Shown here: positions 1 to 46,523 of the stretch, in pieces | How positions within the stretch are numbered: position 1 is the stretch's first letter | Layout: each line of letters opens with the position of its first letter | Assembly (NCBI GenBank): GCA_964618705.1 | Contig: CAZUBJ010000002.1 | Coordinates: 1 to 46,523 of the forward strand | Direction: 5' to 3' | Length of the DNA stretch: 46,523 bases | From: an uncultured Candidatus Saccharibacteria bacterium | GTDB taxonomy: Bacteria > Patescibacteriota > Minisyncoccia > Phycocordibacterales > Phycocordibacteraceae | Translations under genes and position numbers: made by a program | Notes under the pieces: generated by a model | Database searches by the model: none | Told to the model about the DNA's origin: nothing | The model's input: only the letters and a program-made list of their open reading frames with translations

Positions 1-1020
1 AGCCTAACTCTAGGCATAGGAATCACTCTCTTCCCACAGACCGCGGGAGCCTTTTGGCCTTTTTCTATACTTCGAGCCTCTGAGGGAGAGGAAGCTGCTC
101 CAATTATTCATGACAGCAGCATCGATTTGCTACAGGCGGCTGTTAACCCAGACCCCTCCCCTCTTCCGGGTGACACCGACCTCTCACTAAGTGAAGGTTC
201 TGCGCTTATTGCGAACGCTGGTGTAGATGGCACAATTGAGGTAGACCACACTTCATCAAGTGGAAGTATTTCTACGTACACAGTAGAACAGGGCGACTCA
301 ATCTCTGGAATTGCTGCCCGCTACAAGGTGTCTGTTGACACTATCCTTTGGGCAAACGGTCTTACCAGAAAGAGTGCCATTAAGCCCGGCATGACCCTCG
401 TTATTCTTCCAGTCTCTGGCGTACGCCATACTGTCGGCAAGGGCGAGACCCTTAAGGGTATTGCTAAGGCATTCAGTGCTGATGTGGACGATATTGCTTC
501 GTACAACGGACTAGATCCAGAAGCTGCGCTTATTGCAGGAAGCGTACTCATCATTCCTGGTGGAGAACTTGCGGCGCCAGTAGTGAAGAAAGCAACCTCG
601 GTGGTAAAGAGCACCATTAAGACCGGCGGAAGCATGGGTGCAGTTAAGGCAGTTGGAAACACCAGCAAGGAGGTTTCGCTTGGAAACCCAGCACCAGCAG
701 GACGTATCTCTCAAGGAATCCACGGATGGAACGGTATCGATTTTGCAGCTCCGAAGGGCTCGCCGGTGCTTGCCGCAGCCGCAGGTACGGTGATTGTGTC
801 TCGAGTGGGAGGATGGAACGGCGGGTATGGAAACTACGTGGTTATTGACCATGGCGACGGCACTCAGACCCTCTACGCCCACCTATCCGTAGACAATGTT
901 TCAGTAGGACAAAAGGTGGCGCGTGGCCAGCAAATCGGTGGTGTTGGAAACACCGGCAAATCAACAGGCTACCACCTTCACTTTGAGGTTAGAGGCGCAA
1001 AGAATCCGTTCGCCCGGTAG
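1..1020 (+). CDS. LysM-domain / M23-family peptidoglycan endopeptidase (5' end runs off the window)
   Basis: Frame 1 has no stop from nt 1, so the listed start at 127 is not the true start. Two LysM-like repeats (SISGIAARYKVSVDTILWANGL; LKGIAKAFSADVDDIASYNGL) are followed by M23 motifs (GIDFAAPKGSPV, GNYVVIDHGDG, GNTGKSTGYHLHFEV). Confidence 0.85.
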   Translation, partial: SLTLGIGITLFPQTAGAFWPFSILRASEGEEAAPIIHDSSIDLLQAAVNPDPSPLPGDTDLSLSEGSALIANAGVDGTIEVDHTSSSGSISTYTVEQGDSISGIAARYKVSVDTILWANGLTRKSAIKPGMTLVILPVSGVRHTVGKGETLKGIAKAFSADVDDIASYNGLDPEAALIAGSVLIIPGGELAAPVVKKATSVVKSTIKTGGSMGAVKAVGNTSKEVSLGNPAPAGRISQGIHGWNGIDFAAPKGSPVLAAAAGTVIVSRVGGWNGGYGNYVVIDHGDGTQTLYAHLSVDNVSVGQKVARGQQIGGVGNTGKSTGYHLHFEVRGAKNPFAR

Positions 1021-1039
1021 CTCGTATATAAAAGTCATC

Positions 1040-1110
1040 TGCGTTGTTGTGCGTCCCGGCTCGTAGCTGCGCCGTACTATTCAGTACGTCTCCGCTCCTC
1101 CCCTACCCAC
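1040..1110. repeat. CT-rich REP-like intergenic repeat, copy 1
   Basis: gttgtgcgtcccggctcgtagctgcgCCGTACTattcAGTACGtctccgctcctcccc. The central hairpin is nearly identical to copy 2. Confidence 0.45.
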
Positions 1111-1146
1111 GCCTAGCACCTGAGCTTGTATATACAAGCTACACAC

Positions 1147-2691
1147 CTACTCGAACCCAAACATGCCGCGCGGGCGATATTGGAGTGCCTCAAGAATGTG
1201 TTCAGTCTTAATCTCGTCGCTTTCTTCCAGGTCAGCAATGGTGCGCGCAACACGGAGCACTCGATGATATGCGCGCGGTGAGAGATTGAGTTTCGTATTG
1301 GCGGTGCTCAGTAAGTCGCGCACAGCCTCGCCTACAAAGTCGGGGCTATCAAGCTCCCGTGGAGAAAGTCGTGCATTCACGCACCCTCGAGCTTCTGCCC
1401 TGCCCCGCGCGCTCGCTACACAGGCGCGTACACTTGAGGACGATGCGCCCGTGCCTGCATTACGAAGCAATCCTTCGGGAAGGTGCGGCACTTCTACCCA
1501 CAGATCAAGACGGTCAGCAATCGGCCGAGATATCTTTCGCGACTGTTTCATTGCTTCGCGCACGCGCACCTCTGCATCTGCCGTGAGCGTGTCCGCGGGA
1601 TTCATCGCGGCAACTATCATGCAATCGGCAGGAAAGGTGATACTCGCTCGAGCACGCGAGACGGTCACCACTCGGTCCTCAAGAGGTTGGCGCAAAGCCT
1701 CAAGGGTGCGTGCATCGAACTCAGCAAATTCGTCGAGAAATAATACTCCGTGATGTGCCAGAGTCACCTCTCCAGCTTTTGGATATGCGCCACCGCCTAC
1801 AATCGCTGTGTGTGAAATGGTGTGATGTGGTGCACGGAACGGTGGATAGTAAAGAGCTTCCCCGCTGCGCAACTGCCCTGCAGTTGAGTGAATAGAAGTA
1901 ACTTCGAGCCGCTCACTACTTGAGAGTGGTGGCAGAATTCCAGGCAGCGCACGGGCCAGCATGGTCTTCCCTGTTCCGGGTGGCCCATACAACACAATGT
2001 TGTGTCTGCCGGCCGCTGCAATGATAAGCGCGCGCTTCGCACTTTCCTGCCCCTTTATGTCTGCCATATCAACAGCAAGAGGCGGTGGCGGCGCCTGTGT
2101 ATCAGGCCGAAGCTTCGGAAGAAGAATTGTTCCCGAAAGGTGCGCCACCAATTCCTTGAGTGTGTTTGGTGCATAGACTGAGATATCCGATGCAAGAAGT
2201 GCTTCGTGAGCATTGTGCGGGGGCACAAATACCTGCGTGATACCTGCGGCCCGCGCCGCTACCACCTGCGGCAGAACGCCCCGCACGCCACGTAGCGCTC
2301 CATCAAGCGCGAGCTCTCCTATGTAGAGGGTAGGTTCTGCTGGAAGGGTGAGGTGTCCTGCTGCGGCGAGATAACACAATGCAATCGGTACATCAAAGTG
2401 CGAACCCTCCTTCTTCAGATCCGCCGGAGACAGGGCCAGGACAATACGCTTATTCTCTGATTTGGGTGACTTGAATCCGCTGTGTTTAATTGCGGCCGCA
2501 ACGCGGTCTCGAGCTTCTTCGACTGCCTTATCAGGAAGGCCGACAATTGAGAACGAGTGGAGGCCACGGCTCAAATCAGCCTCGATAGTAACAAGTTCGG
2601 CGAGAGCGCCAACAGGCTGCGCAGCAACCAGTGTTGCGTACCCCTTCTTCTCATCTGTCTCGGCCGGCACGTTCTCAAACGTGATGTCCAT
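1147..2691 (-). CDS. comM: YifB/ComM-type Mg-chelatase-like AAA+ protein (competence-associated)
   Basis: Walker A GPPGTGKT and Walker B-like [10 protein letters not shown]-terminal Lon-like domain ([19 protein letters not shown]). ATG at 2691 is preferred over the GTG at 2715. Confidence 0.85.
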
Positions 2692-2716
2692 AGGTGTATA
2701 GTACTCCCCGCACACG

Positions 2717-2755
2717 AAAACTCCCCCGCGATACTGTGTATCGCGGGGGAGTTTT
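2717..2755. terminator. bidirectional hairpin terminator
   Basis: aaaaCTCCCCCGCGATA-ctgtg-TATCGCGGGGGAGtttt, a 13-bp stem flanked by A and T tracts. Confidence 0.8.
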
Positions 2756-2764
2756 TCAGCCAGA

Positions 2765-3400
2765 TTACGCGGCCTGCTCCTTCTTTGCGATCGTGCGGTA
2801 TGCGTGCATGAACGCCAACTGTGTGACCGGTACGGTCACAAACAGTCCTACAATAAGTGCGCAGAGACCAAGAATATTGAGTAGCAGTGTTGCGACCGCC
2901 AGCTTAAACAGCTCAAAGCGATGTCCACGAGTAAGACGAACACTTTCCTTAAGCGCTTCAACCGGACCAAGACCTTTCTCAATAACAAGTATGCCAGCAA
3001 ATGAGAATGCGAGCGCAATGATAACTCCCGGAACGATAAATAGAACCAACCCAAGAATTACTGGAATGCTCCCGAGGAAGCAGACTCCAAGGTAGCGCCA
3101 GAATGGCTTTGGATTCCATAGGTCGCGCAACTCTGCCTTGTTCACGTGGTCATGCGCCTTTAGATAGAGCGTGGTCACACCAATTCCCATAAGGAGTGTG
3201 GTAATGAATCCTTCCAAATCAATAAGGAGTTCCATCTTCTCCTTTCCGAATACAAATTCAAACAAGCCCTCTACAAGCCCAATACCGAGGCTGATAGCAA
3301 AGAGTAGTAGTGGCACTGCAACAAAGAGCCACGGACAGGCCTTGAATGTTTTCCACCCAAATGCCAAGTATTTTTTTGTGTGCGAGAGAAATTTTTTCAT
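2765..3400 (-). CDS. multi-pass integral membrane protein, function unknown
   Basis: 211-aa ORF with several hydrophobic helices ([68 protein letters not shown]). A terminator follows downstream. Confidence 0.6.
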
Positions 3401-3405
3401 GGTAC

Positions 3406-3756
3406 TTATGTTGCGTATTCAACGCGCGTTGCTGCGGCCGGGTTTGCTTCAAGTCGCGACTCCTCAATTGGTTCCCCACTAACGGTGCAAATGCCATAGG
3501 TGCCATTTTCGATGCGTGCAAGTGCTGCGAGCACTGCGCCGTAGCGAATCTCGAGGTCTTTTAATATTGCCGCGTTATCTTCATAACCTTCAATAAGGTC
3601 CGCAGCATCAACATGGTCTGCCTCTTGCCCCACCTCCTGCGGCACTGGCTCCCAGTCACCGGGGTTTGATGGATTAATACGACCGACAGTAGCCAGCGAA
3701 GCCTCAAGCTCTGCTTTCTCTGTCTCTAGACGGGTGCGGAAGTGTTCGGTGTTCAT
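3406..3756 (-). CDS. DksA/TraR-family-like protein lacking the 4-Cys zinc finger
   Basis: The ATG at 3756 lies just after the upstream gene's stop at 3788. Coiled-coil N-terminal part with an acidic tip (DHVDAADLIEGYEDNA). The C-terminal segment GTYGICTVSGEPIEESRLEANPAA sits where the CxxC..CxxC finger normally is, but only one Cys is present. Confidence 0.55.
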   Translation of the reverse strand: MNTEHFRTRLETEKAELEASLATVGRINPSNPGDWEPVPQEVGQEADHVDAADLIEGYEDNAAILKDLEIRYGAVLAALARIENGTYGICTVSGEPIEESRLEANPAAATRVEYAT

Positions 3757-3787
3757 CGAGGGTACTCTAGCACACTCCCGCGGGCTG

Positions 3788-5377
3788 CTATTTCGCTCCT
3801 GCGGACAAGCGAACCAAAAGTGCTGCAAATGCGGCTTCGTTTCGCGCAATAATAAGGGTTTCTCGGTCTGCGTAACCATACAGCATGATGGAACGACCAC
3901 GACTATCTCGCAGGATGCGCACATCTCTGTTGGCAACAACAGCATCAACAAACCGACCCGAGACTGTTACTGGCGGCGGCGTGCTTGGCATCACGGGAAC
4001 GGTAGAAGAAGCGGTAGCGAGAGTGGTGGTTGCGGTGCTGGTCGCCACAAGCGACAAATCTACAGAAGGCTCAGGCAAGTCGTCTGGGTACATTGGATAG
4101 AGCACGCCAATCTCTCGCACCATAAGCGGCTCCCAGGTGAGCATGGCTGCGAATGTGCGTTCATACGAAGAAACGCGCAGTATAAAGAAACTTCTGGTAT
4201 CACCACCCTCGTTAATGACACCGACCGTACTGCTCTCCTCGATGTTTCGCAAGAGTAAATCAGGTGCAGATAGCGATAGTGCTTTTATGAGAACGCCGCC
4301 CGGCGCAGGAGAGCCTGCCAGCGTACCAGTTTCTCCTGTTGCTGGTTGCCCGATGTAGGTCACTACTGCTGTGCCAGGAGCAAGTTGCTCACTTGCTACA
4401 GTAGCAAGTGCTTGTAGCAGTGCTCCGCCAGTACCTTCTACCTTTTTGTACTCGTCCGCAAAAATAAGTGATGGTACTGACAACGTAATGACCGGAACCT
4501 CGTGTCGCGCGCCAATGTACAAGTACGCTGCGTACGCTCCACCAAGACCAAACACAAGCAGCGCCACTCCTGCCACAAGTATGAGTATGGGCGGACGCTC
4601 ACCACGAGTAACTTCTGTGCGAGAAGCAACCGCCTGACCAGCATCAAGGCCGGCAGCAAGCACTGAAAAAGAGGACGACTTTGTTGCCTCAGTACGGTCC
4701 TTAAAGTCTGTTGAGAACGAATGAAACGGAGCTGCTGCTTGCGGCTTTGGTGTTGGCGGACGAGGCGCAATAGGTGTGGGAACAGGAGCTGGTGCGGGAA
4801 CTTCCTCAATTGGTTCACGATACAAGGGTGGCATCGCGTGCACAGGCTCGGGCTTCGGTTCTGCAAATTGCGGTACCGGCACAGGTTGCTCCGCTACTTG
4901 TATGGGTACTGGGGCCCGCGTAGGTGCTGTTTGCACAACATCTGGCACTGGCATTGCTGCTTTAGGTAGCGTCATTTTTGCACGAAGTCGCGCAAGGACT
5001 TCGTCCCGTTTCTCTTTCGCGTCATCCTTTGGAGCGGGCTGAGAGTCGCTCTCAACATACTGATCAAGCTCAGCGCTAGACTCAAGATCCACCACTTCTC
5101 TGTCTGGCCGCTCGGGTTTCTGCTGCGCCTCAAAGAATGGTTGCTCAGCTGCGTCAAACTCAACGCCGTCAGACACCTCGCCACGCTTCTTCTTTTCTGC
5201 TGCCACTACTTTTGGCACCGGCTCAGACTTTCTCTTTGGAAGCGCACCAACATTCCCCTTCCCACTCACTTGCGCCACGTCCTTTGCGTATGTGCGAATA
5301 TACTGCGACATGTCTTGCGCAGGTGCCGCATCTGTTAGATCAACAGGGGGTGGTACTGGTGAGGTGGTGTCCGACAT
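3788..5377 (-). CDS. proline-rich, single-pass membrane-anchored protein, function unknown
   Basis: 529-aa ORF. The N-terminal half is low-complexity and P/A/E/K-rich. One TM helix (PPILILVAGVALLVFGLGGAYAAYLYIG) is followed by a roughly 260-aa globular part. Overlapping ORFs on other frames are shadows. Confidence 0.6.
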   Translation of the reverse strand: MSDTTSPVPPPVDLTDAAPAQDMSQYIRTYAKDVAQVSGKGNVGALPKRKSEPVPKVVAAEKKKRGEVSDGVEFDAAEQPFFEAQQKPERPDREVVDLESSAELDQYVESDSQPAPKDDAKEKRDEVLARLRAKMTLPKAAMPVPDVVQTAPTRAPVPIQVAEQPVPVPQFAEPKPEPVHAMPPLYREPIEEVPAPAPVPTPIAPRPPTPKPQAAAPFHSFSTDFKDRTEATKSSSFSVLAAGLDAGQAVASRTEVTRGERPPILILVAGVALLVFGLGGAYAAYLYIGARHEVPVITLSVPSLIFADEYKKVEGTGGALLQALATVASEQLAPGTAVVTYIGQPATGETGTLAGSPAPGGVLIKALSLSAPDLLLRNIEESSTVGVINEGGDTRSFFILRVSSYERTFAAMLTWEPLMVREIGVLYPMYPDDLPEPSVDLSLVATSTATTTLATASSTVPVMPSTPPPVTVSGRFVDAVVANRDVRILRDSRGRSIMLYGYADRETLIIARNEAAFAALLVRLSAGAK

Positions 5378-5429
5378 GTACTAGTTTGATTATAGCCTGT
5401 ACCCTCCCCTGTTCTGCACACAAGTACAC

Positions 5430-5459
5430 AAACACCGCTCTCTATTGAGAGCGGTGTTT
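5430..5459. terminator. hairpin terminator
   Basis: AAACACCGCTCTC-tatt-GAGAGCGGTGTTT, a perfect 13-bp stem. Confidence 0.75.
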
Positions 5460-5472
5460 GATTAGGGGCGGG

Positions 5473-5985
5473 TTATCCGCGGTGCCCTATGATGAACTTC
5501 TTTGGATCCTCACACATATCAGTGAATGCGTGCGCGGCCTCTTTCAGTTTCTGAGAAGATGATTTGCCGAAGGAGATAACCTCCACCTGACAGCCGTCAT
5601 TCTCAAGGTATTCAATGAGTGGGACAAAATCCCCATCACCGGTAGCAAGGATAACGGTATCCAGTTTCGGAGCGAGCTTTACCGCATCAATAGCGATACC
5701 CACATCCCAGTCGGCCTTCTTGGCGCCGTCAGAGAATATCTGGAGACCCTTTACCTTGGTCTCAATACCCATCTTGGTGAGTGCCTCAAAGAAATTCTTC
5801 TCGTCCCCACTTTCGGTGGAAATAACGTAGGCAATGGCGCGCACAAGTACGCGGTCCCCCACTGCTTCTTCCAAAACATTCTGGAAATTAACACGAGACT
5901 TATAAAGGTGTTTGGCACTGTGGTAGAGGTTCTGAGTATCAATGAATACCCCCACTCGCTGCGCCGGATGCTTGATTACAGGCAT
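5473..5985 (-). CDS. NYN/LabA-like (DUF88) putative RNase-fold protein
   Basis: VGVFIDTQNLYHSAK at the N-terminus and ILATGDGDFVPLIEYLENDGCQVEVISF, both typical LabA/NYN signatures. Confidence 0.75.
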   Translation of the reverse strand: MPVIKHPAQRVGVFIDTQNLYHSAKHLYKSRVNFQNVLEEAVGDRVLVRAIAYVISTESGDEKNFFEALTKMGIETKVKGLQIFSDGAKKADWDVGIAIDAVKLAPKLDTVILATGDGDFVPLIEYLENDGCQVEVISFGKSSSQKLKEAAHAFTDMCEDPKKFIIGHRG

Positions 5986-6225
5986 AACGGTATGAAATTA
6001 GAAACGTATTAAAAATGTAGGCTGGAGATTGCTCCTACCTATATATCGTAGCACCTGCTTACGCTTAGTGTCCGTAAAAAAGAGTGGAATACAAGGCACT
6101 CCTTCAAATCCTAGGGAAAAGGGGTCGGTTGCGAGGCGCAAACAAGTCGTGAAACGAGCTGTACTAGAAGTACAGTGAATGAACGATGATGTTTGAAACA
6201 AAGCAACCGGCTTCTTTTGCCGGAT

Positions 6226-6492
6226 TTACTTCTTTAGGCCGAGCTTCTTGATAAGGGAGGTATACCCCTTCTTATCATTCTTCTCTAGGTAGCGAAGATG
6301 TGCGCGGCGGTCCGCAACCATCTGAAGAAGACCACGACGACTGTGGAAGTCCTTCTTGTTCTTCTTAAGGTGTGCAGCTAGTTCGTCAATTTTGCGGCTA
6401 AGCACGGCAACCTGGACGTCAGCAGAGCCGGTGTCCTTGTCATGTCGTGCCGCATCCTTGATAACGGCTGTCTTTACGCGTTTCGTAAGCAT
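6226..6492 (-). CDS. rpsO: 30S ribosomal protein S15
   Basis: TGSADVQVAVLSRKIDELAAHLKKNKKDFHSRRGLLQMVADRRAHLRYL. ATG at 6492 gives 88 aa; the longer listed start is an upstream extension. Confidence 0.9.
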   Translation of the reverse strand: MLTKRVKTAVIKDAARHDKDTGSADVQVAVLSRKIDELAAHLKKNKKDFHSRRGLLQMVADRRAHLRYLEKNDKKGYTSLIKKLGLKK

Positions 6493-6546
6493 TGAGGCTA
6501 CATTACCACACCTTGTCAAAACGCGCAAGTGTCCCGTAATAAGGCT

Positions 6547-6873
6547 CTACCACAAGCCACTCCCCTGGCCACCTACAATGATGGCCAGAAGAAAGAATCC
6601 AACAAGGAGTAATAGGAGGCTGATATACGGAAGAAGTGCTCCAAAGAATGCAATCTTGGCCCAGCGACTCGATGCTTTGGTGACTGCCATAATGCTCGCG
6701 AAAAGCGTAATGCCAACCGAACCATAAACTACCCAGTCAAAAAACGGAGGGTGTACCTTGAACACAAACTCAATAAATAGAACCCCTGGTAGGAGTATTA
6801 ATACAGAGACAAAGCCTGCAACCAACATGTCGTAGCTGTCTGCCCGGGGAGATTTTGTCTTACTGAGAATCAT
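6547..6873 (-). CDS. small membrane protein, function unknown
   Basis: The ATG at 6873 avoids overlap with the divergent recombinase gene. Three predicted TM helices. Confidence 0.45.
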   Translation of the reverse strand: MILSKTKSPRADSYDMLVAGFVSVLILLPGVLFIEFVFKVHPPFFDWVVYGSVGITLFASIMAVTKASSRWAKIAFFGALLPYISLLLLLVGFFLLAIIVGGQGSGLW

Positions 6874-6912
6874 ACAAAAAGTGTAGCGCCCGCGAAGGCT
6901 TATACTATACGT

Positions 6913-7830
6913 ATGGACGCAAGCCAAATGAAGCGGGAATTTCTCGAATATATTGAGATTGAGCGCGGTCGCGCGGTCAAAACGGTTGAAAACTACGACC
7001 ACTACCTCTCCCGCTACTTTGAGCAGATGAAAATAGTGAGTGTTTCCGACATTTCAGAGCAAAATATTCGTGAATTCAGGCTCTGGCTGAATCGCCAGCC
7101 GGGCACGGGGCGCGACTCTATGAAGCGCCGCACTCAGAATTACTACCTTATTGCGCTTCGCGCGTTCCTGAAGTTCCTGCGAAAGCGCGGCATTGAGAGT
7201 CTGTCCCCCGAGCGCATAGAGTTGGCAAAAGTCCCCGAGCGCCACTTGGACCTTATAAACGCTAGTGAATTGGCGCGTCTGATGAAGGCCCCAATGGATG
7301 CGTATGCTGCTGAAGAAGACGAGGGAAAGAAAGCAGCTTACTTGCGGGACTCTGCAATACTTGAGCTTCTCTTCTCGACGGGGCTTCGCGTATCCGAACT
7401 TTGTGCGCTTAATGTGGACATAGATCTCTCTCGTGACGAAGTGTCGGTGCGTGGAAAGGGCGACAAGGTGCGTGTGGTCTTTCTCTCAGACGCGAGCAAG
7501 GAAGCCATTCGTGCGTATCTAAAGGCCAGAAAAGATATGGAGGAGGCGTTATTTGTAGACGGCCGCCCCACTTCCCTTCATCGCATAACCCCACGCGACA
7601 TTCAGCGTCACTTAAAGAAGTACACCGCTCGCGCGGGTATCACCAGTAAAGTCTCTCCCCATACCCTACGCCACGTATTTGCTACTGATTTGCTCCAAAA
7701 CGGCGCAGATATTCGCTCGGTACAGGCGCTTTTGGGCCACGCCAGCATCAATACCACCCAGATTTACACGCACGTGACTGACGCGCATCTGCGCGAGGTC
7801 CACAAGAAGTTCCACTCCAAGAATCGCTGA
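6913..7830 (+). CDS. tyrosine site-specific recombinase, XerC/XerD family
   Basis: N-terminal SAM-like domain (FLEYIEIERGRAVKTVENYDHYL). Catalytic region GLRVSELCAL ... HTLRHVFATDLLQNGADIRSVQALLGHASINTTQIYTHV, containing the R..HxxR..Y signature. Confidence 0.85.
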   Translation: MDASQMKREFLEYIEIERGRAVKTVENYDHYLSRYFEQMKIVSVSDISEQNIREFRLWLNRQPGTGRDSMKRRTQNYYLIALRAFLKFLRKRGIESLSPERIELAKVPERHLDLINASELARLMKAPMDAYAAEEDEGKKAAYLRDSAILELLFSTGLRVSELCALNVDIDLSRDEVSVRGKGDKVRVVFLSDASKEAIRAYLKARKDMEEALFVDGRPTSLHRITPRDIQRHLKKYTARAGITSKVSPHTLRHVFATDLLQNGADIRSVQALLGHASINTTQIYTHVTDAHLREVHKKFHSKNR

Positions 7831-7834
7831 TAGG

Positions 7835-8383
7835 CTAGTTTCCTCCTACGCACGCATTTCCACCGTCCCAGTTAAGCCATGGGGAGGCATATTTATCCCT
7901 ACAATACGCAGGAAGCGAGCCAACCTCATACATGGTTGAGTAGAACCCATTATCACTTGCAGCTGCTGCGTGCGATGTCTCCAGGCTCACACCAAGTCCA
8001 TACTGCTGATAGGGAGCATTCGACTTATAGTTGAATCTTCTGTTTAGAAATGGCCCCCCTGCATCGTCTCGTGGGAATGCGCTTATATAGTTCACCAGGA
8101 GTGTCTCAAATACGCACCAATTGCTGTTGTATCCGCACGCACCGCCATTCGTTGTATCAAAAGTGCTCGCAAACGAACCAAAGGTACTACCGGGGTATCG
8201 TCCAGTGTCTGCGTAGTACAGCTCAATTGCCTTACGCATTTCGTCTACGGCCTCGATTCTTGCCGTATCCCGGGCTCTTGCTCGGATGGTACTGAGAGAG
8301 CTCAACACTACTGACGACAGAACGCCAATGATGGCAATAACAACCAGGAGCTCGATGAGGGTGAATCCTCGGGGGAGACGCAT
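7835..8383 (-). CDS. type IV pilin (prepilin-type N-terminal cleavage/methylation domain)
   Basis: MRLPRGFTLIELLVVIAIIGVLSSVVL, the class III signal G|FTLIE. ATG at 8383 is preferred. The C-terminal region contains Cys residues. Confidence 0.8.
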   Translation of the reverse strand: MRLPRGFTLIELLVVIAIIGVLSSVVLSSLSTIRARARDTARIEAVDEMRKAIELYYADTGRYPGSTFGSFASTFDTTNGGACGYNSNWCVFETLLVNYISAFPRDDAGGPFLNRRFNYKSNAPYQQYGLGVSLETSHAAAASDNGFYSTMYEVGSLPAYCRDKYASPWLNWDGGNACVGGN

Positions 8384-8545
8384 ACCGTCAGTGTAGCAAG
8401 CCCTCACGGGAATATTGACTTTATCCACTAGATATTATATATTTACTACATCAAATCGCAGCGCTGGGGAGAAGAAGTAACGTCGAGTTTCCGAATTCAG
8501 CCAACTGCACTTGATAGTTATCAGGTGTATCGCTCTACAAAATCT

Positions 8546-8746
8546 ATGTTGCAAGGCATTATTGCTGGACTCACAGACAAGGGATTCGGATTCATTAAGA
8601 TCGAGGGAGAGGCGAAGGATCTATTCTTTCACTCAAACGAGCTCGTAAATGTTCGCTTCGATGATCTTCGTCAGGGAGACAAGGTTGAATTTGAGAAGGC
8701 TGAGGGTCCTAAGGGTCCTAACGCTATCAAGGTCAGCAAGATCTAA
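8546..8746 (+). CDS. cold-shock domain protein
   Basis: GLTDKGFGFIKIEG (RNP1) and DLFFHSNEL (RNP2-like). 66 aa from the ATG at 8546. Confidence 0.85.
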   Translation: MLQGIIAGLTDKGFGFIKIEGEAKDLFFHSNELVNVRFDDLRQGDKVEFEKAEGPKGPNAIKVSKI

Positions 8747-8753
8747 CCAAACG

Positions 8754-8780
8754 AGCGCCCGCTTGCGGGCGCTTTTGGTT
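8754..8780 (+). terminator. intrinsic terminator after csp
   Basis: AGCGCCCGCTTGCGGGCGCT followed by TTTTGGTTT. Confidence 0.75.
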
Positions 8781-8816
8781 TCTCGCGGGCAAGTTATTAG
8801 GTAACCCACCACTTCT

Positions 8817-9017
8817 ATGCAGGACGGAACGATTGCGGAGCTCGGTGAGCGAAGCTCAGGCCTCATCAAGCGAGGAAAAGACAAAGAACCTATGTTCTTT
8901 CACGCTGACTCGCTGGTGGGCACCACCTTTAGTGAACTTCGTGTTGGAGATAACGTAAGTTTTGAAAGCACGGAGAGCAAGAAAGGAGCCTACGCTACCC
9001 GCGTACTTAAGAAGTAG
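8817..9017 (+). CDS. divergent cold-shock-domain-like protein (RNP1 aromatic residues lost)
   Basis: Aligns along its length with the neighbouring csp (…FFHADSL…LRVGDNVSFE…KKGAYATRV). RSSGLIKRG replaces KGFGFIKIE. Confidence 0.55.
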   Translation: MQDGTIAELGERSSGLIKRGKDKEPMFFHADSLVGTTFSELRVGDNVSFESTESKKGAYATRVLKK

Positions 9018-9037
9018 CGTCTACAGACGAGACTAAC

Positions 9038-9066
9038 AAAAAACCGCCCATTTGGGCGGTTTTTTG
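9038..9066. terminator. bidirectional terminator
   Basis: aaaaaaCCGCCCAtttGGGCGGtttttt. Confidence 0.85.
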
Positions 9067-9285
9067 TTATGCGTCTACAGGTGTCGCTTCCCAATCCTTA
9101 TGAAACTTCTCTGCCCAGGAAACGAGCATTGGGTCACTTCTATCAAGAGACTTAATACTCTCTGCCATTTCAGGGTGCGCCACCTCAAGGTGTTTCATGC
9201 CCTCGGCAATCATGCCGTCTTCAGTTTCTGCGTGCATCACCTCCTCACACATGCCGCCCATTTGTGCACAGGTCATTGTTTTCAT
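9067..9285 (-). CDS. DUF1059-like small protein
   Basis: MKTMTCAQMGGMCEEVMHAETEDGMIAEGMKHLEVAHPEMA… matches my recollection of the DUF1059 N-terminal pattern (MxxxxCxxxGxxCdxxxxaeTeeE). It occupies the strand opposite the spurious N-terminal extension of the xthA ORF. Confidence 0.6.
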   Translation of the reverse strand: MKTMTCAQMGGMCEEVMHAETEDGMIAEGMKHLEVAHPEMAESIKSLDRSDPMLVSWAEKFHKDWEATPVDA

Positions 9286-9366
9286 ACGTCGTCTCGCAAG
9301 TCGCTAGTTAAGCTATACAAAAATCGTAGCATGCTTCCCTGCCCGATTCTGCAGTACAATGCATGT

Positions 9367-10158
9367 ATGAAAATCGTGTCGTGGAACGTGAATGGAATAC
9401 GGGCCGTACACCGCAAGGAGCTCTTCCTGCCGTTTATTAAGCAGTTGAAGCCTGACATTATCTGCCTTCAGGAGACAAAGGCCGAGGAACACCAGTCCCC
9501 TGTTGATTTGATGGAGTTCGAGGAATACTGGTACTCCGCAAAGAAAAAGGGGTACAGTGGCACTGCCATATTCACCAAGCAGGTGCCCCTTGATGTGCGA
9601 TTCGGCATTCCAGCGGAAATAGCTAGTAAATACAACCTGGTAGACGACGGTTACGGCGACCCAAACGATGAAGGTCGTGTGATTGCGGCTGACATGGGTC
9701 CGTTCTTCGTGGTGTCGGTATACACCCCAAACGCAAAGGATGACCTGTCTCGCCTATCGCTTCGCCACACCCAGTGGGACCCAGCATTCCTGGAGTACAT
9801 GAAGGAATTAGAACAAGAAAAACCTGTCATTTTCTGCGGCGACCTAAACGTTGCGCATACGGAGGACGATCTTGCCAGACCCAAGGAAAACAAGGGAGTA
9901 AAGGGTTTCACGAATGAGGAGCGCGAAGGAATCGACTCGATAATTGCGTCCGGCTTCATCGACACGTTCCGCCTATTTACTACAGGAAATGGGCACTATT
10001 CGTGGTGGAGCAACTGGGGACAGGCGCGCGAACGCAATGTAGGATGGCGTATTGATTACATATTCGCGTCTAAGGCACTCAAGGGGAAGATACAGACCGC
10101 AGAAATCCATGACGACATCATGGGCTCTGACCACTGCCCTGTCTCCATAACACTCTAG
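9367..10158 (+). CDS. xthA: exodeoxyribonuclease III (AP endonuclease)
   Basis: MKIVSWNVNGIRA…, CLQETK, GDLNVAH, WWSNWGQARERNVGWRIDY, SDHCPV. The true start is the ATG at 9367. Confidence 0.9.
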   Translation: MKIVSWNVNGIRAVHRKELFLPFIKQLKPDIICLQETKAEEHQSPVDLMEFEEYWYSAKKKGYSGTAIFTKQVPLDVRFGIPAEIASKYNLVDDGYGDPNDEGRVIAADMGPFFVVSVYTPNAKDDLSRLSLRHTQWDPAFLEYMKELEQEKPVIFCGDLNVAHTEDDLARPKENKGVKGFTNEEREGIDSIIASGFIDTFRLFTTGNGHYSWWSNWGQARERNVGWRIDYIFASKALKGKIQTAEIHDDIMGSDHCPVSITL

Positions 10159-10203
10159 TGTCCTATAGGACATCTATAAAGGACACTATCCCCACATGTG
10201 TCC

Positions 10204-10231
10204 TTTACACCGTATGGTGCGGGTATATAGT
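10204..10231 (+). promoter_or_regulatory. candidate sigma70-type promoter opening the long ORF-poor region
   Basis: TTTACA-N16-TATAGT. Confidence 0.35.
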
Positions 10232-10540
10232 AATGGAAGACGAGGCCCGGTCTGGTGCGAGAAGAACTTAAAGACCGGCCTTGCATTGGCTGTTCTTTGA
10301 TAGTTCTTTCTAATCAGAAAGTGTTTGCCACGTTATCCAGGCCGTCCAACGATTGGGAGCGAATCTCCCCTATTCAAGACTGGGTCCAGCCACACGGATG
10401 CAACAACGTATCAGCAGCACTCACACCAAGAAGCCACCCGCACATCTCACGGGAGGACCCCCAAAACCAGCCCCCGCTCCAATTTGGTCCTCTCAACACT
10501 AGGGTGGCTTTCTTATTTCCCATAGCAGCACAGTAAAAAG

Positions 10541-10700
10541 GCACCATTTGCTTTGTTGCTCGCTCCGCTGCTCTCTCACCGTACTGTTCAGTACGCCTCG
10601 TTCACTGCGCCCCAAGGGCACTTGAATCCCTAATCGCTGCGCTCAAGGGCTTCTGGCGCTCTCACTCGCCTCGCAACTAGCACCTTTTATACTGCACTGG
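10541..10700. repeat. CT-rich REP-like intergenic repeat, copy 2
   Basis: aaaaggcacc…gttgctcgctccgctgctctctcaCCGTACTgttcAGTACGcctcgttcactgcgcc…gctctcactcgcctcgc…gcacctttt. Confidence 0.5.
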
Positions 10701-10731
10701 GCCCCATTTCACGTGAAACCAGCAATACTAT

Positions 10732-10763
10732 ACAGAAAACGGCCTATATAGGCCGTTTTCTGT
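10732..10763. terminator. bidirectional terminator (downstream of cca)
   Basis: ACAGAAAACGGCC-tatata-GGCCGTTTTCTGT, a perfect 13-bp stem. Confidence 0.8.
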
Positions 10764-10808
10764 TGTTTCACGCGAAACAGGTACTCTTTTGGATGTTTCG
10801 CGTGGAAC

Positions 10809-12272
10809 CTAGCAGACGTGGTGTTTCTTTAGTATAAGCTGTAGCTCCTCCTCTTCGCGCTCCTCCCGCTTCATCTTGCCAGAATCTCCTAGTTCCTTGA
10901 GCTGTGACTCTGGAAGCTCTAGGAGTACCTGTGCGCGCATATCCAAGTAGGTAAGCTCGTTCTTCTTTGGATCCTCCAGAACCTCCTCCAGAAGGGCGTT
11001 AAGCGTCCAGCCTATCTTTGGCCCTGGTTTCGCGTGAAACTGCTCCATAAGGCGATTTCCGTCTGTTTTGAGCATGGCCACAGATATTGGGTCGCGAAGT
11101 GCCTCCTCCACCATTGCCTTGTACTTACGAAAGCGGAACGGCTGCTCCTTTGGTCGTCCCGTCCCAATACGGTCGCAAATGCGCAGATCCAGCAATTCGT
11201 GAATGTTCTCCTCACCTACGTTCACAATCATGCGGCGTACCGCTGATAGGGTAATCTGGTCAGGATCAGAGAAAAACATGTGCCAACGCACCAGTTTAGA
11301 CACTTTCTCTATGGTTTCACGTGAAAAGCGGAGATCTTCCAGGGCTTTCTTGGTCACTCGGGCGCCCACCACTTCGTGCCCATGGAAGGTCCAATCCTTC
11401 TTTTCATCAGACCAGCGCCGTGTTTCTGGCTTAGATACATCATGGAACAGGGCAGCGAGGCGAATATCAAACGGCCAGTCCTTGTCTGCTGCGTGCTGCA
11501 GAGCGCGCAAAAGGTGCCCAAACACGTCAAAACTGTGTGCCTGATTCTGTTCCACACCGATTCCACGGGTAAGGTCAGGAGAAATGTACTCCAAAAGCCC
11601 AAGTTGCTGAGCAAGCACCAATGCCATCATTGGCTGTTTAGAATTAAGGATTCGCACGAACTCATCCCGAACCCTTTCACGTGAAACATGGCTCAAATTC
11701 TGGGCCTTTTCCTGTATTGCGGCCGCGGTTTCGCTATCTAGAGCGAAATCCAGCTCGGCGACAAGGCGAATAGCTCGCATAAGGCGAAGCGCATCCTCCT
11801 CAAAGCGCTCAAGAGGGGAGCCAACCGTGCGCAGTACTTTGTGAGTTATGTCCTTTTGTCCTATATACGGATCAATAAGGTGTCCTTTAGATTCATCAAG
11901 TGCGATGGCGTTGATGGTGAAGTCACGGCGCGCCAAATCTTCCTCCAAGTTATCCCCAAATGCTACGGCGTCAGGGCGACGCTTGTCGGAATAGCTTGAT
12001 TCGGTGCGATAGGGGGTCACCTCAATGATCGAGAGGGAAGGGTCTTCACTGCCAGACTTAACTCCCACGGTCCCAAAAGTGTTCTCGTAAAAGGATTCTG
12101 GACACACACGCACGATATCCTCTGGCTTTGCATTGGTAGTGACGTCCCAGTCCTTTGGGGTACGGCCTATAAGCAGGTCGCGCACACAGCCACCCACCAG
12201 GTAGGCTTCATATCCTGCGTCGCGGAGCGCACCAGTAACAGTGCGTACTTCTAGGGGAACCTCGTACTTCAT
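10809..12272 (-). CDS. cca: CCA-adding tRNA nucleotidyltransferase with C-terminal HD domain
   Basis: GGCVRDLLIGRTPKDWDVTT, RRDFTINAIA, HD region LFHDVSKP. Consistent with two of the four tRNA genes here lacking an encoded CCA. Confidence 0.85.
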   Translation of the reverse strand: MKYEVPLEVRTVTGALRDAGYEAYLVGGCVRDLLIGRTPKDWDVTTNAKPEDIVRVCPESFYENTFGTVGVKSGSEDPSLSIIEVTPYRTESSYSDKRRPDAVAFGDNLEEDLARRDFTINAIALDESKGHLIDPYIGQKDITHKVLRTVGSPLERFEEDALRLMRAIRLVAELDFALDSETAAAIQEKAQNLSHVSRERVRDEFVRILNSKQPMMALVLAQQLGLLEYISPDLTRGIGVEQNQAHSFDVFGHLLRALQHAADKDWPFDIRLAALFHDVSKPETRRWSDEKKDWTFHGHEVVGARVTKKALEDLRFSRETIEKVSKLVRWHMFFSDPDQITLSAVRRMIVNVGEENIHELLDLRICDRIGTGRPKEQPFRFRKYKAMVEEALRDPISVAMLKTDGNRLMEQFHAKPGPKIGWTLNALLEEVLEDPKKNELTYLDMRAQVLLELPESQLKELGDSGKMKREEREEEELQLILKKHHVC

Positions 12273-12336
12273 TACAAAAATACTAGTACGGAGCTCGCCA
12301 ATCTCCTAGGGCTCGCGTATTATCAACACTGTTCCT

Positions 12337-12411
12337 GCGCCCGTAGCTCAATGGATCGAGCACTTGTCTTCGGAACAAGGGATGGGGGTTCGATTCCCTC
12401 CGGGCGCACCA
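12337..12411 (+). tRNA. tRNA-Arg (anticodon TCG), CCA encoded
   Basis: Hand fold: acceptor GCGCCCG/CGGGCGC, D stem GCTC/GAGC, anticodon stem CTTGT/ACAAG with loop CTTCGGA, T arm GGGGG-TTCGATT-CCCTC, then ACCA. Confidence 0.9.
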
Positions 12412-12446
12412 ATAGTGAGCGTATGCCAGGTATACTGTTTCTCAGT

Positions 12447-13637
12447 ATGACCAAACTAAACACAAAGGAGCGGACGCGATTGCTTTCGGTGGCTAAGAAG
12501 TTTGGCACCCCGCTCTACGTGTACGACGCGGCTATGATTTCTGCGCAGTGCGAGAAGTTGAAGCGGAACTTCAAAGACACTAACTTTCATTACGCAATGA
12601 AAGCAAACTCTAATCCGCAGGTTCTTTCGCTTATCAAGAAGGCGGGGCTTGGGGTGGAGGCCGTGTCGATAGGGGAGCTTGAGCTCGCATTATCAATTGG
12701 TTTTCCAGCCTCGCGCATTAGTTTTACCTGCTCAAGCCTTACCGAGGCGGAGCTTGTGCATGTTGCCAATACCGGTGTACGCGTCCATTTGGATTCACTG
12801 CATCAGCTCCAGGTCTGGGGAACAAAGAAGCTCGGTTCCACAGCCTCTATTCGGTTGAATCAAGGAATTGGGGGAGGGCACCACGCACATGTGATTACCG
12901 GAGGTCCTGACAGCAAATTCGGCATTGTGTTGCGCGATGTGCCAAAAGCAAAAGCAATCGCAAAGAAGTACGGCGTATCCATAACAGGCATACAGCAGCA
13001 CATTGGCTCTAACGTGCTCGATATAAAGATTTTTGAGAAGTCTGTTCGGGTTCTGTTGGAAACAGCGAAGTCATTCCCGGATGTTGCGCACATAGACTTC
13101 GGTGGAGGTATTGGTGTTGCGTATGCGCCAGGCGCCGCATCGCTTCCGCTGGGAGAACTTGGTAAGCGCATGCGCTCACTCACCGGTAGCTTTCAGCGCG
13201 AGGTGAGACGCACGGTCGCGTTCTCTATGGAGCCGGGCCGGTTCCTCGTTGCTGAGGCGGGCACACTGCTCGTCTCAGTCACGGATATCAAATCAACAGA
13301 GAAGCATCACTTCGTCGGGGTCAATTCTGGATTCAATCAACTTATCCGTCCGGCCATGTATGGCTCGTATCATCCGATTGAGAACCTCACCCGTGCGCGC
13401 GGACCTCGTAAGTCGGTGACGGTGGCAGGGAACGTGTGCGAGTCGGGCGACATCTTTGCCAGTAAGCGATTGATGGTCGCTCCACAGATAGGGGATACGC
13501 TCGCCATACTTATTGCTGGCGCATACGGGTTCACGATGGCGTCTAACTACAACCTCCGAAAGTTGCCACGCGAGGTACTTCTGACCCCCTCAGGGGCAAA
13601 GGATATCTCGTTTGTACCAAGTACCCACGCTCGGTAG
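12447..13637 (+). CDS. lysA: diaminopimelate decarboxylase-like PLP enzyme (group IV decarboxylase)
   Basis: FGTPLYVYD, HYAMKANSN (PLP Lys), GGGIGVAY, EPGRFLVAEAG, CESGD. The start is the ATG at 12447 (alternative 12423). The listed 12351 start overlaps tRNA-Arg. Confidence 0.8.
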   Translation: MTKLNTKERTRLLSVAKKFGTPLYVYDAAMISAQCEKLKRNFKDTNFHYAMKANSNPQVLSLIKKAGLGVEAVSIGELELALSIGFPASRISFTCSSLTEAELVHVANTGVRVHLDSLHQLQVWGTKKLGSTASIRLNQGIGGGHHAHVITGGPDSKFGIVLRDVPKAKAIAKKYGVSITGIQQHIGSNVLDIKIFEKSVRVLLETAKSFPDVAHIDFGGGIGVAYAPGAASLPLGELGKRMRSLTGSFQREVRRTVAFSMEPGRFLVAEAGTLLVSVTDIKSTEKHHFVGVNSGFNQLIRPAMYGSYHPIENLTRARGPRKSVTVAGNVCESGDIFASKRLMVAPQIGDTLAILIAGAYGFTMASNYNLRKLPREVLLTPSGAKDISFVPSTHAR

Positions 13638-13680
13638 GTCTGGCCTAAGGCTGGGCTCCTGTGGTATCCTGCGTTTCAGC

Positions 13681-13751
13681 GCGGATATGGTTTAGTGGTA
13701 AAACGAGTCCTTGCCAAGGATTAGTCGGGAGTTCGATTCTCCCTATCCGCA
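13681..13751 (+). tRNA. tRNA-Gly (anticodon GCC), no encoded CCA
   Basis: Acceptor GCGGATA/TATCCGC, D stem GTTT/AAAC, anticodon stem AGTCC/GGATT with loop TTGCCAA, T arm GGGAG-TTCGATT-CTCCC, discriminator A. Confidence 0.9.
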
Positions 13752-14020
13752 CCCGAGCAGCAAAAGAACGCCAAAGGGCGTTCTTTTGCATTTATGCTCG
13801 GGTGCGGATAGAGCACGGTGTGGGATACCGTGCGTGGAGAATCGAAAGCCGGAAGCGCGACGGCGCCGAGGCGGGGTCGCGCAAAATCCCAGCAGGGATT
13901 TATGTGTGACCGATGCGTGACAGCGACTCTTCGAGCGAAGCGAGTTAGAGAAGCGGAACTTCTCCCTATCTCCGAACCAGGGGGACGAAAGTGGTAATCG
14001 CCGGTTCTCCCTCAAATCCT
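13752..14020 (+). repeat. tRNA-3'-end-linked element, copy behind tRNA-Gly(GCC); two tandem modules
   Basis: 16-bp perfect inverted repeat at 13744-13759 / 13795-13810. Inverted T-arm copy GGAGAATCGAA at 13836-13846. 31-nt and 44-nt blocks are shared with the 16261-16500 copy. A decayed direct copy of the tRNA 3' end lies at 13960-13977. A tail AAAGTGGTAATC..TTCTCC is shared with the tRNA-Pro copy. Confidence 0.7.
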
Positions 14021-14166
14021 CCATGTTCATAAGTGGGGACAAAGGTGTTAATAGTGGGGACAACTTTATAGGACAAGTGCCGTGTCTTTAGCGCTTGTCT
14101 GCAAAATAGTGAGTGTTTATATGCTTTTTCTCTCAGTCTGCCTATTGGTCTTGTATACTGAGGACT

Positions 14167-14565
14167 GTGACCGACATCTCCACACTCTCCACAAAAGAGC
14201 TTGGCGCCATGGGGGAGGAGGCCGCTGCTTTGTACTTAAAGAAGCAGGGATTCTCTATCGTGGATAGGAATGTGGTGCGCAAGACGGGAGAGATAGATGT
14301 GATAGCAAAGAAGAAAAGCACGCTCCATTTCGTAGAAGTGAAGTCTCGTATTTGTCGGGAATTCCCTCAGGATGATGCAGGAGATACCGCATTCGATCCC
14401 TCGGCAAACCTCCACAACGCGAAGATTAGTAAGGTTGCTCGAACAAGTGAGTGGTACGTAGCGGAGAAGGGGTGGGAAGGGGACTGGCAGGTGGATGGCC
14501 TCCTGGTATGGCTTCGAAGTCGGGATGGGGCTGCCTTTATCTCCTACCTCCCACAAATTCTATAA
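14167..14565 (+). CDS. YraN/UPF0102-family endonuclease-like protein
   Basis: LGAMGEEAAALYLKKQGFSIVDRNVVRKTGEIDVIAKKKSTLHFVEVKSR. The start is uncertain: GTG 14167 or ATG 14209. Confidence 0.7.
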   Translation: MTDISTLSTKELGAMGEEAAALYLKKQGFSIVDRNVVRKTGEIDVIAKKKSTLHFVEVKSRICREFPQDDAGDTAFDPSANLHNAKISKVARTSEWYVAEKGWEGDWQVDGLLVWLRSRDGAAFISYLPQIL

Positions 14566-14624
14566 ATCTGCTAGTATGGCTGAGAAAGAGGGACGCTAAG
14601 ATAGTCCGGGGAGGGTCGGTCGCT

Positions 14625-14699
14625 TGCACCGACGCACCCCGTTCGCTCGGCGAAACACCAAATATACGCTCCGCGTGCATTTGGTGTTTGCCTCACTCA
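14625..14699. repeat. CT-rich REP-like intergenic repeat, copy 3
   Basis: cgttcgctcggcg-AAACACCAAAT…ATTTGGTGTTT-gcctcactcac, with the same flank words as the other copies. Confidence 0.45.
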
Positions 14700-14770
14700 C
14701 GGGGTGTCGTATACCGGTAGTACGCTACTTTTGGGAAGTAGATGACGGAGTTCAATTCTCCGCACCCCGA
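14700..14770 (+). tRNA. tRNA-Pro (anticodon TGG), no encoded CCA
   Basis: Acceptor CGGGGTG/CACCCCG, D stem GTAT/GTAC, anticodon stem CTACT/AGTAG with loop TTTGGGA (G37), T arm CGGAG-TTCAATT-CTCCG, discriminator A. Confidence 0.85.
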
Positions 14771-14961
14771 CTACTTTTGAACGCAGTGAAAAATAGACGG
14801 GTGCAGCACTGTGTCTGCACACAGTGCGTGGAGAATTGAATGGCGGAACCTTATTTCAGTCAGCAGACTGAAATGGTGAGCCGGGCTCGCGAGCATTGTG
14901 AGTGACGACGAACAATGACTTGTGAGCAAAAGTGGTAATCCACGTTTCTCCGCACCCCGAC
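14771..14961 (+). repeat. tRNA-3'-end-linked element, copy behind tRNA-Pro
   Basis: Inverted acceptor copy at 14794-14804. Inverted T-arm copy GGAGAATTGAA at 14830-14840. Perfect 16-nt direct repeat TTCTCCGCACCCCGAC at 14756-14771 and 14946-14961. Confidence 0.7.
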
Positions 14962-14986
14962 AAATTTGTGCGAAGCAGTAGAAACA

Positions 14987-15019
14987 CAAAAGCCGCCCGA
15001 AAGGGCGGCTTTTGTTTTT
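14987..15019. terminator. bidirectional terminator
   Basis: CAAAAGCCGCCC-gaaa-GGGCGGCTTTTG followed by TTTTT. Confidence 0.85.
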
Positions 15020-15032
15020 GATCTAAGTCCGA

Positions 15033-16109
15033 TTACCGCATCGCGACTCCACCCAACACCTCCGTAAGTGTGGTGCGCAGTTCCTCGTTGCGTGCGGCAA
15101 TCTCTGCAAGCAAGTCAGCGGAGCGATAGGAAGCAAGATACTCATCAAGTGTGATGCCCATATCTTCCTCAAAACTCTCGCGCACGTGGCCGGCGGTAAC
15201 TGCACGCAGATCGCGCTCGCTAGGTGTGCCGCCTGTGGTGCTGGTGGTAATAAGTGCCACCATCTCGCCACGCGCGTTCACAATGCCGCCTCCAGAAGAG
15301 CCGTGCTGCGCAGCCTCACTTCCACCAAGGGATAGCAAGTCTACGCTCGTACGACCAAAGGTGTATACGTCGCGCACGGAGCCAAGCACCAGCGTAGGCA
15401 TCAGTGAGTCCTTAATCTGCGCGGTGGTAAGCGACTGTGCGCCGTATGAGCCAATAGCTACAGCGTCACCAATCTTTGGTGCGTTTACTCCAAAGGGCAC
15501 GTGCGCAAACTCGGTTGGAAGGGCAGCGCCTGTTGCTGAGCGAGTGATAGCAAGGAGCGCGATGTCGTTCTTGCCGTTTCCGCGAGGGTTCGCCACGACA
15601 AGGCTCGTGCTATTTGCTTCAACCCACGGCTTTGAAATATAGATAAGCTCCGCAAAGTATGCGGTGCGAGCCGGTGCGCCGGTGCGTACCACGCAGACTA
15701 CGTTGCCCTTGGTCGGGTGATTCTCAAGCAAGAAGAGCTGCGCAATGTGTGCGTTGGTGATTATCACGCCATCAGAGCTAATGACTACACCAGAGCCAGA
15801 AATAGACTTCACACCGCCATTCTTAGAGGCGCAGATAATATTCACCAGGGCGTCGGCCAGATTGTCCTTTGCGCCAGACAAATCAGCCGGCGGTGCTTCG
15901 CTGCGACTGGTAAGGCTACCAACTGCGGCAAGTTGTCCCTTCGCGGTCAGGGAATTAGCAAAGGATGGAGACCCATCAAAGAAACCGTAGGGCACAGGAC
16001 CCTCGGGCGCAGTGTTTGGTTTATCAAACAGATTGGTATAGAGCGCCAAGTACGCTATGACGGTTGCGACAACCAGCAAACCAGCCCAAGCAAGTAGGTT
16101 TTTTGACAT
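15033..16109 (-). CDS. membrane-anchored trypsin-like (S1) serine protease
   Basis: N-terminal TM helix. GSGVVISSDGVIITNAHI (His), NDIALLAI (Asp), GSSGGGIVNARGEMVAL (Ser). ATG at 16109. No PDZ-like tail is recognisable. Confidence 0.8.
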   Translation of the reverse strand: MSKNLLAWAGLLVVATVIAYLALYTNLFDKPNTAPEGPVPYGFFDGSPSFANSLTAKGQLAAVGSLTSRSEAPPADLSGAKDNLADALVNIICASKNGGVKSISGSGVVISSDGVIITNAHIAQLFLLENHPTKGNVVCVVRTGAPARTAYFAELIYISKPWVEANSTSLVVANPRGNGKNDIALLAITRSATGAALPTEFAHVPFGVNAPKIGDAVAIGSYGAQSLTTAQIKDSLMPTLVLGSVRDVYTFGRTSVDLLSLGGSEAAQHGSSGGGIVNARGEMVALITTSTTGGTPSERDLRAVTAGHVRESFEEDMGITLDEYLASYRSADLLAEIAARNEELRTTLTEVLGGVAMR

Positions 16110-16186
16110 ATACCTATTATACAGCATAATCACAAAAAGAAAAGCCCTCCACAGGGCCACGCAAGTATGCTATTCTCGTCTCTGAA

Positions 16187-16260
16187 GCGGGATTAGTTTA
16201 ATGGTAGAACTACAGTTTTCCAAACTGTTAGCAGGAGTTCGATTCTCCTATCCCGCACCA
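16187..16260 (+). tRNA. tRNA-Gly (anticodon TCC), CCA encoded
   Basis: Acceptor GCGGGAT/ATCCCGC, D stem GTTT/GAAC, anticodon stem ACAGT/ACTGT with loop TTTCCAA, T arm AGGAG-TTCGATT-CTCCT, then ACCA. Confidence 0.85.
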
Positions 16261-16500
16261 AAATCACGACGAGGACGCGGAGCGTGCGAGGACTATATTT
16301 TGGGCTGGGATAGGAGAATCGAAAGCCGGAAGCGCGACGGCGCTGAGCGGGCGTAGATTTCGTTGCGAGCCTGCGAGCTAGGAAATCAAGTGCAGAGCTT
16401 CGCGCAAAATCCCAGCAGGGATTTATGTGCGACCGATGCGTGACCAAATATTCTTATGAGCGCAGCGAATTAGAATATGGGAACTTCTCCTATCCCGCAC
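16261..16500 (+). repeat. tRNA-3'-end-linked element, copy behind tRNA-Gly(UCC)
   Basis: Perfect 17-nt inverted copy of the tRNA T-loop-to-acceptor segment (GGGATAGGAGAATCGAA, 16307-16323). Perfect 16-nt direct repeat TTCTCCTATCCCGCAC at 16243-16258 and 16485-16500. Blocks 16313-16343 and 16401-16444 are near-identical to 13836-13866 and 13878-13921. Confidence 0.75.
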
Positions 16501-16602
16501 ACAGTGAACAAATTGTACGAAATGCAGAAATTGGCGCATGGGTAGCCGATTACAGCCGGTTATGACTATAATTGCAGTGAGCAGTAAAGCTATACTTATC
16601 CA

Positions 16603-17619
16603 ATGAGTGAAAGCCTCCCTAATTCTTCCTCAGAAATCGAACAGGAGGCGCCAAACGAAACGCACGAAGAAAACGATCACTCTCCTGAGAGTGATCTGAC
16701 AACGCAGGATGCTGAAGTTGTAATAAAATACCAAGAAGGCCGAGAAACAGCTCAGACAGCCTTTGACAATGCGATTAGAGAAAGAAACTCTAATGAAAAC
16801 CTTTCGCGTGTTCGAGAGTCACTAGGACTAGCCACAAGTCAGCAACATAATTCTTTTGCATTAGACGATATAGAGGCGCTAGAAGCGGAACTGATACGTG
16901 CTGAAGCCAATTATCCAGGGCACTGGACGTTATTATTGGCTGATCGTCTACGCGATCCTGAGACCAAGAAAAAATTTCTGGAGACAAGAACTGAGGCTCT
17001 CCCTTCATTACAAGAAGGAAACCCGGGACCATTTGATAGGGAAAAACGATTTCGGGCTCATTATGAAGAGCAGATGGCAAATTATGAGGAGAATATTGAA
17101 TCTGTATTTAATCAAACTGTAGTCGGCAATGCCGCTGAATTTGGGAAGAAACCTGTTCATGCAGGTTCAGGGAACATAGGAGAGCCTGGAACCGTTTTTC
17201 TAGATTCGGAAACAAAGGAGGGCTTACCCCTGACTCCTCGGCAGAAGATGATAATCGAAGCTCATGAAAAAGGGCATGGTATGCGGGATTTTCAAGGATC
17301 AGATGCCATAGAAATTCGGTCGGTACTAGATTTCAGTGTTTTAAAGGAGCGTGAGGAGATTGCTACTGCACAGAATCCACAAGATAGATTCGCTAATTAT
17401 CTAAATAAACCCGAAGAAATCATTGAACGCATGGCCCAGCTCAAGAATTATTTCGGATTTAAGGGAAATGAGGTTTTTACAAAGAAGCATTTGGACTACG
17501 CACGAGAGCATTACATTCAAGACACAGGTTTAGATAACACAATGAGTCACTTCTTTGCTGCTGTAACTCCAGAGACGGAGGATCACTTCATTGAGGTAAT
17601 GAATAAATATCCGATATAA
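16603..17619 (+). CDS. hypothetical protein with an HEXXH motif (possible zinc metallopeptidase), low-GC gene
   Basis: 338-aa ORF with an acidic N-terminus and IIEAHEKGHGMRDF (HEKGH). Hand counts give 38-47% GC in sampled 60-nt lines. No signal peptide is seen. Confidence 0.5.
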   Translation: MSESLPNSSSEIEQEAPNETHEENDHSPESDLTTQDAEVVIKYQEGRETAQTAFDNAIRERNSNENLSRVRESLGLATSQQHNSFALDDIEALEAELIRAEANYPGHWTLLLADRLRDPETKKKFLETRTEALPSLQEGNPGPFDREKRFRAHYEEQMANYEENIESVFNQTVVGNAAEFGKKPVHAGSGNIGEPGTVFLDSETKEGLPLTPRQKMIIEAHEKGHGMRDFQGSDAIEIRSVLDFSVLKEREEIATAQNPQDRFANYLNKPEEIIERMAQLKNYFGFKGNEVFTKKHLDYAREHYIQDTGLDNTMSHFFAAVTPETEDHFIEVMNKYPI

Positions 17620-17729
17620 GATCGCTTCTAGGCTTGTTTACTAATCTGCACAAAGGGAAAAGTCCTTCGGGCTTTTTCCATTTGTGCGGGATAAGTCAGG
17701 TGTGGGGAGTCTGACAAGCTTGACGGTAT

Positions 17730-17754
17730 ACATACATTATGTGATAATGTATGT
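17730..17754. promoter_or_regulatory. operator-like perfect palindrome
   Basis: ACATACATTAT-gtg-ATAATGTATGT, located 36 nt upstream of the GTG at 17790. Confidence 0.4.
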
Positions 17755-17789
17755 GGGTACTATTGCCCCTTATAGAAGGAGGTTCTCCA

Positions 17790-18215
17790 GTGGAGACCAC
17801 GTCGCAAAGAAATGAAATGAGGTTTGATGCCTCTGCCGACCTTTATATCCGTGTTGAGTCGGGTATGCGCTACACACACGAAGAGATCAAGGGCTTCGTT
17901 GAAAGAGCGGCATCAAGTGTGGAGCCGTGGCGCAATACGCGCGGACAACCCTTCGAAAACTATCTCAGGCCGAACTACGAAACGGGTAGGGCTGTGCAGG
18001 GGCAGCTCGACACGCTCTACCTGATAACGATTACTCAGCTCGGTCGTGTTTCTCGTGCGACTCTGGGAGCACAACAACTGTTTGCGTACCGCGCCTTCGT
18101 GGAATCAGTGGTGCATGCGGTTGCGGAACTCGGAGTGCCAGGACTGCATTCGGTAGACGGAGTTGTTAACTATTCGCTGCCGCTTGCCAGGCACACAGCA
18201 CCACTCTCAACCTAG
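17790..18215 (+). CDS. hypothetical protein
   Basis: AAGGAGG at 17776-17782 lies 7 nt before the GTG at 17790. 141 aa; I recognise no motif. Confidence 0.5.
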   Translation: METTSQRNEMRFDASADLYIRVESGMRYTHEEIKGFVERAASSVEPWRNTRGQPFENYLRPNYETGRAVQGQLDTLYLITITQLGRVSRATLGAQQLFAYRAFVESVVHAVAELGVPGLHSVDGVVNYSLPLARHTAPLST

Positions 18216-18349
18216 CCGCCCATTCGGCGAAACGAAAGCAACCCCTTCGTTTCGACGGAGGGGCGGTTTTCTTTTTCATCAACATCACAAACTCTCGCCC
18301 GCATCGTATACTGTATCCATACTTTGATCACTAGACCTGTACTTTCTGT

Positions 18350-19255
18350 ATGACTATCACACAAACCTGGCGCACAAGCGCACTCATTGCTCTAGCCGTA
18401 GTGACCACCATGGTCGCAGCGCCCGCTGAAGCATTTGCCGCAGAGAAATGCGCATTCACGAAAGATTTGACCATTGGTCACGAAGGCGAAGAGGTGCGCT
18501 GTTTGCAGAAGTATCTAAACGCAAACGGCTACATCGTGGCCGCAACAGGTGTGGGCTCTACAGGAAAGGAGACAAGCCAGTACAAAGCACTTACGCAGGC
18601 CGCGGTGAAGCAGTGGCAGCTTGCAAACGGCATCATCCCGTCTACGGGCACTTTTGGTGCAAAGTCACGCGCGATGTACGCTACCCTTACTTCAGTAAGC
18701 ACTCCAACGGTACCAGTCGTAGTGCCAACCACTCCAACAGTGCCAAGCACCAGTTCGGTAGAGTCTGACACCAGAGAATCGCTCCTTAAGGCAAAGGACA
18801 GTCTAAACGAAATCAAGGACGATATTGACGAGGCAGAAGATGACGACAACGATATTGGAAATGCAAAAGAGTACTACGAAGAAGCACAAGAAGAGCTCTT
18901 TGATGCCTTCTATTACTTCTTGAAGCGTGAGTACGCAAACGCACTTGATAGCTCACTCACCCTTGCAAAGAAGATTCGTGACGCGCGCAACGAAATCCGC
19001 GAGAATATAGATGAGGAAGACAAGGCACGAGAAGCAATCGCAGACGCCGAGAACGCCATTGAAGACGCGCAGGATGCAATTGATGAGGCGGACGACCGCG
19101 GTAAGAACGTAAACGATGCAGAGGACTTGCTAGACGAAGCAAAGGACGCGCTTGAAGAAGCCGAGGACCTGCTTCGCGACGATGAGCTAGAGGACGCATA
19201 CGACCGCGCCAAGGAGGCTGAGCAGCTTGCCGAGGACGCAGAGGACGAGGTGTAG
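18350..19255 (+). CDS. secreted protein with a peptidoglycan-binding (PG_binding_1-like) domain and a long acidic helical tail
   Basis: Signal-like N-terminus (ALIALAVVTTMVAAPAEAFA). GHEGEEVRCLQKYLNANGY…AVKQWQLANGI. P/T linker. C-terminal ~170 aa extremely D/E-rich. Confidence 0.7.
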   Translation: MTITQTWRTSALIALAVVTTMVAAPAEAFAAEKCAFTKDLTIGHEGEEVRCLQKYLNANGYIVAATGVGSTGKETSQYKALTQAAVKQWQLANGIIPSTGTFGAKSRAMYATLTSVSTPTVPVVVPTTPTVPSTSSVESDTRESLLKAKDSLNEIKDDIDEAEDDDNDIGNAKEYYEEAQEELFDAFYYFLKREYANALDSSLTLAKKIRDARNEIRENIDEEDKAREAIADAENAIEDAQDAIDEADDRGKNVNDAEDLLDEAKDALEEAEDLLRDDELEDAYDRAKEAEQLAEDAEDEV

Positions 19256-19294
19256 CTCTCTGCACTCTAAATGACAGTGCTATGCTAGCAGCAT

Positions 19295-20050
19295 ATGATG
19301 AAGGAACTAGAGGATCTTGGGCTCTCTGAAAAGGAGGCACGCGTATACCTGGCATCTCTTGAAATTGGACGTGCAACGGCAGATCAGCTTGCTAAGCACG
19401 CAAATATTGTGCGGCCAACAACCTACGTGCAAATTAAAGCCCTCATGGAAATGGGGCTAATGAGTACGTACGAAGAAGGGAAAAAGACGTACTTTGCGCC
19501 AGAATCTCCGTCAGCGCTCAAGCGCCTGCTTGAAAAGAAGAAAGAAGCTCTGCGAACGAGTGAGTCGCTACTGTCCAGCATGCTCCCTGACCTCACTCGT
19601 CAGTTTGAGGGAGCGGGTGAGCGTCCGGTGGTTAGGTTTTTCCCCGGGAAGGAGGGTCTTGCTTCTGCGAGAGAAGAAATACTAACAACAAGGGAGAAAA
19701 AAGTTTATGCAGTATTTTCTCCGGAGCACATGTCAAGGATTTTTTCTTCGGAGTATTTGGACGACTACTCGGACAGAAGAAGGGCACTGGGGATTCATTC
19801 TGTTGGAATTTATAACCAAAAAGAAATGTTTGACAGAGCTGGGCTGGATCAGCTTACGGAACGAAGGCAGCTTCCCCCAGAGCTGGAATCGCTATCTGTA
19901 GACATATATATAACAGATAACAAAGTCACCATTCTTTCGCTAGAGGGAAGTTTATTTGGTTTCGTAATGGAGAGCGACCAGCTCGCCTCTAGCATGAAGG
20001 CAATATTTAGTTTTCTCTGGACATCATCATCTGGTCCAGATAGTAAATAA
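19295..20050 (+). CDS. TrmB-family transcriptional regulator
   Basis: LGLSEKEARVYLASLEIGRATADQLAKHANIVRPTTYVQIKALMEMGL, a winged-HTH N-terminal domain typical of TrmB. Confidence 0.75.
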   Translation: MMKELEDLGLSEKEARVYLASLEIGRATADQLAKHANIVRPTTYVQIKALMEMGLMSTYEEGKKTYFAPESPSALKRLLEKKKEALRTSESLLSSMLPDLTRQFEGAGERPVVRFFPGKEGLASAREEILTTREKKVYAVFSPEHMSRIFSSEYLDDYSDRRRALGIHSVGIYNQKEMFDRAGLDQLTERRQLPPELESLSVDIYITDNKVTILSLEGSLFGFVMESDQLASSMKAIFSFLWTSSSGPDSK

Positions 20051-20051
20051 A

Positions 20052-20277
20052 AATGGGGTCGGGAGTAAACTCCCGACCCCGAGCGGCTGAAAGCCGCTAC
20101 CACTTGACCGGTGACGGGTCTAGTTGCCGTCCCCGCCTCTGTTGAGATAGGTCAAGACCTACTCCTTCTCTCACGTTTGCCCAGTATTACCTGGGCGGTC
20201 ATCTGGCTACACGCTCCAGAGAACGAACATCTCACTTCCTTTCGGCTGGGCTGAAAACACTCCAAAACTGCCAGACC
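20052..20277 (-). ncRNA. candidate orphan small RNA (about 225 nt) defined by a promoter and an intrinsic terminator
   Basis: Minus-strand TTGACA-N17-TAGATT (plus coordinates 20311-20283). Minus-strand terminator GGGGTCGGGAG-ttta-CTCCCGACCC followed by ATTTTTATTT (20080-20045). The interior has at least five helices and no ORF. Confidence 0.4.
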
Positions 20278-20425
20278 ACACTAATCTAGCAGTGGCAACA
20301 CTTTTTGTCAAGATACTTAGTTAGAAAAGCACTTTTAATATAAATTGCACTGACGAATGTTTTGCGCGAAGTGCCTTATACCCACTGCATTTTCAGTAGG
20401 AAATATATCGTCATGTCAAAACATA

Positions 20426-20454
20426 TTGACAAAAAAAGTGCAAGGGTATATAAG
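20426..20454 (+). promoter_or_regulatory. sigma70-type promoter of the small-ORF cassette
   Basis: TTGACA-N17-TATAAG (also TATATA two nt upstream), set in an AT-rich divergent control region. Confidence 0.6.
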
Positions 20455-20661
20455 AGCTAAGTCAGCGCTGGCTGACAAGAGCTTTGACGTTTAAATACAA
20501 GTATTCGTTATTCCTATCCGGACAGATAGGCAAGTGTCAGGAACTCTCCGGCCCATTAAATGCCGGGCCTACTCACTATTCTGTCTGGTATAGGGATTGC
20601 GAAAGCAATTCCTGGGAATTTCCCATAAAGGGAAGACTGGCGCCCGGGGAGGGGCATAACT

Positions 20662-20856
20662 ATGAACATTGAAGAAGACTATGGCTTGAAGGAGCGCCGC
20701 CTTCGCGATCTCGAAAGGGAGGCGGACGAGCTCCTGCGCCAGGCTGGCTGCAACTTTGCTGGTGTTAACCGGCGGGATGTGGTCGCGAGCCAACAGGCTT
20801 TTGAACGCCTGGCGATTCGCACCCCGACGGGGGGAAAGTCCTGTCGGAGGCACTAG
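20662..20856 (+). CDS. small hypothetical protein (64 aa), cassette ORF 1
   Basis: GGGGAGGGG lies 7-8 nt before the ATG. The N-terminal half is charged and helical. Confidence 0.4.
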   Translation: MNIEEDYGLKERRLRDLEREADELLRQAGCNFAGVNRRDVVASQQAFERLAIRTPTGGKSCRRH

Positions 20857-20966
20857 CCGGTGCCACCTTGCCCTGCAGCGGGGTCACACTGCAGGTTGCT
20901 GGGTAGTCCACCAGCGTAAATGCATGGGCAAGATGCGCGGACATCTATAAAAGCCGCAAAAAGTAC

Positions 20967-20997
20967 GGGCAGACAAGAATGTGTCTGCCCCTTTATT
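20967..20997 (+). terminator. terminator/attenuator-like hairpin between cassette ORF 1 and ORF 2
   Basis: GGGCAGACA-agaatg-TGTCTGCCC followed by CTTTATT. Confidence 0.5.
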
Positions 20998-21032
20998 CAG
21001 CCTGCGAAATGGTTCGTGGGTTGATAGAGATA
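20994..21032 (+). repeat. 39-nt hairpin motif, copy 1 (12 nt upstream of the ORF 2 ATG)
   Basis: tattCAGCCtGCGAAatggTTCGTgGGTTGatagagata; 34/39 identical to copy 2. Confidence 0.6.
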
Positions 21033-21043
21033 CGGGGCTGTTG

Positions 21044-21412
21044 ATGAAAATTTTGAACCTTACGCAGCACGACGCCACGGCTGATCAGATCGCCGCCGGC
21101 GTGCTACCCGCAGGCTGTGAAAAAGAAGAGGTGCGCGAGCTCCTCACTTTTGACAGCCTGCCGAGCAGGGAGTGGATTGAGGCGAAGGCGCAAGCCCTCG
21201 CCGACGTCGCTCGTGCTCACGGGCCGCTCATCGACGCCGTCATGATCGGCGGCGCGCCCTATCTTATGGGGCCGCTCGAGCGCGCGTTGAAGGCGCAGAG
21301 TATCAAAGCCCTGTACGCCTTCTCGCTTCGTGAGAGCGGCGAGACGCCAGACGGAGAAGGTGGTGTGCGAAAGACGATGGTCTTTAAGCATGCCGGCTTT
21401 ATCGAGGCGTAG
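21044..21412 (+). CDS. hypothetical protein (122 aa), cassette ORF 2
   Basis: MKILNLTQHDATADQIAAGV… …VMIGGAPYLMGPLERAL…YAFSLRES…FKHAGF. It looks like a conserved small alpha/beta protein, but I cannot name the family. Confidence 0.55.
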   Translation: MKILNLTQHDATADQIAAGVLPAGCEKEEVRELLTFDSLPSREWIEAKAQALADVARAHGPLIDAVMIGGAPYLMGPLERALKAQSIKALYAFSLRESGETPDGEGGVRKTMVFKHAGFIEA

Positions 21413-21480
21413 CTGCCAGTGGGGAGTGGTGATCCTGACAACAGAATTCACCAAGGAGGACATTGCTACGTCCTCCTCCA

Positions 21481-21519
21481 TATTCAGCCCGCGAAACGGT
21501 TCGTTGGCTGATAGGGATA
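21481..21519 (+). repeat. 39-nt hairpin motif, copy 2 (5 nt upstream of the ORF 3 ATG)
   Basis: tattCAGCCcGCGAAacggTTCGTtGGCTGatagggata. Confidence 0.6.
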
Positions 21520-21524
21520 AAGCG

Positions 21525-21785
21525 ATGACCGATAAGAATGAAGAAGTTTTCTTTCAGGACTGGAAGCCAGGAAAGGGCCACCAGGAAATCTGCGTCTGGG
21601 TGAACAAGGACCCGGATGGGAACTTCTGGATCGCCATCGTCACCCGGGACGGCCGCTATCCGCGGTGGGAGACTAGTCGTGGCGCGATTGTCCGAACTCT
21701 TTCCGAAGCATTCGCCACTCTCAATGTGTGGCTCGGAGAACGCGATTGCGGGTGGAATATCGAAACAGAGGAGGAGGTGGAATGA
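21525..21785 (+). CDS. hypothetical protein (86 aa), cassette ORF 3
   Basis: The ATG at 21525 follows motif copy 2. The stop overlaps the next start (ATGA at 21782-21785). Confidence 0.5.
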   Translation: MTDKNEEVFFQDWKPGKGHQEICVWVNKDPDGNFWIAIVTRDGRYPRWETSRGAIVRTLSEAFATLNVWLGERDCGWNIETEEEVE

Positions 21786-22036
21786 AAAACCGGAATCCAA
21801 TCGCCAAGGCACTTCGGAGCCCAGCGCTCCGACAGCGCGTCGTGTCCGACAAGAAGAAGTGGTCAGACCGAAAAAAGGTGCGAAATTCGCTCAAATTGGG
21901 CAAGTACGATCGTGACCGATACGATTTGCCCCTCTTATTGAGACCGATGACATTCCGTCGTCGGCTCATCAGAGGCTTGATCTTTCATGCGCAATTCCGC
22001 CACCGTTCTCGTGCCCGTCGTCATGGGCATCGCTGA
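21782..22036 (+). CDS. ArfA-like (alternative ribosome-rescue factor A-like) small basic protein, cassette ORF 4
   Basis: NPIAKALRSPALRQRVVSDKKKWSDRKK compared with E. coli ArfA [29 protein letters not shown] (pattern N-x-I-x3-L-x2-P-x-[LF]-RQRV-x3-KK). Translationally coupled to ORF 3. Confidence 0.45.
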   Translation: MKNRNPIAKALRSPALRQRVVSDKKKWSDRKKVRNSLKLGKYDRDRYDLPLLLRPMTFRRRLIRGLIFHAQFRHRSRARRHGHR

Positions 22037-22163
22037 CAGCTTCGTCGGGCTCTTCGGCCTCATGCTGAATCCCTACGGACTCCTCGGCATCGGTTTGTCG
22101 CTCTTCTTTCTGCTGGGAGGCATCTGGCTCATCCAGATCGGCTTTCAGCAGTCGAAGACGTAG
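21987..22163 (+). CDS. possible 58-aa two-helix membrane peptide, cassette ORF 5 (below the ORF-track size cut-off)
   Basis: Hand translation: MRNSATVLVPVVMGIADSFVGLFGLMLNPYGLLGIGLSLFFLLGGIWLIQIGFQQSKT*. It overlaps the 3' tail of the ArfA-like ORF in another frame. Confidence 0.35.
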   Translation: MRNSATVLVPVVMGIADSFVGLFGLMLNPYGLLGIGLSLFFLLGGIWLIQIGFQQSKT

Positions 22164-22195
22164 ACAAGGCAGCAGAAGGAACTGCAAAAATCCTC

Positions 22196-22227
22196 CAAGG
22201 CGCGGCTATAAGTCGCGCCTTTTTGTT
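22196..22227 (+). terminator. intrinsic terminator closing the cassette
   Basis: AAGGCGCG-gctataagt-CGCGCCTT followed by TTTGTTT. Confidence 0.75.
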
Positions 22228-22248
22228 TACCAACGTATACTCCATCTC

Positions 22249-22812
22249 ATGAAAATCGGCATTATGGGTGCGGAGGGGAGCTTTTCAGAAGAGGCCGCCC
22301 GCAAGTACATAGAAACTGAGAAGCTGAGCGACGCCGAGCTCGTCTTTCTGGTGTCTGCTGAGCGCGTACTTACAGCGCTTGAGGCCAGCTCTATAGATAC
22401 CGGCATCTTTCCTATAGAAAACAGCAACGGCGGGATTGTGATAGAGGCTGTGCACGCCATGGCAAAGCATCGCTTTCAGGTAGAGAAGATGTTTGAGATA
22501 GATGTGCATCAGAATCTTCTCGTACTTCCTGGTACTAACCCCGAACAAATCACTGCAATCACATCGCACGACCAAGCACTCAAACAATGCCGCATGTACT
22601 TGAAGCGAAAATGGCCAGGAGTAGACCTGTCTGAATACGAAGACACTGCAAAAGCTGCGGCAGACCTACGTGCCGGCGTATTGCCACCTACAACCGCCGT
22701 AATTGCCTCTAGGCGCGCGGCAGAGCTGTACGAGCTAGATATACTCGAAGCATCTATTCAAGACCTTAAATTCAACTATACGAGCTTTGTAGTTGCGAAA
22801 GCACTCGCTTAA
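22249..22812 (+). CDS. prephenate dehydratase catalytic (PDT) domain protein without an ACT domain
   Basis: MKIGIMGAEGSFSEEAA…GIFPIENSNGGIV…ITSHDQALKQC…TAVIASRRAAELY. At 187 aa there is no room for a regulatory ACT domain. Confidence 0.75.
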   Translation: MKIGIMGAEGSFSEEAARKYIETEKLSDAELVFLVSAERVLTALEASSIDTGIFPIENSNGGIVIEAVHAMAKHRFQVEKMFEIDVHQNLLVLPGTNPEQITAITSHDQALKQCRMYLKRKWPGVDLSEYEDTAKAAADLRAGVLPPTTAVIASRRAAELYELDILEASIQDLKFNYTSFVVAKALA

Positions 22813-22825
22813 ATAAGTAAACAAT

Positions 22826-22850
22826 AAAAGCCCCGCGTAGCGGGGCTTTT
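22826..22850. terminator. bidirectional terminator
   Basis: aaaaGCCCCGC-gta-GCGGGGCtttt. Confidence 0.85.
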
Positions 22851-22870
22851 ATTGAGAAAATAGTTGGAAA

Positions 22871-23143
22871 CTACTTTACTGCGTCCTTAAGCGCCTTTGC
22901 TGGGCGGAACTTAGGAGTGCGAGTCGCAGCGATGCGAATAGTCTCGCCAGTGCGAGGGTTGCGGCCGGTGCGTGCTGGGCGAGCCTTTGCACTGAAGATA
23001 CCAAGACCTGCAATTGAAACCTCATCACCAGACTTAAGGCCAGAAGTGATGCTCTCGATAACACACTCAACTGCGCGCTCTGCGTCAGCCTTGGTGCCAC
23101 CAAGTACTTCCTGTACCTTGCCTGCAATATCTGCTTTGTTCAT
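22871..23143 (-). CDS. hup: HU-family nucleoid protein
   Basis: MNKADIAGKV…VSIAGLGIFSAKARPARTGRNPRTGETIRIAATRTPKFRPAKALKDAV. Confidence 0.9.
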   Translation of the reverse strand: MNKADIAGKVQEVLGGTKADAERAVECVIESITSGLKSGDEVSIAGLGIFSAKARPARTGRNPRTGETIRIAATRTPKFRPAKALKDAVK

Positions 23144-23309
23144 AGGAAATCGTTAGGGGGTTAATTCCTCTAGGGCTACTGAGCCCCACAAGAGGGCTAC
23201 CGAAGAAAGTATAGGAAATGAGCCATATATTGCAATAGCCAGGAAAACTTGACGGGGATAGCGAAAATCGCCCCAATTGGAGCGATTTTCTTAACCCATG
23301 TCAACTGAG

Positions 23310-24839
23310 CTAGCGAGCAAACTCCACTACGCGATTCTCGCGGATGACATTTACCTTAATTTCTCCAGGATATTTCAGTTCATCCTGCACGCGCTTGGCA
23401 ATATCGCGTGCCATTTTGTGCATCGCAATGTCTGAGACCTTGCCTGGATTCACAAAGATACGCAATTCGCGCCCTGCACTGATGGCATATACCTTTTCAA
23501 CGCCCGGGTAGGAGGCTGCAAGGCGCTCCAGGTCGCCAAGACGCTCAAGATAGCGCTCTACGGTGTCACGGCGCGCGCCTGGGCGACCTGCGCTAATGGC
23601 GTCTGCCACCTGCACAATCATGGACTCAGGTGTTTCATACGGATACTCCTCGTGATGCGACTGCATAGCCTGTATCACGCGTATATCCACGCCGAATTTC
23701 TCCAGGATTCTACGGCCAATTTCCACGTGCGTGCCCTGCACTTCGTGGTCCACCGCTTTTCCAATGTCGTGGAGGAGTGCGCCTGTGCGCGCCACTTCTG
23801 CGTCAGCACCAAGCTCTTCTGCGAGCATGCCCGAGAGGTGCGCCATTTCTATAGAGTGCTGCAGCACGTTCTGTCCGTAGCTGGTGCGGAAGTGCAGGCG
23901 ACCAAGGAGTGCGACCAATTTTGGATCAAGTCCTACAACACCCACTTCGTACGCGGCTTCTTCGCCTTTTTGCTTAATGATTTCGTGAATCTGCGTCTTT
24001 GCTTTCTCTACTGCCTCTTCAATCTTTGCAGGCTGAATACGTCCGTCCTCAATCAATGATTCAAGCGCAAGCTTTGCCGTGTGGCGGCGAATTGGATCAA
24101 AGGAAGATATGGTGATTTTGTCGGGCGCGTCATCAATAATCACATCAACGCCCGTAGCACGCTCGAAGGCCTTGATGTTACGTCCTTCCTTTCCAATAAT
24201 TTTTCCTTTCACCTCCTCAGATGCAATGGTAATGGAAAGCGTCATTACGTCCGCGTTCACATTCGCCGCTAGACGATGAATAGTGGTAAGGAGGATGGAG
24301 CGAGCCTTGTCTTCCAGGCGTGCCTTGCCGTGCGCATCAAGTTTTTGCAAGCGAGCAAGAATAGACTCTTCTAACGTTTCCTCCAAATCACGCATCAGCA
24401 TGGTGCGTGCCTCATTCTCTGAAAGTCTCCCAAGACGCGTAAGCTCTGATCTGCGCTCGGCGAGCAGTTTGTCCGCCTCACGCTTCAGGTTTGCCACCTC
24501 GTTCTCGCGGTTGCGCACCTCTTCAGAATCGTCCGCAAGTGCACGCTCACGCTCGTCAAGAAATTCCTCACGCTTTGCAAGGCGCTCGGTGTTCTTCTCA
24601 AGCTTCTCCTCACGCTCCTTTAAGGGGCCTGCGAGCTCGCTTTCAACCTCTTCGGCGCGTAGCTCTGCTTCTTGAATGATGCGAGAAGCACGCTCCTTAG
24701 CTTCAAGGAGCTTTTGCTTTACTTCAAGCTCAAGCGAGCCACGCTGACCAAGAGCAATCAGGAATCGTAGGGTGTATCCGAGGGCAATACCCGCAAGACC
24801 ACTTAGTGCTAGCAGGGCTAAAATTAACTTAATAGACAT
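23310..24839 (-). CDS. rny: ribonuclease Y
   Basis: N-terminal TM helix, a long coiled coil, KH domain (GKIIGKEGRNIKAFERATGVDVIIDD) and HD domain (ALLHDIGKAVDHE). ATG at 24839. Confidence 0.9.
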   Translation of the reverse strand: MSIKLILALLALSGLAGIALGYTLRFLIALGQRGSLELEVKQKLLEAKERASRIIQEAELRAEEVESELAGPLKEREEKLEKNTERLAKREEFLDERERALADDSEEVRNRENEVANLKREADKLLAERRSELTRLGRLSENEARTMLMRDLEETLEESILARLQKLDAHGKARLEDKARSILLTTIHRLAANVNADVMTLSITIASEEVKGKIIGKEGRNIKAFERATGVDVIIDDAPDKITISSFDPIRRHTAKLALESLIEDGRIQPAKIEEAVEKAKTQIHEIIKQKGEEAAYEVGVVGLDPKLVALLGRLHFRTSYGQNVLQHSIEMAHLSGMLAEELGADAEVARTGALLHDIGKAVDHEVQGTHVEIGRRILEKFGVDIRVIQAMQSHHEEYPYETPESMIVQVADAISAGRPGARRDTVERYLERLGDLERLAASYPGVEKVYAISAGRELRIFVNPGKVSDIAMHKMARDIAKRVQDELKYPGEIKVNVIRENRVVEFAR

Positions 24840-24977
24840 ACACAAATTTCATACGAGCCATGTGGCTGCGCGGTTAGGGTCAAAAGTTGGTAGTACAGAG
24901 TTCAGTCGCGACAATCGTTCCAGAGGTTCAGTGCGTCTGTAGCCATAGTGCCACAGCGCGGTGGGGGCGCAAATAAA

Positions 24978-25010
24978 CGAGAAACGGCGCCCAGTGGGCG
25001 CCGTTTCTCG
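24978..25010 (-). terminator. terminator downstream of clpP
   Basis: CGAGAAACGGCGCC-cagt-GGGCGCCGTTTCTCG; a T-rich run follows on the minus strand. Confidence 0.75.
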
Positions 25011-25025
25011 AGCACAAGCCTCGAA

Positions 25026-25631
25026 TTACTTGGCTTTGTAGACCGTATCAACTAGGCCGTACTTCTTAGCCTCCTCCGCAGTCATAAAGAAGTCGCGATC
25101 AACATCTTTCTCGACCTTTGCGAGTGTTTGGCCAGATGCTTTTGCGAGCATTCTATTCAAACGGTCGCGTGTCGCGAGGATGTGGCGCGCCGTAATCTCG
25201 ATGTCCGCTGCCTGTCCCTGCACACCACCCCATGGCTGGTGAATCATGACCTCGGCGTTTGGAAGTGCGAAGCGCTTGCCCTTGGCACCAGACGCCAGAA
25301 TAACGGAGCCCATAGATGCTGCCATTCCCACTACCACCGTCGCCACTGATGGCTTGATGTGGTTCATGGTGTCTACAATCGCAAGACCCGCGGTCACCGA
25401 GCCGCCTGGAGAGTTGATGTAGAGGAAAATATCCTTCTTCGGGTCCTCGGCCTCGAGGAACAGGAGCTGTGCAATCACCAAGTTTGCGGTGTCATCGTCA
25501 ACGCCACCTGAGAGGAACACAATGCGCTCGCGAAGGAGGCGCGAGTAGATGTCGTATGCACGCTCGCCAAACTGTGACTTCTCAATCACCATTGGGACAA
25601 GCATTGAAGCGCGCGAGGTTTCTTTACTCAT
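25026..25631 (-). CDS. clpP: ATP-dependent Clp protease proteolytic subunit
   Basis: [41 protein letters not shown] (Ser), MIHQPWGG (His). Confidence 0.92.
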
Positions 25632-25693
25632 ATATATAGTGGGTTAGTGGGGGAATGGTACCAGAAAAACGGACAGAGAAGAATGTAGAGAAG

Positions 25694-25888
25694 TTACTCT
25701 GTAGGTACCGCGACCTCTACCTGCAGCGTCTCGCTCTCCTCAGTCGCGTACTGGTAATTCTGTGCCACACGCTTGTTCCATACGTAAAAAGCACCGACGA
25801 CAAGAATGACGACTATCATAATGATAGAGAATAGGCTGCCGTATGCGCCGGGAGCCTTCTGGGGGATTGGGGTCTGTGCTGGTTCCAT
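25694..25888 (-). CDS. small single-pass membrane protein
   Basis: ATG at 25888. TM helix LFSIIMIVVILVVGAFYVW. The longer listed ORF runs into the repeat element. Confidence 0.45.
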   Translation of the reverse strand: MEPAQTPIPQKAPGAYGSLFSIIMIVVILVVGAFYVWNKRVAQNYQYATEESETLQVEVAVPTE

Positions 25889-25925
25889 AGTTTTATTAGT
25901 ATACCCCTCTCGTACTGGGCACGAC

Positions 25926-26027
25926 AAAAGGCCACAACTGCAGCGTTGCTCGCTCCGGGGCTCACTCACCGTATAGCACATACGGCTCGTTTCACTCCTC
26001 ACTCGCGCCTTGCATTTGTGGCCTTTT
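25926..26027. repeat. CT-rich REP-like intergenic repeat, copy 4 (best-structured copy)
   Basis: Outer stem AAAAGGCCACAACTGCA / TGCATTTGTGGCCTTTT. Inner hairpin CCGTAT-agcac-ATACGG. The internal strands are both pyrimidine-rich (gttgctcgctccggggctcactca / ctcgtttcactcctcactcgcgcc). Confidence 0.55.
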
Positions 26028-26044
26028 GAACGCGCCTTAATCTT

Positions 26045-26566
26045 CTAGTCCTTTTTTGCGTCGTAGAGCTCGCGAGAGCGAGTGAACGCAGCTTCAGCTT
26101 CCGCCTTGCCGCCCCACTCACCAAGAGTCACTTCCTTGTTCTGAATCGTCTTGTAGGTCAGGAAGAAGTGCGTGATTTCCTTGAGCGTGTGCTTGTTCAC
26201 GTCTGCTAGGTCTGCAACCTCCTTGAAACGAGGATCGTCGCAGGGAACCGCTAGAATCTTTGCGTCAGACTCGCCGCCATCAACCATCGGAAGAATGGCA
26301 ACCGGGCGTGCGCGCACAAGGATGCCTGGCATGAGCGGATAGGTGGTAAGCAGTACCACATCAAGCGCGTCACCATCGTCCCACAGAGTCTGTGGCACAA
26401 ATCCGTAATCAAACGGATAGTCCTGAGCAGAGTGCATCACGCGATCAAGCGCGATGAGTCCCGTCTCCTTATCAATCTCGTACTTGTTCTTAGAACCTTT
26501 TGGAATCTCAATAATGACATTCATTTCGTCGGCAGTGCCAGACACTACATCGTGTAGCAAGTTCAT
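26045..26566 (-). CDS. ppa: inorganic pyrophosphatase (family I)
   Basis: NVIIEIPKGSKNKYEIDKETG…DYGFVPQT…DGDALDVVLL. Confidence 0.9.
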   Translation of the reverse strand: MNLLHDVVSGTADEMNVIIEIPKGSKNKYEIDKETGLIALDRVMHSAQDYPFDYGFVPQTLWDDGDALDVVLLTTYPLMPGILVRARPVAILPMVDGGESDAKILAVPCDDPRFKEVADLADVNKHTLKEITHFFLTYKTIQNKEVTLGEWGGKAEAEAAFTRSRELYDAKKD

Positions 26567-26581
26567 ACAATAAGATTGGAA

Positions 26582-27973
26582 TTACTTAGCTTCGTCTCGA
26601 GCTTCCTGTTCGTCAACAACTGAGTCGTTGGACTCGTCGCTCTTTGTGAGCTCCTCCTCCGCAGAGAGCGCTGAAGATTCTGGCTCCTCCTCGGTGATAA
26701 CAGACTCGGTCTCGGTTGGATCAATACCGGCTGCAACTGCTGGATCAGCATCCTCAGCTGCCTCAAGCTCCTCGATAACCTCGTCGCTTGCACCCTCAGG
26801 TGTTGCAACAGCTGCCTCTGCTTCTGCATGAGCGCCACCAACAGAGTTAATGTCGATGTTCCAGCCAGTGAGCTTTGCGGCAAGGCGCACATTCTGTCCG
26901 CCACGACCAATCGCAAGAGACTGCTGGTCCTCAGACACTGTCACCGTTGCGCGATGTCCCTCCTCGTCGAGCACAATATCAAGCGCGGTAGCAGGGGAGA
27001 GAGACTCCTTGATGTAGGCAGCCTGATCTTCTGACCACTCGATGATGTCGATGCGCTCGCCACCCAGCTCGCTCATAACCGTAGACACGCGTACACCGCG
27101 CTGTCCGACGAGCGAACCTACTGGATCAACGTGTGGGTCGGTTGAAGCGATAGCAATCTTGGTGCGGCTTCCTGGCTCGCGCGCAAGACCCTTCACCTCG
27201 ATAGCACCACTTGCAAGCTCAGGAGCCTCCAGCTCAAACAACTTCACGATGAAACGTGGATGAGAACGTGAGAGACGTAGGTATACGCCACGGAATCCCT
27301 CATCTACTGCGTAGAGGTATGCGCGAATGCGCTCGCCGCCTCGGAAACGCTCGCCGGGAATCTGTTCCTCGTAGGGAATGATACCGGTAGCGCGACCAAG
27401 GTCGATGAATACCGCACCACGCTCAACGCGCTGCACGATACCAGAGACAATCTCGCCCTTCTTGTGACCGAACTCGTCCAAGATTGAAAGCTTCTCAGCC
27501 TCGCGAATCTTCTGAATAACTACCTGCTTCGCAGTCTGTGCAGCAATGCGGCCAAAGTCGTCCTGTGGCTCTAGTGGGAAAATCATTTCCTCACCCACCT
27601 CAACACCGCGCTTAATGCGCTTGGCGTCGTCAATCAACATGTGCTTCTCGGCATCAAAGCGGGGAAGCTCGCCTTCGTTGAGTATTTCTACCTCTTCGCG
27701 GTGTCCGTGCTGTTCTGGAGCGTGCACAATCTCCTCCTCGCCCTCCTCAGGGAAGCGCACCATAGACTCATCCACGACGGTCTTTACCTGCTCAAAGGCA
27801 ACGGTACCCGTATTCATGTCCAAAATGCCACGGATTACCTGTCCGCGCTTTCCGTACTCTTTCTTGTAGGCAGTGGCCATGGCCTGTTCAATAGCGTCCA
27901 CCATCACCTCCTTGGTGATGCCGCGCTCCTCAAACTCGCCGAGCACTGAATTGATTGTTTTTAGATCCAACAT
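26582..27973 (-). CDS. nusA: transcription termination/antitermination factor NusA with an acidic C-terminal tail
   Basis: The N-terminal domain (VLGEFEERGITKEVMVDAIEQAMATAYKK), an S1 domain, two KH domains (GPRGVRV-type: VGQRGVRVSTV; AIGRGGQNVRLAAKLTGW) and a D/E/A-rich tail. ATG at 27973. Confidence 0.9.
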   Translation of the reverse strand: MLDLKTINSVLGEFEERGITKEVMVDAIEQAMATAYKKEYGKRGQVIRGILDMNTGTVAFEQVKTVVDESMVRFPEEGEEEIVHAPEQHGHREEVEILNEGELPRFDAEKHMLIDDAKRIKRGVEVGEEMIFPLEPQDDFGRIAAQTAKQVVIQKIREAEKLSILDEFGHKKGEIVSGIVQRVERGAVFIDLGRATGIIPYEEQIPGERFRGGERIRAYLYAVDEGFRGVYLRLSRSHPRFIVKLFELEAPELASGAIEVKGLAREPGSRTKIAIASTDPHVDPVGSLVGQRGVRVSTVMSELGGERIDIIEWSEDQAAYIKESLSPATALDIVLDEEGHRATVTVSEDQQSLAIGRGGQNVRLAAKLTGWNIDINSVGGAHAEAEAAVATPEGASDEVIEELEAAEDADPAVAAGIDPTETESVITEEEPESSALSAEEELTKSDESNDSVVDEQEARDEAK

Positions 27974-28131
27974 AAGCCGATATTTAGTTGTAGAAACCGT
28001 ATGTAATTGTAGTAACGCCACTCCATAGTCGCACGAGGAGGGGACTTTTAACAAAGAAATGCCCGGGTTCCCGGACATCTCAGTTAGGTATAACATACCA
28101 TATATAGGTAGATTTGGTCAATAGACGTAAC

Positions 28132-28160
28132 TTGACTATTTGTCTACAGTGGTGTAATAC
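28132..28160 (+). promoter_or_regulatory. sigma70-type promoter in front of the GC-rich orphan gene
   Basis: TTGACT-N17-TAATAC. Confidence 0.5.
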
Positions 28161-28274
28161 ATATATGCGTTTGGGCCTTTGTTTTGGCCCTCCATTTCCT
28201 CCAACCGGGGACTGGATCAGGAGCGCACCGCTCTTTGACCGTCTCCAACAAACCCTTGAAAGGGGAAGCATAAC

Positions 28275-28808
28275 ATGAGTGCCACTGACATCGGCGACGC
28301 TGAATTCACCCGTGCGACCACCAACGACGACCTGGGCACCCAGATCATTGATGGTCAGCGCGGCATGGACCCGCTTCGCGTCGTCCTCCTCGCCGGCCTC
28401 GCCATCGTGCTCGCCATCGTCGCCGTCCTCGGCTGGGGCGCCTACAAGAGCAACCAGCTGCCGGCGCCGTTCACCATCAAGAAGGGCGAAGTCATGCTGG
28501 ATCACACCGGCGGAAACCTCGGCCTGGCCATCAAGGTGGCCGAGCGCACCGGTATGCTCGTCGTCGCCACCGAGAAGTGCGGCATCGAGAAGCCGGAGCT
28601 GGTTCGCCAGCTGTGCGGTCGACCGCTCGAGGTCAGCTACACCGAGGCACGTCGCATCGCGCCGCTGACCGACACCATCGAGATCGACATCCCGGTCTAC
28701 GACGGCGACTTCATCGACCCCGAGACCGGCGTCTACCACGAAGCTCCGCGGCCGACGGGCACTGTCAGCCCCGTGGTCGTCTATGCGTTCCCTCCGGCGA
28801 AGAAGTAA
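28275..28808 (+). CDS. GC-rich orphan gene: single-pass membrane-anchored hypothetical protein
   Basis: AAAGGGGAAG lies before the ATG. TM helix VVLLAGLAIVLAIVAVLGWGAY. A terminator follows. Hand counts give 39/60 and 45/60 G+C in lines 28321-28380 and 28381-28440. The many overlapping ORFs on other frames are GC-induced shadows. Confidence 0.55.
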   Translation: MSATDIGDAEFTRATTNDDLGTQIIDGQRGMDPLRVVLLAGLAIVLAIVAVLGWGAYKSNQLPAPFTIKKGEVMLDHTGGNLGLAIKVAERTGMLVVATEKCGIEKPELVRQLCGRPLEVSYTEARRIAPLTDTIEIDIPVYDGDFIDPETGVYHEAPRPTGTVSPVVVYAFPPAKK

Positions 28809-28840
28809 TCGCCACCTTTCAACAATCAGGGAGACGAAGA

Positions 28841-28868
28841 CGCTCGCGCACCTGCGCGGGCGTTTTTC
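28841..28868 (+). terminator. intrinsic terminator after the GC-rich orphan gene
   Basis: CGCTCGCGCA-cc-TGCGCGGGCG followed by TTTTTC. Confidence 0.7.
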
Positions 28869-28891
28869 TTTTCCCCGTAGAAAAAATATTT

Positions 28892-28918
28892 ACGTGCGAA
28901 CGCGATGCGTTCGCACGT
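28892..28918. promoter_or_regulatory. perfect 12-bp-arm palindrome abutting the pilB -10 box
   Basis: ACGTGCGAACGC-gat-GCGTTCGCACGT, immediately followed by TATACT (28919-28924), 20 nt before the pilB ATG. Confidence 0.5.
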
Positions 28919-28943
28919 TATACTTTCAATACGAACTTTTTAC

Positions 28944-30695
28944 ATGCAAGTATCTGAAAGCGAACTAAAAGAATTCATTCTTGATTCGGGACTCGTCTCC
29001 CGGAAGGAAGTTGAAGCTGCTGCAGAGGAAGGGAAGCAGCGTAAGCAATCAGTAGGAGACATCCTTGTTTCAAACGGACAACTTTCACAGGATGCGCTTC
29101 GTCGCATTAAGGCGTACGTGCTTGGTATTCCTTTTGTAAACTTGAAGGACCGAAAGATTCCACTTGAAGTGCTGTCACTCATTCCAGAACCAATTGCGCG
29201 CACGCACAGCATTGTTGCCTTTCGTAAGGGTGACAAGGAGCTTGAAGTGGCGATGCTTGATACTGAGGACCTTCCCGCTATTGATTCGGTGCGAAAGACC
29301 ACCGGTCTCACCATTCTGCCGCGCCTGACTGACGATGACTCGCTCAAACACACACTGTTGCAGTATCAAAAGTCGCTCAAGGAAGAATTCGGAGATTTGA
29401 TTGCTACCGAGTCTGGCCGCATCAACCTTATTAAGGATTCAGATGGAAAGGAGGTGACTGGAGAGGACCTCAAGAAAATGGCAGAAGATCTGCCGATTGT
29501 GCGCATCGTGGACACGCTCCTTCGCCATGCAATTATCCAGAGCGCATCCGATATTCATATTGAGCAGCTCGAGGACCAGGTGCTTGTACGCTATCGCATC
29601 GATGGCATTTTGCATGATGCAATGACACTGCCCAAGGATGCGGGGCCAGGCATTATTGCGCGCATCAAGGTGCTGTCATCTCTAAAGCTCGACGAGAAGC
29701 GTCTACCACAGGACGGCCGATTCAAAATGGAATCTGATGGCGACAAGGTGTCGTTCCGTGTCTCCATGCTCCCAACCTACTACGGGGAAAAGATTGTTAT
29801 GCGCTTGCTGCGCGAGACGGGTGAGGGCTTCTCACTGGAGACGCTTGGCTTCCACGGAGAGACCATGGAGCGCATTCATAAAGCGATGAAGCAAACAACG
29901 GGAATCATTCTCGTCTCTGGTCCTACCGGTTCTGGAAAAACCACCACGCTCTATACCATACTCGATATTTTGAACACGCCGGACGTAAACATCTCGACCG
30001 TAGAGGACCCGATTGAGTATCAGATGAAGCGCGTGAACCAAACACAAGTAAATCCAGCCATTGGGTTTACCTTTGCCCAAGGGTTGCGCTCGCTGCTTCG
30101 TCAGGATCCAAACATTATTATGGTGGGAGAGATTCGTGATAGTGAGACTGCGTCCCTTGCCATTAATGCGGCCCTCACCGGACACGTCGTACTCTCCACC
30201 ATTCACACCAACTCAGCCGCCGGCGCCATTCCGCGTCTCATTGATATGGGAGTGGAGCCGTTCCTGCTCGTATCAACACTTCGTCTCATTGTTGGACAGC
30301 GTTTGGTGCGCAGACTCTGCGATGGCAAGGAAGAGTACATTCCAGATAAGGTGGAGCGAGAGAAAGTGGCGAGCGAGGATCACTTTACTGCGGCGCTCGG
30401 CTCCCTTACAGAAGAAAAATTGATAAAGGCCGGTACTAAACTTGCCGACTTGCCGTTCTACCATCCAAAACCCTCAGCCGAGTGCGAAGAAGGGTACAAG
30501 AGTCGTATTGGTATCCATGAGATTCTCACCGTGTCGCCAACCATTCGTGATTTGATACTCCACAACGCATCTCCTGATGCTATCGAGGCGCAGGCTCGTA
30601 AGGAAGGTATGCTCACCATGCTCGACGACGGTATTTACAAAGCGGCGCGCGGCATCACCAGTCTTGAGGAGGTGCTCCGCGCAGTGACTGAGTAG
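28944..30695 (+). CDS. pilB: type IV pilus assembly ATPase (PilB/GspE family)
   Basis: N-terminal GSPII-type domain, Walker A GPTGSGKTTT, Asp box, Walker B IIMVGEIRD, His box STIHTN. ATG at 28944. Confidence 0.9.
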   Translation: MQVSESELKEFILDSGLVSRKEVEAAAEEGKQRKQSVGDILVSNGQLSQDALRRIKAYVLGIPFVNLKDRKIPLEVLSLIPEPIARTHSIVAFRKGDKELEVAMLDTEDLPAIDSVRKTTGLTILPRLTDDDSLKHTLLQYQKSLKEEFGDLIATESGRINLIKDSDGKEVTGEDLKKMAEDLPIVRIVDTLLRHAIIQSASDIHIEQLEDQVLVRYRIDGILHDAMTLPKDAGPGIIARIKVLSSLKLDEKRLPQDGRFKMESDGDKVSFRVSMLPTYYGEKIVMRLLRETGEGFSLETLGFHGETMERIHKAMKQTTGIILVSGPTGSGKTTTLYTILDILNTPDVNISTVEDPIEYQMKRVNQTQVNPAIGFTFAQGLRSLLRQDPNIIMVGEIRDSETASLAINAALTGHVVLSTIHTNSAAGAIPRLIDMGVEPFLLVSTLRLIVGQRLVRRLCDGKEEYIPDKVEREKVASEDHFTAALGSLTEEKLIKAGTKLADLPFYHPKPSAECEEGYKSRIGIHEILTVSPTIRDLILHNASPDAIEAQARKEGMLTMLDDGIYKAARGITSLEEVLRAVTE

Positions 30696-30789
30696 CACTG
30701 GCGCGCTCGCTCGCTCGGGTGTATACCTCTACGCAGAGCCGCAGTATCAAACGGACTATCTGTTTGGGTGTGGCATTGGAGGAACCTAC

Positions 30790-31095
30790 ATGTTCTGGAC
30801 ACTTCTGGCGATGAGTATCGCTGCCGTGCTGGCACTGTTTGCTGGTGCCTGCTTCGGGTTTGACCCACTCCTGGTGGGCGCGGTCGCGTTCTCTATCGCG
30901 TTTCTTCTCGGCTTTCAGGAGTCGGAGCGGGACGCGCTTCTTGCTTGGGGCGCTGGCTTCAGTCTCATCGCGTTCATCTTCTCGCGCATCCCACAGCTCT
31001 GGCCACTGTTCGAGTTTGTGGCGTCCGCCATCCTCGGTGTCGCGGTCGCGCTTCTCGTGACGGCCGCGGTCGACTGGGCGCGGACACGGGCATGA
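30790..31095 (+). CDS. GC-rich small multi-pass membrane protein, function unknown
   Basis: GGAGG lies 7 nt before the ATG. Three or four hydrophobic helices. The opposite-strand 157-aa ORF is judged a shadow. Confidence 0.5.
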   Translation: MFWTLLAMSIAAVLALFAGACFGFDPLLVGAVAFSIAFLLGFQESERDALLAWGAGFSLIAFIFSRIPQLWPLFEFVASAILGVAVALLVTAAVDWARTRA

Positions 31096-31213
31096 CACTA
31101 GCTGCCCCCTCTTGGGCCGGACTTCCACACGGAGGTTCGGCCCAAAGCTGTATCTAAATTAGAAATCGCCCGAACCATAGGAACGGGACGATTCCCGTTT
31201 TCAGTTCAGGCGA

Positions 31214-31528
31214 TTAGAGGCGTGCTCCTATTTGTCGCAGCCACTCAGCATCAAGCGCATGTAAGTCGTCCTCGTTTCTGTTGCCATTCTTGCGCTCGGC
31301 CTCCAGTCCATATTTCCAGAGAAGCCGGTAATTGGTTAATTGCTGCGAACAGTGCAGCTGCAGTTCTGCCAAGGCGTTCTGTCTGCCGCCAAAAACTTTC
31401 ACGACAATCATCCGCATAGGATTCTTGGCAGATAGAATGTCCCAGGACATCAAGGTACTCACCCATTCCGGGTGGGTGACATCCAGGACCTTGATGCAGT
31501 GTCCTACTCGTTCCGCGATCGCATTCAT
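31214..31528 (-). CDS. hypothetical protein (104 aa)
   Basis: ORF only; no motif recognised. It is inserted antisense between pilB and pilC. Confidence 0.35.
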   Translation of the reverse strand: MNAIAERVGHCIKVLDVTHPEWVSTLMSWDILSAKNPMRMIVVKVFGGRQNALAELQLHCSQQLTNYRLLWKYGLEAERKNGNRNEDDLHALDAEWLRQIGARL

Positions 31529-31622
31529 GGTTGTGGCCCTTCGCCGTTACACTTCGGAAGTCTGCTACGAATATGCGCTCGCGCGCACCGAACGTCAATA
31601 AGCGCATGCTACGATACCAGTA

Positions 31623-32828
31623 ATGAAATTTCGTGTATCAGTACAAACGAAAGATGGTGCAAAAGAGAAGCGAATCATAGATGCCGAGAATCGCTTTTCG
31701 GTATATTCGCAACTGGAGGCTGAAGGAGTGACAGTACTTGAAGTTGTGGAAGCAAAGGACCCGAAGAAAGCTGGAGGTATTACATTTGGAACAGGCATCA
31801 AGACCGAGGAGAAGATTACGTTCACCAAGAATCTCTCCGCTATGCTCTCGGCGGGCCTTACACTGTCCCGCGCGCTTTCCGTTATTGAGCGACAGTCAAA
31901 GAACAAGTATCTAAAGGCGGTGGTAGCAAGCATCGAAGAGAAAATTAAAACAGGTGGCTCGTTCCACGAGGCGCTCATGATGCATCAGAAGGTGTTCCCA
32001 GAGCTCTTTATTGCGATGGCGAAGGCGGGAGAAGAATCAGGAACCCTTGCAGAATCACTTAAGTCTATCGCTAAGCAGATGGACCGATCGTTCACGCTCC
32101 AGAAGAAAGTGAAAGGAGCGATGATCTACCCAAGCATCATTCTCTCGGCGATTGTTGTGATTGGTGTGCTCATGCTTATGTTCGTGGTGCCAACACTGTC
32201 TGCCACGTTTGAATCCTTGGGTGTCGAGCTACCAATGGCCACCAAGGTCATCATTGGCATTTCAAACTTCCTCGCTGAAAACGTCATTATTTCCTTGCTG
32301 CTCCTTGCTGGTTTCTTTGCAGGAATCTATGCGTTCACGCATTCCCGATTCGGTGCTGCGCTTATTCTCCAGATAGCACTTCGTATTCCGGTGATTGGGG
32401 ATTTGGTACGAGAGACGATGGGTGCTCGCGCAGCACGCGCGCTTTCTTCACTTCTTTCCTCGGGCGTGGAAATGCTCACTGCTATAAAAATTGCAGGGGA
32501 AGTAGTAGGAAAGAATGTATTTGGAGTAGTGCTCACCGAGGCAGAAGAGCGTGTGCGTAAAGGAGAAGCGCTCTCAGCAACCTTTAACAAGTATCCCGAT
32601 TTGTTTCCGGCGTTTTTCACGGACATGATTTTAGTAGGTGAGGAAACAGGAAAGGTGTCCGACATGTTGGGACAGGTTGCTGAATACTATGAAACCGATG
32701 TTGAAGATAGAACCAAAGATCTCTCAACTATTATTGAGCCACTTTTGATGCTTTTCATTGGAGTCTTTGTGGGAGTGTTTGCGATTTCGATGATTACACC
32801 AATCTACTCGCTTTCTTCAAAAATATAG
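31623..32828 (+). CDS. pilC: type IV pilus platform protein (PilC/GspF family)
   Basis: Two T2SSF repeats (LSAMLSAGLTLSRALSVI…; LSSLLSSGVEMLTAIKIAG…) and three TM segments. Confidence 0.9.
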   Translation: MKFRVSVQTKDGAKEKRIIDAENRFSVYSQLEAEGVTVLEVVEAKDPKKAGGITFGTGIKTEEKITFTKNLSAMLSAGLTLSRALSVIERQSKNKYLKAVVASIEEKIKTGGSFHEALMMHQKVFPELFIAMAKAGEESGTLAESLKSIAKQMDRSFTLQKKVKGAMIYPSIILSAIVVIGVLMLMFVVPTLSATFESLGVELPMATKVIIGISNFLAENVIISLLLLAGFFAGIYAFTHSRFGAALILQIALRIPVIGDLVRETMGARAARALSSLLSSGVEMLTAIKIAGEVVGKNVFGVVLTEAEERVRKGEALSATFNKYPDLFPAFFTDMILVGEETGKVSDMLGQVAEYYETDVEDRTKDLSTIIEPLLMLFIGVFVGVFAISMITPIYSLSSKI

Positions 32829-32883
32829 GCGCATTTATTCGTGCGGTGCACACAGTAGTGAGACAGTGCGCTATCATACACAC

Positions 32884-34347
32884 ATGAACGCACCGCGCGG
32901 GATGTCGCTAATAGATGTGATTGTTGGATGCGCGCTTATTTTGGTCGTGTTTGTCGGGCTCATTGGATTGTTGCGCGCGTCGCTTCTTATTTCCGGTATT
33001 GCAAAGGCGCGTGCTGGTGCCACGGCTATTGCAGAATCACAGCTTGAGTACGTTCGCGGACTGGACTATGACATTGTGGGTACTATTGGGGGCATCCCTG
33101 CGGGGCAGGTGGTGGCCACTAGTACGCAAGTAGTAAACGGTGTCACATACGCAACGCGCACCTTGATCGTGTATGTAGACGACCCTAAGGACGGGTACGG
33201 CGCCGCTGACGCAAACGGTATACAAACGGACTATAAGCAAGTCAAAGTAGAGGTTACCTATACCGTTCGCTCTACTCCACACACCATTTCCTTAGTTTCA
33301 AACTATGCTCCCCCTGGTCTTGAAACCACCACCAACGGAGGCACGCTCGCTATTGCGGTTGTTGGTGCCACGGGCACTCCAGTGCCCGGCGCTACGGTCT
33401 CCATACAAAACAGTGCCACAGTCCCGACTGTATCGTTCACCACCTTTAGTGATGCCCTCGGGTACGTGCAATTACCAGGCGCGCCAACTTCTACTCAGTA
33501 CCGTATTAGTGTTGGAAAGACAGGATACTCAAGCGCCGAAACCTATCTGCGTGACGCAACCAATCAAAACCCAACCCCGGGGTACCTCACCGTTGCTAAG
33601 GGACAGACCACCACCAGTACCTTTGCCATAGATGTTCTTGCGCCGTTCACCCTCCGAACCTTCTCGCCGATTCGAGCAACCACTACCACCGACACGTTCG
33701 CTAATGCCTTGAGCCTTGCAACACAAACAAATACTGCGGTAACGGGTGGAAGTTTGCGGCTCGCAACCGGCGCTAATGGATATGCGCTTGCTGGAACCGC
33801 TCAGGGAACTAGTATCACTCCGCAGTATCTGGCCGCTTGGAAGCAACTGCAGGGCACCATAAGCACGCCGGTTGGGACAGTCGCGCTTGTGCGTGTGATG
33901 GATGGCGCAGGCACACTCCTGCCCGATGCGGTGCTGCCCGGAAACGCTTCCGGGTTTAGTACATTCCCCGTATCACTGAGTGGAGTTGCGACCACGACCT
34001 ACCCAACACTCGCGCTTCAAGCAACGCTCAATACAACTAGCACCACCACAACATCTCAGATTCTTGATTGGGGAATTTCCTATGATGAAGGACCTGTACC
34101 GCTTCCGAATGTCACGTTCACCTTGACTGGTGCAAAGCGAAAGGGAACAACAGGAGCGGGTGTACCGATTTACAAAACGGTGATAGCAAGTACGACCGGA
34201 GCAAGTGCGGTGTTTAGTAGCTCGCTCGAGTGGGACGTGTACACGGTAAGCGGACTATCACTTACGATACGAACAGCTTCTTCCACGCCGACACCCTTTA
34301 CGCTTGATCCAGGAACAGCGTTTGATGCTGCCCTTATACTAGAGTAA
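32884..34347 (+). CDS. large pseudopilin-like protein with a beta-rich, T/S/G-rich ectodomain
   Basis: MNAPRG|MSLIDVIVGCALILVVFVGLIG resembles a prepilin leader plus hydrophobic helix, with D in place of E5. A carboxypeptidase-regulatory-like segment is present (PVPGATVSIQNS…GYVQLPG…YRISVGKTGYSS). Confidence 0.55.
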   Translation: MNAPRGMSLIDVIVGCALILVVFVGLIGLLRASLLISGIAKARAGATAIAESQLEYVRGLDYDIVGTIGGIPAGQVVATSTQVVNGVTYATRTLIVYVDDPKDGYGAADANGIQTDYKQVKVEVTYTVRSTPHTISLVSNYAPPGLETTTNGGTLAIAVVGATGTPVPGATVSIQNSATVPTVSFTTFSDALGYVQLPGAPTSTQYRISVGKTGYSSAETYLRDATNQNPTPGYLTVAKGQTTTSTFAIDVLAPFTLRTFSPIRATTTTDTFANALSLATQTNTAVTGGSLRLATGANGYALAGTAQGTSITPQYLAAWKQLQGTISTPVGTVALVRVMDGAGTLLPDAVLPGNASGFSTFPVSLSGVATTTYPTLALQATLNTTSTTTTSQILDWGISYDEGPVPLPNVTFTLTGAKRKGTTGAGVPIYKTVIASTTGASAVFSSSLEWDVYTVSGLSLTIRTASSTPTPFTLDPGTAFDAALILE

Positions 34348-34349
34348 GC

Positions 34350-34928
34350 ATGAAGGCCTTCACTCTTGCAGAGACCGTAGTGGTAGTGGCAATACTTGGC
34401 GCTGCTGGCGTAGCACTTTCAGGCATGATTGCGTTCTTTTATAAATCAAACGCGTATCTACTCGAGCAGACGAGTGCGGTTGATAGTGCGAGTCGCGGTC
34501 TCTCAATTGCGCACAAGGATATTCGTGAAGCTTCCTATGGCGAAGACGGCGCCTATCCAATTGCAGTAGCGGCAACGTCCACTATTACATTGTTCAGTGA
34601 TGTCGACGGCGATGGTCCGGTTGAGAAGGTGCGCTTTTATATACAGAACGGAACGCTCTACCGTGCGGTGACTAATGCGGCTGGAAACCCGCCTTCGTAC
34701 AGCGGTCAGCCCGAGTCGCTCTACACCATTGCCACTTCAGTTATGAATGCGTCCACCTCGCCACTATTCCGATACTACTCGGCTGCGGGCACAGAGCTCA
34801 CGGGGACTATTGATATTGCTGCGGTTCGTTCCATTCGTATTCAATTGTTGACCGACCTCAATCCGCAGCGCGCACCGAACGTGGTGTTGCTTGAGCGAAG
34901 TGCCACACTTAGAAACTTGCGAAACTAA
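34350..34928 (+). CDS. pseudopilin (prepilin-type N-terminal domain)
   Basis: MKAFTLAETVVVVAILGAAGVAL, the FTLxE signature. Confidence 0.65.
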   Translation: MKAFTLAETVVVVAILGAAGVALSGMIAFFYKSNAYLLEQTSAVDSASRGLSIAHKDIREASYGEDGAYPIAVAATSTITLFSDVDGDGPVEKVRFYIQNGTLYRAVTNAAGNPPSYSGQPESLYTIATSVMNASTSPLFRYYSAAGTELTGTIDIAAVRSIRIQLLTDLNPQRAPNVVLLERSATLRNLRN

Positions 34929-34929
34929 T

Positions 34930-36351
34930 ATGAAGCACTGCCAGTCTCCGAGAGGATATCTTATGCTCACCACACTTGTGTTTGGCGCGATATTTTTTGG
35001 CGTGCTCGGAGCACTCGCAAGTTTTGTACTCACGGAGAACAAGCTCCAAATGAATACAACGTCAGGTAACCGTGGACTCGCGATTGCGGAGGCGGGTCTT
35101 GAATACTATCGCTGGTTCCTCGCACACAATCCAAACGATTTGCAAAACGGCACAGGGGTTGCAGGACCATACACCATTCCCTACGACGACCCTGAAGGAG
35201 GGCAAACGGGTACTATCACGTTGAACATAACCGGGAACGCGTCGTGCGGTCAGACCACTTCAATTGATATCCGTTCAACGGGAACGCCCGTAGAGAATCC
35301 GAGTGCTGACCGAACGATTATTGCACGGTACGCGAGGCCGACAGTGGCACAGTTCTCCTATGTGCTTAATAGTACGGTGTGGGCAGGAGACGACCGTATC
35401 ATCTCAGGTCCCTATCACAGCAATGGAGGTATTCGCATGGACGGTACGGCAAATGCACCAGTGACAAGCTCACTCTCAACGTGGCTTTGTACTTCATCCT
35501 TTGGCTGTTCACCGAACCAGACCAAGGCAGGCGTCTGGGGAGCGGGACCAAATCAATCGCTGTGGGAGTACCCCGTGCCGCAAGTAGACTTTGCAGGCAT
35601 TGCAGCAGATTTCACCAACCTCAAAACAACTGCAACAGCCAGTGGCCTGTACTTTCCTCGCTACAGCTCAGGGAACAGTGGCCAGGCAAACTATTGGCGT
35701 GGCTACCACCTGACCTTTAATGGTAATGGTACGGTTACCGTGCGCCGCGTAAGTGCAACTACATCACTCTCCTCCGGGCGTATTAATCCAGAGGACACAC
35801 TGGACAGGACGCTCATTTCAAACGAGAGCTTGTACGGTACCTATACTATTCCAGCGAACTGCGGACTCATATTTGTGGAAGACAATCTTTGGGTAGACGG
35901 CGTCGTTGATAGAAAGGTGACGGTGGTTGCGGCAAATGTAGTGACTACTGGCGTGGAACCGAATGTAATGCTTCCAGGGAACTTAACCTATGCAGCAACT
36001 GACGGCACTGACGGCCTGACACTCATTGCGGAGAATAATGTGCTTATTACTCCGAATTCGCCACAGAATATGACATTAAATGGCGTGTTCATTGCACAAG
36101 GAGGTGCTTTTGGACGCAACCTCTACAGCTGCCCGGGAACGTACGAACCACGGGGAACACTCACTATTCTCGGTACTACCGTGTCCAACTTACGCACGGG
36201 TACGCAGTGGGTGAATGGATGCGGATGGTCTGGGGACGGGGGGTATCAATCTCGCATAGATGCCTTTGATAGAAAGCTCTCCACAGACCCGCCGCCGTTC
36301 ACTCCGTACACCTCAACCGACTACCAGTTTGTGGATTGGCGACAGGAATAG
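34930..36351 (+). CDS. PilX-like / minor-pilin-like large secreted protein
   Basis: The ATG lies 1 nt after the previous stop. N-terminal hydrophobic helix YLMLTTLVFGAIFFGVLGALASFVL and a large G/T/N-rich ectodomain. Confidence 0.5.
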   Translation: MKHCQSPRGYLMLTTLVFGAIFFGVLGALASFVLTENKLQMNTTSGNRGLAIAEAGLEYYRWFLAHNPNDLQNGTGVAGPYTIPYDDPEGGQTGTITLNITGNASCGQTTSIDIRSTGTPVENPSADRTIIARYARPTVAQFSYVLNSTVWAGDDRIISGPYHSNGGIRMDGTANAPVTSSLSTWLCTSSFGCSPNQTKAGVWGAGPNQSLWEYPVPQVDFAGIAADFTNLKTTATASGLYFPRYSSGNSGQANYWRGYHLTFNGNGTVTVRRVSATTSLSSGRINPEDTLDRTLISNESLYGTYTIPANCGLIFVEDNLWVDGVVDRKVTVVAANVVTTGVEPNVMLPGNLTYAATDGTDGLTLIAENNVLITPNSPQNMTLNGVFIAQGGAFGRNLYSCPGTYEPRGTLTILGTTVSNLRTGTQWVNGCGWSGDGGYQSRIDAFDRKLSTDPPPFTPYTSTDYQFVDWRQE

Positions 36352-36385
36352 TGGGGGAAGCGGGGCATGCTAGCATTGTAGGCAT

Positions 36386-37123
36386 ATGCTCATCGTCTCG
36401 AACTGGAAGGCTTACGTAGAATCAAAGGACAAGGCGAAAGGCTTGGCAGCAACAGCCGTCAAACTGGCAAAGGGCAAGAAGCACGACTTGGTGCTATGTG
36501 TCCCTGCTCCATACCTTGGACTCCTTTCAGGTGTTTCTGGCGTTGCGCTCGGGGCGCAGGACGTTTCGGCAACACTTGGGGGTGCAGCAACAGGGGAAGT
36601 TACTGCTGGGGCGGTCGCGTCACTTGGAGCTACTTACGTTATCGTTGGTCATTCAGAGCGTCGCGCCCTGGGGGAAGCTGATGCGGTCATTTTGGAAAAG
36701 ACTCGTCATGCACTGGCGCACGGCCTCACGCCTATCTTGTGCGTTGGCGAACGAGAGCGTGATGAGGACGCGCAGTATTTAAAGACTGTCCGTTCAGAAC
36801 TTTCCTCAATATTTGACTCGCTTACACAAAAGGAGTGCATGGAGATAGTGGTCGCGTATGAACCATTGTGGGCAATCGGGAAAACTGCGGACGAGGCGAT
36901 TACAAACGAAGATTTGCGAGAAATGGTTTCCTATATCCGCAAAGTACTTGGCGACTTTGTGCCTGGTAAGGCGGCGTCTCGTATTCGTGTGTTGTACGGA
37001 GGATCTGCAGAGGCAGCGAATGCACCGACCCTTGCTACAGATTCGGGTATAGACGGATTCTTGGTAGGGCACGCAAGTGCTGACCCGGTGTCCTACGGTG
37101 CACTTGTAAAAGCACTCTCCTAA
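36386..37123 (+). CDS. tpiA: triosephosphate isomerase
   Basis: SNWKAY, VIVGHSERR, AYEPLWAIGKT, YGGS. Confidence 0.9.
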   Translation: MLIVSNWKAYVESKDKAKGLAATAVKLAKGKKHDLVLCVPAPYLGLLSGVSGVALGAQDVSATLGGAATGEVTAGAVASLGATYVIVGHSERRALGEADAVILEKTRHALAHGLTPILCVGERERDEDAQYLKTVRSELSSIFDSLTQKECMEIVVAYEPLWAIGKTADEAITNEDLREMVSYIRKVLGDFVPGKAASRIRVLYGGSAEAANAPTLATDSGIDGFLVGHASADPVSYGALVKALS

Positions 37124-37320
37124 GGCTGCTCGAGGAGCAACCCAACGCTTTCGGTGTAGCTTGAAAGCGCAAACGGTACAATAAAGACGGCAGCAACAAG
37201 AGGAAGAAGCAGTGCGGCAGCGGTGACAATAAAGGTCCACTGCATATATCGCCGCGTCTTTTCTACTGAAGCGGATAGAGCATCAATTTTTTCTGTAAGT
37301 GTGGCGAGCGTTGGTTCCAT
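37120..37320 (-). CDS. small membrane protein (66 aa)
   Basis: ATG at 37320. TM helix WTFIVTAAALLLPLVAAVFIVPF. Its stop is convergent with, and overlaps, the tpiA stop. Confidence 0.4.
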   Translation of the reverse strand: MEPTLATLTEKIDALSASVEKTRRYMQWTFIVTAAALLLPLVAAVFIVPFALSSYTESVGLLLEQP

Positions 37321-37362
37321 ATGACTCAACTATACTCCATGCGAGTGCGGTAGTATGGGTGC

Positions 37363-38499
37363 ATGAAGCTACTTCGCGAGTGCAGAAATCTAGAGAACAT
37401 CCCCGTACTCGTGCGTACCGCACTCAATGTGCCGGTTGCGGACGGTACGGTTGCGGGCAATTTTCGTCTGCGCCGCGCACTCCCGACCATTGAATATCTG
37501 CGCGAGAAGAATGCTCGTGTCATTCTTCTCGGTCACATTGGAGACGGGGGCACGGAGACACTTCTGCCGGTATACGAAGCAATGAAGGAGTTCTTTCCAC
37601 GCATAGCATTTTGCCCGGTGACTACTGGACCAGTTGCGAGAGAAGCAGTGCGAGCGTTGCCCGCAGGAGGGATTCTTATGCTCGAAAATGTTAGGCGCAA
37701 TCGAGGCGAGAAACTAAACGATGAATCCTTTGCTCGTGAGCTAGCCCAGCTTGCAGACGTGTTCGTGCAGGATTCATTTGATGTGTGTCACCGCGCGCAC
37801 GCTTCAGTTGTGGGTGTCCCTGCGTTTTTACCTTCCTATGCCGGGCTTCTTGTTGAAGAGGAAGTGCGAGAACTTTCCCGTGCACTAAAGCCAAAGTCGC
37901 CGTCACTCGCAATTATTGGTGGCGCTAAATTTGTTACGAAAGAGGCGGTGCTTAAACGGTTACTTGCCGCATATACCAATGTGTTCGTCGGCGGAGCGCT
38001 CGCAAATGATTTTATGGCCGAGCAAGGAATCCCGACGGAGTTATCACTTCGTTCAAAGGAAGGACAAGAAGAGATTCGTTCGCTGCTTTCACATAAACGA
38101 CTTCTTTTACCGCTCGATACCGTTATCGGCGCTCCAGGAAGTTCGGGTGGGTCTGGGCGTGTTGGTGTACTTGATGGTGTGGCACCGTTCGAAGCAATTT
38201 TAGATGATGGACCAAAGACAGTAGAAATGCTCGCCGGCCTCGCAATGGGTGCAAAGACTATTTTGTGGAACGGTCCACTCGGTAATTACGAGCACGGATA
38301 TACGGAAGGAACCGAGTCGCTCGCGCGGGCAATTGCAAAGAGCAAGGGTCACTCAATTGTTGGTGGAGGAGACACGGTAGCCGCAATCGAGAAACTTGGA
38401 CTGAACGATCAGTTCGGGTTTATCTCAACGGGTGGGGGAGCTATGCTTGAGTTCCTTGCACAGGGCTCACTTGTCGGGGTCGACGCACTGTCGCACTAG
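37363..38499 (+). CDS. pgk: phosphoglycerate kinase
   Basis: VLVRTALNVPV, RLRRALPTIEYL, ILLGHIG, IIGGAKF, GPLGNYE, VGGGDT, STGGGA. Confidence 0.9.
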   Translation: MKLLRECRNLENIPVLVRTALNVPVADGTVAGNFRLRRALPTIEYLREKNARVILLGHIGDGGTETLLPVYEAMKEFFPRIAFCPVTTGPVAREAVRALPAGGILMLENVRRNRGEKLNDESFARELAQLADVFVQDSFDVCHRAHASVVGVPAFLPSYAGLLVEEEVRELSRALKPKSPSLAIIGGAKFVTKEAVLKRLLAAYTNVFVGGALANDFMAEQGIPTELSLRSKEGQEEIRSLLSHKRLLLPLDTVIGAPGSSGGSGRVGVLDGVAPFEAILDDGPKTVEMLAGLAMGAKTILWNGPLGNYEHGYTEGTESLARAIAKSKGHSIVGGGDTVAAIEKLGLNDQFGFISTGGGAMLEFLAQGSLVGVDALSH

Positions 38500-38909
38500 C
38501 TAAGACTAGAACGAATTGTCTGTGCAATCCGTTCCGCTTCCTCAGTGTCGAAAGCAATCTTTGGCCAACAAAACTCAAAGTCTTCTCGTGCATGGCGAGG
38601 AATAATATGGAAATGAAGATGAAAGACCTCCTGGCCACCTTCGTGTTCGTGGTTTGAGTTAATCTGCACACCCTTAGCGCCAACCGCATCGCGAACGGCT
38701 GGGGCAATTTTTCGTACGGTAGACATTACGCGCGCGAGTGTATCGTCGTCTATGTCAAAGATATTCCTAAATGGCTTTTTTGGAATAACCAATGTGTGGC
38801 CAGGGACATTTGGTGCGATGTCGAGAAAGGCAAGGGTATCGTCGTCCTCATAGACGATTACCGCCGGCAATTCTTTCTTGATAATCCTTGTGAATACAGT
38901 GTCTTCCAT
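38496..38909 (-). CDS. HIT-family (histidine triad) nucleotide hydrolase
   Basis: FTRIIKKELPA…YEDDDTLAFLDI…GHTLVIPK…VFHLHFHIIPR (HxHxHxx). Confidence 0.85.
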   Translation of the reverse strand: MEDTVFTRIIKKELPAVIVYEDDDTLAFLDIAPNVPGHTLVIPKKPFRNIFDIDDDTLARVMSTVRKIAPAVRDAVGAKGVQINSNHEHEGGQEVFHLHFHIIPRHAREDFEFCWPKIAFDTEEAERIAQTIRSSLS

Positions 38910-38953
38910 ACCCCCAAGCATACAATAGGTACTTCAAGGTACAATGCGACGGC

Positions 38954-40678
38954 ATGTTCACGCTCCATGACGTCATAGATGAATCGATTCGCAAGGAGCT
39001 ATCTTCCTACGACGACCTCACCGCCTCGCTTCTAGCGCGTCGTGGTGTGGTAACGGGCGAAGAAGCCGTGGCGTTTCTTAATCCTTCGTACGAGGAGCAC
39101 ATCCACGACCCTTTTTTGATGCAGGACATGGCTAAGGCTGCGTCCCGTGTTGCAGAGGCAATCAACAATCAAGAGCGAATCACGGTCTGGAGCGACTACG
39201 ATTGTGACGGTATTCCCGGAGGCTCTCTGTTACATGATTTTTTTAAAAAAGCCGGAGCAAACTTTACAAACTATATTCCGCACCGTCACCTGGAAGGGTA
39301 TGGCGTAAACGTAGGTGGAATAGAGAAACTCGCACAAGAAGGAACGACGCTCATCGTTACGGTTGATTCGGGTATTACCGATGTTGAAGCGGTTCTACGT
39401 GCACGTGAGCTTGGGATTGATGTGATTGTGACTGACCATCACCTTCCGCAAGATGGTTTGCCGGACGCGTTTGCCATCTTGAATCCGAACGCGCGTGAAG
39501 ATGAGACGTATCCGTACAAGTCGCTCTGTGGTGCGGGGGTTGCGTGGAAGCTGGTGTGTGCCGTCCTTGCGCACGGTTTTGCGGGGCGCGAGCTTATTCC
39601 GCCCGGCTGGGAGAAATGGCTTCTTGATTTGGCAGGGCTCGCAACAATTGCTGATATGGTGCCGCTTACGGGAGAGAATCGTGTGATTGCAAAGTATGGG
39701 CTCCTAGTGATGCGAAAGTCACCACGCATTGGTTTCCAGAAACTGTGCGCGGTTGCTCGGGTGAATCAGCGATTTATAACCGAGGACGATGTCGGCTTCA
39801 TGATAGCGCCCCGAATTAATGCAGCGAGCCGCATGGGAAATCCGCGCGACGCGTTCGTACTTCTCACCACCACGAGCGAAGATGAGGCAACGGAACTCGC
39901 GCGAACACTTGAGGCAGTGAATCGTTCGCGCAAAGCTGCGGCAGGTGCCATTACAAAAAGTGTCCACGCGCGCTTGGAGCGACTGCGTGAAGCCGAGGGA
40001 GACATTCCGTCGGTTATTGTGATGGGCGATCCAGAATGGCGACCAGGACTACTTGGGTTAGTTGCAAGTGGTATCGCAGACGAATACGAGCGCCCTGTTT
40101 TTTTATGGGGACGCGAAGGAAATGAATCACTCAAGGGTTCGTGTCGTGGGGGTCCAGAGCATGTCCATGTTGTGGAGTTGATGCAAGCGGCAGCACCAGA
40201 GACATTTGCGGGTTTTGGAGGACACGCTGCTGCGGGCGGATTCTCCGTTCTTCCGGAGGCGGTATTCGATTTGCCACAGCGGCTTGTGGAAGCGCGGGCA
40301 CATCTGTTGTCGAGCGAAGGCGCCACTGATACGCGCGCAGACTTGGTGCTTGCTCCAAGCGATATTACACACGCACTATTGAAGCAACTGGATATGCTCG
40401 CTCCGTTTGGTATGGGCAACCCAAAGCCAACCGTGTCTTTGCAGAATGTTCATATTGAACGAATCGCGTGGTTTGGAAAATCGTCTGAGCACCTGCGCGT
40501 GCACCTGAAGCGCGAGGAAGGTTCGCTTGAAGCGATTGCGTTTTTTGCGAGGCGCGATCTTGGAAAGGCTCCCGACAGACTTTCGCCAGGAAGCGAAGTG
40601 CACGTGCTCGCGTATGTCGAGCGCGACCAATTCTCGCGCGGTCAGCCCGTGCGACTTCGACTGCTCGGCATTCGCTAA
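38954..40678 (+). CDS. recJ: single-stranded-DNA-specific exonuclease RecJ
   Basis: DHH motifs (VWSDYDCDGI, VTVDSGI, VIVTDHH) and DHHA1 (GGHAAAGGFS). Confidence 0.88.
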   Translation: MFTLHDVIDESIRKELSSYDDLTASLLARRGVVTGEEAVAFLNPSYEEHIHDPFLMQDMAKAASRVAEAINNQERITVWSDYDCDGIPGGSLLHDFFKKAGANFTNYIPHRHLEGYGVNVGGIEKLAQEGTTLIVTVDSGITDVEAVLRARELGIDVIVTDHHLPQDGLPDAFAILNPNAREDETYPYKSLCGAGVAWKLVCAVLAHGFAGRELIPPGWEKWLLDLAGLATIADMVPLTGENRVIAKYGLLVMRKSPRIGFQKLCAVARVNQRFITEDDVGFMIAPRINAASRMGNPRDAFVLLTTTSEDEATELARTLEAVNRSRKAAAGAITKSVHARLERLREAEGDIPSVIVMGDPEWRPGLLGLVASGIADEYERPVFLWGREGNESLKGSCRGGPEHVHVVELMQAAAPETFAGFGGHAAAGGFSVLPEAVFDLPQRLVEARAHLLSSEGATDTRADLVLAPSDITHALLKQLDMLAPFGMGNPKPTVSLQNVHIERIAWFGKSSEHLRVHLKREEGSLEAIAFFARRDLGKAPDRLSPGSEVHVLAYVERDQFSRGQPVRLRLLGIR

Positions 40679-40699
40679 AGCCCAGGTATACTATTCTCC

Positions 40700-41116
40700 A
40701 TGCATTTCATTCTCTACGCCGATGGAGGTTCGCGCGGTAACCCAGGTCCTGCTGGCGCTGGTGCGCTGGTGCGGGACGAGGAGGGAACTCAAGTGGTGAC
40801 AGTCTCTGAATACCTTGGTATTGCCACCAACAATATCGCTGAGTACACTGCGGTCCTTCGCGCGCTTGAAGGACTGCATGCGCTGCTTGGAACTGGCAGC
40901 AGTAGTGCCACTGTAGAAGCACGACTTGATAGTCAGCTTGTCGTGCGTCAGATGAATGGCGAGTACAAGATCAAGCATCCAAATATTATTCCGCTTGCGG
41001 GGAAGGTGAAGGAGGTCGGTCGCAACTTTAAGTCGCTGACTTTTACGCATGTGTATAGAGAAGACAATACGGAAGCGGATGCACTTGCCAATGAGGCGAT
41101 GGACCGAGGCCGCTAG
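40700..41116 (+). CDS. rnhA: ribonuclease HI-type protein
   Basis: LYADGGSRGNPGPAGAG, TNNIAEYTAVLRALE, REDNTEADALANEAMD; the DEDD catalytic pattern. Confidence 0.85.
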   Translation: MHFILYADGGSRGNPGPAGAGALVRDEEGTQVVTVSEYLGIATNNIAEYTAVLRALEGLHALLGTGSSSATVEARLDSQLVVRQMNGEYKIKHPNIIPLAGKVKEVGRNFKSLTFTHVYREDNTEADALANEAMDRGR

Positions 41117-41121
41117 GGCGC

Positions 41122-42600
41122 ATGACCAAGAACATTCTTCTTGCGGGAGGAATCGGACTAGTGAGCGGCATTGCATGCCGCTCACTTTTTGCTTTTGACT
41201 GGCACTTGCTTGCGGTCGGTGCCGTGCTTGCGCTTGTGCTTTTGAGTGCGGGCTCTCTCTATCGCACACGTCTGTACATGCTCGCGGCAATCTTTCTTGC
41301 GTGTGCTGTTCTAGGGTCGTGGCGCATGATACTTGCCGAGCATTCGATACCGCAGGTGTTCCTAAAAGACGTGGCGAGTACCGTTTCATACGAAGGGGTG
41401 GTGGTGGCCGATCCTGATATTCGTGAGACTTCGCAGCGTGTCACTGTTGCGGTACGGAATGAAGACAAGCAGGTGCGGGTGCTTGCCGTGACACCGCTGT
41501 ACCCGGCTCTTTCATACGGAGACCGAGTGCGCATAGCAGGAGAGCTCGCGTATCCAGAGCCGTTCGCAACACTCGGCGGGCGTGTGTTTGATTATCCTGC
41601 ATATCTTCGCAAAGATGACATCCTGCTCTTAGTGCCTCAAGCAGAGGTAGAACTACTCGATGTATCAGTGCCACGGAGTATGTACTTGCTGCGCGCACTC
41701 TTCGATGCGCGCAAAGCTTTTGCAGGTGGTGTGGCACGTGCCATCCCAGAACCAGCGGCGTCGCTTGCCATGGGTATGCTCGTTGGTGGGAAGCAGGGTC
41801 TCGGGAAAGAACTGCTCGAAGCGTTCACGCTCTCAGGTCTTCTGCCAATTGTGGTGCTGTCCGGGTACAACGTCATGATTGTTGCGGAGGCAGTGATGCG
41901 CCTATGTGTGCTCGCTCCCAAACGATTCGGTACGTGGGCTGCGGTGCTCGCAGTCGTGCTGTTTGTGCTGGCTTCCGGCGCAGGTGCTTCTGCAGTTCGC
42001 GCGGGGACTATGGCGTGCATCGCGCTGTTCGCGCGTGCCACAGGACGTGTCTACGATGCGTTGCGCATCTTGCTCGCCGTGTTCGTGTTGATGGTTGTTT
42101 GGAATCCATACCTCCTCCTGCATGATCCTGGGTTTCAGTTTTCGTTCGCAGCAACGCTCGGCATTATCGTAGGGACACCCATCGTTTCCAATTGGTTGAG
42201 CAAGATACCAAGCACGATGCTTAAGGAAATCTGTGCCACGACCATTGCAGCGCAGCTTTTTGTCTTACCGCTTCTGCTGTACGAGACCGGGATGCTGTCA
42301 CTGGTCGCAGTGCCAGCAAATGTACTTGCGCTTCCGCTCGTGCCACTTGCGATGCTTCTCTCATTTGTTGCAGGAGTCATCGGACTTCTTGCTCCTGTAG
42401 TGGCACCCATTGCCGGACTTCCTGCATATCTCGTGCTCGCACTCGTCATCAAAATTGCAACAGTGAGTGCAAGTCTTCCACTTGCTGCACACACTCTTCC
42501 GCAGTTTCCATTCCTGATTACTGTTCTCTTGTATGGGTCACTTGCGCTACTTGTTTGGAAGTATAAAAAAACTACCCCACGCCCAAGAGGCGTGGGGTAG
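41122..42600 (+). CDS. comEC: ComEC/Rec2 DNA-uptake channel (DUF4131 plus Competence domain only; no beta-lactamase domain)
   Basis: About 10 TM helices and an OB-like N-terminal part (YEGVVVADPDIRETSQRVTVAV…). Competence-domain features are AASLAMGMLVGGK and GLLPIVVLSGYNV. Confidence 0.8.
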   Translation: MTKNILLAGGIGLVSGIACRSLFAFDWHLLAVGAVLALVLLSAGSLYRTRLYMLAAIFLACAVLGSWRMILAEHSIPQVFLKDVASTVSYEGVVVADPDIRETSQRVTVAVRNEDKQVRVLAVTPLYPALSYGDRVRIAGELAYPEPFATLGGRVFDYPAYLRKDDILLLVPQAEVELLDVSVPRSMYLLRALFDARKAFAGGVARAIPEPAASLAMGMLVGGKQGLGKELLEAFTLSGLLPIVVLSGYNVMIVAEAVMRLCVLAPKRFGTWAAVLAVVLFVLASGAGASAVRAGTMACIALFARATGRVYDALRILLAVFVLMVVWNPYLLLHDPGFQFSFAATLGIIVGTPIVSNWLSKIPSTMLKEICATTIAAQLFVLPLLLYETGMLSLVAVPANVLALPLVPLAMLLSFVAGVIGLLAPVVAPIAGLPAYLVLALVIKIATVSASLPLAAHTLPQFPFLITVLLYGSLALLVWKYKKTTPRPRGVG

Positions 42601-42613
42601 TTTTAAAAACTTT

Positions 42614-43201
42614 TTACACTACTACTGCGGCACGCGCTTCAACCACGTTCCAATTTACGTTTCCAAGGAATGCTTCAACGTAGGTCTTCTTTTCTGCAGG
42701 AACGTAGTCAACCATAACTGCGTGCTCCCATAAATCAATCGCAACCATGATAGGGAGTCCTGATAGTTGACCGAGCTCGTGGTCGTTCACGAACGCGGTA
42801 TGCAGTGTGTTCGCTATCGCATCAAAGTAGACGACCACCCATCCAATGCCGCGAGTACCCGCGACCTCATGGAGGTGAGCAATAAACCCATCCCAACTTC
42901 CGTAGCGCTTCTCTGCAAGTGTTGCGAACGAGCCGCTCGTAATTTCTGACGCACCTCCTTCAAGTTGCTCGAAGTAGTACTCGTGCATGCGCATGCCATC
43001 GAACTCAAAACCAAGACGACGACGAAGCTCATTGATAAGGTAAGCGTTCTCGGTAGCGTTTTCTTCGCGAAGCTTATCAATCTTTTCCAGGACGAGATTC
43101 GTGTGCTTTACGTATCCCTGGTAAAGCGCGAGGTGCACCTCGATCTGCTTTGGTGAGAGACCGGTAAGTTCGGGAAGTGAAAATGTTTTAGCGGTGTACA
43201 T
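42614..43201 (-). CDS. Fe/Mn superoxide dismutase-family protein (divergent)
   Basis: C-terminal AIDLWEHAVMVDY (D and H ligands), MHEYYF (His), N-terminal EVHLALYQGYV (single His instead of HHxKHH). Confidence 0.7.
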   Translation of the reverse strand: MYTAKTFSLPELTGLSPKQIEVHLALYQGYVKHTNLVLEKIDKLREENATENAYLINELRRRLGFEFDGMRMHEYYFEQLEGGASEITSGSFATLAEKRYGSWDGFIAHLHEVAGTRGIGWVVVYFDAIANTLHTAFVNDHELGQLSGLPIMVAIDLWEHAVMVDYVPAEKKTYVEAFLGNVNWNVVEARAAVVV

Positions 43202-43272
43202 AGGTAAGAAGTTTTAGACGTTTGGAGTATACCTTAGCGTTTATAGTTTGTGCGAGCTCTATACTTATTCCT

Positions 43273-44136
43273 ATGAAGCGACGTCGAGGATGGCTGCAGG
43301 CGTTGGCACTTGCGCTGCTGGTGGTGGCGAATGCGGTGGTTGTTGTAGTGCTGTCCATGCAACATTCCGGAGTACTCGCTGTTTCGTTTCTTGATGTTGG
43401 TCAGGGTGACGCGATTCTCATCCAAGGACCAACAGGTGTAGACGTGCTCATTGATGGTGGGTCTGACAAGAGCGTGGTGCGCGAACTACCAAAGGTTATG
43501 GGTCCACTCGATAGACATATTGATATGGTCGTTGCGACGCACCCTGATAAAGACCATATTGGGGGATTACCCGACGTGCTGTCGATGTATGACGTGGACA
43601 CGTTACTAACGCCAGGGCTCGCAAGCGACACCGACGGGTACGATCGGTTCGTGGCGACGGTTGCTGAAGAGCCTGGTCTCGAAGCGTTCATTGCGCGCGC
43701 AGGTCAGAGCATTTCTCTTGGGGGTGGCGCATACATGGAAGTGCTCTATCCAAACAAAGATGTATCGCGACTTCGACAGACCAACGACGCGTCCATTGCG
43801 CTTCGTGTCGTGTACGGTGACACCTCGTTTCTCCTGACGGGAGATATGCCTTCGACGATAGAAGATGAGTTGGTTCGAGAGTCGGGTGAGCTGCTTCAAA
43901 GTGACGTGCTCAAGGCGGGGCATCATGGATCAAAGTATTCGACGAGTGCGCTGTGGCTCTCGCACGTTGCTCCACGGGTGGTCGTGATTTCTGCAGGAAA
44001 GGGAAATACATACGGACACCCTGCACCTGAAGTGCTGGAACGAGTAGGGCGTCAGGGTGCAGAAACGGTCTCGACGATAGACGAAGGCACCATAACGTTC
44101 GTGAGCGACGGGGCGACACTTTGGAGACGGAAATAG
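43273..44136 (+). CDS. membrane-anchored metallo-beta-lactamase-fold protein, equivalent to the ComEC C-terminal nuclease domain
   Basis: VSFLDVGQGDAILIQ, VVATHPDKDHIGG, LLTGD, KAGHHGS, YGHP. Confidence 0.8.
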   Translation: MKRRRGWLQALALALLVVANAVVVVVLSMQHSGVLAVSFLDVGQGDAILIQGPTGVDVLIDGGSDKSVVRELPKVMGPLDRHIDMVVATHPDKDHIGGLPDVLSMYDVDTLLTPGLASDTDGYDRFVATVAEEPGLEAFIARAGQSISLGGGAYMEVLYPNKDVSRLRQTNDASIALRVVYGDTSFLLTGDMPSTIEDELVRESGELLQSDVLKAGHHGSKYSTSALWLSHVAPRVVVISAGKGNTYGHPAPEVLERVGRQGAETVSTIDEGTITFVSDGATLWRRK

Positions 44137-44168
44137 AAAAAGCCGGGTCCCTGAGGACCCGGCTTTTT
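44137..44168. terminator. bidirectional terminator
   Basis: aaaaaGCCGGGTCC-ctga-GGACCCGGCttttt. Confidence 0.85.
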
Positions 44169-44175
44169 CTGGTTG

Positions 44176-44418
44176 CTAGATAACTCCAGCCTTGGAGAGG
44201 GTGGCGTGTGCGCCGTTCTTCTTAATGTGGCGCATGCCCTTTGCAGAGATGGTCACAAGGATAGTCTTTCCGAGCTCTGCTACGAAAATACGGCGCTTGT
44301 GGAGGTTTGCCTGGCGGCGCACCTTGCCGGTTGGGTTGAACTGCGTAGCACGCGTACGGTTAGAGTACCGTCCGCCTACTTGAGTTGTCTTTCCTGTTAC
44401 TGCGCATTCGCGTGCCAT
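44176..44418 (-). CDS. rpmB: 50S ribosomal protein L28
   Basis: MARECAVTGKTTQVGGRYSNRTRATQFNPTGKVRRQANL. Confidence 0.9.
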   Translation of the reverse strand: MARECAVTGKTTQVGGRYSNRTRATQFNPTGKVRRQANLHKRRIFVAELGKTILVTISAKGMRHIKKNGAHATLSKAGVI

Positions 44419-44464
44419 AGTTCCTGCATGCTAGCATAACACTACGTAATTCCGCAACCATTTC

Positions 44465-45091
44465 ATGGAAATCGCCATTTTCACCATCATTGTGCTCATA
44501 TTCTCCATTATTCTGCACGAAGTGGCTCACGGCTACGCCGCGCAGTCGCTTGGGGACCCAACCGCAAAACTGGCTGGCCGCCTGACACTCAATCCGCTCC
44601 CACATATAGATATTATTGGTTCGGTCATCATTCCGGCCGTCCTCGTGCTCACCCAGGCCGGTATTCTCTTTGGCTGGGCGAAGCCCGTCCCGTATAACCC
44701 ATACAACCTCAAGAATCAGCGCTGGGGCGAGGCATTTGTTGGGGTGGCGGGTGTGGCCACTAACCTTGCCATTGCGATACTCTTTGCCATTATCGCCCGC
44801 GTTGCCGTAGCACAGGGTATGGGTGAATTTGCGAGTCTCGCTGCTGTGGTGGTGTTAGTAAATCTCTCTTTGGGTCTCTTCAACCTGATTCCTATCCCTC
44901 CTATTGATGGATACACCGTGCTCCGCGGTCTTGTGCCGTACAAAATGAGCATGGCTATGGCTCGATTTGAGGACCGTATGCGTGCGGGTGGTATTTTCAC
45001 CCTTGTATTGGTGCTTATTATCCTTACACAGTTCTTCTCGGCGCCGTTTTACGCACTCGTGCGGTTCTGCTACCAGCTCCTGGTGGGGTAG
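44465..45091 (+). CDS. M50-family (site-2 protease-like) membrane metalloprotease
   Basis: ILHEVAHGYAA (HExxH in TM1) and NLIPIPPIDG (the LDG-type second motif). Multi-pass. Confidence 0.75.
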   Translation: MEIAIFTIIVLIFSIILHEVAHGYAAQSLGDPTAKLAGRLTLNPLPHIDIIGSVIIPAVLVLTQAGILFGWAKPVPYNPYNLKNQRWGEAFVGVAGVATNLAIAILFAIIARVAVAQGMGEFASLAAVVVLVNLSLGLFNLIPIPPIDGYTVLRGLVPYKMSMAMARFEDRMRAGGIFTLVLVLIILTQFFSAPFYALVRFCYQLLVG

Positions 45092-45106
45092 TGAGTATAT
45101 ATAAAG

Positions 45107-45137
45107 AAAAGGGCGGCTCCGCGTAGCGGAACCGCCC
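45107..45137. terminator. hairpin terminator (T tract on the minus strand, serving the XRE gene)
   Basis: aaaaGGGCGGCTCCGC-gta-GCGGAACCGCCC. Confidence 0.7.
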
Positions 45138-45162
45138 CCAATATTCTGCCGGCGCCCAGGTT

Positions 45163-45624
45163 TTAGGCGGCGGCTTTGCCGTCCTCGGGCTCGTTCATGC
45201 CGGCCATGGTGACGGCCAGACTGATGAGCTTGGCGCGCTGTCCGCGGGGAAGCTTGTTCATCGCCTGCAGGAACCGGAGCGCGTCCGGGTTCATGAGGAA
45301 GCGATTCACCTCCGTGGGCTGAGTCGCCGTTTCGGGCGAACCGAGCACACTCGGGTCGTCGGTTTCGCCGATCAGATGCGCCACGCTCGTTTCGAGCTTT
45401 TCCGCGGTTCGGACCAGCATGCTGGCCGAAACACGGTTGGCACCCCGCTCGTACTTCTGGACCTGTTGAAAGGTCAGGCCCAGATGCTGGGCGAGAACGC
45501 CCTGCGAGACGCCGAGTTCCCGGCGACGCATGCGGATGCGCGCGCCGACCGAGACGTCGATGGGGTCGGCAGTCTTGCCGCCCGGGGTTTTGATGTCAGA
45601 AGAACTGGTACTGTCAAAGGCCAT
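45163..45624 (-). CDS. GC-rich XRE-family helix-turn-helix transcriptional regulator
   Basis: [53 protein letters not shown] lies 5 nt before the ATG at 45624. Hand count 40/60 G+C in 45181-45240. Confidence 0.8.
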
Positions 45625-45652
45625 GTGGCCCTCCATCATTGCGGGAACAACT

Positions 45653-45681
45653 ATATTAGCACAAACTGTACAAAAAGTCAA
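45653..45681 (-). promoter_or_regulatory. sigma70-type promoter of the XRE gene
   Basis: The minus strand reads TTGACT-N17-TAATAT. Confidence 0.5.
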
Positions 45682-45721
45682 CTATCTGTCTCTTTCAGTA
45701 CTGGCAGCCAGCCCAGCCGGG

Positions 45722-45750
45722 TTGCATTTATTTACGCCTCCGTATATAGT
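45722..45750 (+). promoter_or_regulatory. sigma70-type promoter of the rpsL-rpsG operon
   Basis: TTGCAT-N17-TATAGT, 35 nt before the rpsL ATG. Confidence 0.55.
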
Positions 45751-45785
45751 CCATGGAGCTCCCAAGCGGGGGTTTTTATCTACAC

Positions 45786-46196
45786 ATGGCAACAATTCAG
45801 CAGCTCACCAAGAAGGCGCGTAAGACCACTCCTCGTAAGACGAAGGTTGTGGCACTTGGACGTGGTTTTAACACTCTTAAGAACCGTCCAACGTTTTACG
45901 CGTCTCCTTTCAAGCGCGGTGTATGTGTAAAGGTAACAACCAAGACTCCTCGCAAGCCAAACTCGGCTATTCGTAAGATTGCTCGCGTGCGCCTTACCAA
46001 CGGTATGGAGGTTACTGCCTACATTCCAGGAGAGGGACACAACCTCCAGGAGCACTCAGTGGTCACTCTTCGTGGTGGTCGCGTGAAGGACATTGGTGTG
46101 CAGTACACCATCGTGCGTGGTCGCCTTGATACCGCCGGTATTGATAAGCGCCGCCGTGGACGCTCTAAGTACGGAGCTAAGAAGCCTAAGGCTTAG
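45786..46196 (+). CDS. rpsL: 30S ribosomal protein S12
   Basis: [63 protein letters not shown] at 45786. Confidence 0.92.
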
Positions 46197-46214
46197 TTTT
46201 ATTTTTCTACTACC

Positions 46215-46523
46215 ATGCGTCATCCCGTAAAAAACAAGTATCCTCGCCGACCTGACCTCGTGTACGGTTCAGAAGCTATTTCGCGCTTCATCAACACTGT
46301 TATGTGGGATGGTAAGAAGGACACCGCAACTAAGGTGGTCTACGATGCGCTTGATAAGATCAAGGCTGCTGAGATGGATCCACTTGAGACGTTTGAGACT
46401 GCTATTCGCAACGTTGCTCCACTTATGGAGGTACGCTCACGTCGTGTGGGAGGTGCTAACTACCAGGTTCCTCGCGAGGTGCCACAGCAGCGCCGCACCA
46501 GCCTTGCATACCGTTGGCTCATC
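46215..46523 (+). CDS. rpsG: 30S ribosomal protein S7 (3' end runs off the window)
   Basis: Hand translation: MRHPVKNKYPRRPDLVYGSEAISRFINTVMWDGKKDTATKVVYDAL…EVRSRRVGGANYQVPREV. Confidence 0.9.
   Translation, partial: MRHPVKNKYPRRPDLVYGSEAISRFINTVMWDGKKDTATKVVYDALDKIKAAEMDPLETFETAIRNVAPLMEVRSRRVGGANYQVPREVPQQRRTSLAYRWLI

What the first reader, a model, noticed from the sequence alone, without database searches (positions are those of the whole stretch)
14700..14961. The same element architecture sits behind tRNA-Pro(UGG), and its repeats co-vary with the tRNA sequence
- tRNA-Pro has a TTCAATT T-loop, whereas the Gly tRNAs have TTCGATT.
- The downstream inverted copy here reads GGAGAATTGAA (14830-14840), the complement of TTCAATTCTCC. 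It therefore tracks the Pro-specific base.
- The distal direct repeat TTCTCCGCACCCCGAC (14946-14961) is a perfect copy of 14756-14771.
- That repeat starts at the same tRNA position (59) as in the tRNA-Gly(UCC) case.
- A nearer imperfect inverted copy of the acceptor 3' strand (TAGACGGGTGC, 14794-14804) can pair with the tRNA 3' end.
- The element's tail AAAGTGGTAATCCACGTTTCTCC resembles the tail at 13989-14010 behind tRNA-Gly(GCC).
- The same register in unrelated tRNAs, with tRNA-specific sequence, argues for a targeted recombination or templated process rather than chance.
Basis: seen in the sequence. Interest (0 to 1): 0.75.

Follow-up and report, generated by a model that had tools for sequence, protein, structure and literature searches.

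The report
tRNA-tail-matched structured RNA cassette family
Behind tRNA-Pro sits one copy of a previously uncatalogued family of small protein-less cassettes, found behind many kinds of tRNA genes (and two tmRNA genes) in Patescibacteria (CPR bacteria), that fold into a conserved RNA junction whose closing helix is built from a duplicated tRNA tail.

Summary
It is one member of a large family. A search pattern that contains no tRNA-specific sequence found more than 120 metagenome loci. After upstream tRNAs were called, 109 of 137 usable matches lay 18-177 nt behind a same-strand tRNA, covering 35 anticodons; two more follow tmRNA genes. In the genome collection, all but one (weak) model match lay in records named as Patescibacteria or left unclassified.

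The cassette core is a three-way junction (P3/P4/P5) with strong covariation and an invariant G.U pair on the tRNA strand. No Rfam family matches it.

P3's 3' strand is a copy of tRNA nt 56-74/76, and its 5' strand is the complement. About a third of members also carry an acceptor complement followed by a 24-nt hairpin. That base pairing explains the "co-variation".

In this window's sublineage, a UAAU hairpin splits the copy between nt 58 and 59, so the repeat appears to start at 59.

Relatives show filled, decayed and empty tRNA-Pro sites, arrays and swapped cores. The cassette therefore behaves as an insertion. No recombinase lies inside it. How it moves and what the RNA does remain unknown.

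The parts
14700..14771 (+). tRNA-Pro(UGG), complete, with T-loop TTCAATT and no encoded CCA. Nt 59-74 (14756-14771) form the proximal copy of the repeat.
   Evidence: ARAGORN; Rfam tRNA model, 54.7 bits; repeat D8.
14772..14795 (+). Spacer, an imperfect palindrome (TACTTTT ... AAAAATA). Together with the tRNA tail and the complement that follows, it can form a long hairpin ('hairpin A').
   Evidence: Sequence. The fold of tRNA plus cassette pairs the tRNA 3' half with 14796-14840. The spacer is 26/26 identical in distant relative L229 and is retained alone in L231.
14796..14804 (+). b' = P1 5' strand. It is an imperfect complement of the acceptor 3' strand.
   Evidence: In the fold, 14799-14804 pairs with 14952-14957. 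Family-wide, a complement of nt 66-73 is present at 7/8 or better in 35% of members against 3% for non-cognate pairings.
14806..14827 (+). P2 hairpin: a 9-bp stem with a CUGC loop, inserted at the position equivalent to the T-stem/acceptor boundary.
   Evidence: Fold. When b' is present, the gap between b' and a' is 25-26 nt in 30 of 36 members. The stem covaries by eye and the CUGC loop is conserved.
14830..14840 (+). a' = P3 5' strand, GGAGAAUUG(AA). It is the complement of tRNA nt 54-64, including the Pro-specific A57.
   Evidence: I18. Family-wide, the 10 nt before GAAAG pair with the cognate tRNA nt 56-65 at 9-10 of 10 positions in 71 of 109 members.
14836..14929 (+). Conserved three-way-junction core. 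J3/4 is GAAU. P4 spans 14842-14882 (GGC/GCC, a GGA/GA internal loop and a hairpin with a CAGC loop). P5 spans 14885-14927. The core ends GUGAG|CAA, where CAA is a copy of tRNA nt 56-58.
   Evidence: Covariance model R1, 49.9 bits, E 3.9e-14. Covariation on alignment A2. Fold.
14932..14943 (+). Small hairpin GUGG-UAAU-CCAC. It is a sublineage-specific insertion that splits the distal tRNA-tail copy between nt 58 and 59.
   Evidence: Fold. The same module, with a covarying stem, occurs in L009, L039, L224, L229 and L231 and at 13988-14004.
14946..14961 (+). Distal repeat, a copy of tRNA nt 59-74. It forms the 3' strands of P3 (14946-14951) and P1 (14952-14957). The flank after it is homologous to the tRNA-Pro trailer at the empty site.
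   Evidence: D8; fold. L227 has the tRNA followed directly by AAATGTGTGCGAAG, matching window 14962-14975.
14986..15015 (.). Bidirectional intrinsic-terminator-like hairpin that closes the tRNA-Pro plus cassette unit. No terminator-like site lies between the tRNA and the cassette.
13754..14013 (+). Sister cassette behind tRNA-Gly(GCC). A 17-nt perfect inverted repeat (13743-13759 / 13795-13811) flanks a terminator hairpin. P2 is at 13812-13834 and the core at 13834-13929. A degenerate repeat lies at 13960-13970, followed by a second tail plus repeat at 13988-14013.
   Evidence: I3, I12, D6, D7; R1 60.7 bits. L227, L229 and L230 lack it.
16261..16500 (+). Sister cassette behind tRNA-Gly(UCC). 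A 27-nt inverted copy lies at 16297-16323 with no P2. The core carries a roughly 45-nt extra insert. The distal repeat is at 16485-16500.
   Evidence: I1, D2, D3, D5; R1 17.2 bits, interrupted.

Best explanation
**What it is.** The feature is one copy of a Patescibacteria-wide family of protein-less cassettes, with repeat periods of 115-378 nt (mostly 130-210; 190 here). They sit at the 3' end of tRNA genes and, in two loci, tmRNA genes.

**Structure (shown).** On the tRNA strand each cassette specifies a conserved three-way-junction RNA (P3/P4/P5).
- The 3' strand of the closing helix P3 is a duplicate of the tRNA gene's nt 56 to 74-76.
- The 5' strand is an internal complement (a').
- In about a third of members, a' is preceded by an acceptor complement (b') and a 24-nt hairpin (P2). 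This gives a tRNA-like connectivity: acceptor-like helix, body hairpin, T-like helix, then a large domain where the T-loop would be.

**Why the repeats track the tRNA (shown).** One helix strand is the duplicated tRNA tail, and the other stays complementary to it and to the tRNA itself.

**Transcription (inferred).** No terminator-like site lies between tRNA-Pro and the cassette, so the two are probably co-transcribed. Transcription would end at the hairpin at 14986-15015.

**Behaviour in evolution (shown).** The cassette behaves as an insertion.
- Related genomes have it filled, decayed or cleanly absent, with one repeat copy left at the empty site.
- Cassettes stack in arrays.
- Cores are exchanged between tRNA loci and between genomes.

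**Most likely mechanism (inferred).** It is a non-autonomous integrative cassette. It would enter and leave by recombination within the nt 56-74 repeat, in the way islands and prophages use tRNA tails, catalysed by a function encoded elsewhere. The conserved RNA would serve either the cassette's propagation and processing or a host role that is dispensable at any one locus.
For: **Family and tRNA linkage**
- The core pattern used for the search contains no tRNA-specific sequence. After upstream tRNAs were called, 109 of 137 usable matches lay 18-177 nt behind a same-strand tRNA, covering 35 anticodons.
- Most matches with no called tRNA were second units of arrays, tmRNA genes, or chance hits in coding DNA.
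- The cognate tail copy is present at 12 nt or more in 70% of cases, against 0.9% for non-cognate pairings.
- a' is complementary to the cognate nt 56-65.
- The repeat starts at C56 in 35 of 53 and ends at 74-76 in 39 of 53.
- b' is present in 35% against 3% for controls, with a fixed 25-26-nt gap to a'.

**Structure**
- 93.6% of cells are paired, against 31-44% when partners are slid. 18 of 25 pairs show double changes. The covariation score is 0.59, against 0.09-0.11.
- One G.U pair is kept in 33 of 34 sequences, which marks the tRNA strand.
- The Pro cassette folds as predicted at -80.2 kcal/mol, z = -8.3. The opposite strand folds less well.
- Model R1 hits only the three tRNA-linked sites in the 46.5-kb window.
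- Among genome loci, 41 of 42 hits lie in records named as Patescibacteria or left unclassified (L009, L070). The exception is a weak 19.5-bit hit in L023.

**Insertion behaviour at tRNA-Pro**
- L223 (98% relative) has the identical cassette plus an extra 115-nt unit bounded by GCACCCCGAC.
- L224 lacks the 85-nt core.
- L231 keeps only the spacer.
- L232, L230 and L227 are empty, and the window's distal flank matches the empty-site trailer.
- L229 is the closest fetched relative of L227 (78-88% nt identity) and is filled. Its left module is 91% identical to the window's, and its a' does not match its own T-loop.

**Other evidence**
- Two 98%-identical units sit behind tRNA-Gly(UCC) and tRNA-Gly(GCC) on one Vogelbacteria contig, each with locus-specific repeats.
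- Arrays occur in L003, L018, L103 and L136.
- No terminator-like site lies between tRNA-Pro and the cassette.
Against: - No recombinase, transposase or reverse transcriptase lies in or consistently next to the cassettes. The only candidate in the window is a Xer-like tyrosine recombinase about 7 kb away.
- One recombinase serving more than 35 different tRNA tails is not how known tRNA-targeting integrases behave.
- A simple conservative crossover does not explain why both repeat copies are locus-specific in the Vogelbacteria pair.
- Left ends share no conserved terminal motif.
- All the indel evidence could also come from deletion between the repeats plus gene conversion among cores, without any new insertion.
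- Neither transcription nor excision has been observed.
- The literature could not be searched, because the tool failed on every attempt.
Confidence: 0.5

Rival explanations
1. It is a host RNA gene rather than a mobile element. On this reading, a tRNA-trailer-derived, tRNA-like structured RNA is co-transcribed with the tRNA and matured by tRNA-processing enzymes: RNase P at the P1 5' end, and RNase Z or the CCA-adding enzyme after the discriminator. It is inherited vertically. Its cores are homogenised within genomes by gene conversion, and it is lost by deletion between the 19-nt repeats.
For: - Unpaired nucleotides are invariant and one G.U pair is conserved across distant Patescibacteria lineages.
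- The connectivity is tRNA-like, with P2 at the acceptor/T boundary.
- The 3' strand ends at the discriminator or CCA position.
- The Pro cassette is probably co-transcribed with its tRNA.
- Cores are more alike within a genome than their flanks are.
- a' stays complementary to the tRNA even where the distal strand differs (confounded by indels).
Against: - Many copies are visibly decaying: the core deletion in L224, the spacer-only remnant in L231, and the degenerate repeat and nested tails at 13960-14013.
- Only about 13% of the other tRNA genes in cassette-bearing loci have one by the strict pattern, which is a lower bound.
- L227, L228, L230 and L232 have no copy in the region fetched; L227 and L230 cover all four tRNAs there.
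- L229 carries an a' of foreign type.
- Other, unrelated cores use the same scaffold.
Confidence: 0.25
2. It is a guide-directed, target-duplicating mobile cassette. The internal a'/b' segments recognise nt 56-74 of a tRNA or tmRNA gene by base pairing, as RNA or as a folded single strand. Insertion duplicates exactly that segment. The conserved junction next to GUGAC|C56 is the catalytic centre or the docking site for a recombinase.
For: - Cassette-internal sequence covaries with flanking target sequence across 35 anticodons. This is the kind of signature, from my own knowledge, that led to group II intron EBS/IBS pairing and to IS110 bridge RNAs.
- The duplication register is tight: 56 to 74-76.
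- Both repeat copies are target-type in the Vogelbacteria pair, which shares nt 56-65.
- In six loci the distal copy alone continues with CA (completing a CCA-like end) while the proximal copy stops at 74, as expected for insertion at 74|75. The reverse pattern was seen in two related loci.
- In the fold, the junction strands abut both would-be joining sites.
Against: - There is no known precedent for a 19-21-nt duplication set by a guide.
- No partner enzyme was found.
- There is no match to any ribozyme family, even at relaxed thresholds.
- The repeat end varies (74, 75 or 76 and beyond).
- b' is absent in most members.
- The L229 mismatch shows that pairing is not strictly required at position 57.
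Confidence: 0.12
3. It is an intron-like insertion in the T-loop. The true gene would read tRNA nt 1-55, then an insert, then the distal nt 56-74. The insert would be removed by self-splicing or by cleavage and ligation. The proximal tail copy would be a built-in back-up that keeps the tRNA functional without splicing.
For: - The minimum-free-energy fold of tRNA plus cassette pairs the tRNA 5' acceptor strand and T-stem 5' strand with the distal copy. It also folds the proximal tail onto a'/b', which places both would-be splice sites at one junction next to the conserved core.
- The core ends exactly at C56.
Against: - In every case examined the proximal tRNA is complete and scores as a normal tRNA.
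- In the window's sublineage the distal copy is interrupted by the UAAU hairpin. In the 'GAGAG' subtype it lacks nt 59-62, so no spliced tRNA could form.
- There is no resemblance to group I or group II introns.
- No locus was found in which only the distal tail is intact.
Confidence: 0.05
4. It is a leftover attL/attR scar of a large integrated prophage or island that has since been deleted, with no function of its own.
For: Direct repeats of a tRNA 3' tail starting in the T-loop are, from my own knowledge, the classic footprint of tyrosine-integrase elements. tmRNA genes are also used as targets.
Against: - The interior is a conserved, covarying structure shared by hundreds of loci behind different tRNAs.
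- Repeat periods cluster tightly: the smallest is 115 nt, and 50 of 53 are at most 212 nt.
- No gene remnants are present.
- No phage or viral contig carries the core.
Confidence: 0.03

Closest known systems
Integrative elements that target tRNA/tmRNA gene 3' ends (prophages, genomic islands, ICEs; the 'T-loop' sublocation class). Cited from my own knowledge.
   Same: The insert sits at the tRNA tail. It is flanked by a direct repeat running from the T-loop to the 3' end, the tRNA stays intact, tmRNA genes are also used, units stack in tandem, and one repeat copy remains at empty sites.
   Different: The unit is only 115-378 nt (mostly 130-210) and has no integrase or any other ORF. One core family serves 35 different tRNA anticodons. 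The repeat is also one strand of a conserved RNA helix, with an internal complement.
Non-autonomous derivatives that use a recombinase encoded elsewhere (CIMEs of streptococcal ICEs; IMEX elements such as CTX-phi that exploit XerCD, including folded single-strand attP). Cited from my own knowledge.
   Same: There is no recombinase in cis. Two inverted copies of a host-target-like sequence can fold into a duplex that mimics the target. A Xer-like recombinase is present in the window.
   Different: The target is a tRNA tail, not dif. The conserved G.U pair points to RNA rather than DNA folding. No link to Xer has been shown.
Integron attC cassettes and CRISPR/casposon-type integration. Cited from my own knowledge.
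   Same: Arrays of short units are each bounded by the same repeat next to a fixed anchor. The duplication is long, with a defined register. The site is an imperfect inverted repeat that folds.
   Different: There is no IntI or Cas1 nearby, the repeat is a tRNA tail, and the units carry a structured RNA rather than an ORF or a spacer.
Guide-target systems of mobile elements (group II intron EBS/IBS; IS110 bridge RNA; IS200/605 guide sequences). Cited from my own knowledge.
   Same: Element-internal sequence covaries with flanking target sequence.
   Different: No intron core, DEDD recombinase or HUH (Y1) transposase is present. The complementarity is 10-21 nt, and the target is duplicated.
tRNA-like RNAs (tmRNA tRNA-like domain, viral tRNA-like structures, mascRNA, bacterial YrlA) and functional tRNA-trailer RNAs (3'ETS-leuZ). 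Cited from my own knowledge.
   Same: An acceptor-like helix stacks on a T-like helix and ends at the discriminator. A body hairpin sits at the junction. The RNA is derived from the tRNA transcription unit.
   Different: The helix copies the neighbouring tRNA exactly. The large domain replaces the T-loop rather than the anticodon arm. The tRNA model does not recognise it.

Membership tests
tRNA-targeting integrative element (tyrosine-integrase type) | Insert flanked by direct repeats of the tRNA 3' part, with the tRNA gene left intact | tested here: met
   14756-14771 = 14946-14961. Family-wide register is 56 to 74-76.
tRNA-targeting integrative element (tyrosine-integrase type) | Integrase gene carried inside the element | tested here: not met
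   The 190-nt unit has no credible ORF. No recurrent recombinase lies near 144 loci. The nearest is a Xer-like gene at 6913-7827.
tRNA-targeting integrative element (tyrosine-integrase type) | Empty sites in relatives that carry a single repeat copy | tested here: met
   L227, L230 and L232 are empty, whereas the window, L223 and L229 are filled.
tRNA-targeting integrative element (tyrosine-integrase type) | Excised circular form, or attP junction | not testable with these tools
   This needs raw reads or an experiment.
MITE (miniature inverted-repeat transposable element) | Element-specific terminal inverted repeats, a short fixed target duplication, and a related autonomous transposon | tested here: not met
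   The inverted segments are target-specific, not element-specific. The duplication is 19-21 nt. No transposase was found.
Any Rfam 15 family (ribozymes, introns, riboswitches, tRNA-like RNAs) | Match to a curated covariance model | tested here: not met
   Only tRNA reached gathering score. Nothing relevant appeared at E<=5 in the window or E<=1 on canonical members.
tRNA / tRNA pseudogene | Cloverleaf recognised by tRNA finders | tested here: not met
   ARAGORN and RF00005 call only the four real tRNAs.
tRNA-like structure (functional mimic) | Acceptor-like helix stacked on a T-like helix, with a 3' strand ending at the discriminator | tested here: met
   Fold. b'-P2-a' spacing. The repeat ends at 74-76.
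tRNA-like structure (functional mimic) | Processing by RNase P or RNase Z, CCA addition, or aminoacylation | not testable with these tools
   This needs biochemistry or RNA end mapping.
IS110-type bridge-RNA element / group II intron | Adjacent DEDD recombinase, or intron domains with a reverse transcriptase | tested here: not met
   No such ORF and no Rfam intron match.
Phage or plasmid sequence | Core present on viral contigs | tested here: not met
   Two scans of viral contigs gave one chance hit inside coding-like sequence with no tRNA nearby, and zero hits. The plasmid and GenBank phage collections were not searched.

The most novel reading that the evidence does not exclude
R1 cassettes are a new kind of programmable mobile element with no protein encoded in cis. 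The structured RNA, or its folded single-stranded DNA, would read nt 56-74 of a tRNA or tmRNA gene through its a'/b' segments. The conserved three-way junction abutting GUGAC|C56 would catalyse or dock the joining reaction. Insertion would duplicate exactly the segment that was read. This would be a tRNA-tail-homing counterpart of reverse-splicing introns or bridge-RNA recombination.
Probability: 0.12. Interest if true: 0.95.

Novelty: new variant of a known kind. Interest (0 to 1): 0.78.

Why it matters
- **An uncatalogued RNA family.** If confirmed, this adds a widespread and strongly conserved structured RNA family to Patescibacteria, whose non-coding repertoire is, to my knowledge, little explored. 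It shows that the downstream edges of their tRNA and tmRNA genes are active sites of small-cassette gain, loss and exchange.
- **A testable puzzle.** The RNA's closing helix is literally a copy of its neighbour's tRNA tail. That design could be an insertion footprint, a tRNA-mimicking processing handle, or a guide. Each possibility makes concrete predictions that can be checked with RNA end mapping, read-level junction searches and in vitro assays.
- **If it is guide-directed.** It would be a compact, naturally retargetable insertion system.
- **Practical use now.** Model R1 can flag these units. That keeps partial tRNA copies from being mis-annotated as pseudogenes or prophage att sites.

Tried and rejected
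- **Known RNA families.** Rfam was searched at gathering and at relaxed thresholds, on the window and on canonical members. It found only tRNAs and noise.
- **Viral contigs.** One chance hit and zero hits.
- **Partner enzyme.** ORFs within about 4 kb of 144 loci were clustered. Only housekeeping families recur. An HTH protein lies near the cassette or its tRNA in 8 loci, but it is absent from the window.
- **Large island.** Checked by looking for tRNA fragments elsewhere in the window; none were found.
- **"Templated from the local tRNA".** Rejected for the inverted copy because of the L229 mismatch.
- **Fixed-length target duplication.** The repeat end is mostly 74, 75 or 76 but is not constant, so this test was inconclusive.
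- **Simple single crossover.** It does not reproduce the Vogelbacteria pair.
- **Proximal versus distal pairing of a'.** The test favours the proximal tRNA but is confounded by indels.
- **First genome scan.** The 19-mer pattern returned about 70 chance loci in unrelated phyla. These served as negative controls for R1.
- **Literature.** The search tool failed on five well-formed queries, and one query was malformed. Novelty therefore rests on absence from Rfam 15 and on my own knowledge.
Full report
**1. Observation**

The region was read directly. ARAGORN and Rfam place four tRNAs in the window:

| tRNA | Coordinates |
|---|---|
| Arg(UCG) | 12337-12411 |
| Gly(GCC) | 13681-13753 |
| Pro(UGG) | 14700-14771 |
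| Gly(UCC) | 16187-16260 |

Every element of the finding is present:
- the inverted 11-mer at 14830-14840;
- the perfect 16-nt repeat at 14756-14771 and 14946-14961;
- the imperfect acceptor complement at 14794-14804;
- the shared tail (I18, D8, D7).

A 19-mer that spans the inverted T-loop copy and the sequence after it occurs three times in 46.5 kb. All three are behind tRNAs, against 0.06 expected by chance. tRNA-Arg has nothing comparable.

**2. It is a family, and it is tRNA-linked everywhere**

*First scan (genomes).* The 19-mer was scanned against one genome per species and returned 101 loci.
- About 70 are chance hits in unrelated phyla.
- About 20 lie 30-80 nt behind a same-strand tRNA (Gly, Cys, Thr or Ala) in Yonath-, Kaiser-, Vogel-, Nomura- and Campbell-bacteria, Saccharibacteria, Paceibacterota and Minisyncoccia.

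*Second scan (metagenomes).* This pattern contained only cassette-internal sequence (GAAAGSCGGAA...GAGSCGGGGYMG).
Of 137 matches not at a contig edge, 109 have a same-strand tRNA 18-177 nt upstream, covering 35 anticodons.
- The matches without a called tRNA are mostly second units of tandem arrays, tRNAs cut by contig ends, chance hits in coding DNA, or, in two loci, tmRNA genes.

*Matching to the cognate tRNA.*
- Downstream of the core there is an exact copy of at least 12 nt of the cognate tRNA tail in 70% of cases. The figure is 0.9% when tRNAs and cassettes are mismatched.
- The 10 nt before the core pair with the cognate tRNA nt 56-65 at 9-10 positions in 71 of 109 cases. Examples: Lys CGATCCCTAC / GTAGGGATCG and Trp CGAGTCCTGG / CCAGGACTCG.
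- The repeat starts at C56 in 35 of 53 and ends at 74, 75 or 76 in 39 of 53.

**3. Anatomy**

An alignment of 34 canonical members (A2) supports a three-way junction.

| Helix | Description |
|---|---|
| P3 | The tRNA-derived closing helix |
| P4 | A 3-bp stem whose middle pair switches C-G/G-C (22:12, never broken), a GGAA/UGA internal loop and a variable hairpin |
| P5 | GGUCGCG...YGUGACC, with one G.U pair kept in 33 of 34 sequences |

- 93.6% of cells are paired, against 31-44% when partners are slid. 18 of 25 pairs show double changes. The covariation score is 0.59, against about 0.1.
- The conserved G.U pair would be a C.A mismatch on the other strand. The structure therefore belongs to the tRNA strand and is most simply read as RNA.
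- In 35% of members a complement of the acceptor 3' strand (b') lies upstream (3% for non-cognate controls). In 30 of 36 such members it sits exactly 25-26 nt before a'.
- That gap is a hairpin (P2) with a covarying stem and, usually, a CUGC loop.
- The resulting connectivity copies that of a tRNA: acceptor-like helix, body hairpin, T-like helix, and a large domain where the T-loop would be.

The Pro cassette (14792-14963) folds into exactly this arrangement at -80.2 kcal/mol (z = -8.3). The reverse strand is weaker. Covariance model R1, built from A2, finds only the three tRNA-linked copies in the window. Among the genome loci, all but one weak hit lie in records named as Patescibacteria or left unclassified. 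No Rfam family matches, even at relaxed thresholds on canonical members.

**4. Why the repeat starts at 59 here**

In the window's Saccharibacteria-type variant, the 3' strand reads GUGAG-CAA-AAG-[GUGG UAAU CCAC]-GU-UUCUCC.... A small hairpin is inserted between the copy of nt 56-58 and nt 59. The CAA at 14927-14929 is a third place that tracks the Pro-specific A57.

**5. Insertion behaviour**

Relatives were fetched through the neighbouring protease gene. At tRNA-Pro:

| Relative | Protease identity | State of the tRNA-Pro site |
|---|---|---|
| L223 | 98% | Identical cassette plus an extra 115-nt unit of another type, bounded by GCACCCCGAC |
| L231 | 89% | Only the spacer remains |
| L224 | 85% | Lacks the 85-nt core |
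| L232 | 75% | Empty |
| L230 | 65% | Empty |
| L227 | 61% | Empty; its trailer is homologous to the window's flank after the distal repeat |
| L229 | 61% | Filled |

- L229 is the closest fetched relative of L227, at 78-88% nt identity.
- L229's left module is 91% identical to the window's, including 26/26 in the spacer. Its inverted copy is the A57 type although its own tRNA has G57.
- L229's core is 86% identical to a tRNA-Gly(UCC) cassette core in L231.

At tRNA-Gly(UCC), the window and L224 share the flanks but carry different cores, and synteny ends at the core boundary. On one Vogelbacteria contig, two 98%-identical units sit behind tRNA-Gly(UCC) and tRNA-Gly(GCC), and both repeat copies are locus-specific at nt 66-67.

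Arrays and unrelated cores on the same scaffold occur in L003, L018, L103, L136, L201 and L223. In cassette-bearing loci, about 13% of the other tRNA genes also carry one by a strict pattern, which is a lower bound.

**6. Mechanism**

*What is shown:*
- a conserved, strand-specific structure;
- a closing helix made of a duplicated tRNA tail and its complement;
- a tight register;
- no terminator-like site between tRNA-Pro and its cassette, which makes co-transcription likely;
- gain, loss and exchange among relatives.

*What is inferred:* how it moves and what the RNA does.

I favour a non-autonomous integrative cassette that recombines within the nt 56-74 repeat, using a function encoded elsewhere. 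That is the known logic for inserts in tRNA tails, and it fits the empty sites, the arrays and the use of tmRNA genes.

*Weaknesses of this view:*
- no recombinase is linked to the cassettes (the window's Xer-like gene is about 7 kb away);
- one core family serves 35 anticodons;
- the Vogelbacteria pair does not fit a simple crossover.

*Rival readings:*
- A vertically inherited tRNA-like RNA gene, with core homogenisation and repeat-mediated loss, explains the same data without mobility. It is the main rival.
- A guide-directed, target-duplicating element is the most novel reading that the evidence does not exclude.
- An intron-like reading is suggested by the fold of tRNA plus cassette. It is contradicted by the intact proximal tRNAs and the interrupted distal copies.
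- A deleted-island scar is excluded by the covariation.

**7. Novelty**

The kind of object is known: an insert at a tRNA tail bounded by a tail repeat. What I could not find a catalogued or remembered precedent for is this combination:
- a size of a few hundred nt at most (repeat period mostly 130-210 nt), with no gene;
- a phylum-wide conserved RNA junction;
- a closing helix copied from the neighbouring tRNA;
- tRNA-like connectivity.

The literature tool failed throughout, so prior description cannot be ruled out.

Noticed in passing
L118 3400-3780 and about 3850; L170 362-757: The same cassette type follows tmRNA (ssrA) genes. The requirement therefore seems to be a tRNA-like T-arm and acceptor tail, not a tRNA as such.
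   Followed up: partly
L223 (reverse complement) 350-463; L018 after the first cassette; L003 second unit; L201 between tRNA-Asp and the R1 unit: Short units with cores unrelated to R1 use the same scaffold, each ending in a copy of the tRNA tail. The 115-nt unit in L223 is absent from the 98%-related window and is bounded by a 10-nt repeat, GCACCCCGAC.
   Followed up: partly
L223 / L224, between the tRNA-Pro terminator and the protease gene (L224 11111-12641): A three-gene insertion of about 1.8 kb (106 aa; 92 or 177 aa; and a 247-aa protein with a TrmB-like HTH) is present in two relatives. It is absent from the window and from L227, L229, L230, L231 and L232.
   Followed up: partly
window 6913-7827 (+): A 305-aa Xer-like tyrosine recombinase (Phage_integrase plus an N-terminal SAM-like domain) lies about 4.5 kb upstream of the tRNA cluster (about 7 kb from tRNA-Pro). 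Its neighbourhood differs from the syntenic region of L224.
   Followed up: no
window 14032-14063, with equivalents in L224, L227, L229 and L230: Two copies of AGTGGGGACAA lie upstream of the UPF0102 (YraN-like) gene. The GGGGA(C/T)AA boxes are conserved in relatives whether or not a cassette is present, which suggests an operator or promoter element.
   Followed up: no
window 16331 onward, compared with L224: Synteny between the window and its 85% relative ends at the core boundary of the tRNA-Gly(UCC) cassette (GGAGAATCGAAAG|). In L224 a solitary b'-P2-a' half-unit is followed by unrelated sequence.
   Followed up: partly
L070 5579-6317 and homologues in L059, L173, L127, L113, L039, L211 and L183: A protein of about 240 aa with an N-terminal HTH and a YWGEGDK motif recurs in 8 cassette-bearing loci, in several of them immediately beside the cassette or its tRNA. 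It is absent from the window.
   Followed up: partly
window 28905-32825 and 38954-42597: Type IV pilus assembly genes (PilB- and PilC-like), RecJ and ComEC are present. This gene set is the kind associated with natural DNA uptake, which could supply foreign cassettes.
   Followed up: no
window 14653-14689: A 17-bp hairpin (AAACACCAAATATACGC / GCGTGCATTTGGTGTTT) lies immediately upstream of tRNA-Pro. No promoter-like site was found there by the sigma-70 consensus scan.
   Followed up: no

Follow-up and report, generated by a model that had tools for sequence, protein, structure and literature searches.

Integrative elements that take the T loop of a tRNA or tmRNA gene as attB, among them tyrosine-integrase islands and prophages, have reportedly been ordered into sublocation classes by Williams (2002). 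CIMEs are cis-mobilisable, att-flanked remnants that carry no recombination genes and were described for ICESt1-type elements. Folded single-strand recombination sites include the attC sites of integrons and the attP of CTX phage, which is used by XerCD. In archaea, mobile tRNA introns and split-tRNA leaders have been described (Fujishima et al. 2010, as cited in PMC10714607).

Here we analyse the DNA downstream of tRNA-Gly(UCC) in a 46,523-nucleotide stretch from an uncultured Candidatus Saccharibacteria bacterium (the window, by which we mean that whole stretch). Our main result is a family of structured units that is well defined, abundant, clade-specific to Patescibacteria and without an Rfam model. 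We put at about even the chance that the stretch behind tRNA-Gly(UCC) is a decayed member of a Patescibacteria-wide group of protein-less miniature insertion elements at the T loop or 3′ end of tRNA and tmRNA genes. A structured element of this kind at tRNA and tmRNA 3′ ends has apparently gone undescribed: a literature search of partial coverage returned no description, and the two items closest to the subject, a TIGR-Tas paper and a meeting report, were tangential.

The unit downstream of tRNA-Gly(UCC)

The 16-mer TTCTCCTATCCCGCAC, which starts at T-loop position 59 of the tRNA, is present exactly at 16243-16258 and again at 16485-16500, as an earlier note on this DNA had reported; by our own estimate, about 2e-5 second exact copies of a 16-mer would be expected in 46.5 kb. 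Between the two lies GGGATAGGAGAATCGAA (16307-16323), which is, also as stated there, the exact reverse complement of 16238-16254. The inverted repeat proves to be longer, extending over 27 nt at 89% identity (16238-16264 and 16297-16323) and reaching into the 3′ trailer. The proximal copy (16240-16258) doubles as gene 3′ end and left end of the element, and we interpret the distal copy as the displaced original 3′ end, in which CGA (positions 56-58) is split from the TTCTCC... that begins at position 59 (Table 1).

Compared with an intact unit, the Gly(UCC) copy is missing the branch hairpin, has lost a G from the 3′ strand of P2, and contains about 46 inserted nt between P2 and P3 as well as an extra segment of 48 nt; it scores 18.4 bits with the covariance model, against 79.7 bits for the unit of tRNA-Gly(GCC) and 77.9 bits for that of tRNA-Pro. 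It is a decayed, degenerate member of the family. Its spacer is without a terminator hairpin, in contrast to many family members in the unit comparison. There is no credible ORF within it, the listed frames being only those that overlap the tRNA, and on this point, too, the earlier note was right. Its two interior hairpins fared differently: AAATCCC-agca-GGGATTT is a helix of the family, the tip of P3, whereas GCCG...CGGC gives way to GCC/GGC (P2) and GCGC-GACG-GCGC (tip), the pairings that covariation supports.

Four tRNA genes (ARAGORN, Rfam) and, by ARAGORN, no tmRNA gene are found in the window. The layout recurs 3′ of tRNA-Gly(GCC) and tRNA-Pro, the earlier note having mentioned two other tRNAs of the window with this design, and not of tRNA-Arg. 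Common to the three stretches are the 19-mer GGAGAATYGAAWGSCGGAA, with three occurrences in the window against 0.06 expected, and a hairpin with an AGCA loop whose stem varies among copies. With Rfam 15 at gathering score, only the tRNAs of the window are matched, and nothing credible covers the three units even at E values up to 10. Right-end remnants like that at 13988-14019 also occur in L040 and L083; a possible remnant at 21911 in the window is unconvincing.

The neighbouring genes are housekeeping genes of about 52% G+C, including those for a CCA-adding enzyme, LysA, YraN/UPF0102, a trypsin-like protease, RNase Y, NusA, ClpP, type IV pilus proteins and ComEC; Pfam was uninformative for the island genes of the window. 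The sole recombinase in the window is encoded by a housekeeping-type Xer gene (6913-7830) about 9 kb from the Gly(UCC) unit, and this protein falls far below the cut-offs of the integron-integrase models (128 versus 265 bits and 76 versus 435 bits).

Table 1 Positions of the tRNA genes, the Gly(UCC) unit and its sister units in the window
Feature	Position	Strand	Basis
tRNA-Arg(UCG)	12337-12411		ARAGORN, Rfam
tRNA-Gly(GCC)	13681-13753		ARAGORN, Rfam
tRNA-Pro(UGG)	14700-14771		ARAGORN, Rfam
tRNA-Gly(UCC), CCA encoded	16187-16260	+	ARAGORN; Rfam tRNA 71.2 bits
Gly(UCC) unit: proximal copy of tRNA 3′ part, C56 to C74	16240-16258	+	direct-repeat analysis
Gly(UCC) unit: spacer from tRNA to inverted copy, with small hairpin motif ACGCGGAGCGTGCG	16259-16296	+	sequence, inverted-repeat analysis
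Gly(UCC) unit: inverted copy, whole	16297-16321	+	inverted-repeat analysis
Inverted copy: trailer complement	16297-16303	+	
Inverted copy: acceptor 3′-strand complement	16307-16312	+	
Inverted copy: T stem and T loop complement, GGAGAAUCG, P1 5′ strand	16313-16321	+	
Gly(UCC) unit: three-way-junction core, damaged	16322-16436	+	alignment with Gly(GCC) unit; covariance-model score
Core: J1/2, AAA	16322-16324	+	
Core: P2 5′ strand, GCC	16325-16327	+	
Core: GGAA and tip hairpin GCGCGACGGCGC	16328-16343	+	
Core: P2 3′ strand, one G lost	about 16347-16349	+	
Core: copy-specific insertion of ~46 nt between P2 and P3	about 16354-16399	+	
Core: P3, tip AAAAUCCC-AGCA-GGGAUUU, end GUGCGAC	16400-16433	+	
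Core: CGA, copy of positions 56-58	16434-16436	+	
Gly(UCC) unit: extra 3′ segment, 48 nt, between CGA and distal repeat	16437-16484	+	82% identity to segment of Gly(GCC) unit
Gly(UCC) unit: distal direct copy of tRNA positions 59-74	16485-16500	+	direct-repeat analysis
Terminator-like hairpin ahead of Gly(GCC) unit	13760-13789		
Sister unit after tRNA-Gly(GCC)	13795-13979	+	repeat analysis; 79.7 bits
Gly(GCC) unit: inverted copy	13795-13811	+	
Gly(GCC) unit: branch hairpin	13812-13834	+	
Gly(GCC) unit: P1 5′ strand	13836-13844	+	
Gly(GCC) unit: core	13845-13910	+	
Gly(GCC) unit: decayed distal copy	13960-13979	+	
Decayed right-end fragment of an older unit, AAAGTGGTAATCGCCGG and TTCTCCCTC...	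13988-14019	+	direct repeat
Sister unit after tRNA-Pro	14797-14961	+	repeat analysis; 77.9 bits
Pro unit: acceptor complement	14797-14804	+	
Pro unit: branch hairpin	14805-14828	+	
Pro unit: P1 5′ strand (core follows)	14830-14838	+	
Pro unit: extra hairpin	14929-14945	+	
Pro unit: distal copy	14946-14961	+	

A Patescibacteria-specific family

A scan of 185,579 species genomes with the 19-mer GGAGAATYGAAWGSCGGAA returned 101 loci, about 30 of them with the full architecture; the genomes that hold these are all CPR (Yonath-, Kaiser- and Vogelbacteria, Paceibacterota, Saccharibacteria and Minisyncoccia), and the remaining loci are chance matches in coding DNA. The metagenome pattern AAAGSCGGAR...GAGSCGGGGTCG, which omits the tRNA-derived part, matched at least 120 contigs. 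Further copies, on which the earlier note had made its reading depend, are thus many. In viral contigs, this pattern found nothing and a second one gave a single chance match in coding DNA. Chance repetition or an assembly artefact, for which the short length of the repeat and nothing else could be adduced, is refuted by this recurrence and retains practically no likelihood: the same architecture is found in well over 100 independent assemblies from many projects, with repeats far above chance.

Among the first 31 sources searched, a same-strand unit follows 35 of 60 tRNAs at a distance of 4-57 nt. The units as a whole lie 4-90 nt downstream of tRNA or tmRNA genes, always on the strand of the gene, and in the wider set the tRNAs concerned are those for Gly, Ser, Leu, Met, Arg, Ala, Pro, Glu, Val, Cys, Thr, Lys, Asp, Trp, Asn and Tyr; tmRNA genes carry units as well.

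Unit anatomy and the junction rule

The units are about 130-250 nt long and have no protein gene. From left to right they consist of tRNA positions 56-73, a spacer that often contains a terminator hairpin, the inverted copy, AAA, P2, GG, P3 and a copy from C56 to N73. The 5′ strand of P1 is the complement of the T stem and T loop, running from position 65 to 56, and it tracks the T arm of the adjoining gene, reading GUGGGACUCG beside tRNA-Leu CGAGUCCCAC and GCAGGAUUCG beside tRNA-Asn. P2 is GSC with a GGAR/YGA internal loop and P3 is GGUCGCG...YGUGACC, each with a variable tip. In about a quarter of units the inverted copy also includes a complement to the acceptor 3′ strand, after which comes a branch hairpin of 25-26 nt; this complement is present with at most one mismatch in 27 of 108 units, and where it is present the hairpin sits exactly at the acceptor/T-stem boundary (25-26 nt in 19 of the 27). 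At G.U pairs of the tRNA, the inverted copy has A in nine cases, G in six and another base in six, a pattern in which an origin from the tRNA 5′ strand is possible.

The right-hand junction follows a simple rule, in which GUGAC is succeeded by the C56-to-N73 portion of the local gene, copied together with a variable length of trailer. The direct repeat is accordingly 16 to more than 34 nt long, with a fixed start (C56) and a variable end, and GUGAC(C) at the junction is 91-98% conserved, though it lies outside the search pattern. A fixed repeat start with a variable end would also fit staggered cutting of the target. After the distal copy there is a weak excess of CCA (23 versus 15 of 79). A retro-copy of a CCA-tailed RNA was considered and rejected, as CCA is only slightly commoner there than after the gene copy (11 versus 3 discordant cases).

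A covarying three-way junction

When 23 units are aligned with MAFFT, 81.6% of cells are paired, compared with 69.9% in shuffles and 34-41% in slid controls, and the covariation score is 0.343 against 0.149. For 124 units in a covariance-model alignment, the corresponding values are 89.7% versus 68.4% in shuffles and 0.46 versus 0.148, with changes on both sides at 26 of 29 pairs, figures that are to be read in the light of an alignment fitted to the covariance model and of P1 covariation partly inherited from the diversity of the tRNAs. Four helices covary, and the branch hairpin, P2 and P3 do so on their own, independently of the tRNA. A G.U pair occupies one position of P3 in 112 of 116 units, and a second pair is divided between G-C (54 units) and G.U (43); because these kept pairs would be C.A mismatches on the opposite strand, the fold belongs to the tRNA strand. 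G.U (or G.T) pairs fix the strand only, and are compatible with a fold of RNA or of single-stranded DNA. Compensatory changes and a kept G.U pair would be superfluous for a plain double-stranded att site; this counts against the mobile-element reading set out below, and points to a function as RNA or as a single strand that this reading leaves unspecified.

In predicted minimum-energy folds of tRNA and unit together (z-scores of -6.8 and -8.5), the inverted copy is paired with the proximal 3′ half, and it is the distal copy that closes the cloverleaf. The fold resembles a tRNA into which a structured insert has been placed between positions 55 and 56, and the ends of the element meet at the three-way junction. 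Such a geometry could be that of a mobile element acting at the RNA level, an intron-like ribozyme or guide RNA whose core sets the GUGAC end beside C56 of the guide-paired copy and would cleave or ligate there, or direct a host enzyme, with insertion into or excision from the universal T loop as the outcome. In addition to the meeting of the ends and the likeness of the fold to a pre-tRNA with an insert, this proposal would account for a repeat junction that is always C56 next to a highly conserved GUGAC(C), for a guide strand that covaries with its target across isotypes and for the guide in L210 (described below), which kept the donor sequence after its move to tRNA-Pro. We nevertheless consider it quite improbable: the three units of the window resemble no ribozyme or intron in Rfam, the 140 loci examined for linked genes yielded no reverse transcriptase, and splicing would be superfluous because the proximal copy already gives a complete gene. 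Quite improbable, too, in our estimate is that the three-way junction represents a functional RNA of a new kind (ribozyme or guide), whose guide strand recognises any tRNA 3′ half and which acts at the U55/C56 phosphate in a programmable, RNA-directed insertion, excision or cleavage at the universal T loop. A candidate ribozyme or guide RNA of this sort might possibly be usable as a donor of spare tRNA 3′ fragments.

A true T-loop intron was rejected, the upstream gene being always complete and the distal copy often decayed. Group I intron, hammerhead and kink-turn were rejected by inspection, as the junction strands AAA, GG and none, together with the GGAR/YGA loop, are a misfit.

The same pairings could also alternate in a cis-regulatory RNA switch of the host, in which the inverted copy would pair either with the tRNA 3′ half, unfolding the tRNA, or with the distal copy, closing P1, and a ligand or protein on the core would decide whether read-through transcripts give usable tRNA. 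The attenuator-like layout in three parts (X, X′, X) is what such a switch would look like, as are a conserved, covarying three-way junction closed by P1, the predicted folds with their low z-scores and a pairing that often reaches into the trailer, the would-be toehold. This reading is fairly unlikely all the same. Many units lie behind an intrinsic terminator, and therefore most tRNA transcripts may end before the inverted copy is made; no Rfam riboswitch matches; the distal copy is often decayed where the rest of the unit is intact; and a host switch would have to accommodate tandem arrays, right-end remnants, internal deletions, a cargo ORF within a unit, and the presence or absence of units at the same tRNA among close relatives. 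The earlier suggestion of a trailer RNA that competes with tRNA folding agrees with the predicted minimum-energy folds but poorly fits copies that are tandem, decayed or cargo-bearing.

Turnover between close relatives

Relatives of the window were found through the neighbouring protease and the earlier scans. The earlier note had looked to empty and filled sites in related genomes, and at tRNA-Pro both exist: the site is filled in the window, in L223 (95%) and in L039, and empty in L224 (81% DNA identity) and L225 (76%), where the tRNA and its trailer run straight to a terminator. These empty sites could be secondary deletions between repeats and not ancestral. At the same tRNA, the unit of L009 has an 85-nt internal deletion in its core, and in L223 copies of the tRNA 3′ part enclose an additional insert of 115 nt.

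At tRNA-Gly(UCC), L224 has an intact unit B only; L009 has unit A and then unit B, with an ORF of 483 aa (1.5 kb) inside the B core that gave no Pfam domain; and the window has A only, with another core type, its homology to L009 stopping exactly after GGAGAAUCGAAAG. Tandem units and right-end remnants are common, and core similarity is 0.80 within contigs versus 0.63 between them.

No linked gene family recurs near the units (ORF clusters at 140 loci, the largest reaching 11 of 140 and all of them housekeeping), and among these clusters there is no integrase, transposase, reverse transcriptase or HUH protein. Against a mobile element stands that no recombinase, autonomous relative or excised form turned up at the 140 loci or in the viral-contig scans. 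The earlier note's proposal of a miniature, non-autonomous element draws support from the further copies, from the empty and filled sites and from the lack of a gene that lies inside a unit or recurs beside it. Three observations go beyond it: the inverted copy is one strand of a covarying three-way junction, nearly all isotypes and tmRNA are used, and the Gly(UCC) copy is decayed.

The copy probably borne by the element

Where the proximal and distal copies differ, the internal strand pairs with the proximal one in 48 of 55 mismatches and with the distal one in 14 of 55, and the inverted repeat extends only into the proximal trailer. Identity of the distal to the proximal copy is 0.87 over positions 56-65, 0.86 over 66-73 and 0.67 in the trailer; this decay is about the neutral expectation for a pair of copies of which one alone can change freely, and conservation is no better in the paired part than in the unpaired part. 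We infer that the proximal copy is the one borne by the element.

A small tRNA-like RNA gene would have a different division of labour, with the inverted and distal copies forming an acceptor/T-stem minihelix, the branch hairpin and core in place of a T loop, and RNase P and RNase Z cutting out a decoy or adaptor. Folded singly, units do give an acceptor-like stem, a hairpin and a T stem that holds a large insert; the branch hairpin, where the acceptor complement is present, lies exactly where the acceptor would adjoin the T stem; and the weak CCA excess after the distal copy is in line with such a product. The near-neutral decay of distal copies, with no better keeping of the paired part, argues against it, as do the better fit of the inverted copy to the proximal copy and its trailer, the restriction of the acceptor complement to 27 of 108 units and the damaged core of the Gly(UCC) unit, and we regard a gene of this type as distinctly improbable.

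L210 may illustrate a proximal copy borne by the element. There, a tRNA-Pro fragment (positions 43-64) continues into a 3′ end of Gly(UCC) type (CCCGAGTTCGA joined to TTCTCCCATCCCGCAC); the spacer and inverted copy behind it are likewise of Gly type, and after the core comes the Pro-type 3′ part. The core of the fused unit is 91% identical to that of the tRNA-Gly(UCC) unit on the same contig, and just upstream lies an intact tRNA-Pro, restored by another insert. The arrangement, a single case on one metagenome contig, reads as the record of an element that brought its own 3′-end copy and recombined within 13 nt of T-arm identity. Less easily accommodated are L068 and L100, whose interiors are nearly the same although the Gly tRNAs differ and the flanking copies, both of them, match the local gene; either a target-duplicating mechanism would be needed, or the distal copy would have to have served for correction at a later time. 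Pure target-site duplication with an element-borne guide would fit L068 and L100 and the variable end of the repeat; it is contradicted by L210, in which the 3′-end copy that came with the element is foreign.

A proposed miniature element that targets tRNA genes

We favour a mobile element because of the distribution of the units, their polymorphism, arrays and decay, the case with cargo and the record of cross-integration. We propose that the element would start with its own copy of the 3′ part of the gene, from C56 to the 3′ end, and that the gene would stay intact because the element brings this copy. The spacer, often with an intrinsic terminator, would let the tRNA transcript end normally, and the internal inverted copy would base-pair with the element-borne 3′ part. 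The element would end in the conserved three-way-junction core, with GUGAC as its last bases, and the displaced original 3′ part, left as the direct repeat, would decay roughly neutrally. Units may then be gained, lost, tandemly duplicated and shuffled by recombination within the short identity of T arm and 3′ end, and entry into a different tRNA would produce a chimeric gene in need of rescue or correction.

The enzyme would act in trans, and tyrosine-recombinase chemistry is putative; the Xer-type recombinase of the host, or homologous recombination after DNA uptake, are only candidates for the agent. Presumably it is the element that benefits from the fold, which would act as RNA or, in single-stranded DNA, offer a duplex that mimics the target.

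If the mobile-element reading is true, the units would represent an abundant gene-less parasite or passenger of tRNA and tmRNA genes in CPR bacteria, which have tiny genomes and single-copy tRNA genes, and one marked by a well-defined structured motif that has no Rfam entry. A new covariance model would then be available for CPR annotation, covering stretches that are now unannotated and can confuse the calling of tRNA 3′ ends and islands, and recombination and strain turnover could be followed with the units as a natural marker. The reason for which the element has to fold, and the nature of the factor that recognises the universal T loop, would become tractable questions. Should the fold guide or catalyse the reaction, it would stand for a new class of RNA-directed DNA or RNA rearrangement.

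Comparison with known systems

MITEs share with the units a small size, non-coding content, multiple copies, polymorphism among relatives and a stable hairpin-like fold. The units differ in having no terminal inverted repeats, their inverted repeat being formed by the left end and an internal segment and their right end by P3 and GUGAC; in a flanking repeat that varies from 16 to more than 34 nt at one end only, with no target-site duplication of fixed length; and in their strict targeting of tRNA and tmRNA 3′ ends. From non-autonomous elements of the IS200/IS605 type they are set apart by insertion with a long target repeat, where that type inserts without duplication beside a short fixed motif, and by the lack of a recurring TnpA or TnpB at the 140 loci.

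The units resemble CIMEs in their att-like flanks, the absence of recombination genes and the presumed dependence on an enzyme in trans. Unlike CIMEs, they form a sequence and structure family of their own and are not random deletion remnants, and neither the viral scans nor the 140 loci revealed a parent ICE or prophage that shares their ends.

Short non-coding inserts that are spread over tRNA genes, some of them in the T loop, and that contain complements of tRNA parts are also seen in the archaeal introns and leaders, as far as these are portrayed in the cited account. In contrast to the systems portrayed there, the units are bacterial, have no bulge-helix-bulge motif or splicing endonuclease, and follow an upstream gene that is already complete, its 3′ part being duplicated.

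With folded single-strand recombination sites the units may share the conservation of structure rather than of duplex sequence; arrays and occasional cargo occur in both, the stem of the units, once folded, would present the very duplex of the target site, and the host has an Xer-type recombinase. In comparison with attC and attP, the core sequence of the units is itself highly conserved, most are without cargo and a single-stranded substrate is only putative; no integron integrase or attI lies beside them at the 140 loci.

The integrative elements of the T loop parallel the units in a direct repeat of the 3′ part of the gene from the T loop to the gene end, a gene kept intact by the copy that the element carries, the use of tmRNA genes, tandem pile-up, and empty and filled sites in close relatives. 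The units depart from them in measuring only 130-250 nt without an integrase or any other gene, in occupying nearly every isotype rather than one attB, and in combining an internal inverted copy of the target with a covarying single-strand fold.

Sites occupied by the units and by other short inserts

The units are not confined to tRNA genes. They also lie directly behind tmRNA genes at four of the compared loci (L155, L160, L176 and L189), with three units in tandem at the tmRNA of L176. At three further loci (L147, L150 and L203), the repeats end in ...CCTGTAGGGTCAC, and neither ARAGORN nor an Rfam search recognised an RNA gene preceding the unit. Among 79 units across loci, CCA follows immediately after the distal copy in 23 versus 15 for the gene copy, and the discordant cases divide 11 to 3 in the same direction; this excess behind the distal copy is a weak trend.

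Short inserts of another kind, which do not have the conserved core, occur at tRNA-Pro in the close relative L223 and in L004 and L100, and in the latter two the gene is followed by a second T arm and acceptor 3′ strand. Copies of the 3′ part of tRNA-Pro flank these inserts as well, so the tRNA 3′ ends of these genomes collect several kinds of small insert. A small G+C-rich hairpin motif, ACGCGGAGCGTGCG, is present twice in the window and also upstream of units without an adjacent tRNA on three metagenome contigs (L115, L137 and L158), and may represent a separate short repeat family.

Features of the window and of compared loci (window unless a locus is named)
Feature	Position	Strand	Remarks
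Core-less insert	L223 3078-3193		tRNA-Pro 3′-part copies at boundaries
Core-less insert	L004 ~3976-4060		tRNA-Pro 3′-part copies at boundaries
Core-less insert	L100 ~5668-5730		tRNA-Pro 3′-part copies at boundaries
Hairpin motif	16276-16289		in Gly(UCC) spacer
Hairpin motif	14666-14689		inverted; 5′ of tRNA-Pro
Variable island	16501-22248		directly 3′ of Gly(UCC) unit
Xer-type tyrosine recombinase	6913-7830	+	above archaeal XerA model cut-off
Type IV pilus ATPase	28905-30695		
Platform protein	31623-32828		
RecJ	38954-40678		
ComEC	41122-42600		
483-aa ORF	L009 2858-4310	-	separates left and right halves of unit

Candidate mobility genes, flanking island and cargo

The Xer-type gene, the sole recombinase seen within the window, encodes a candidate for an enzyme acting on the units in trans; no link between it and the units was found. 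The DNA-uptake and recombination genes of the window (ComEC, the pilus ATPase, the platform protein and RecJ) could allow units to pass from strain to strain, with conserved tRNA genes serving as the sites of homologous exchange.

The variable island (G+C 0.457 at 16-18 kb) encodes an HExxH-motif protein of 338 aa, a peptidoglycan-binding-domain protein and a TrmB-like regulator, together with small membrane ORFs. The gene content of the interval from tRNA-Gly(UCC) to pheA differs in the relatives L009 and L224. In L009, an ORF lies within the unit core itself, indicating that units are able to carry or receive cargo. Its product contains no Pfam domain, and the spacing of its AHG...DSC residues looks like that of a caspase or CHAT-type protease.

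Follow-up and report, generated by a model that had tools for sequence, protein, structure and literature searches.

Within the window, by which we mean the whole 46,523-nucleotide stretch of DNA that was analysed, a structured minus-strand unit of about 230 nt lies tail to tail with a plus-strand regulator gene. The following features are relevant to the analysis.

19295 to 20050, plus strand: gene for a TrmB/TrmBL2-like regulator of 251 amino acids, convergent to the unit, with a winged HTH, a long helix and a PLD-like C-terminal domain
20045 to 20080, minus strand: predicted intrinsic terminator of 11 base pairs, with loop TTTA, and its T tract
20082 to 20098, minus strand: hairpin AGCGGCT-ttc-AGCCGCT (arms 20098-20092 and 20088-20082)
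20103 to 20156, minus strand: helix CTTGACC/GGTCAAG (arms 20156-20150 and 20109-20103), enclosing GGGGACGG (20134-20127) paired with CCGTCACC (20117-20110)
20120 to 20155, minus strand: micro-ORF TTG ACC TAT CTC AAC AGA GGC GGG GAC GGC AAC TAG, 11 codons plus stop, reading M-TYLNRGGDGN
20162 to 20167, minus strand: Shine-Dalgarno (SD) site AAGGAG, 6 nt ahead of the start codon
20179 to 20196, minus strand: hairpin P3, GCCCAG-gtaata-CTGGGC (arms 20196-20191 and 20184-20179), 12 nt upstream of the SD site
20201 to 20276, minus strand: 5' domain P1, in which GTCTGGC (20276-20270) pairs with GCCAGAT (20207-20201) around a variable insert
20283 to 20311, minus strand: predicted sigma-70-type promoter, with -35 TTGACA (20311-20306), a 17-nt spacer and extended -10 TGcTAGATT (20291-20283)
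20293 to 20310, unstranded: imperfect copy of the palindrome below, with 2 mismatches, covering the -35 and the spacer in the promoter of the unit
20414 to 20431, unstranded: perfect palindrome TGTCAA-N6-TTGACA, a putative operator

A structured unit with its own predicted promoter and terminator

The original prediction had proposed an orphan small RNA at this position based on a minus-strand promoter, an intrinsic terminator and a set of stacked helices, and all of these elements are indeed present in the sequence. The promoter, TTGACA-17-TAGATT, agrees with the consensus at 10 of 12 positions and carries a TG at 20291-20290 ahead of its -10 hexamer at 20288-20283; the region contains 2 promoter-like sites, as compared to 1.3 expected. 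We predict that transcription starts near 20276. The terminator consists of GGGGTCGGGAG-TTTA-CTCCCGACCCC at 20080-20055, in which 9 of the 11 pairs are G-C, followed by ATTTTTATTT at 20054-20045, and this T tract overlaps the TAA stop codon (20048-20050) of the plus-strand ORF at 19295-20050. The predicted fold of 20045-20280 has a free energy of -98.5 kcal/mol, as compared to -78.1 +/- 4.6 for 200 shuffled sequences (z -4.46), none of which folds as stably. The unit is present in a single copy in the genome.

Some of the predicted helices can be followed into homologous loci, whose collection is described below. In P3, the closest homologue (L038) has GCCCGG/CCGGGC, a compensatory change from an A-U to a G-C pair, and other homologues have GCCC..GGGC hairpins at the equivalent position. 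The insert of P1, by comparison, lacks about 35 nt in L038; within the window, P1 contains a CC-GAAA-GGAAG segment and an AUG mini-frame that is not conserved. The terminator sequence is conserved to an unusually high degree among homologues.

No Rfam family reaches its cut-off for the unit. We did observe a cmscan match of 187 nt to RF02760 (sR035), an sRNA of Yersinia pestis (PMC3770706), with 25.4 bits and an E-value of 8.2e-5. However, the gathering score of this family is 233 bits, none of 17 homologous loci matches it at E<=0.1, and the organism is unrelated, so we regard the match as arising by chance. An RNA library, which consists of contigs only and from which absence can therefore not be read, contains 9% of the words of 19300-21000, and the single contig that could be placed (191 nt, depth 2) lies beside the unit at 20427-20617, with none on the unit itself.

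A micro-ORF is the most conserved part of the unit

The interior of the RNA had been described as lacking any ORF, and in this respect the original prediction has to be revised. An SD-led ORF of 11 codons occupies 20155-20120, and the SD site together with this short ORF forms the most conserved block of the unit; beyond it, conservation of the RNA sequence is poor. Variation within the block is of a kind that leaves the frame intact. In a strain variant from run X8, the start codon is changed from TTG to GTG and 4 of the 6 spacer bases differ, while the SD site is unchanged and codons 2-10 are the same. Compared to L038, the ORF shows a synonymous AGA/CGA difference and the insertion or deletion of one whole codon. 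A competing AUG at 20230 is altered (A to C) in contigs of two other runs.

Because the CTTGACC/GGTCAAG helix wraps the micro-ORF, translation would need to open this helix. Accessibility of the SD site and the start codon is predicted to exceed that of the remaining RNA only modestly, with mean unpaired probabilities of 0.47 and 0.62, respectively, versus 0.37. A scan of the genome with the ORF criteria given in the next section returned the micro-ORF and just one other match. No export signal was found in the peptide.

A family of homologous loci

A blastn search with the RNA gave no match in the genomes of 40 relatives, so we located homologous units by synteny, starting from orthologous TrmB-like genes. 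In this way, 6 loci were collected from genomes, and others were taken from metagenomes, using the best 80 of 395 relatives. The segments downstream of these genes were scanned for ORFs of 5-45 codons that follow a purine-rich SD-like run and have at least 2 Gly among their last 6 residues. The scanned set comprises 29 distinct downstream segments, including that of the window, with a regulator at least 47% identical to the window's. It is important to note that counts of loci overstate their independence, as the loci are relatives and some are one contig present in two collections.

An SD-led ORF with a Gly-rich end was found in 28 of the 29 segments, versus 2.8 in shuffled segments (largest count 6) and none on the other strand. 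With the strict tail G[DGN]G, the corresponding numbers are 26 of 29 and 0.1 in shuffles. The family shares one layout. A promoter of the same type is followed by a structured leader, then by an SD-led ORF with 8-41 codons and a Gly-rich end, and finally by a terminator. In 28 of 29 loci the unit is convergent to an orthologous TrmB/TrmBL2-like gene, and the ORF tail mostly reads G-D-G-X-stop. The promoters of 16 of 28 homologous loci also contain two TGAC tetramers exactly 13 nt apart. The proposed small RNA thus looks like a real, conserved transcription unit of an ultra-small (Patescibacteria) bacterium, and conservation in related organisms is one of the points on which the earlier proposal is borne out. 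The term "orphan", on the other hand, describes it only in part: the unit is discrete from promoter to terminator and belongs to no Rfam family at the gathering score, but its partner is in every case a convergent gene from a single orthologous group of TrmB-like regulators.

The 27 unique ORFs start with ATG (22), TTG (3) or GTG (2) and stop with TAG (11), TAA (8) or TGA (8). Their N-terminal parts are variable in length and sequence, and the total length varies from 8 to 41 codons, yet the tail holds a fixed place before the stop. Gly accounts for 75 of the 162 residues in the last six positions; 19 ORFs have GDG near the end, and 5 others have only GGG there. Four different Gly codons and both Asp codons are used in the tails, but unequally: GGC makes up 63 of 75 Gly codons (84%), as compared to 118 of 364 (32%) in neighbouring regulator genes, and GAC makes up 18 of 20 Asp codons (90%), as compared to 147 of 295 (50%). 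This bias points to a constraint at the nucleotide or codon level, beyond that on the peptide alone, although another reading is that internal SD-like GGAGG/GGGGG and the out-of-frame AUG in GAU-GG are avoided. Types of tail track well-supported clades of the regulator tree; in one clade of 14 rows (support 100/99), 13 rows have GDG-X. The tails of more remote members are GDGSGW (found two times in L051), GDGW, GGGY or GDGGY. The only family peptide long enough for a search of the protein database, of 41 amino acids, matched only itself.

These observations suggest that the unit belongs to a previously undescribed family in Patescibacteria of the Kaiserbacteria/Adlerbacteria kind, with G-D-G-X-stop as the tail in the window's clade. 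No prior description of a related module was found in the literature searched, which lies mostly outside the subscription journals. Metagenomes with the module come from groundwater, wastewater, drinking water and soil. Its distribution is sporadic: among 120 further genomes from the genus, 1 was found to contain a close orthologue of the regulator gene. Relatives of the regulator were not found in viral contigs.

Among 18 segments downstream of TrmB-like paralogues from the same genus (26-36% identity), 4 have a Gly-containing short ORF, and none of these resembles the family. Among more distant homologues (35-47% identity), which are possible members of the family, Gly-rich tiny ORFs occur in 6 of 12 metagenome segments and 13 of 28 segments from the class, versus 2 and 10, respectively, on the other strand, and one clade in this range is better described by another, longer ORF whose N-terminus is conserved. 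A pattern search of 400 other genomes of the phylum, with a pattern that did not fit the window's own GGG variant, gave 27 matches versus about 23 in a reversed control. We attribute these matches to chance, as none of the loci has a TrmB-like gene.

The 5' leader of other family members contains a double-hairpin motif that is conserved in sequence. A covariance model of this motif (R1) does not match the window, because the window's leader has the second hairpin only. Among 150 other genomes of the class, the model gave 7 weak matches in 6 genomes, which we rejected: 5 lie in apparent coding regions, 2 are copies of one repeat, and none is beside a TrmB-like gene.

The partner regulator and the control region

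The convergent gene, called "trmB-like" in the original prediction, encodes a transcription regulator of the TrmB family and not a tRNA methyltransferase. Its product matches PF01978 with an E-value of 2.3e-12, and its structure model (pLDDT 78.4) resembles TrmBL2 (5box, Foldseek E 3.8e-13) and the sugar-binding domain of TrmB (2f5t, E 1.2e-6). It thus shares the three-part fold of the Thermococcales TrmB/TrmBL2 proteins (PDB 3qph, 2f5t, 5box), namely a winged HTH, a coiled coil and a PLD-like C-terminal domain, but it is bacterial and only 17-19% identical to those chains.

The perfect palindrome TGTCAA-N6-TTGACA is the sole site with at most 1 mismatch in the genome of 642,617 bases. The same perfect palindrome is present in 13 of 28 homologous loci, and in 19 of 28 when arms of 5 nt are counted. 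To our knowledge, this is not the motif of the Thermococcales proteins. In our reading, the right arm of the palindrome may serve as the -35 of a promoter-like site on the plus strand. The imperfect copy over the small-RNA promoter is suggestive only by its position, because such copies are no more frequent than chance predicts (in the window, 1.86 sites with up to 2 mismatches are expected). Other neighbours at the loci include small unknown proteins, a PilB-like ATPase (5 loci), ClpP and RNase Y.

Proposed function

Given the conserved 11-codon Gly-rich frame and the constant tail-to-tail TrmB-like neighbour, the unit is probably a tiny peptide gene or a dual-function RNA. The more specific proposal that we favour, and to which we give a somewhat better than even chance, is that the roughly 230 nt of the locus form a unit that stands by itself, with a translated micro-ORF as the conserved core of a structured RNA. 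This RNA would act either as the mRNA of a micropeptide or as a dual-function sRNA, and together with the regulator it would constitute a local module. The RNA would be made from the strong extended -10 promoter, as its sequence and conservation suggest. The TrmB-like protein may control both this promoter and the divergent plus-strand promoter through sites of the TGTCAA-N6-TTGACA type. Ribosomes would translate the micro-ORF, as strong comparative evidence suggests. More speculatively, the Gly-rich micropeptide would be the product that matters, most likely as a signal or ligand in the regulator's own circuit, and the structured leader would tune its translation.

A bolder version of this last step, which we consider unlikely, holds that the peptide (8-41 residues, with C-terminal G-D-G-X) might be the ligand of the PLD-like sensor domain, and that the regulator might control the peptide RNA and the divergent operon through the genome-unique operator, as a self-contained circuit in ultra-small episymbiotic bacteria. 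If true, neither a peptide-sensing regulator of the TrmB family nor an autoinducer-like module in Patescibacteria would have been described before.

Regulation in Patescibacteria, whose genomes are tiny, is almost uncharacterised, and the small RNAs and small proteins of these bacteria are essentially unannotated. The recurrent module combines a TrmB-like regulator with a convergent structured RNA, which carries the Gly-rich micro-ORF, and with a genome-unique palindromic control region. Missed by gene callers and Rfam alike, it offers a testable entry into the regulation, and possibly the peptide signalling, of this group. The case also illustrates that a call of "ORF-less sRNA" made from sequence alone can conceal a conserved 11-codon gene.

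Several known systems resemble parts of this arrangement. Dual-function sRNAs and small-protein mRNAs include SR1/SR1P of B. subtilis, RNAIII/hld of S. aureus and SgrS/SgrT of E. coli. The unit is like these in being predicted to give a short structured RNA that has its own promoter and terminator and an SD-led small ORF. However, its ORF is far shorter (11 codons, and 8-41 in the family), the unit is tied to a TrmB-like gene, and it has no sequence or Rfam relation to them. In the Rgg/SHP and ComR/ComS systems of Gram-positive bacteria, a tiny peptide gene adjoins a regulator gene, convergently in some classes, and the C-terminus of the peptide is conserved. The tiny peptide gene beside a regulator and the conserved C-terminus are found here as well, but the regulator is TrmB/TrmBL2-like and not of the RRNPP/TPR type, the peptides are Gly-rich and basic instead of hydrophobic, and no exporter or importer was seen nearby.

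Alternative explanations

It is also conceivable, though we judge it unlikely, that the act of translation matters and not the peptide. The Gly/Asp codons before the stop (mostly GGC GAC GGC) would then sense tRNA charging, the state of the ribosome or a small molecule, and occupancy of the ORF would alter RNA folding or stability, or antisense read-through into the TrmB-like gene. The layout is indeed like that of a leader: an SD site precedes a short ORF in which one amino acid is enriched toward the end, and numerous hairpins and a strong terminator accompany the ORF; the tail lies at a constant distance from the stop behind a variable N-terminal part; and the ORF sits inside a helix that translation must open. 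The marked preference for GGC and GAC relative to neighbouring genes fits as well, although the alternative reading of this bias given above weakens the point. At every locus the T tract abuts the regulator's stop codon, so that any read-through would be antisense to the regulator gene.

Comparison with leader-peptide attenuators is instructive in this regard. An example is the trp attenuator of Sinorhizobium (rnTrpL/peTrpL; PMC7968998), a leader-peptide attenuator from which an sRNA is derived. Such attenuators share with our unit a short ORF enriched in one residue near its end, hairpins, an intrinsic terminator and possibly a free small transcript. Our unit differs in that the enriched residues are Gly and Asp, and in that it has neither a downstream gene nor an alternative to the terminator that is sensitive to the ribosome. 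In the window and in all homologous loci examined, what follows the terminator is the antisense strand of the TrmB-like gene, and no gene on the same strand lies there. In a thermodynamic model, pairing of the terminator was unchanged for 15 of 15 transcripts when a ribosome footprint was made to cover the Gly codons, the stop or the entire ORF; its probability is 0.99-1.00 whether or not the ORF is masked. Moreover, the distance from stop to terminator ranges from 15 to 155 nt. Across the family, the GDG codons do not pair with the sequence that follows them any more strongly than shuffled controls do (median z -0.26, with p<=0.05 in 6 of 28). We therefore reject a classical attenuator: the SD-led short ORF with its enrichment in one amino acid is present, but without a ribosome-dependent terminator or a regulated gene on the same strand.

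We find it distinctly improbable that the RNA is a purely non-coding structured sRNA, acting by base pairing or protein binding, in which the SD-like site and short frame are incidental to structure. The original prediction had considered a regulatory sRNA plausible, and base pairing may be part of what the RNA does. The strong predicted structure, the unusually conserved terminator and the bias toward GGC and GAC would be expected of such an RNA, as would the hairpins kept upstream of the SD site, with the compensatory change relative to L038 and the double-hairpin motif of other members. However, 28 of 29 loci, as compared to 2.8 in shuffles, have a start codon that is preceded by an SD-like site and is in frame with a Gly-rich end and a stop; changes in ORF length preserve the frame; TTG, GTG and ATG starts interchange, and all three stop codons are used. 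The RNA is also poorly conserved outside the SD-ORF block. CsrA was not found above the cut-off in our searches, which makes a sponge with GGA motifs unlikely.

Still more doubtful is the idea that the micro-ORF is the precursor of a modified or exported peptide, i.e., a RiPP or a pheromone, similar to Rgg/SHP or streptide. The core of streptide is KGDGW. In favour of this idea are the GDGSGW, GDGW, GGGY and GDGGY ends of distant family members and the position of a small peptide gene adjoining a regulator gene. Against this, the scanned neighbourhood (about 1.5-2.5 kb on each side) lacks any conserved radical-SAM enzyme, protease, ABC exporter or further maturase, the peptides are without a leader or signal sequence, and the genome is only 0.64 Mb.

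Finally, it is hardly credible that the unit is a divergent housekeeping RNA, such as SRP RNA or 6S RNA, that Rfam models miss in this phylum: although neither RNA was found anywhere in the genome, the size roughly fits and CC-GAAA-GGAAG is faintly like SRP helix 8, a housekeeping RNA would be general, whereas this module is sporadic in both partner orthologues (1 of 120) and blastn matches (0 of 40), the helix-8-like segment is missing in L038, and the minimum free energy fold is multi-domain and not rod-like, the shape of 6S RNA being a rod with a central bubble. The original prediction had noted a misfit to SRP RNA, and this view is upheld by the searches: RF00169 and RF01854 did not match 19900-20500 at E<=10 or any part of the genome at E<=1, RF00013 (6S RNA) gave none at E<=1 in the genome, and the protein partners Ffh and FtsY were not found. 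For Ffh, PF02978, PF00448 and TIGR00959 were unmatched in the genome (completeness 97.35%), and no six-frame ORF combined a P-loop with a DTAGR-type motif. The genome does contain RNase P RNA and tmRNA, at other positions.

Promoter, terminator and fold of the small RNA

The original prediction placed a small RNA on the minus strand, between a TTGACA-N17-TAGATT promoter and an intrinsic terminator whose T tract overlaps the stop codon of the convergent trmB-like gene. Both elements are borne out, and all of the stacked helices listed for the interior were found in the sequence. The claim that the interior has no ORF is contradicted by a short frame led by a Shine-Dalgarno site. The elements of the unit are as follows.

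20311-20283, minus strand: near-consensus extended -10 promoter, consisting of TTGACA (20311-20306), a 17-nt spacer and TGcTAGATT (20291-20283)
20167-20162, minus strand: Shine-Dalgarno site AAGGAG, 6 nt before the start codon
20155-20120, minus strand: micro-ORF TTG ACC TAT CTC AAC AGA GGC GGG GAC GGC AAC TAG, encoding MTYLNRGGDGN
20080-20055, minus strand: terminator GGGGTCGGGAG-TTTA-CTCCCGACCCC, then ATTTTTATTT, about 200 nt downstream of the promoter

In a promoter scan, the promoter matches the consensus at 10 of 12 positions, and the TG of the extended -10 element is in place; promoter-like sites within 19000-21500 numbered 2, where 1.3 were expected. The T tract shares positions with the stop codon TAA (20048-20050) of plus-strand ORF 19295-20050. 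The fold energy of 20045-20280 is -98.5 kcal/mol, compared to -78.1 +/- 4.6 for 200 shuffled sequences (z = -4.46), none of which folded as well. Given the promoter, the terminator, the helices and this fold energy, the observation is real and goes beyond chance. The original description thus stands except as regards the ORF, and its interpretation as a regulatory RNA is supported in part.

A conserved micro-ORF

We searched for ORFs of 5-45 codons that follow a purine-rich, Shine-Dalgarno-like run and have at least two Gly among their last six residues, using no family-specific sequence. The search set was 29 distinct segments, including that of the window, downstream of regulator genes whose products share at least 47% identity with the window's regulator; before counting, we excluded three exact duplicates, one locus short of flank and loci whose regulator extends past the contig end. 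Matches occurred in 28 of the 29 segments, compared with 2.8 in shuffles (largest 6) and 0 on the other strand. When the tail G[DGN]G was required, 26 of 29 segments still matched, versus 0.1 in shuffles. In the whole genome, the search yields the micro-ORF and one other ORF. It is important to note that the loci are relatives, and therefore these counts are not independent.

The 27 unique ORFs have 8-41 codons, start with ATG (22), TTG (3) or GTG (2) and stop with TAG (11), TAA (8) or TGA (8). Near their end, 19 encode GDG and 5 only GGG. In the window's clade of the regulator tree (14 rows, support 100/99), exactly one codon lies between G-D-G and the stop, and this GDG-X end is found in 13 of 14. 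The closest homologue, L038, encodes MTHLKRGDGQ, which differs from the window's ORF by one synonymous change (AGA/CGA), three amino-acid substitutions and a one-codon indel. A strain variant, on a contig of sequencing run X8, has GTG for TTG at 20155; its Shine-Dalgarno site and codons 2-10 are identical, while 4 of the 6 spacer bases differ. In contigs from two runs, a rival AUG in the small RNA (20230) has an A>C change. As far as sequence comparison can indicate, the frame is under selection and very probably translated.

Constraint also appears to act on the tail at the level of nucleotides or codons, since GGC accounts for 63 of 75 Gly codons (versus 32% in regulator genes) and GAC for 18 of 20 Asp codons (versus 50%). 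This bias could reflect a codon-specific role or, by reasoning, avoidance of internal Shine-Dalgarno-like GGAGG/GGGGG and of out-of-frame AUG. The Shine-Dalgarno site and start codon are only slightly less paired than the remaining RNA.

Homologous units and their distribution

The original prediction had proposed checking conservation in related genomes. A blastn search with the small RNA found no match in 40 relatives, and homologous units were located by synteny with regulator orthologues, at 6 genome loci (52-64% identity) and, in metagenomes, among the best 80 of 395 relatives. Each close orthologue has a like unit downstream of it, encoded on the opposite strand. The unit comprises a promoter (TTGAC...TGnTA), a structured leader, a short ORF with its Shine-Dalgarno site, a 3' part that varies and a strong terminator adjoining the regulator stop codon.

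Between the window and L038 (mean column identity 72%, with a gap of some 35 nt), conservation is highest from the hairpin GCCCAG-gtaata-CTGGGC (20196-20179, minus strand) through the Shine-Dalgarno site and ORF; the 5' domain (20276-20201) and the 3' part diverge strongly. That hairpin shows one compensatory change, from GCCCAG/CUGGGC in the window to GCCCGG/CCGGGC in L038. Many other members have in common a sequence-conserved double hairpin, CGGG..CCCGA-CCCGA..UCGGGCUU, with slight covariation (a double change in 1 of 7 pairs).

The terminator stem is also unusually conserved in sequence, as GGGCCGGAAG...CTTCCGGCC, in the homologous loci L010-L012, L038-L043, L046 and L053, whose regulators are at only about 60% identity; the window's stem GGGGTCGGGAG is related to it.

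Among 120 other genomes of the genus, a close regulator orthologue (64%) occurs in one; the remaining 15 matches are paralogues of at most 36% identity, and no such short ORF was found downstream of them. In the class, 28 of 400 other genomes have a regulator homologue at E<=1e-45 (35-47% identity), and two of these loci (47% identity) encode MNIGGDGGY and MKIGGDGGY. More distant loci also have convergent promoter-to-terminator units, but with differing ORFs, and we are unsure whether these are homologous to the window's unit. No regulator relatives were found in viral contigs.

The regulator and the control region

ORF 19295-20050 (plus strand) encodes a TrmB-family regulator (PF01978, E = 2.3e-12), whose structure model (pLDDT 78.4) matches TrmBL2 (5box, E = 3.8e-13) and TrmB (3qph); the C-terminal half of the model matches PLD-like folds. 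The following features surround the two genes.

19271-19299, plus strand: promoter-like site ATGACA-17-TATGAT
20414-20431: perfect palindrome TGTCAA-N6-TTGACA, a putative operator, the genome's only site with at most one mismatch
20662-20856, plus strand: 64-aa ORF, unmatched in Pfam and NCBIfam
20981-21412, plus strand: ORF with a weak match to Csx20 (CRISPR-associated), 25.2 bits versus a cut-off of 70, E = 1.7e-5
21330-21785 and 21616-21915, plus strand: overlapping ORFs in other frames, following the previous one, with no family match

The first site ends at 19299 and so overlaps the regulator's ATG at 19295, which suggests a leaderless mRNA. On the regulator gene's own strand, no T tract follows the shared hairpin, and therefore its transcription may continue across the small RNA in antisense. 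In a 6,662-nt drinking-water contig that matches both flanks, 545 other letters replace the 483 between 19641 and 20125; that strain therefore has a divergent allele of the regulator's C-terminal half, the terminator and the RNA's 3' part.

The perfect palindrome recurs in 13 of the 28 homologous loci. A copy with two mismatches, by count not above chance, lies over the small-RNA promoter, and a TGAC-13 nt-TGAC arrangement occurs in 16 of the 28 promoters. Together with the strict convergent pairing of the two genes, these sites suggest a link between the small RNA and the regulator.

The palindrome's right arm is the -35 element of a plus-strand promoter-like site, TTGACA-17-TATAAG, which we read as the cassette promoter of the original prediction. 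The genes that this site would drive vary by locus, including several families of small unknown proteins and, in 5 loci, a PilB-like ATPase. Relatives of the 64-aa ORF hold the same divergent position in L011 and L057; elsewhere the position is taken by a family of 73-77 aa (5 loci) or one with a Cys/His-rich start (3 loci). The ORFs of 20981-21915 may represent one gene that is broken or was mis-assembled. In L043, a weak match to RF00506, the leader of the Thr operon, lies on the divergent side at 1506-1612 (plus strand), with 30.7 bits versus a gathering score of 55 (E = 0.086).

Possible functions

The small RNA belongs to a family of Patescibacteria RNAs that carry a micro-ORF and are coupled to TrmB-like regulators, a family that seems not to have been described before. 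What the analysis shows is the unit itself, its conserved ORF, its coupling to the regulator gene and a palindrome unique in the genome. We lean slightly towards a micro-ORF RNA that acts in a local circuit with the regulator, as a micropeptide mRNA or as a dual-function sRNA. In such a circuit the small RNA would be transcribed, the micro-ORF would be translated and the regulator would bind its putative operator; more speculatively, the micropeptide might be the regulator's ligand.

The main alternative, which seems rather unlikely, is a cis effect, in which translating the Gly/Asp codons would influence what becomes of the RNA or its read-through, as antisense, into the regulator gene; pairing of the GDG codons with downstream sequence was no better than in shuffles. 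Classical attenuation under ribosome control finds no support, either in this pairing result or in three further ones. In a thermodynamic model, imposed ribosome footprints left the terminator pairing probability unchanged in 15 of 15 transcripts with defined ends; the stop-to-terminator distance varies from 15 to 155 nt; and there is no gene downstream on the small-RNA strand.

Comparison with known RNA families

The Rfam search proposed in the original prediction assigned the small RNA to no family; at gathering scores, the window has only four tRNAs, with ORFs in between.

12337, 13681, 14700 and 16187 (range 12337-16257), plus strand: tRNA genes

The original prediction remarked on a CC-GAAA-GGAAG segment that vaguely recalls SRP RNA helix 8, with conserved loops that do not fit. 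In the assembly containing the window (642,617 bases, 97.35% complete), other contigs carry RNase P RNA (119.3 bits) and tmRNA (99.1 bits), and neither SRP RNA (RF00169, RF01854) nor 6S RNA was found. The genome also gave no match to the Ffh/FtsY models PF02978, PF00448 and TIGR00959, and no ORF that combined a P-loop with a DTAGR-type motif. PF02978 matched 0 of 41 relatives and 0 of 151 phylum genomes (both sets include the genome of the window), and the control searches were positive for 14 of 14 known genomes. Either the phylum is without a recognisable SRP, or a divergent SRP escapes these searches; the literature searched gave no statement on a missing SRP in the phylum. L038 lacks the part of the RNA with the helix-8-like segment. 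With no model match and no Ffh/FtsY found, it is therefore very unlikely that the small RNA is SRP or 6S RNA.

In a loose-threshold scan of 19900-20500, the sole notable match was to sR035, an sRNA of Yersinia pestis (PMC3770706), at 25.4 bits (E = 8.2e-5) versus a gathering score of 233; we take it as a chance match because none of 17 homologous loci scanned shows it.

Occurrence in sequencing data

Among assembled contigs, one RNA library has part of the stretch, as a single 191-nt contig (depth 2) at 20427-20617, beside the unit. It may be DNA carry-over, and spans the long, leader-like stretch that separates the palindrome from the 64-aa ORF. Expression of the unit gains no support from it, nor do contigs of this kind argue against expression. 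Genes for clpP and RNase Y adjoin the module in several loci and are about 3-5 kb away in the window. DNA of the window region is present in groundwater, wastewater and drinking-water runs, counting large shares only.

Follow-up and report, generated by a model that had tools for sequence, protein, structure and literature searches.

In Escherichia coli, RNase III cleavage or internal termination leaves the arfA mRNA without a stop codon, so that ArfA builds up only if tmRNA has failed; the factor is known from beta- and gamma-proteobacteria. Repeated structured elements that separate the cistrons of a single transcript include the RNase III sites in the early region of phage T7 and the stabiliser hairpins of operons. 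Integrons, including CALIN arrays without integrase, carry co-oriented promoterless small ORFs behind one promoter together with a repeated structured element, attC. REP/BIME palindromes are short, imperfect and intergenic within operons, where roles in mRNA stabilisation or termination are possible. Among CRISPR-associated (type III accessory) proteins, the MJ1673/Csx20-type family is presumably tied to cyclic-oligoadenylate ring nucleases, and we take Csx20 itself to have ring-nuclease activity. The locus described here resembles each of these systems in part. Five genes for tiny proteins form one real operon in an uncultured candidate-phyla-radiation (CPR) bacterium, and its organising feature is an undescribed two-hairpin module repeated between the genes. 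The window, which is the whole 46.5-kb stretch of DNA analysed, contains the following elements in and around this operon.

19295-20050, + strand: gene for a TrmB-like winged-helix regulator, 251 aa (Pfam TrmB, E 2.3e-12)
20046-20280, - strand: candidate non-coding RNA of ~230 nt, divergent from the operon (promoter and terminator scan)
20426-20431 and 20449-20454, + strand: operon promoter, TTGACA and TATAAG with a 17-nt spacer (read from the sequence)
20461-20661, + strand: structured leader (folding z-score -3.8)
20662-20856, + strand: ORF1, 64 aa, family not assigned (dN/dS 0.21 versus L014)
20967-21029, + strand: Module A, H1 20967-20990 and H2 20991-21029 (direct repeat, fold, covariance model)
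21044-21412, + strand: ORF2, 122 aa, small alpha/beta enzyme-like protein of the MJ1673/Csx20 family (homologue search; dN/dS 0.07)
21454-21516, + strand: Module B, H1 21454-21477 and H2 21478-21516 (direct repeat, fold, covariance model)
21525-21785, + strand: ORF3, 86 aa, single WD40-like repeat mini-protein (phmmer; dN/dS 0.14)
21782-22036, + strand: ORF4, 84 aa, ArfA/DUF7230-like peptide gene (BLASTP, family profile, PDB)
21898-21974, + strand: Module C (diverged), H1 21898-21931 and H2' 21932-21974 (folding z-score -5.5)
21987-22163, + strand: ORF5, 58 aa, two hydrophobic segments by eye (dN/dS 0.19)
22197-22230, + strand: operon terminator, 11-bp stem, then UUUUUGUUU

All five ORFs are under purifying selection, with dN/dS of 0.07-0.21 against the relatives L014/L015, which are 82-89% identical (the ORF4 value is for residues 1-58). 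A conserved promoter, one strong and likewise conserved terminal terminator and the ATGA start/stop overlap of ORF3 and ORF4 (21782-21785), which is itself conserved, suggest that they make up a single operon. The -35 and -10 hexamers are invariant in L014/L015 while the intergenic DNA around them varies, and L001 has TTGACA-17-TATACA at the equivalent place; a consensus scan left the promoter unlisted because it demands T at the last -10 position. The leader, ~206 nt long, opens with a hairpin at its 5' end (GUCAGC-GCUG-GCUGAC, 20461-20476), after which comes a long irregular stem that is conserved. The 5' ~150 nt of the leader are kept in L014 (nhmmer E 1e-30), where the leader has a ~190-nt insertion, and in L001 (5e-10), which also has the 5' hairpin at the same position; an Rfam search with the leader gave no match. 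The terminator hairpin proper spans 22197-22221 and is followed by TTTTTGTTT; the terminator marks the right-hand limit of the stretch over which the window and L016 share 99.6% identity. Terminator-like sites number 7 in the region versus 2.4 +/- 1.7 in shuffles. The first-pass annotation had listed these ORFs with the same five lengths, the promoter, a leader of roughly 200 nt, the overlap and the final terminator, all of which are present as it described. It had also called the block GC-rich, which is striking in GC3 (0.66-0.85 for the five ORFs, above all 35 other large window ORFs at 0.36-0.64; flanking TrmB 0.46 and PDT 0.52), but the whole-block excess is modest (55.7% versus 52.4% for the window, rank 21 of 448 among 1.8-kb windows). 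As had been proposed, the block is a discrete cassette-like unit of atypical composition that has a promoter and a terminator of its own.

The module consists of a variable stem (H1), a GC-rich hairpin free in sequence, abutting a 17-bp stem (H2) that is conserved in sequence and has an AU-rich base. It stands before ORF2, before ORF3 and, in diverged form, before ORF5. The SD and ATG of ORF2 lie directly 3' of Module A (folding z-score -4.9; covariance-model matches of 66 and 86 bits), and the ATG of ORF3 lies 3' of H2 in Module B (-4.3; 64 and 83 bits). In Module C, H1 falls within codons 39-50 of ORF4 and is followed by CUCUUAUU, H2' and the ATG of ORF5; this architecture, with compensatory changes, is also present in L014 and L003, and covariance models found matching positions in L001, L005 and L011. 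The internal terminator-like hairpin noticed earlier is real (20967-20990), but it is only half of the repeated module, which had been missed. A first covariance model found two copies in the window and 2-6 clustered same-strand copies per related locus, and a second gave 31 matches at E < 1e-4, in related loci; the copies cluster beside TrmB-like regulator genes in Adlerbacteria/Paceibacterota genomes. Across the 31 copies, pairing reached 92.4%, a value inflated because the counting alignment was fitted to the covariance model, and 19 of 25 pairs showed compensatory changes; none of 500 shuffles reached any of the measures, and slid controls were 36-47% paired. In each of the 28 unique copies, the 43 nt that run up to H2 form a hairpin, H1, which stops 0-1 nt short of H2, except that the minimum-free-energy fold of L001 5429 is not a simple abutting stem; the mean identity of this stretch across copies is only 34%. 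Mismatches comprise 68 G.U versus 18 A.C (p 5e-8, uncorrected for relatedness), which points to the sense strand as the folded strand. The distance from the H2 stem to the start codon is 7-20 nt in 11 full-length copies (3-16 nt from the end of the 46-nt model, which runs 4 nt past the stem), with the SD 5-15 nt 3' of H2, and since the start codons follow in no fixed frame, the module is non-coding. Diverged copies (L003 4403, L017 7603 and Module C) have changed in sequence and retained pairing. UCAGC/GCUGA is common to the upper stem of H2 and the 5' hairpin of the primary transcript.

An Rfam search with the module gave no match, and the module occurs only at loci of one type, within a narrow CPR lineage. 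As with the T7 sites and stabiliser hairpins, its geometry would leave the upstream message with a 3' hairpin and the next RBS just downstream; it differs from them in that two hairpins abut and the sequence of H2 is conserved, and its cleavage, unlike that of the T7 sites, is conjectural. REP elements are scattered over the whole genome by the hundred, whereas the 46.5 kb contain two canonical copies of the module and one diverged copy, all at one locus, and the module invariably lies on the sense strand, a fixed distance 5' of start codons.

By homology, ORF2 belongs to the MJ1673/Csx20 family and may be an enzyme. Close homologues carry PF27247 (MJ1673), which is found in the 120 listed of 203 homologues at E <= 0.001, so that the MKILNLTQH… product, recognised earlier as a conserved small alpha/beta protein, now has a family. 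The NCBIfam Csx20 model matches ORF2 over its full length (E 1e-5), but with 26 bits, far under the equivalog cutoff of 70; the PADLOC Csx20 match is weak (E 3e-4). NLTQH, GGAP, R96 and H116 are invariant. The AlphaFold2 model has a pLDDT of 95.7. The top fold matches, which are weak, are to CARF-domain proteins in complex with cyclic oligoadenylates. The setting differs from that of Csx20: a Pfam scan of 37 window proteins (30 large ORFs, TrmB, PDT and the five cassette ORFs) revealed no cas genes, the window contains no CRISPR-like tandem repeat array, and the family member here shares its operon with a ribosome-rescue-like gene, others being found in phage-like regions. Residues 17-62 of ORF3 align with repeat units of multi-WD40 proteins (117 phmmer matches). 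Neither ORF1, which has a 47% identical homologue in L001 (3337-3483), nor ORF5 matched a family in Pfam, NCBIfam, PHROG or PADLOC. ORF5 had been described as a two-helix membrane peptide, of which the two hydrophobic segments are visible by eye; its positional counterpart after the ArfA-like ORF of L003 opens with a hydrophobic stretch.

Sequence comparisons show that ORF4 is a homologue of ArfA, as had been suggested, and it is likely a ribosome-rescue gene. BLASTP aligned it with E. coli ArfA at 10 of 21 identities (E 4e-4), both being small basic peptides with the motif N-x-I-x3-L-x2-P-x2-RQRV-x3-KK. The ORF4-family profile retrieves proteins of PF03889 (Pfam ArfA), one of them named ArfA by JGI, and of PF23876 (E 1e-12 to 1e-5), and the top six matches of the PDB search are ArfA chains. 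ORF4 itself gave no match to the Pfam ArfA model and 19.5 bits to DUF7230, under the 27-bit cutoff. Its conserved part, residues 1-~53 (21782-21940), ends at the module hairpin, and the tail overlaps Module C and ORF5. Against L014/L015, dN/dS is 0.17 for residues 1-58 and 3.9 for residues 59-84, so the tail is not constrained; the stop position is not conserved either (84 aa in the window, 147 aa in L014, ~60 aa in L003). In six of six ArfA-like ORFs examined, a module lies at or over the 3' end. E. coli arfA likewise has a stable hairpin, of ~20 bp, at the equivalent place in the 3' part of its ORF, ~50 codons in, with a dispensable or unconstrained tail beyond. In contrast to E. coli arfA, ORF4 belongs to a CPR bacterium, its translation is coupled to an upstream ORF that varies, and its hairpin is a two-hairpin module that also precedes unrelated genes of the operon.

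A plasmid or ICE setting had been considered for the block, but it is on neither; its place is a syntenic chromosomal locus (TrmB-like gene, array, HU, RNase Y) common to several Adlerbacteria/Paceibacterota genomes, and the operon is lineage-specific to Adlerbacteria-like CPR bacteria. A TrmB-like gene adjoins nine arrays, two of which share a contig; it is a neighbour of the module array in the window, L001, L003, L005, L008, L011, L014 and L016, and twice in L017. The protein is probably the regulator of the array. The gene order of the cassette recurs in part: ORF1, MJ1673 and the ArfA-like gene keep their order across genomes, but gene content, in keeping with the idea of a cassette, differs between close relatives by whole module-plus-ORF units.

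The reading that we favour, by a narrow preponderance, is one regulated polycistronic operon in which the modules act as processing or termination points. A sigma-70-driven transcript would encode the small accessory proteins, probably under the control of the TrmB-like neighbour, and the sense-strand modules would punctuate its cistrons. Each module would serve for partial termination and/or as an endonuclease cut, by RNase III on H2 or by RNase Y in the AU-rich base. A protective H1 would then close the 3' end of the upstream message, and the downstream one would start at a 5' hairpin, much as the primary transcript does with its TSS-proximal hairpin. Because a module lies within the ORF4 frame, truncation there would give a stop-less mRNA, and in the manner of arfA, a ~53-aa product would build up only when trans-translation is overwhelmed and then rescue stalled ribosomes. 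Several points count against parts of this scheme. H1 is followed by a weak U-tract (CUUUAUU or CUCUAUU) that is itself paired in H2, and H2, with 17 bp and a bulge, is rather short for an RNase III substrate. The H2 sequence is strongly conserved between genomes although their MJ1673 proteins are just 58-70% identical, which suggests a sequence-specific partner, and such a partner has no place in the model.

Among the alternatives, the one with the best, though still doubtful, prospects holds that the block is a domesticated accessory fragment of a phage or mobile element (an anti-defence or early region), ORF2 being a counter-defence enzyme of ring-nuclease type and the modules inherited phage-style intercistronic signals. 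MJ1673-family homologues elsewhere occur in phage-like regions, among runs of small ORFs without assigned function and near Phage_pRha, HTH repressors, a DNA methylase and PNK3P plus AAA_33; three phage records, Rhodothermus phage RM378 being one, also contain homologues, and ORF4 matches PHROG families 20887 and 2701. Relatives of ORF2 and ORF4 in phage settings, actual or phage-like, count in favour of the first-pass interpretation. The far higher GC3 than in host genes and the identity of 20200-22250 to L016 (99.6%, with flanks at 84-90%) fit such an origin too, but the module pattern is absent from the 2.9 million viral contigs searched, no phage structural, replication or integration genes lie nearby, PADLOC and PHROGs gave no functional assignment, and synteny across genomes despite MJ1673 proteins only 58-70% identical implies long residence. 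This alternative concerns origin and is compatible with the polycistronic operon. A toxin-antitoxin or anti-phage defence cassette, which had also been envisaged, is highly improbable. The genes are small and coupled, ORF5 has its two hydrophobic segments, the Csx20-like domain is listed as CRISPR-associated in PADLOC, and in L016 an AIPR abortive-infection gene lies ~2.7 kb upstream of ORF1; against this, the five ORFs match no family of toxins, antitoxins or defence effectors, the weak Csx20-domain matches are the only PADLOC signal, cas genes and CRISPR-like arrays are missing from the proteins and window scanned, and the two best-assigned products point to ribosome rescue and to nucleotide or RNA metabolism. 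The observations of the first-pass annotation are confirmed, and its interpretation is partly supported.

Two further explanations concern the modules themselves. It is unlikely that H1-H2 serve as recombination sites at the DNA level, folding in the single strand as integron attC does, in a cassette array to which site-specific recombination adds, and from which it removes, module-plus-ORF units. Relatives do differ by whole units: where the window has one module copy, L014 has an extra unit, consisting of a module and an 82-aa Zn-ribbon-like ORF, set precisely between two copies. The small ORFs that follow the module vary from genome to genome, the cassette ORFs all point the same way from one promoter, with GC3 values unusual for the genome, and the G.U bias would fit top-strand DNA folding equally well. 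However, the module has neither RYYYAAC/GTTRRRY core sites nor the R''/L''/L'/R' layout, and no integrase (IntI) gene is adjacent: the sole tyrosine recombinase found (Phage_integrase plus Phage_int_SAM_1 over 305 aa) is 13 kb away and by our reading XerC/D-like. Moreover, the module is tightly spaced 5' of start codons, also inside the ArfA-like ORF, the last cassette of the window has none after it, the core gene order is conserved, and ordinary homologous recombination between 46-nt repeats explains the indel. Still less probable is that H2 is a double-stranded operator for the TrmB-like repressor, each cassette forming a transcription unit of its own, with an H1 terminator, operator/promoter, RBS and ORF. 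H2 is indeed a long near-palindrome conserved in sequence, a terminator-like H1 precedes every copy, and the TrmB-like gene is a constant neighbour, but the strand-asymmetric mismatches are not expected of a symmetric DNA operator, and the diverged copies retain pairing, not sequence; by eye, there is no plausible -10/-35 giving a start upstream of the SD, and no H2-like palindrome at the operon's actual promoter. An assembly chimera or non-coding pseudo-ORFs, which the sharp GC3 difference from flanking genes might suggest, have a negligible probability. Independent assemblies of other samples (L016, L019 and L014/L015) show the same block with the same flanks and junctions, the ORFs are under purifying selection with the exception of the ORF4 tail, and the tetranucleotide profile is no outlier (of 150 windows, 33 have a lower correlation with the whole window); this reading is refuted as far as the data allow.

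Between the TrmB-like gene and the promoter of the polycistronic operon, the divergent candidate RNA has its own promoter (TTGACA-17-TAGATT, 20311-20283) and terminator (20080-20055) and a folding z-score of -3.7. It matched nothing in Rfam, and indels together with absent third-codon-position bias argue that it is non-coding. Its promoter and 5' ~170 nt are kept in L014.

Regarding the architecture of the operon, a 50-nt direct repeat precedes ORF2 and ORF3 and constitutes a two-hairpin module. Its first hairpin (H1) has a GC-rich stem, 6-13 bp long and free in sequence, and its second (H2) begins 0-1 nt past H1 and forms 17 bp with one bulged U. The consensus of H2 is CUYUAU-U-CAGCYCGYGAA[AUGG]UUCGYGRGCUG-AUAGAG, and an SD-like G-run and a start codon lie 7-20 nt downstream of its stem. 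The first-pass annotation had noticed a terminator-like hairpin inside the operon; this hairpin is present but does not stand alone, being half of the repeated module, which that annotation overlooked. The operon runs in the order promoter, leader, ORF1, module A, ORF2, module B, ORF3 and ORF4 (coupled), module C, ORF5 and terminator, with the following features.

20046-20311 (-): candidate small RNA of ~230 nt, with its own TTGACA-17-TAGATT promoter and a terminator back-to-back with TrmB
20426-20431 and 20449-20454 (+): operon promoter, TTGACA and TATAAG with a 17-nt spacer
20461-20661 (+): structured leader
20662-20856 (+): ORF1
20967-21029 (+): module A
21044-21412 (+): ORF2
21454-21516 (+): module B
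21525-21785 (+): ORF3
21782-22036 (+): ORF4
21898-21974 (+): module C, consisting of H1, then CUCUUAUU, then an H2' of different sequence; inside the 3' end of ORF4
21987-22163 (+): ORF5
22197-22221 plus UUUUUGUUU (+): operon terminator, from a terminator scan

With a covariance model of H2, the 46.5-kb window yields only two copies and each related locus yields 2-6, clustered and on the same strand; a model of H1 and H2 together gives 31 matches at E < 1e-4. In the alignment of the complete module, 92.4% of cells pair, a figure inflated by the fitting of the alignment to the model, and compensatory changes occur in 19 of 25 pairs of the same model-fitted alignment; none of 500 shuffles reaches any of these measures, and slid controls pair at 36-47%. 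A check independent of that alignment revealed, in every one of the 28 unique copies, a hairpin within the 43-nt stretch that ends at H2; the hairpin stops 0-1 nt short of H2, and the mean identity of the stretch is just 34%. The copy at 5429 of the related locus L001 is the only one whose fold is not a simple abutting stem. Mismatches in the module are strand-biased (G.U 68 versus A.C 18), and the sense strand is therefore the folded molecule, most simply mRNA. The diverged module C, located just upstream of ORF5, is kept with compensatory changes in the related loci L014 and L003.

Searches of Rfam 15 returned only tRNAs for the whole window at the gathering score and for eight related loci at E <= 0.1, and within 19900-22400 nothing matched the module, the leader or the minus-strand RNA at E < 0.9. 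The exact module pattern was found in six stretches of GTDB genomes, all of them Candidatus Adlerbacteria/Paceibacterota MAGs, and in four stretches of metagenome contigs, with no match in viral contigs. These few matches indicate that the motif is rare and lineage-restricted and that independent sequences are few. H2 was ruled out as a sigma-70 promoter, as no suitable hexamers are appropriately spaced from the SD, and as coding sequence, as its distance to the downstream ATG occurs in all three frames. In module A, the AUG in the H2 loop starts an 11-codon uORF (MVRGLIEIRGC, 21009-21046), whose UGA overlaps the ORF2 start as UGAUG, and the L001 copy at 3616 has an equivalent AUGA arrangement. 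The uORF was rejected as a general feature of the module, since the module B loop reads ACG and other copies lie in other frames. The conserved UGAUAG of H2 provides tandem stop codons in one frame. In the related locus L005 (4001-4474), an MJ1673 ORF without its usual stop extends through H1 as far as the conserved UGA in the 3' strand of H2.

The first-pass annotation had correctly placed the five ORFs, the hairpin at 20967-20990, the final terminator and, at 21782-21785, the ATGA overlap, and the promoter it had proposed is likewise present. The consensus scan misses this promoter only because a T is required there as the final base of the -10 element. Neither hexamer has changed in the close relatives L014/L015, where the spacer DNA around them has diverged, and L001 carries TTGACA-17-TATACA at the same position. 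The structured leader, also anticipated, spans ~206 nt with a folding z-score of -3.8 against shuffles, and its first ~150 nt are kept in L014 and L001 (L001 2906-3065). It could be a regulatory RNA, for example a riboswitch or a processive antiterminator. In the leader region of L014 (1400-1795), a ~190-nt insertion separates the conserved domain from the ORF1 SD. The primary transcript opens with a hairpin (20461-20476) that has UCAGC/GCUGA in common with the upper stem of H2.

Regarding the coding status of the cassette, close relatives were obtained via homologues of ORF2 and ORF4, namely L014/L015 (82-89% nucleotide identity) and L016 (97%). Substitutions between the window and L014 fall mostly at third codon positions, and dN/dS is 0.21 for ORF1, 0.07 for ORF2, 0.14 for ORF3 and 0.19 for ORF5; for ORF4 it is 0.17 over residues 1-58 and 3.9 over residues 59-84. 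The cassette therefore does not show the dN/dS near 1 that the first-pass annotation had named as contrary to coding, and the sole exception is the end of ORF4, whose last 26 codons are unconstrained. The block is also not the assembly chimera that had been considered, its junctions recurring in the independent assemblies L016, L019 and L014. Of the GC richness ascribed to the block, the excess at third codon positions is clear-cut, with GC3 of 0.66-0.85 in the five ORFs, each above all 35 other large ORFs of the window (0.36-0.64). The excess over the whole block is modest (55.7% versus 52.4%), about the top 5% among 1.8-kb windows.

ORF4 had been called ArfA-like, and profile searches bear this out at the family level. 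ORF4 and E. coli ArfA have the motif N-x-I-x3-L-x2-P-x2-RQRV-x3-KK in common (BLASTP E 4e-4). A profile built from six ORF4-like sequences of related loci and searched against 5.8 billion sequences retrieved proteins of Pfam ArfA (PF03889) at E 1e-7 to 1e-5 and of DUF7230 (PF23876) down to 3e-12, including one protein that bears the name ArfA from JGI. The best six PDB matches of this profile were ArfA chains, all at E 0.07-0.15. ORF4 itself did not match PF03889 at E <= 10, scored below the DUF7230 cutoff (19.5 bits versus 27) and found nothing in a single-sequence PDB search, and a single-sequence search with residues 1-58 returned one near-identical protein alone. E. coli ArfA itself matches DUF7230 weakly (E 0.11), and a literature search for DUF7230 gave no papers. 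Because the curated Pfam thresholds were missed, ORF4 is termed an ArfA/DUF7230 relative and not a certified ArfA.

Module C begins within ORF4 at codon 39 (folding z-score -5.5), and the conserved part of ORF4 ends where the module begins. In six of the six ArfA-like ORFs examined, a module lies at or over the 3' end, and in L001 and L005 the ORF reads into a canonical module. The stop codon wanders, giving 84 aa in the window, 147 aa in L014 and about 60 aa in L003. E. coli arfA likewise carries a ~20-bp hairpin at the place equivalent to that of module C in ORF4. In arfA, RNase III cleavage or internal termination at the hairpin yields a stop-less mRNA, and ArfA accumulates only when tmRNA is limiting.

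As the operon has a single conserved promoter, a single strong terminator and structured modules between its cistrons, transcription may partly terminate at each module, or the RNA may be cut there by an endonuclease. H1 would then stay on the upstream fragment and stabilise its 3' end, and the downstream fragment would receive a 5' hairpin; the hairpin at the 5' end of the primary transcript fits the idea that such a hairpin is wanted on each message. By analogy with arfA, ORF4 would be translated from a stop-less mRNA, with its product accumulating when tmRNA is limiting. Both cleavage or termination at the module and non-stop expression of ORF4 are inferred here. The weak U-tract after H1 and the shortness of H2 as an RNase III substrate weaken the proposal of cleavage or termination, as does the strong sequence conservation of H2, which hints at a specific binding partner.

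ORF2 has 203 homologues at E <= 0.001, and the 120 listed all carry PF27247 (MJ1673). Its residues 4-120 align with profile positions 2-122 of 124 in the NCBIfam model Csx20 (NF040559), at 26 bits against a cutoff of 70. A local Pfam search gave no match for ORF2; homologues 93-99% identical to it carry the precomputed PF27247 assignment. NLTQH, GGAP, Arg96 and His116 are invariant across the family. The AlphaFold2 model of ORF2 is confident (pLDDT 95.7) and has no significant fold match in the PDB. Its best matches, which are weak (E 0.07, TM-score 0.38-0.44), are the cyclic-oligoadenylate-binding CARF proteins Cam1 and Csm6, and a sequence search of the PDB gave nothing. MJ_1673 was given in 2014 as a small protein associated with type III-A (PMC3973734). 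In the window, no cas domains were detected among 37 proteins scanned against Pfam and no CRISPR-like tandem repeat array was found, and none of the CPR module loci has called cas genes. Outside CPR, MJ1673-family genes (L021, L022, L023/L024, L025) occur among runs of small unknown ORFs with phage hallmarks (Phage_pRha, HTH repressor, DNA methylase), one of them adjoins PNK3P and AAA_33, an RNA-end-healing-type pair, and gene 2 of Rhodothermus phage RM378 is a homologue of ORF2.

No MJ1673 gene was seen in the arrays of the related loci L011 and L008. A 113-aa ORF of L011 (2413-2754, minus strand) matches STIV_B116-like (PF08960; DUF1874-like), the family of the viral ring nuclease AcrIII-1, over its full length but only very weakly (E 0.18), and has no match in the PDB; an N-terminal fragment in L008 (2-118, minus strand) resembles it by eye and has no Pfam match. 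This ORF may be a functional replacement of ORF2, an assignment that is statistically unsupported.

Among the remaining products, ORF1 and ORF5 have no family match in Pfam, NCBIfam, PHROGs or PADLOC. The two hydrophobic segments behind the earlier description of a two-helix membrane peptide can be seen in ORF5 by eye, and its membrane location is putative. Residues 17-62 of ORF3 align to single repeat units of multi-WD40 proteins. ORF3 is a free-standing, one-blade WD40-like mini-protein of about 1.3 blades under purifying selection, and such a single blade could fold only by oligomerising or by docking onto a partner.

The window is an ordinary CPR chromosome encoding HU, RNase Y, ClpP, NusA, PilB/PilC, ComEC and RecJ, and further TIM, PGK, CCA-adding enzyme and tRNAs. 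A TrmB-like gene constantly adjoins the module arrays, in the window as well as in L001, L003, L005, L008, L011, L014, L016 and L017. In L017, a TrmB-like gene accompanies a module array at two separate loci (6080-8013 and 11551-14622), one of which directly adjoins RNase Y, as in L003. The recurring order of the array is ORF1, MJ1673 and the ArfA-like gene, with intervening ORFs that vary by genome. Compared with the window, L014 has exactly one extra unit, a module with an 82-aa Zn-ribbon-like ORF, bounded by module copies. Against L016, 20200-22250 is 99.6% identical and the PDT gene about 90%. In the TrmB-like protein (window 19295-20050; L016 2627-3379), residues 1-120, the DNA-binding half, are 98% identical and residues 121-250 about 45%, and no alignment with L016 is possible for the DNA of 19656-20125 despite the 99.6%-identical operon alongside. 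This pattern of identity is that of a recombination mosaic, in which the putative sensor domain of the TrmB-like protein is either swapped or diversifying.

The candidate small RNA lies between the TrmB-like gene and the operon, divergent and structured (z -3.7). Its promoter and 5' ~170 nt are kept in L014, and L001 has an analogous promoter and terminator and a similar core sequence. The element was ruled out as a small-protein gene by frame-breaking indels and the absence of third-position bias, and a 240-aa minus-strand gene call in L001 is unconserved and probably spurious. Pairing of this RNA with the module was also rejected, since the sole inverted repeat found gives same-sense, non-complementary sequence in RNA.

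Several other explanations of the array can be weighed against RNA-level processing at the modules. DNA-level cassette recombination, as in integrons, would fit the unit-wise variation and the odd composition; however, the module consensus lacks the RYYYAAC ... GTTRRRY core sites of attC, so that attC identity is ruled out on sequence, no integrase is adjacent, the neighbour of the array being the TrmB-like regulator, and the conserved gene order conflicts with such shuffling. Were H2 instead a TrmB operator acting in duplex DNA, neither the G.U bias nor the sequence changes that preserve structure would be expected. A domesticated phage accessory region is plausible, given the MJ1673 homologues in phage-like regions and in phage RM378 and the matches of ORF4 to PHROG families; this explanation concerns origin and is compatible with the module mechanism. 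The toxin-antitoxin or defence cassette suggested in the first-pass annotation finds no support in PADLOC-DB 2.0, which gives only weak matches of ORF2 to the Csx20 domain (E 3e-4 and 4e-3) and of the TrmB-like protein to generic wHTH entries, and no match for ORF1, ORF3, ORF4 or ORF5.

It is improbable that the H1-H2 module defines a new modular system of gene cassettes in CPR bacteria, one that would work like an integron but without an integrase. If it did, the module would be a portable "punctuation" element recognised by a dedicated factor, perhaps the TrmB-like protein or a small protein of the array. It would drive the acquisition, loss and exchange of cassettes for small proteins at one fixed place in the chromosome, and would co-regulate them post-transcriptionally, coupled to a ribosome-rescue switch. 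The parts of the locus are individually of known kinds, namely a switch like that of arfA, hairpins between cistrons and a member of the Csx20 family. The module, the way it is coupled to a variable array of small genes next to a TrmB-like regulator, and its presence in CPR appear to be undescribed in the resources queried. The locus overturns no paradigm, and its mechanism remains unproven. ArfA is considered an invention of the beta- and gamma-proteobacteria, and gene regulation in CPR hosts is almost unstudied. The locus would extend ArfA-type ribosome rescue and self-regulation by non-stop mRNA to CPR, and an ArfA-like gene there would suggest that the hairpin-in-ORF design is ancient or repeatedly reinvented. 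The module itself is a well-supported structured RNA element outside Rfam that organises a variable array of small proteins, with three testable partners within 2 kb (the TrmB-like regulator, the divergent small RNA and the conserved leader). The MJ1673/Csx20 family is placed outside CRISPR loci, by translation-quality-control genes here and in phage-like regions elsewhere, which bears on the actual role of these "CRISPR-associated" enzymes.

The region upstream of the TrmB-like regulator also appears to be variable. A 338-aa ORF (16603-17619) that has a very low GC3 (0.36) and matches nothing in Pfam is located some 1.7 kb upstream of the regulator gene, and in L016 an AIPR abortive-infection gene (145-1389) lies upstream of the PG_binding and TrmB genes. 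The only tyrosine recombinase of the window (6913-7830; Phage_integrase and Phage_int_SAM_1), presumably XerC/D-like by our reading, is 13 kb from the array. Four tRNA genes (Arg, Gly, Pro, Gly) form a loose cluster at 12337-16260, away from the cassette.
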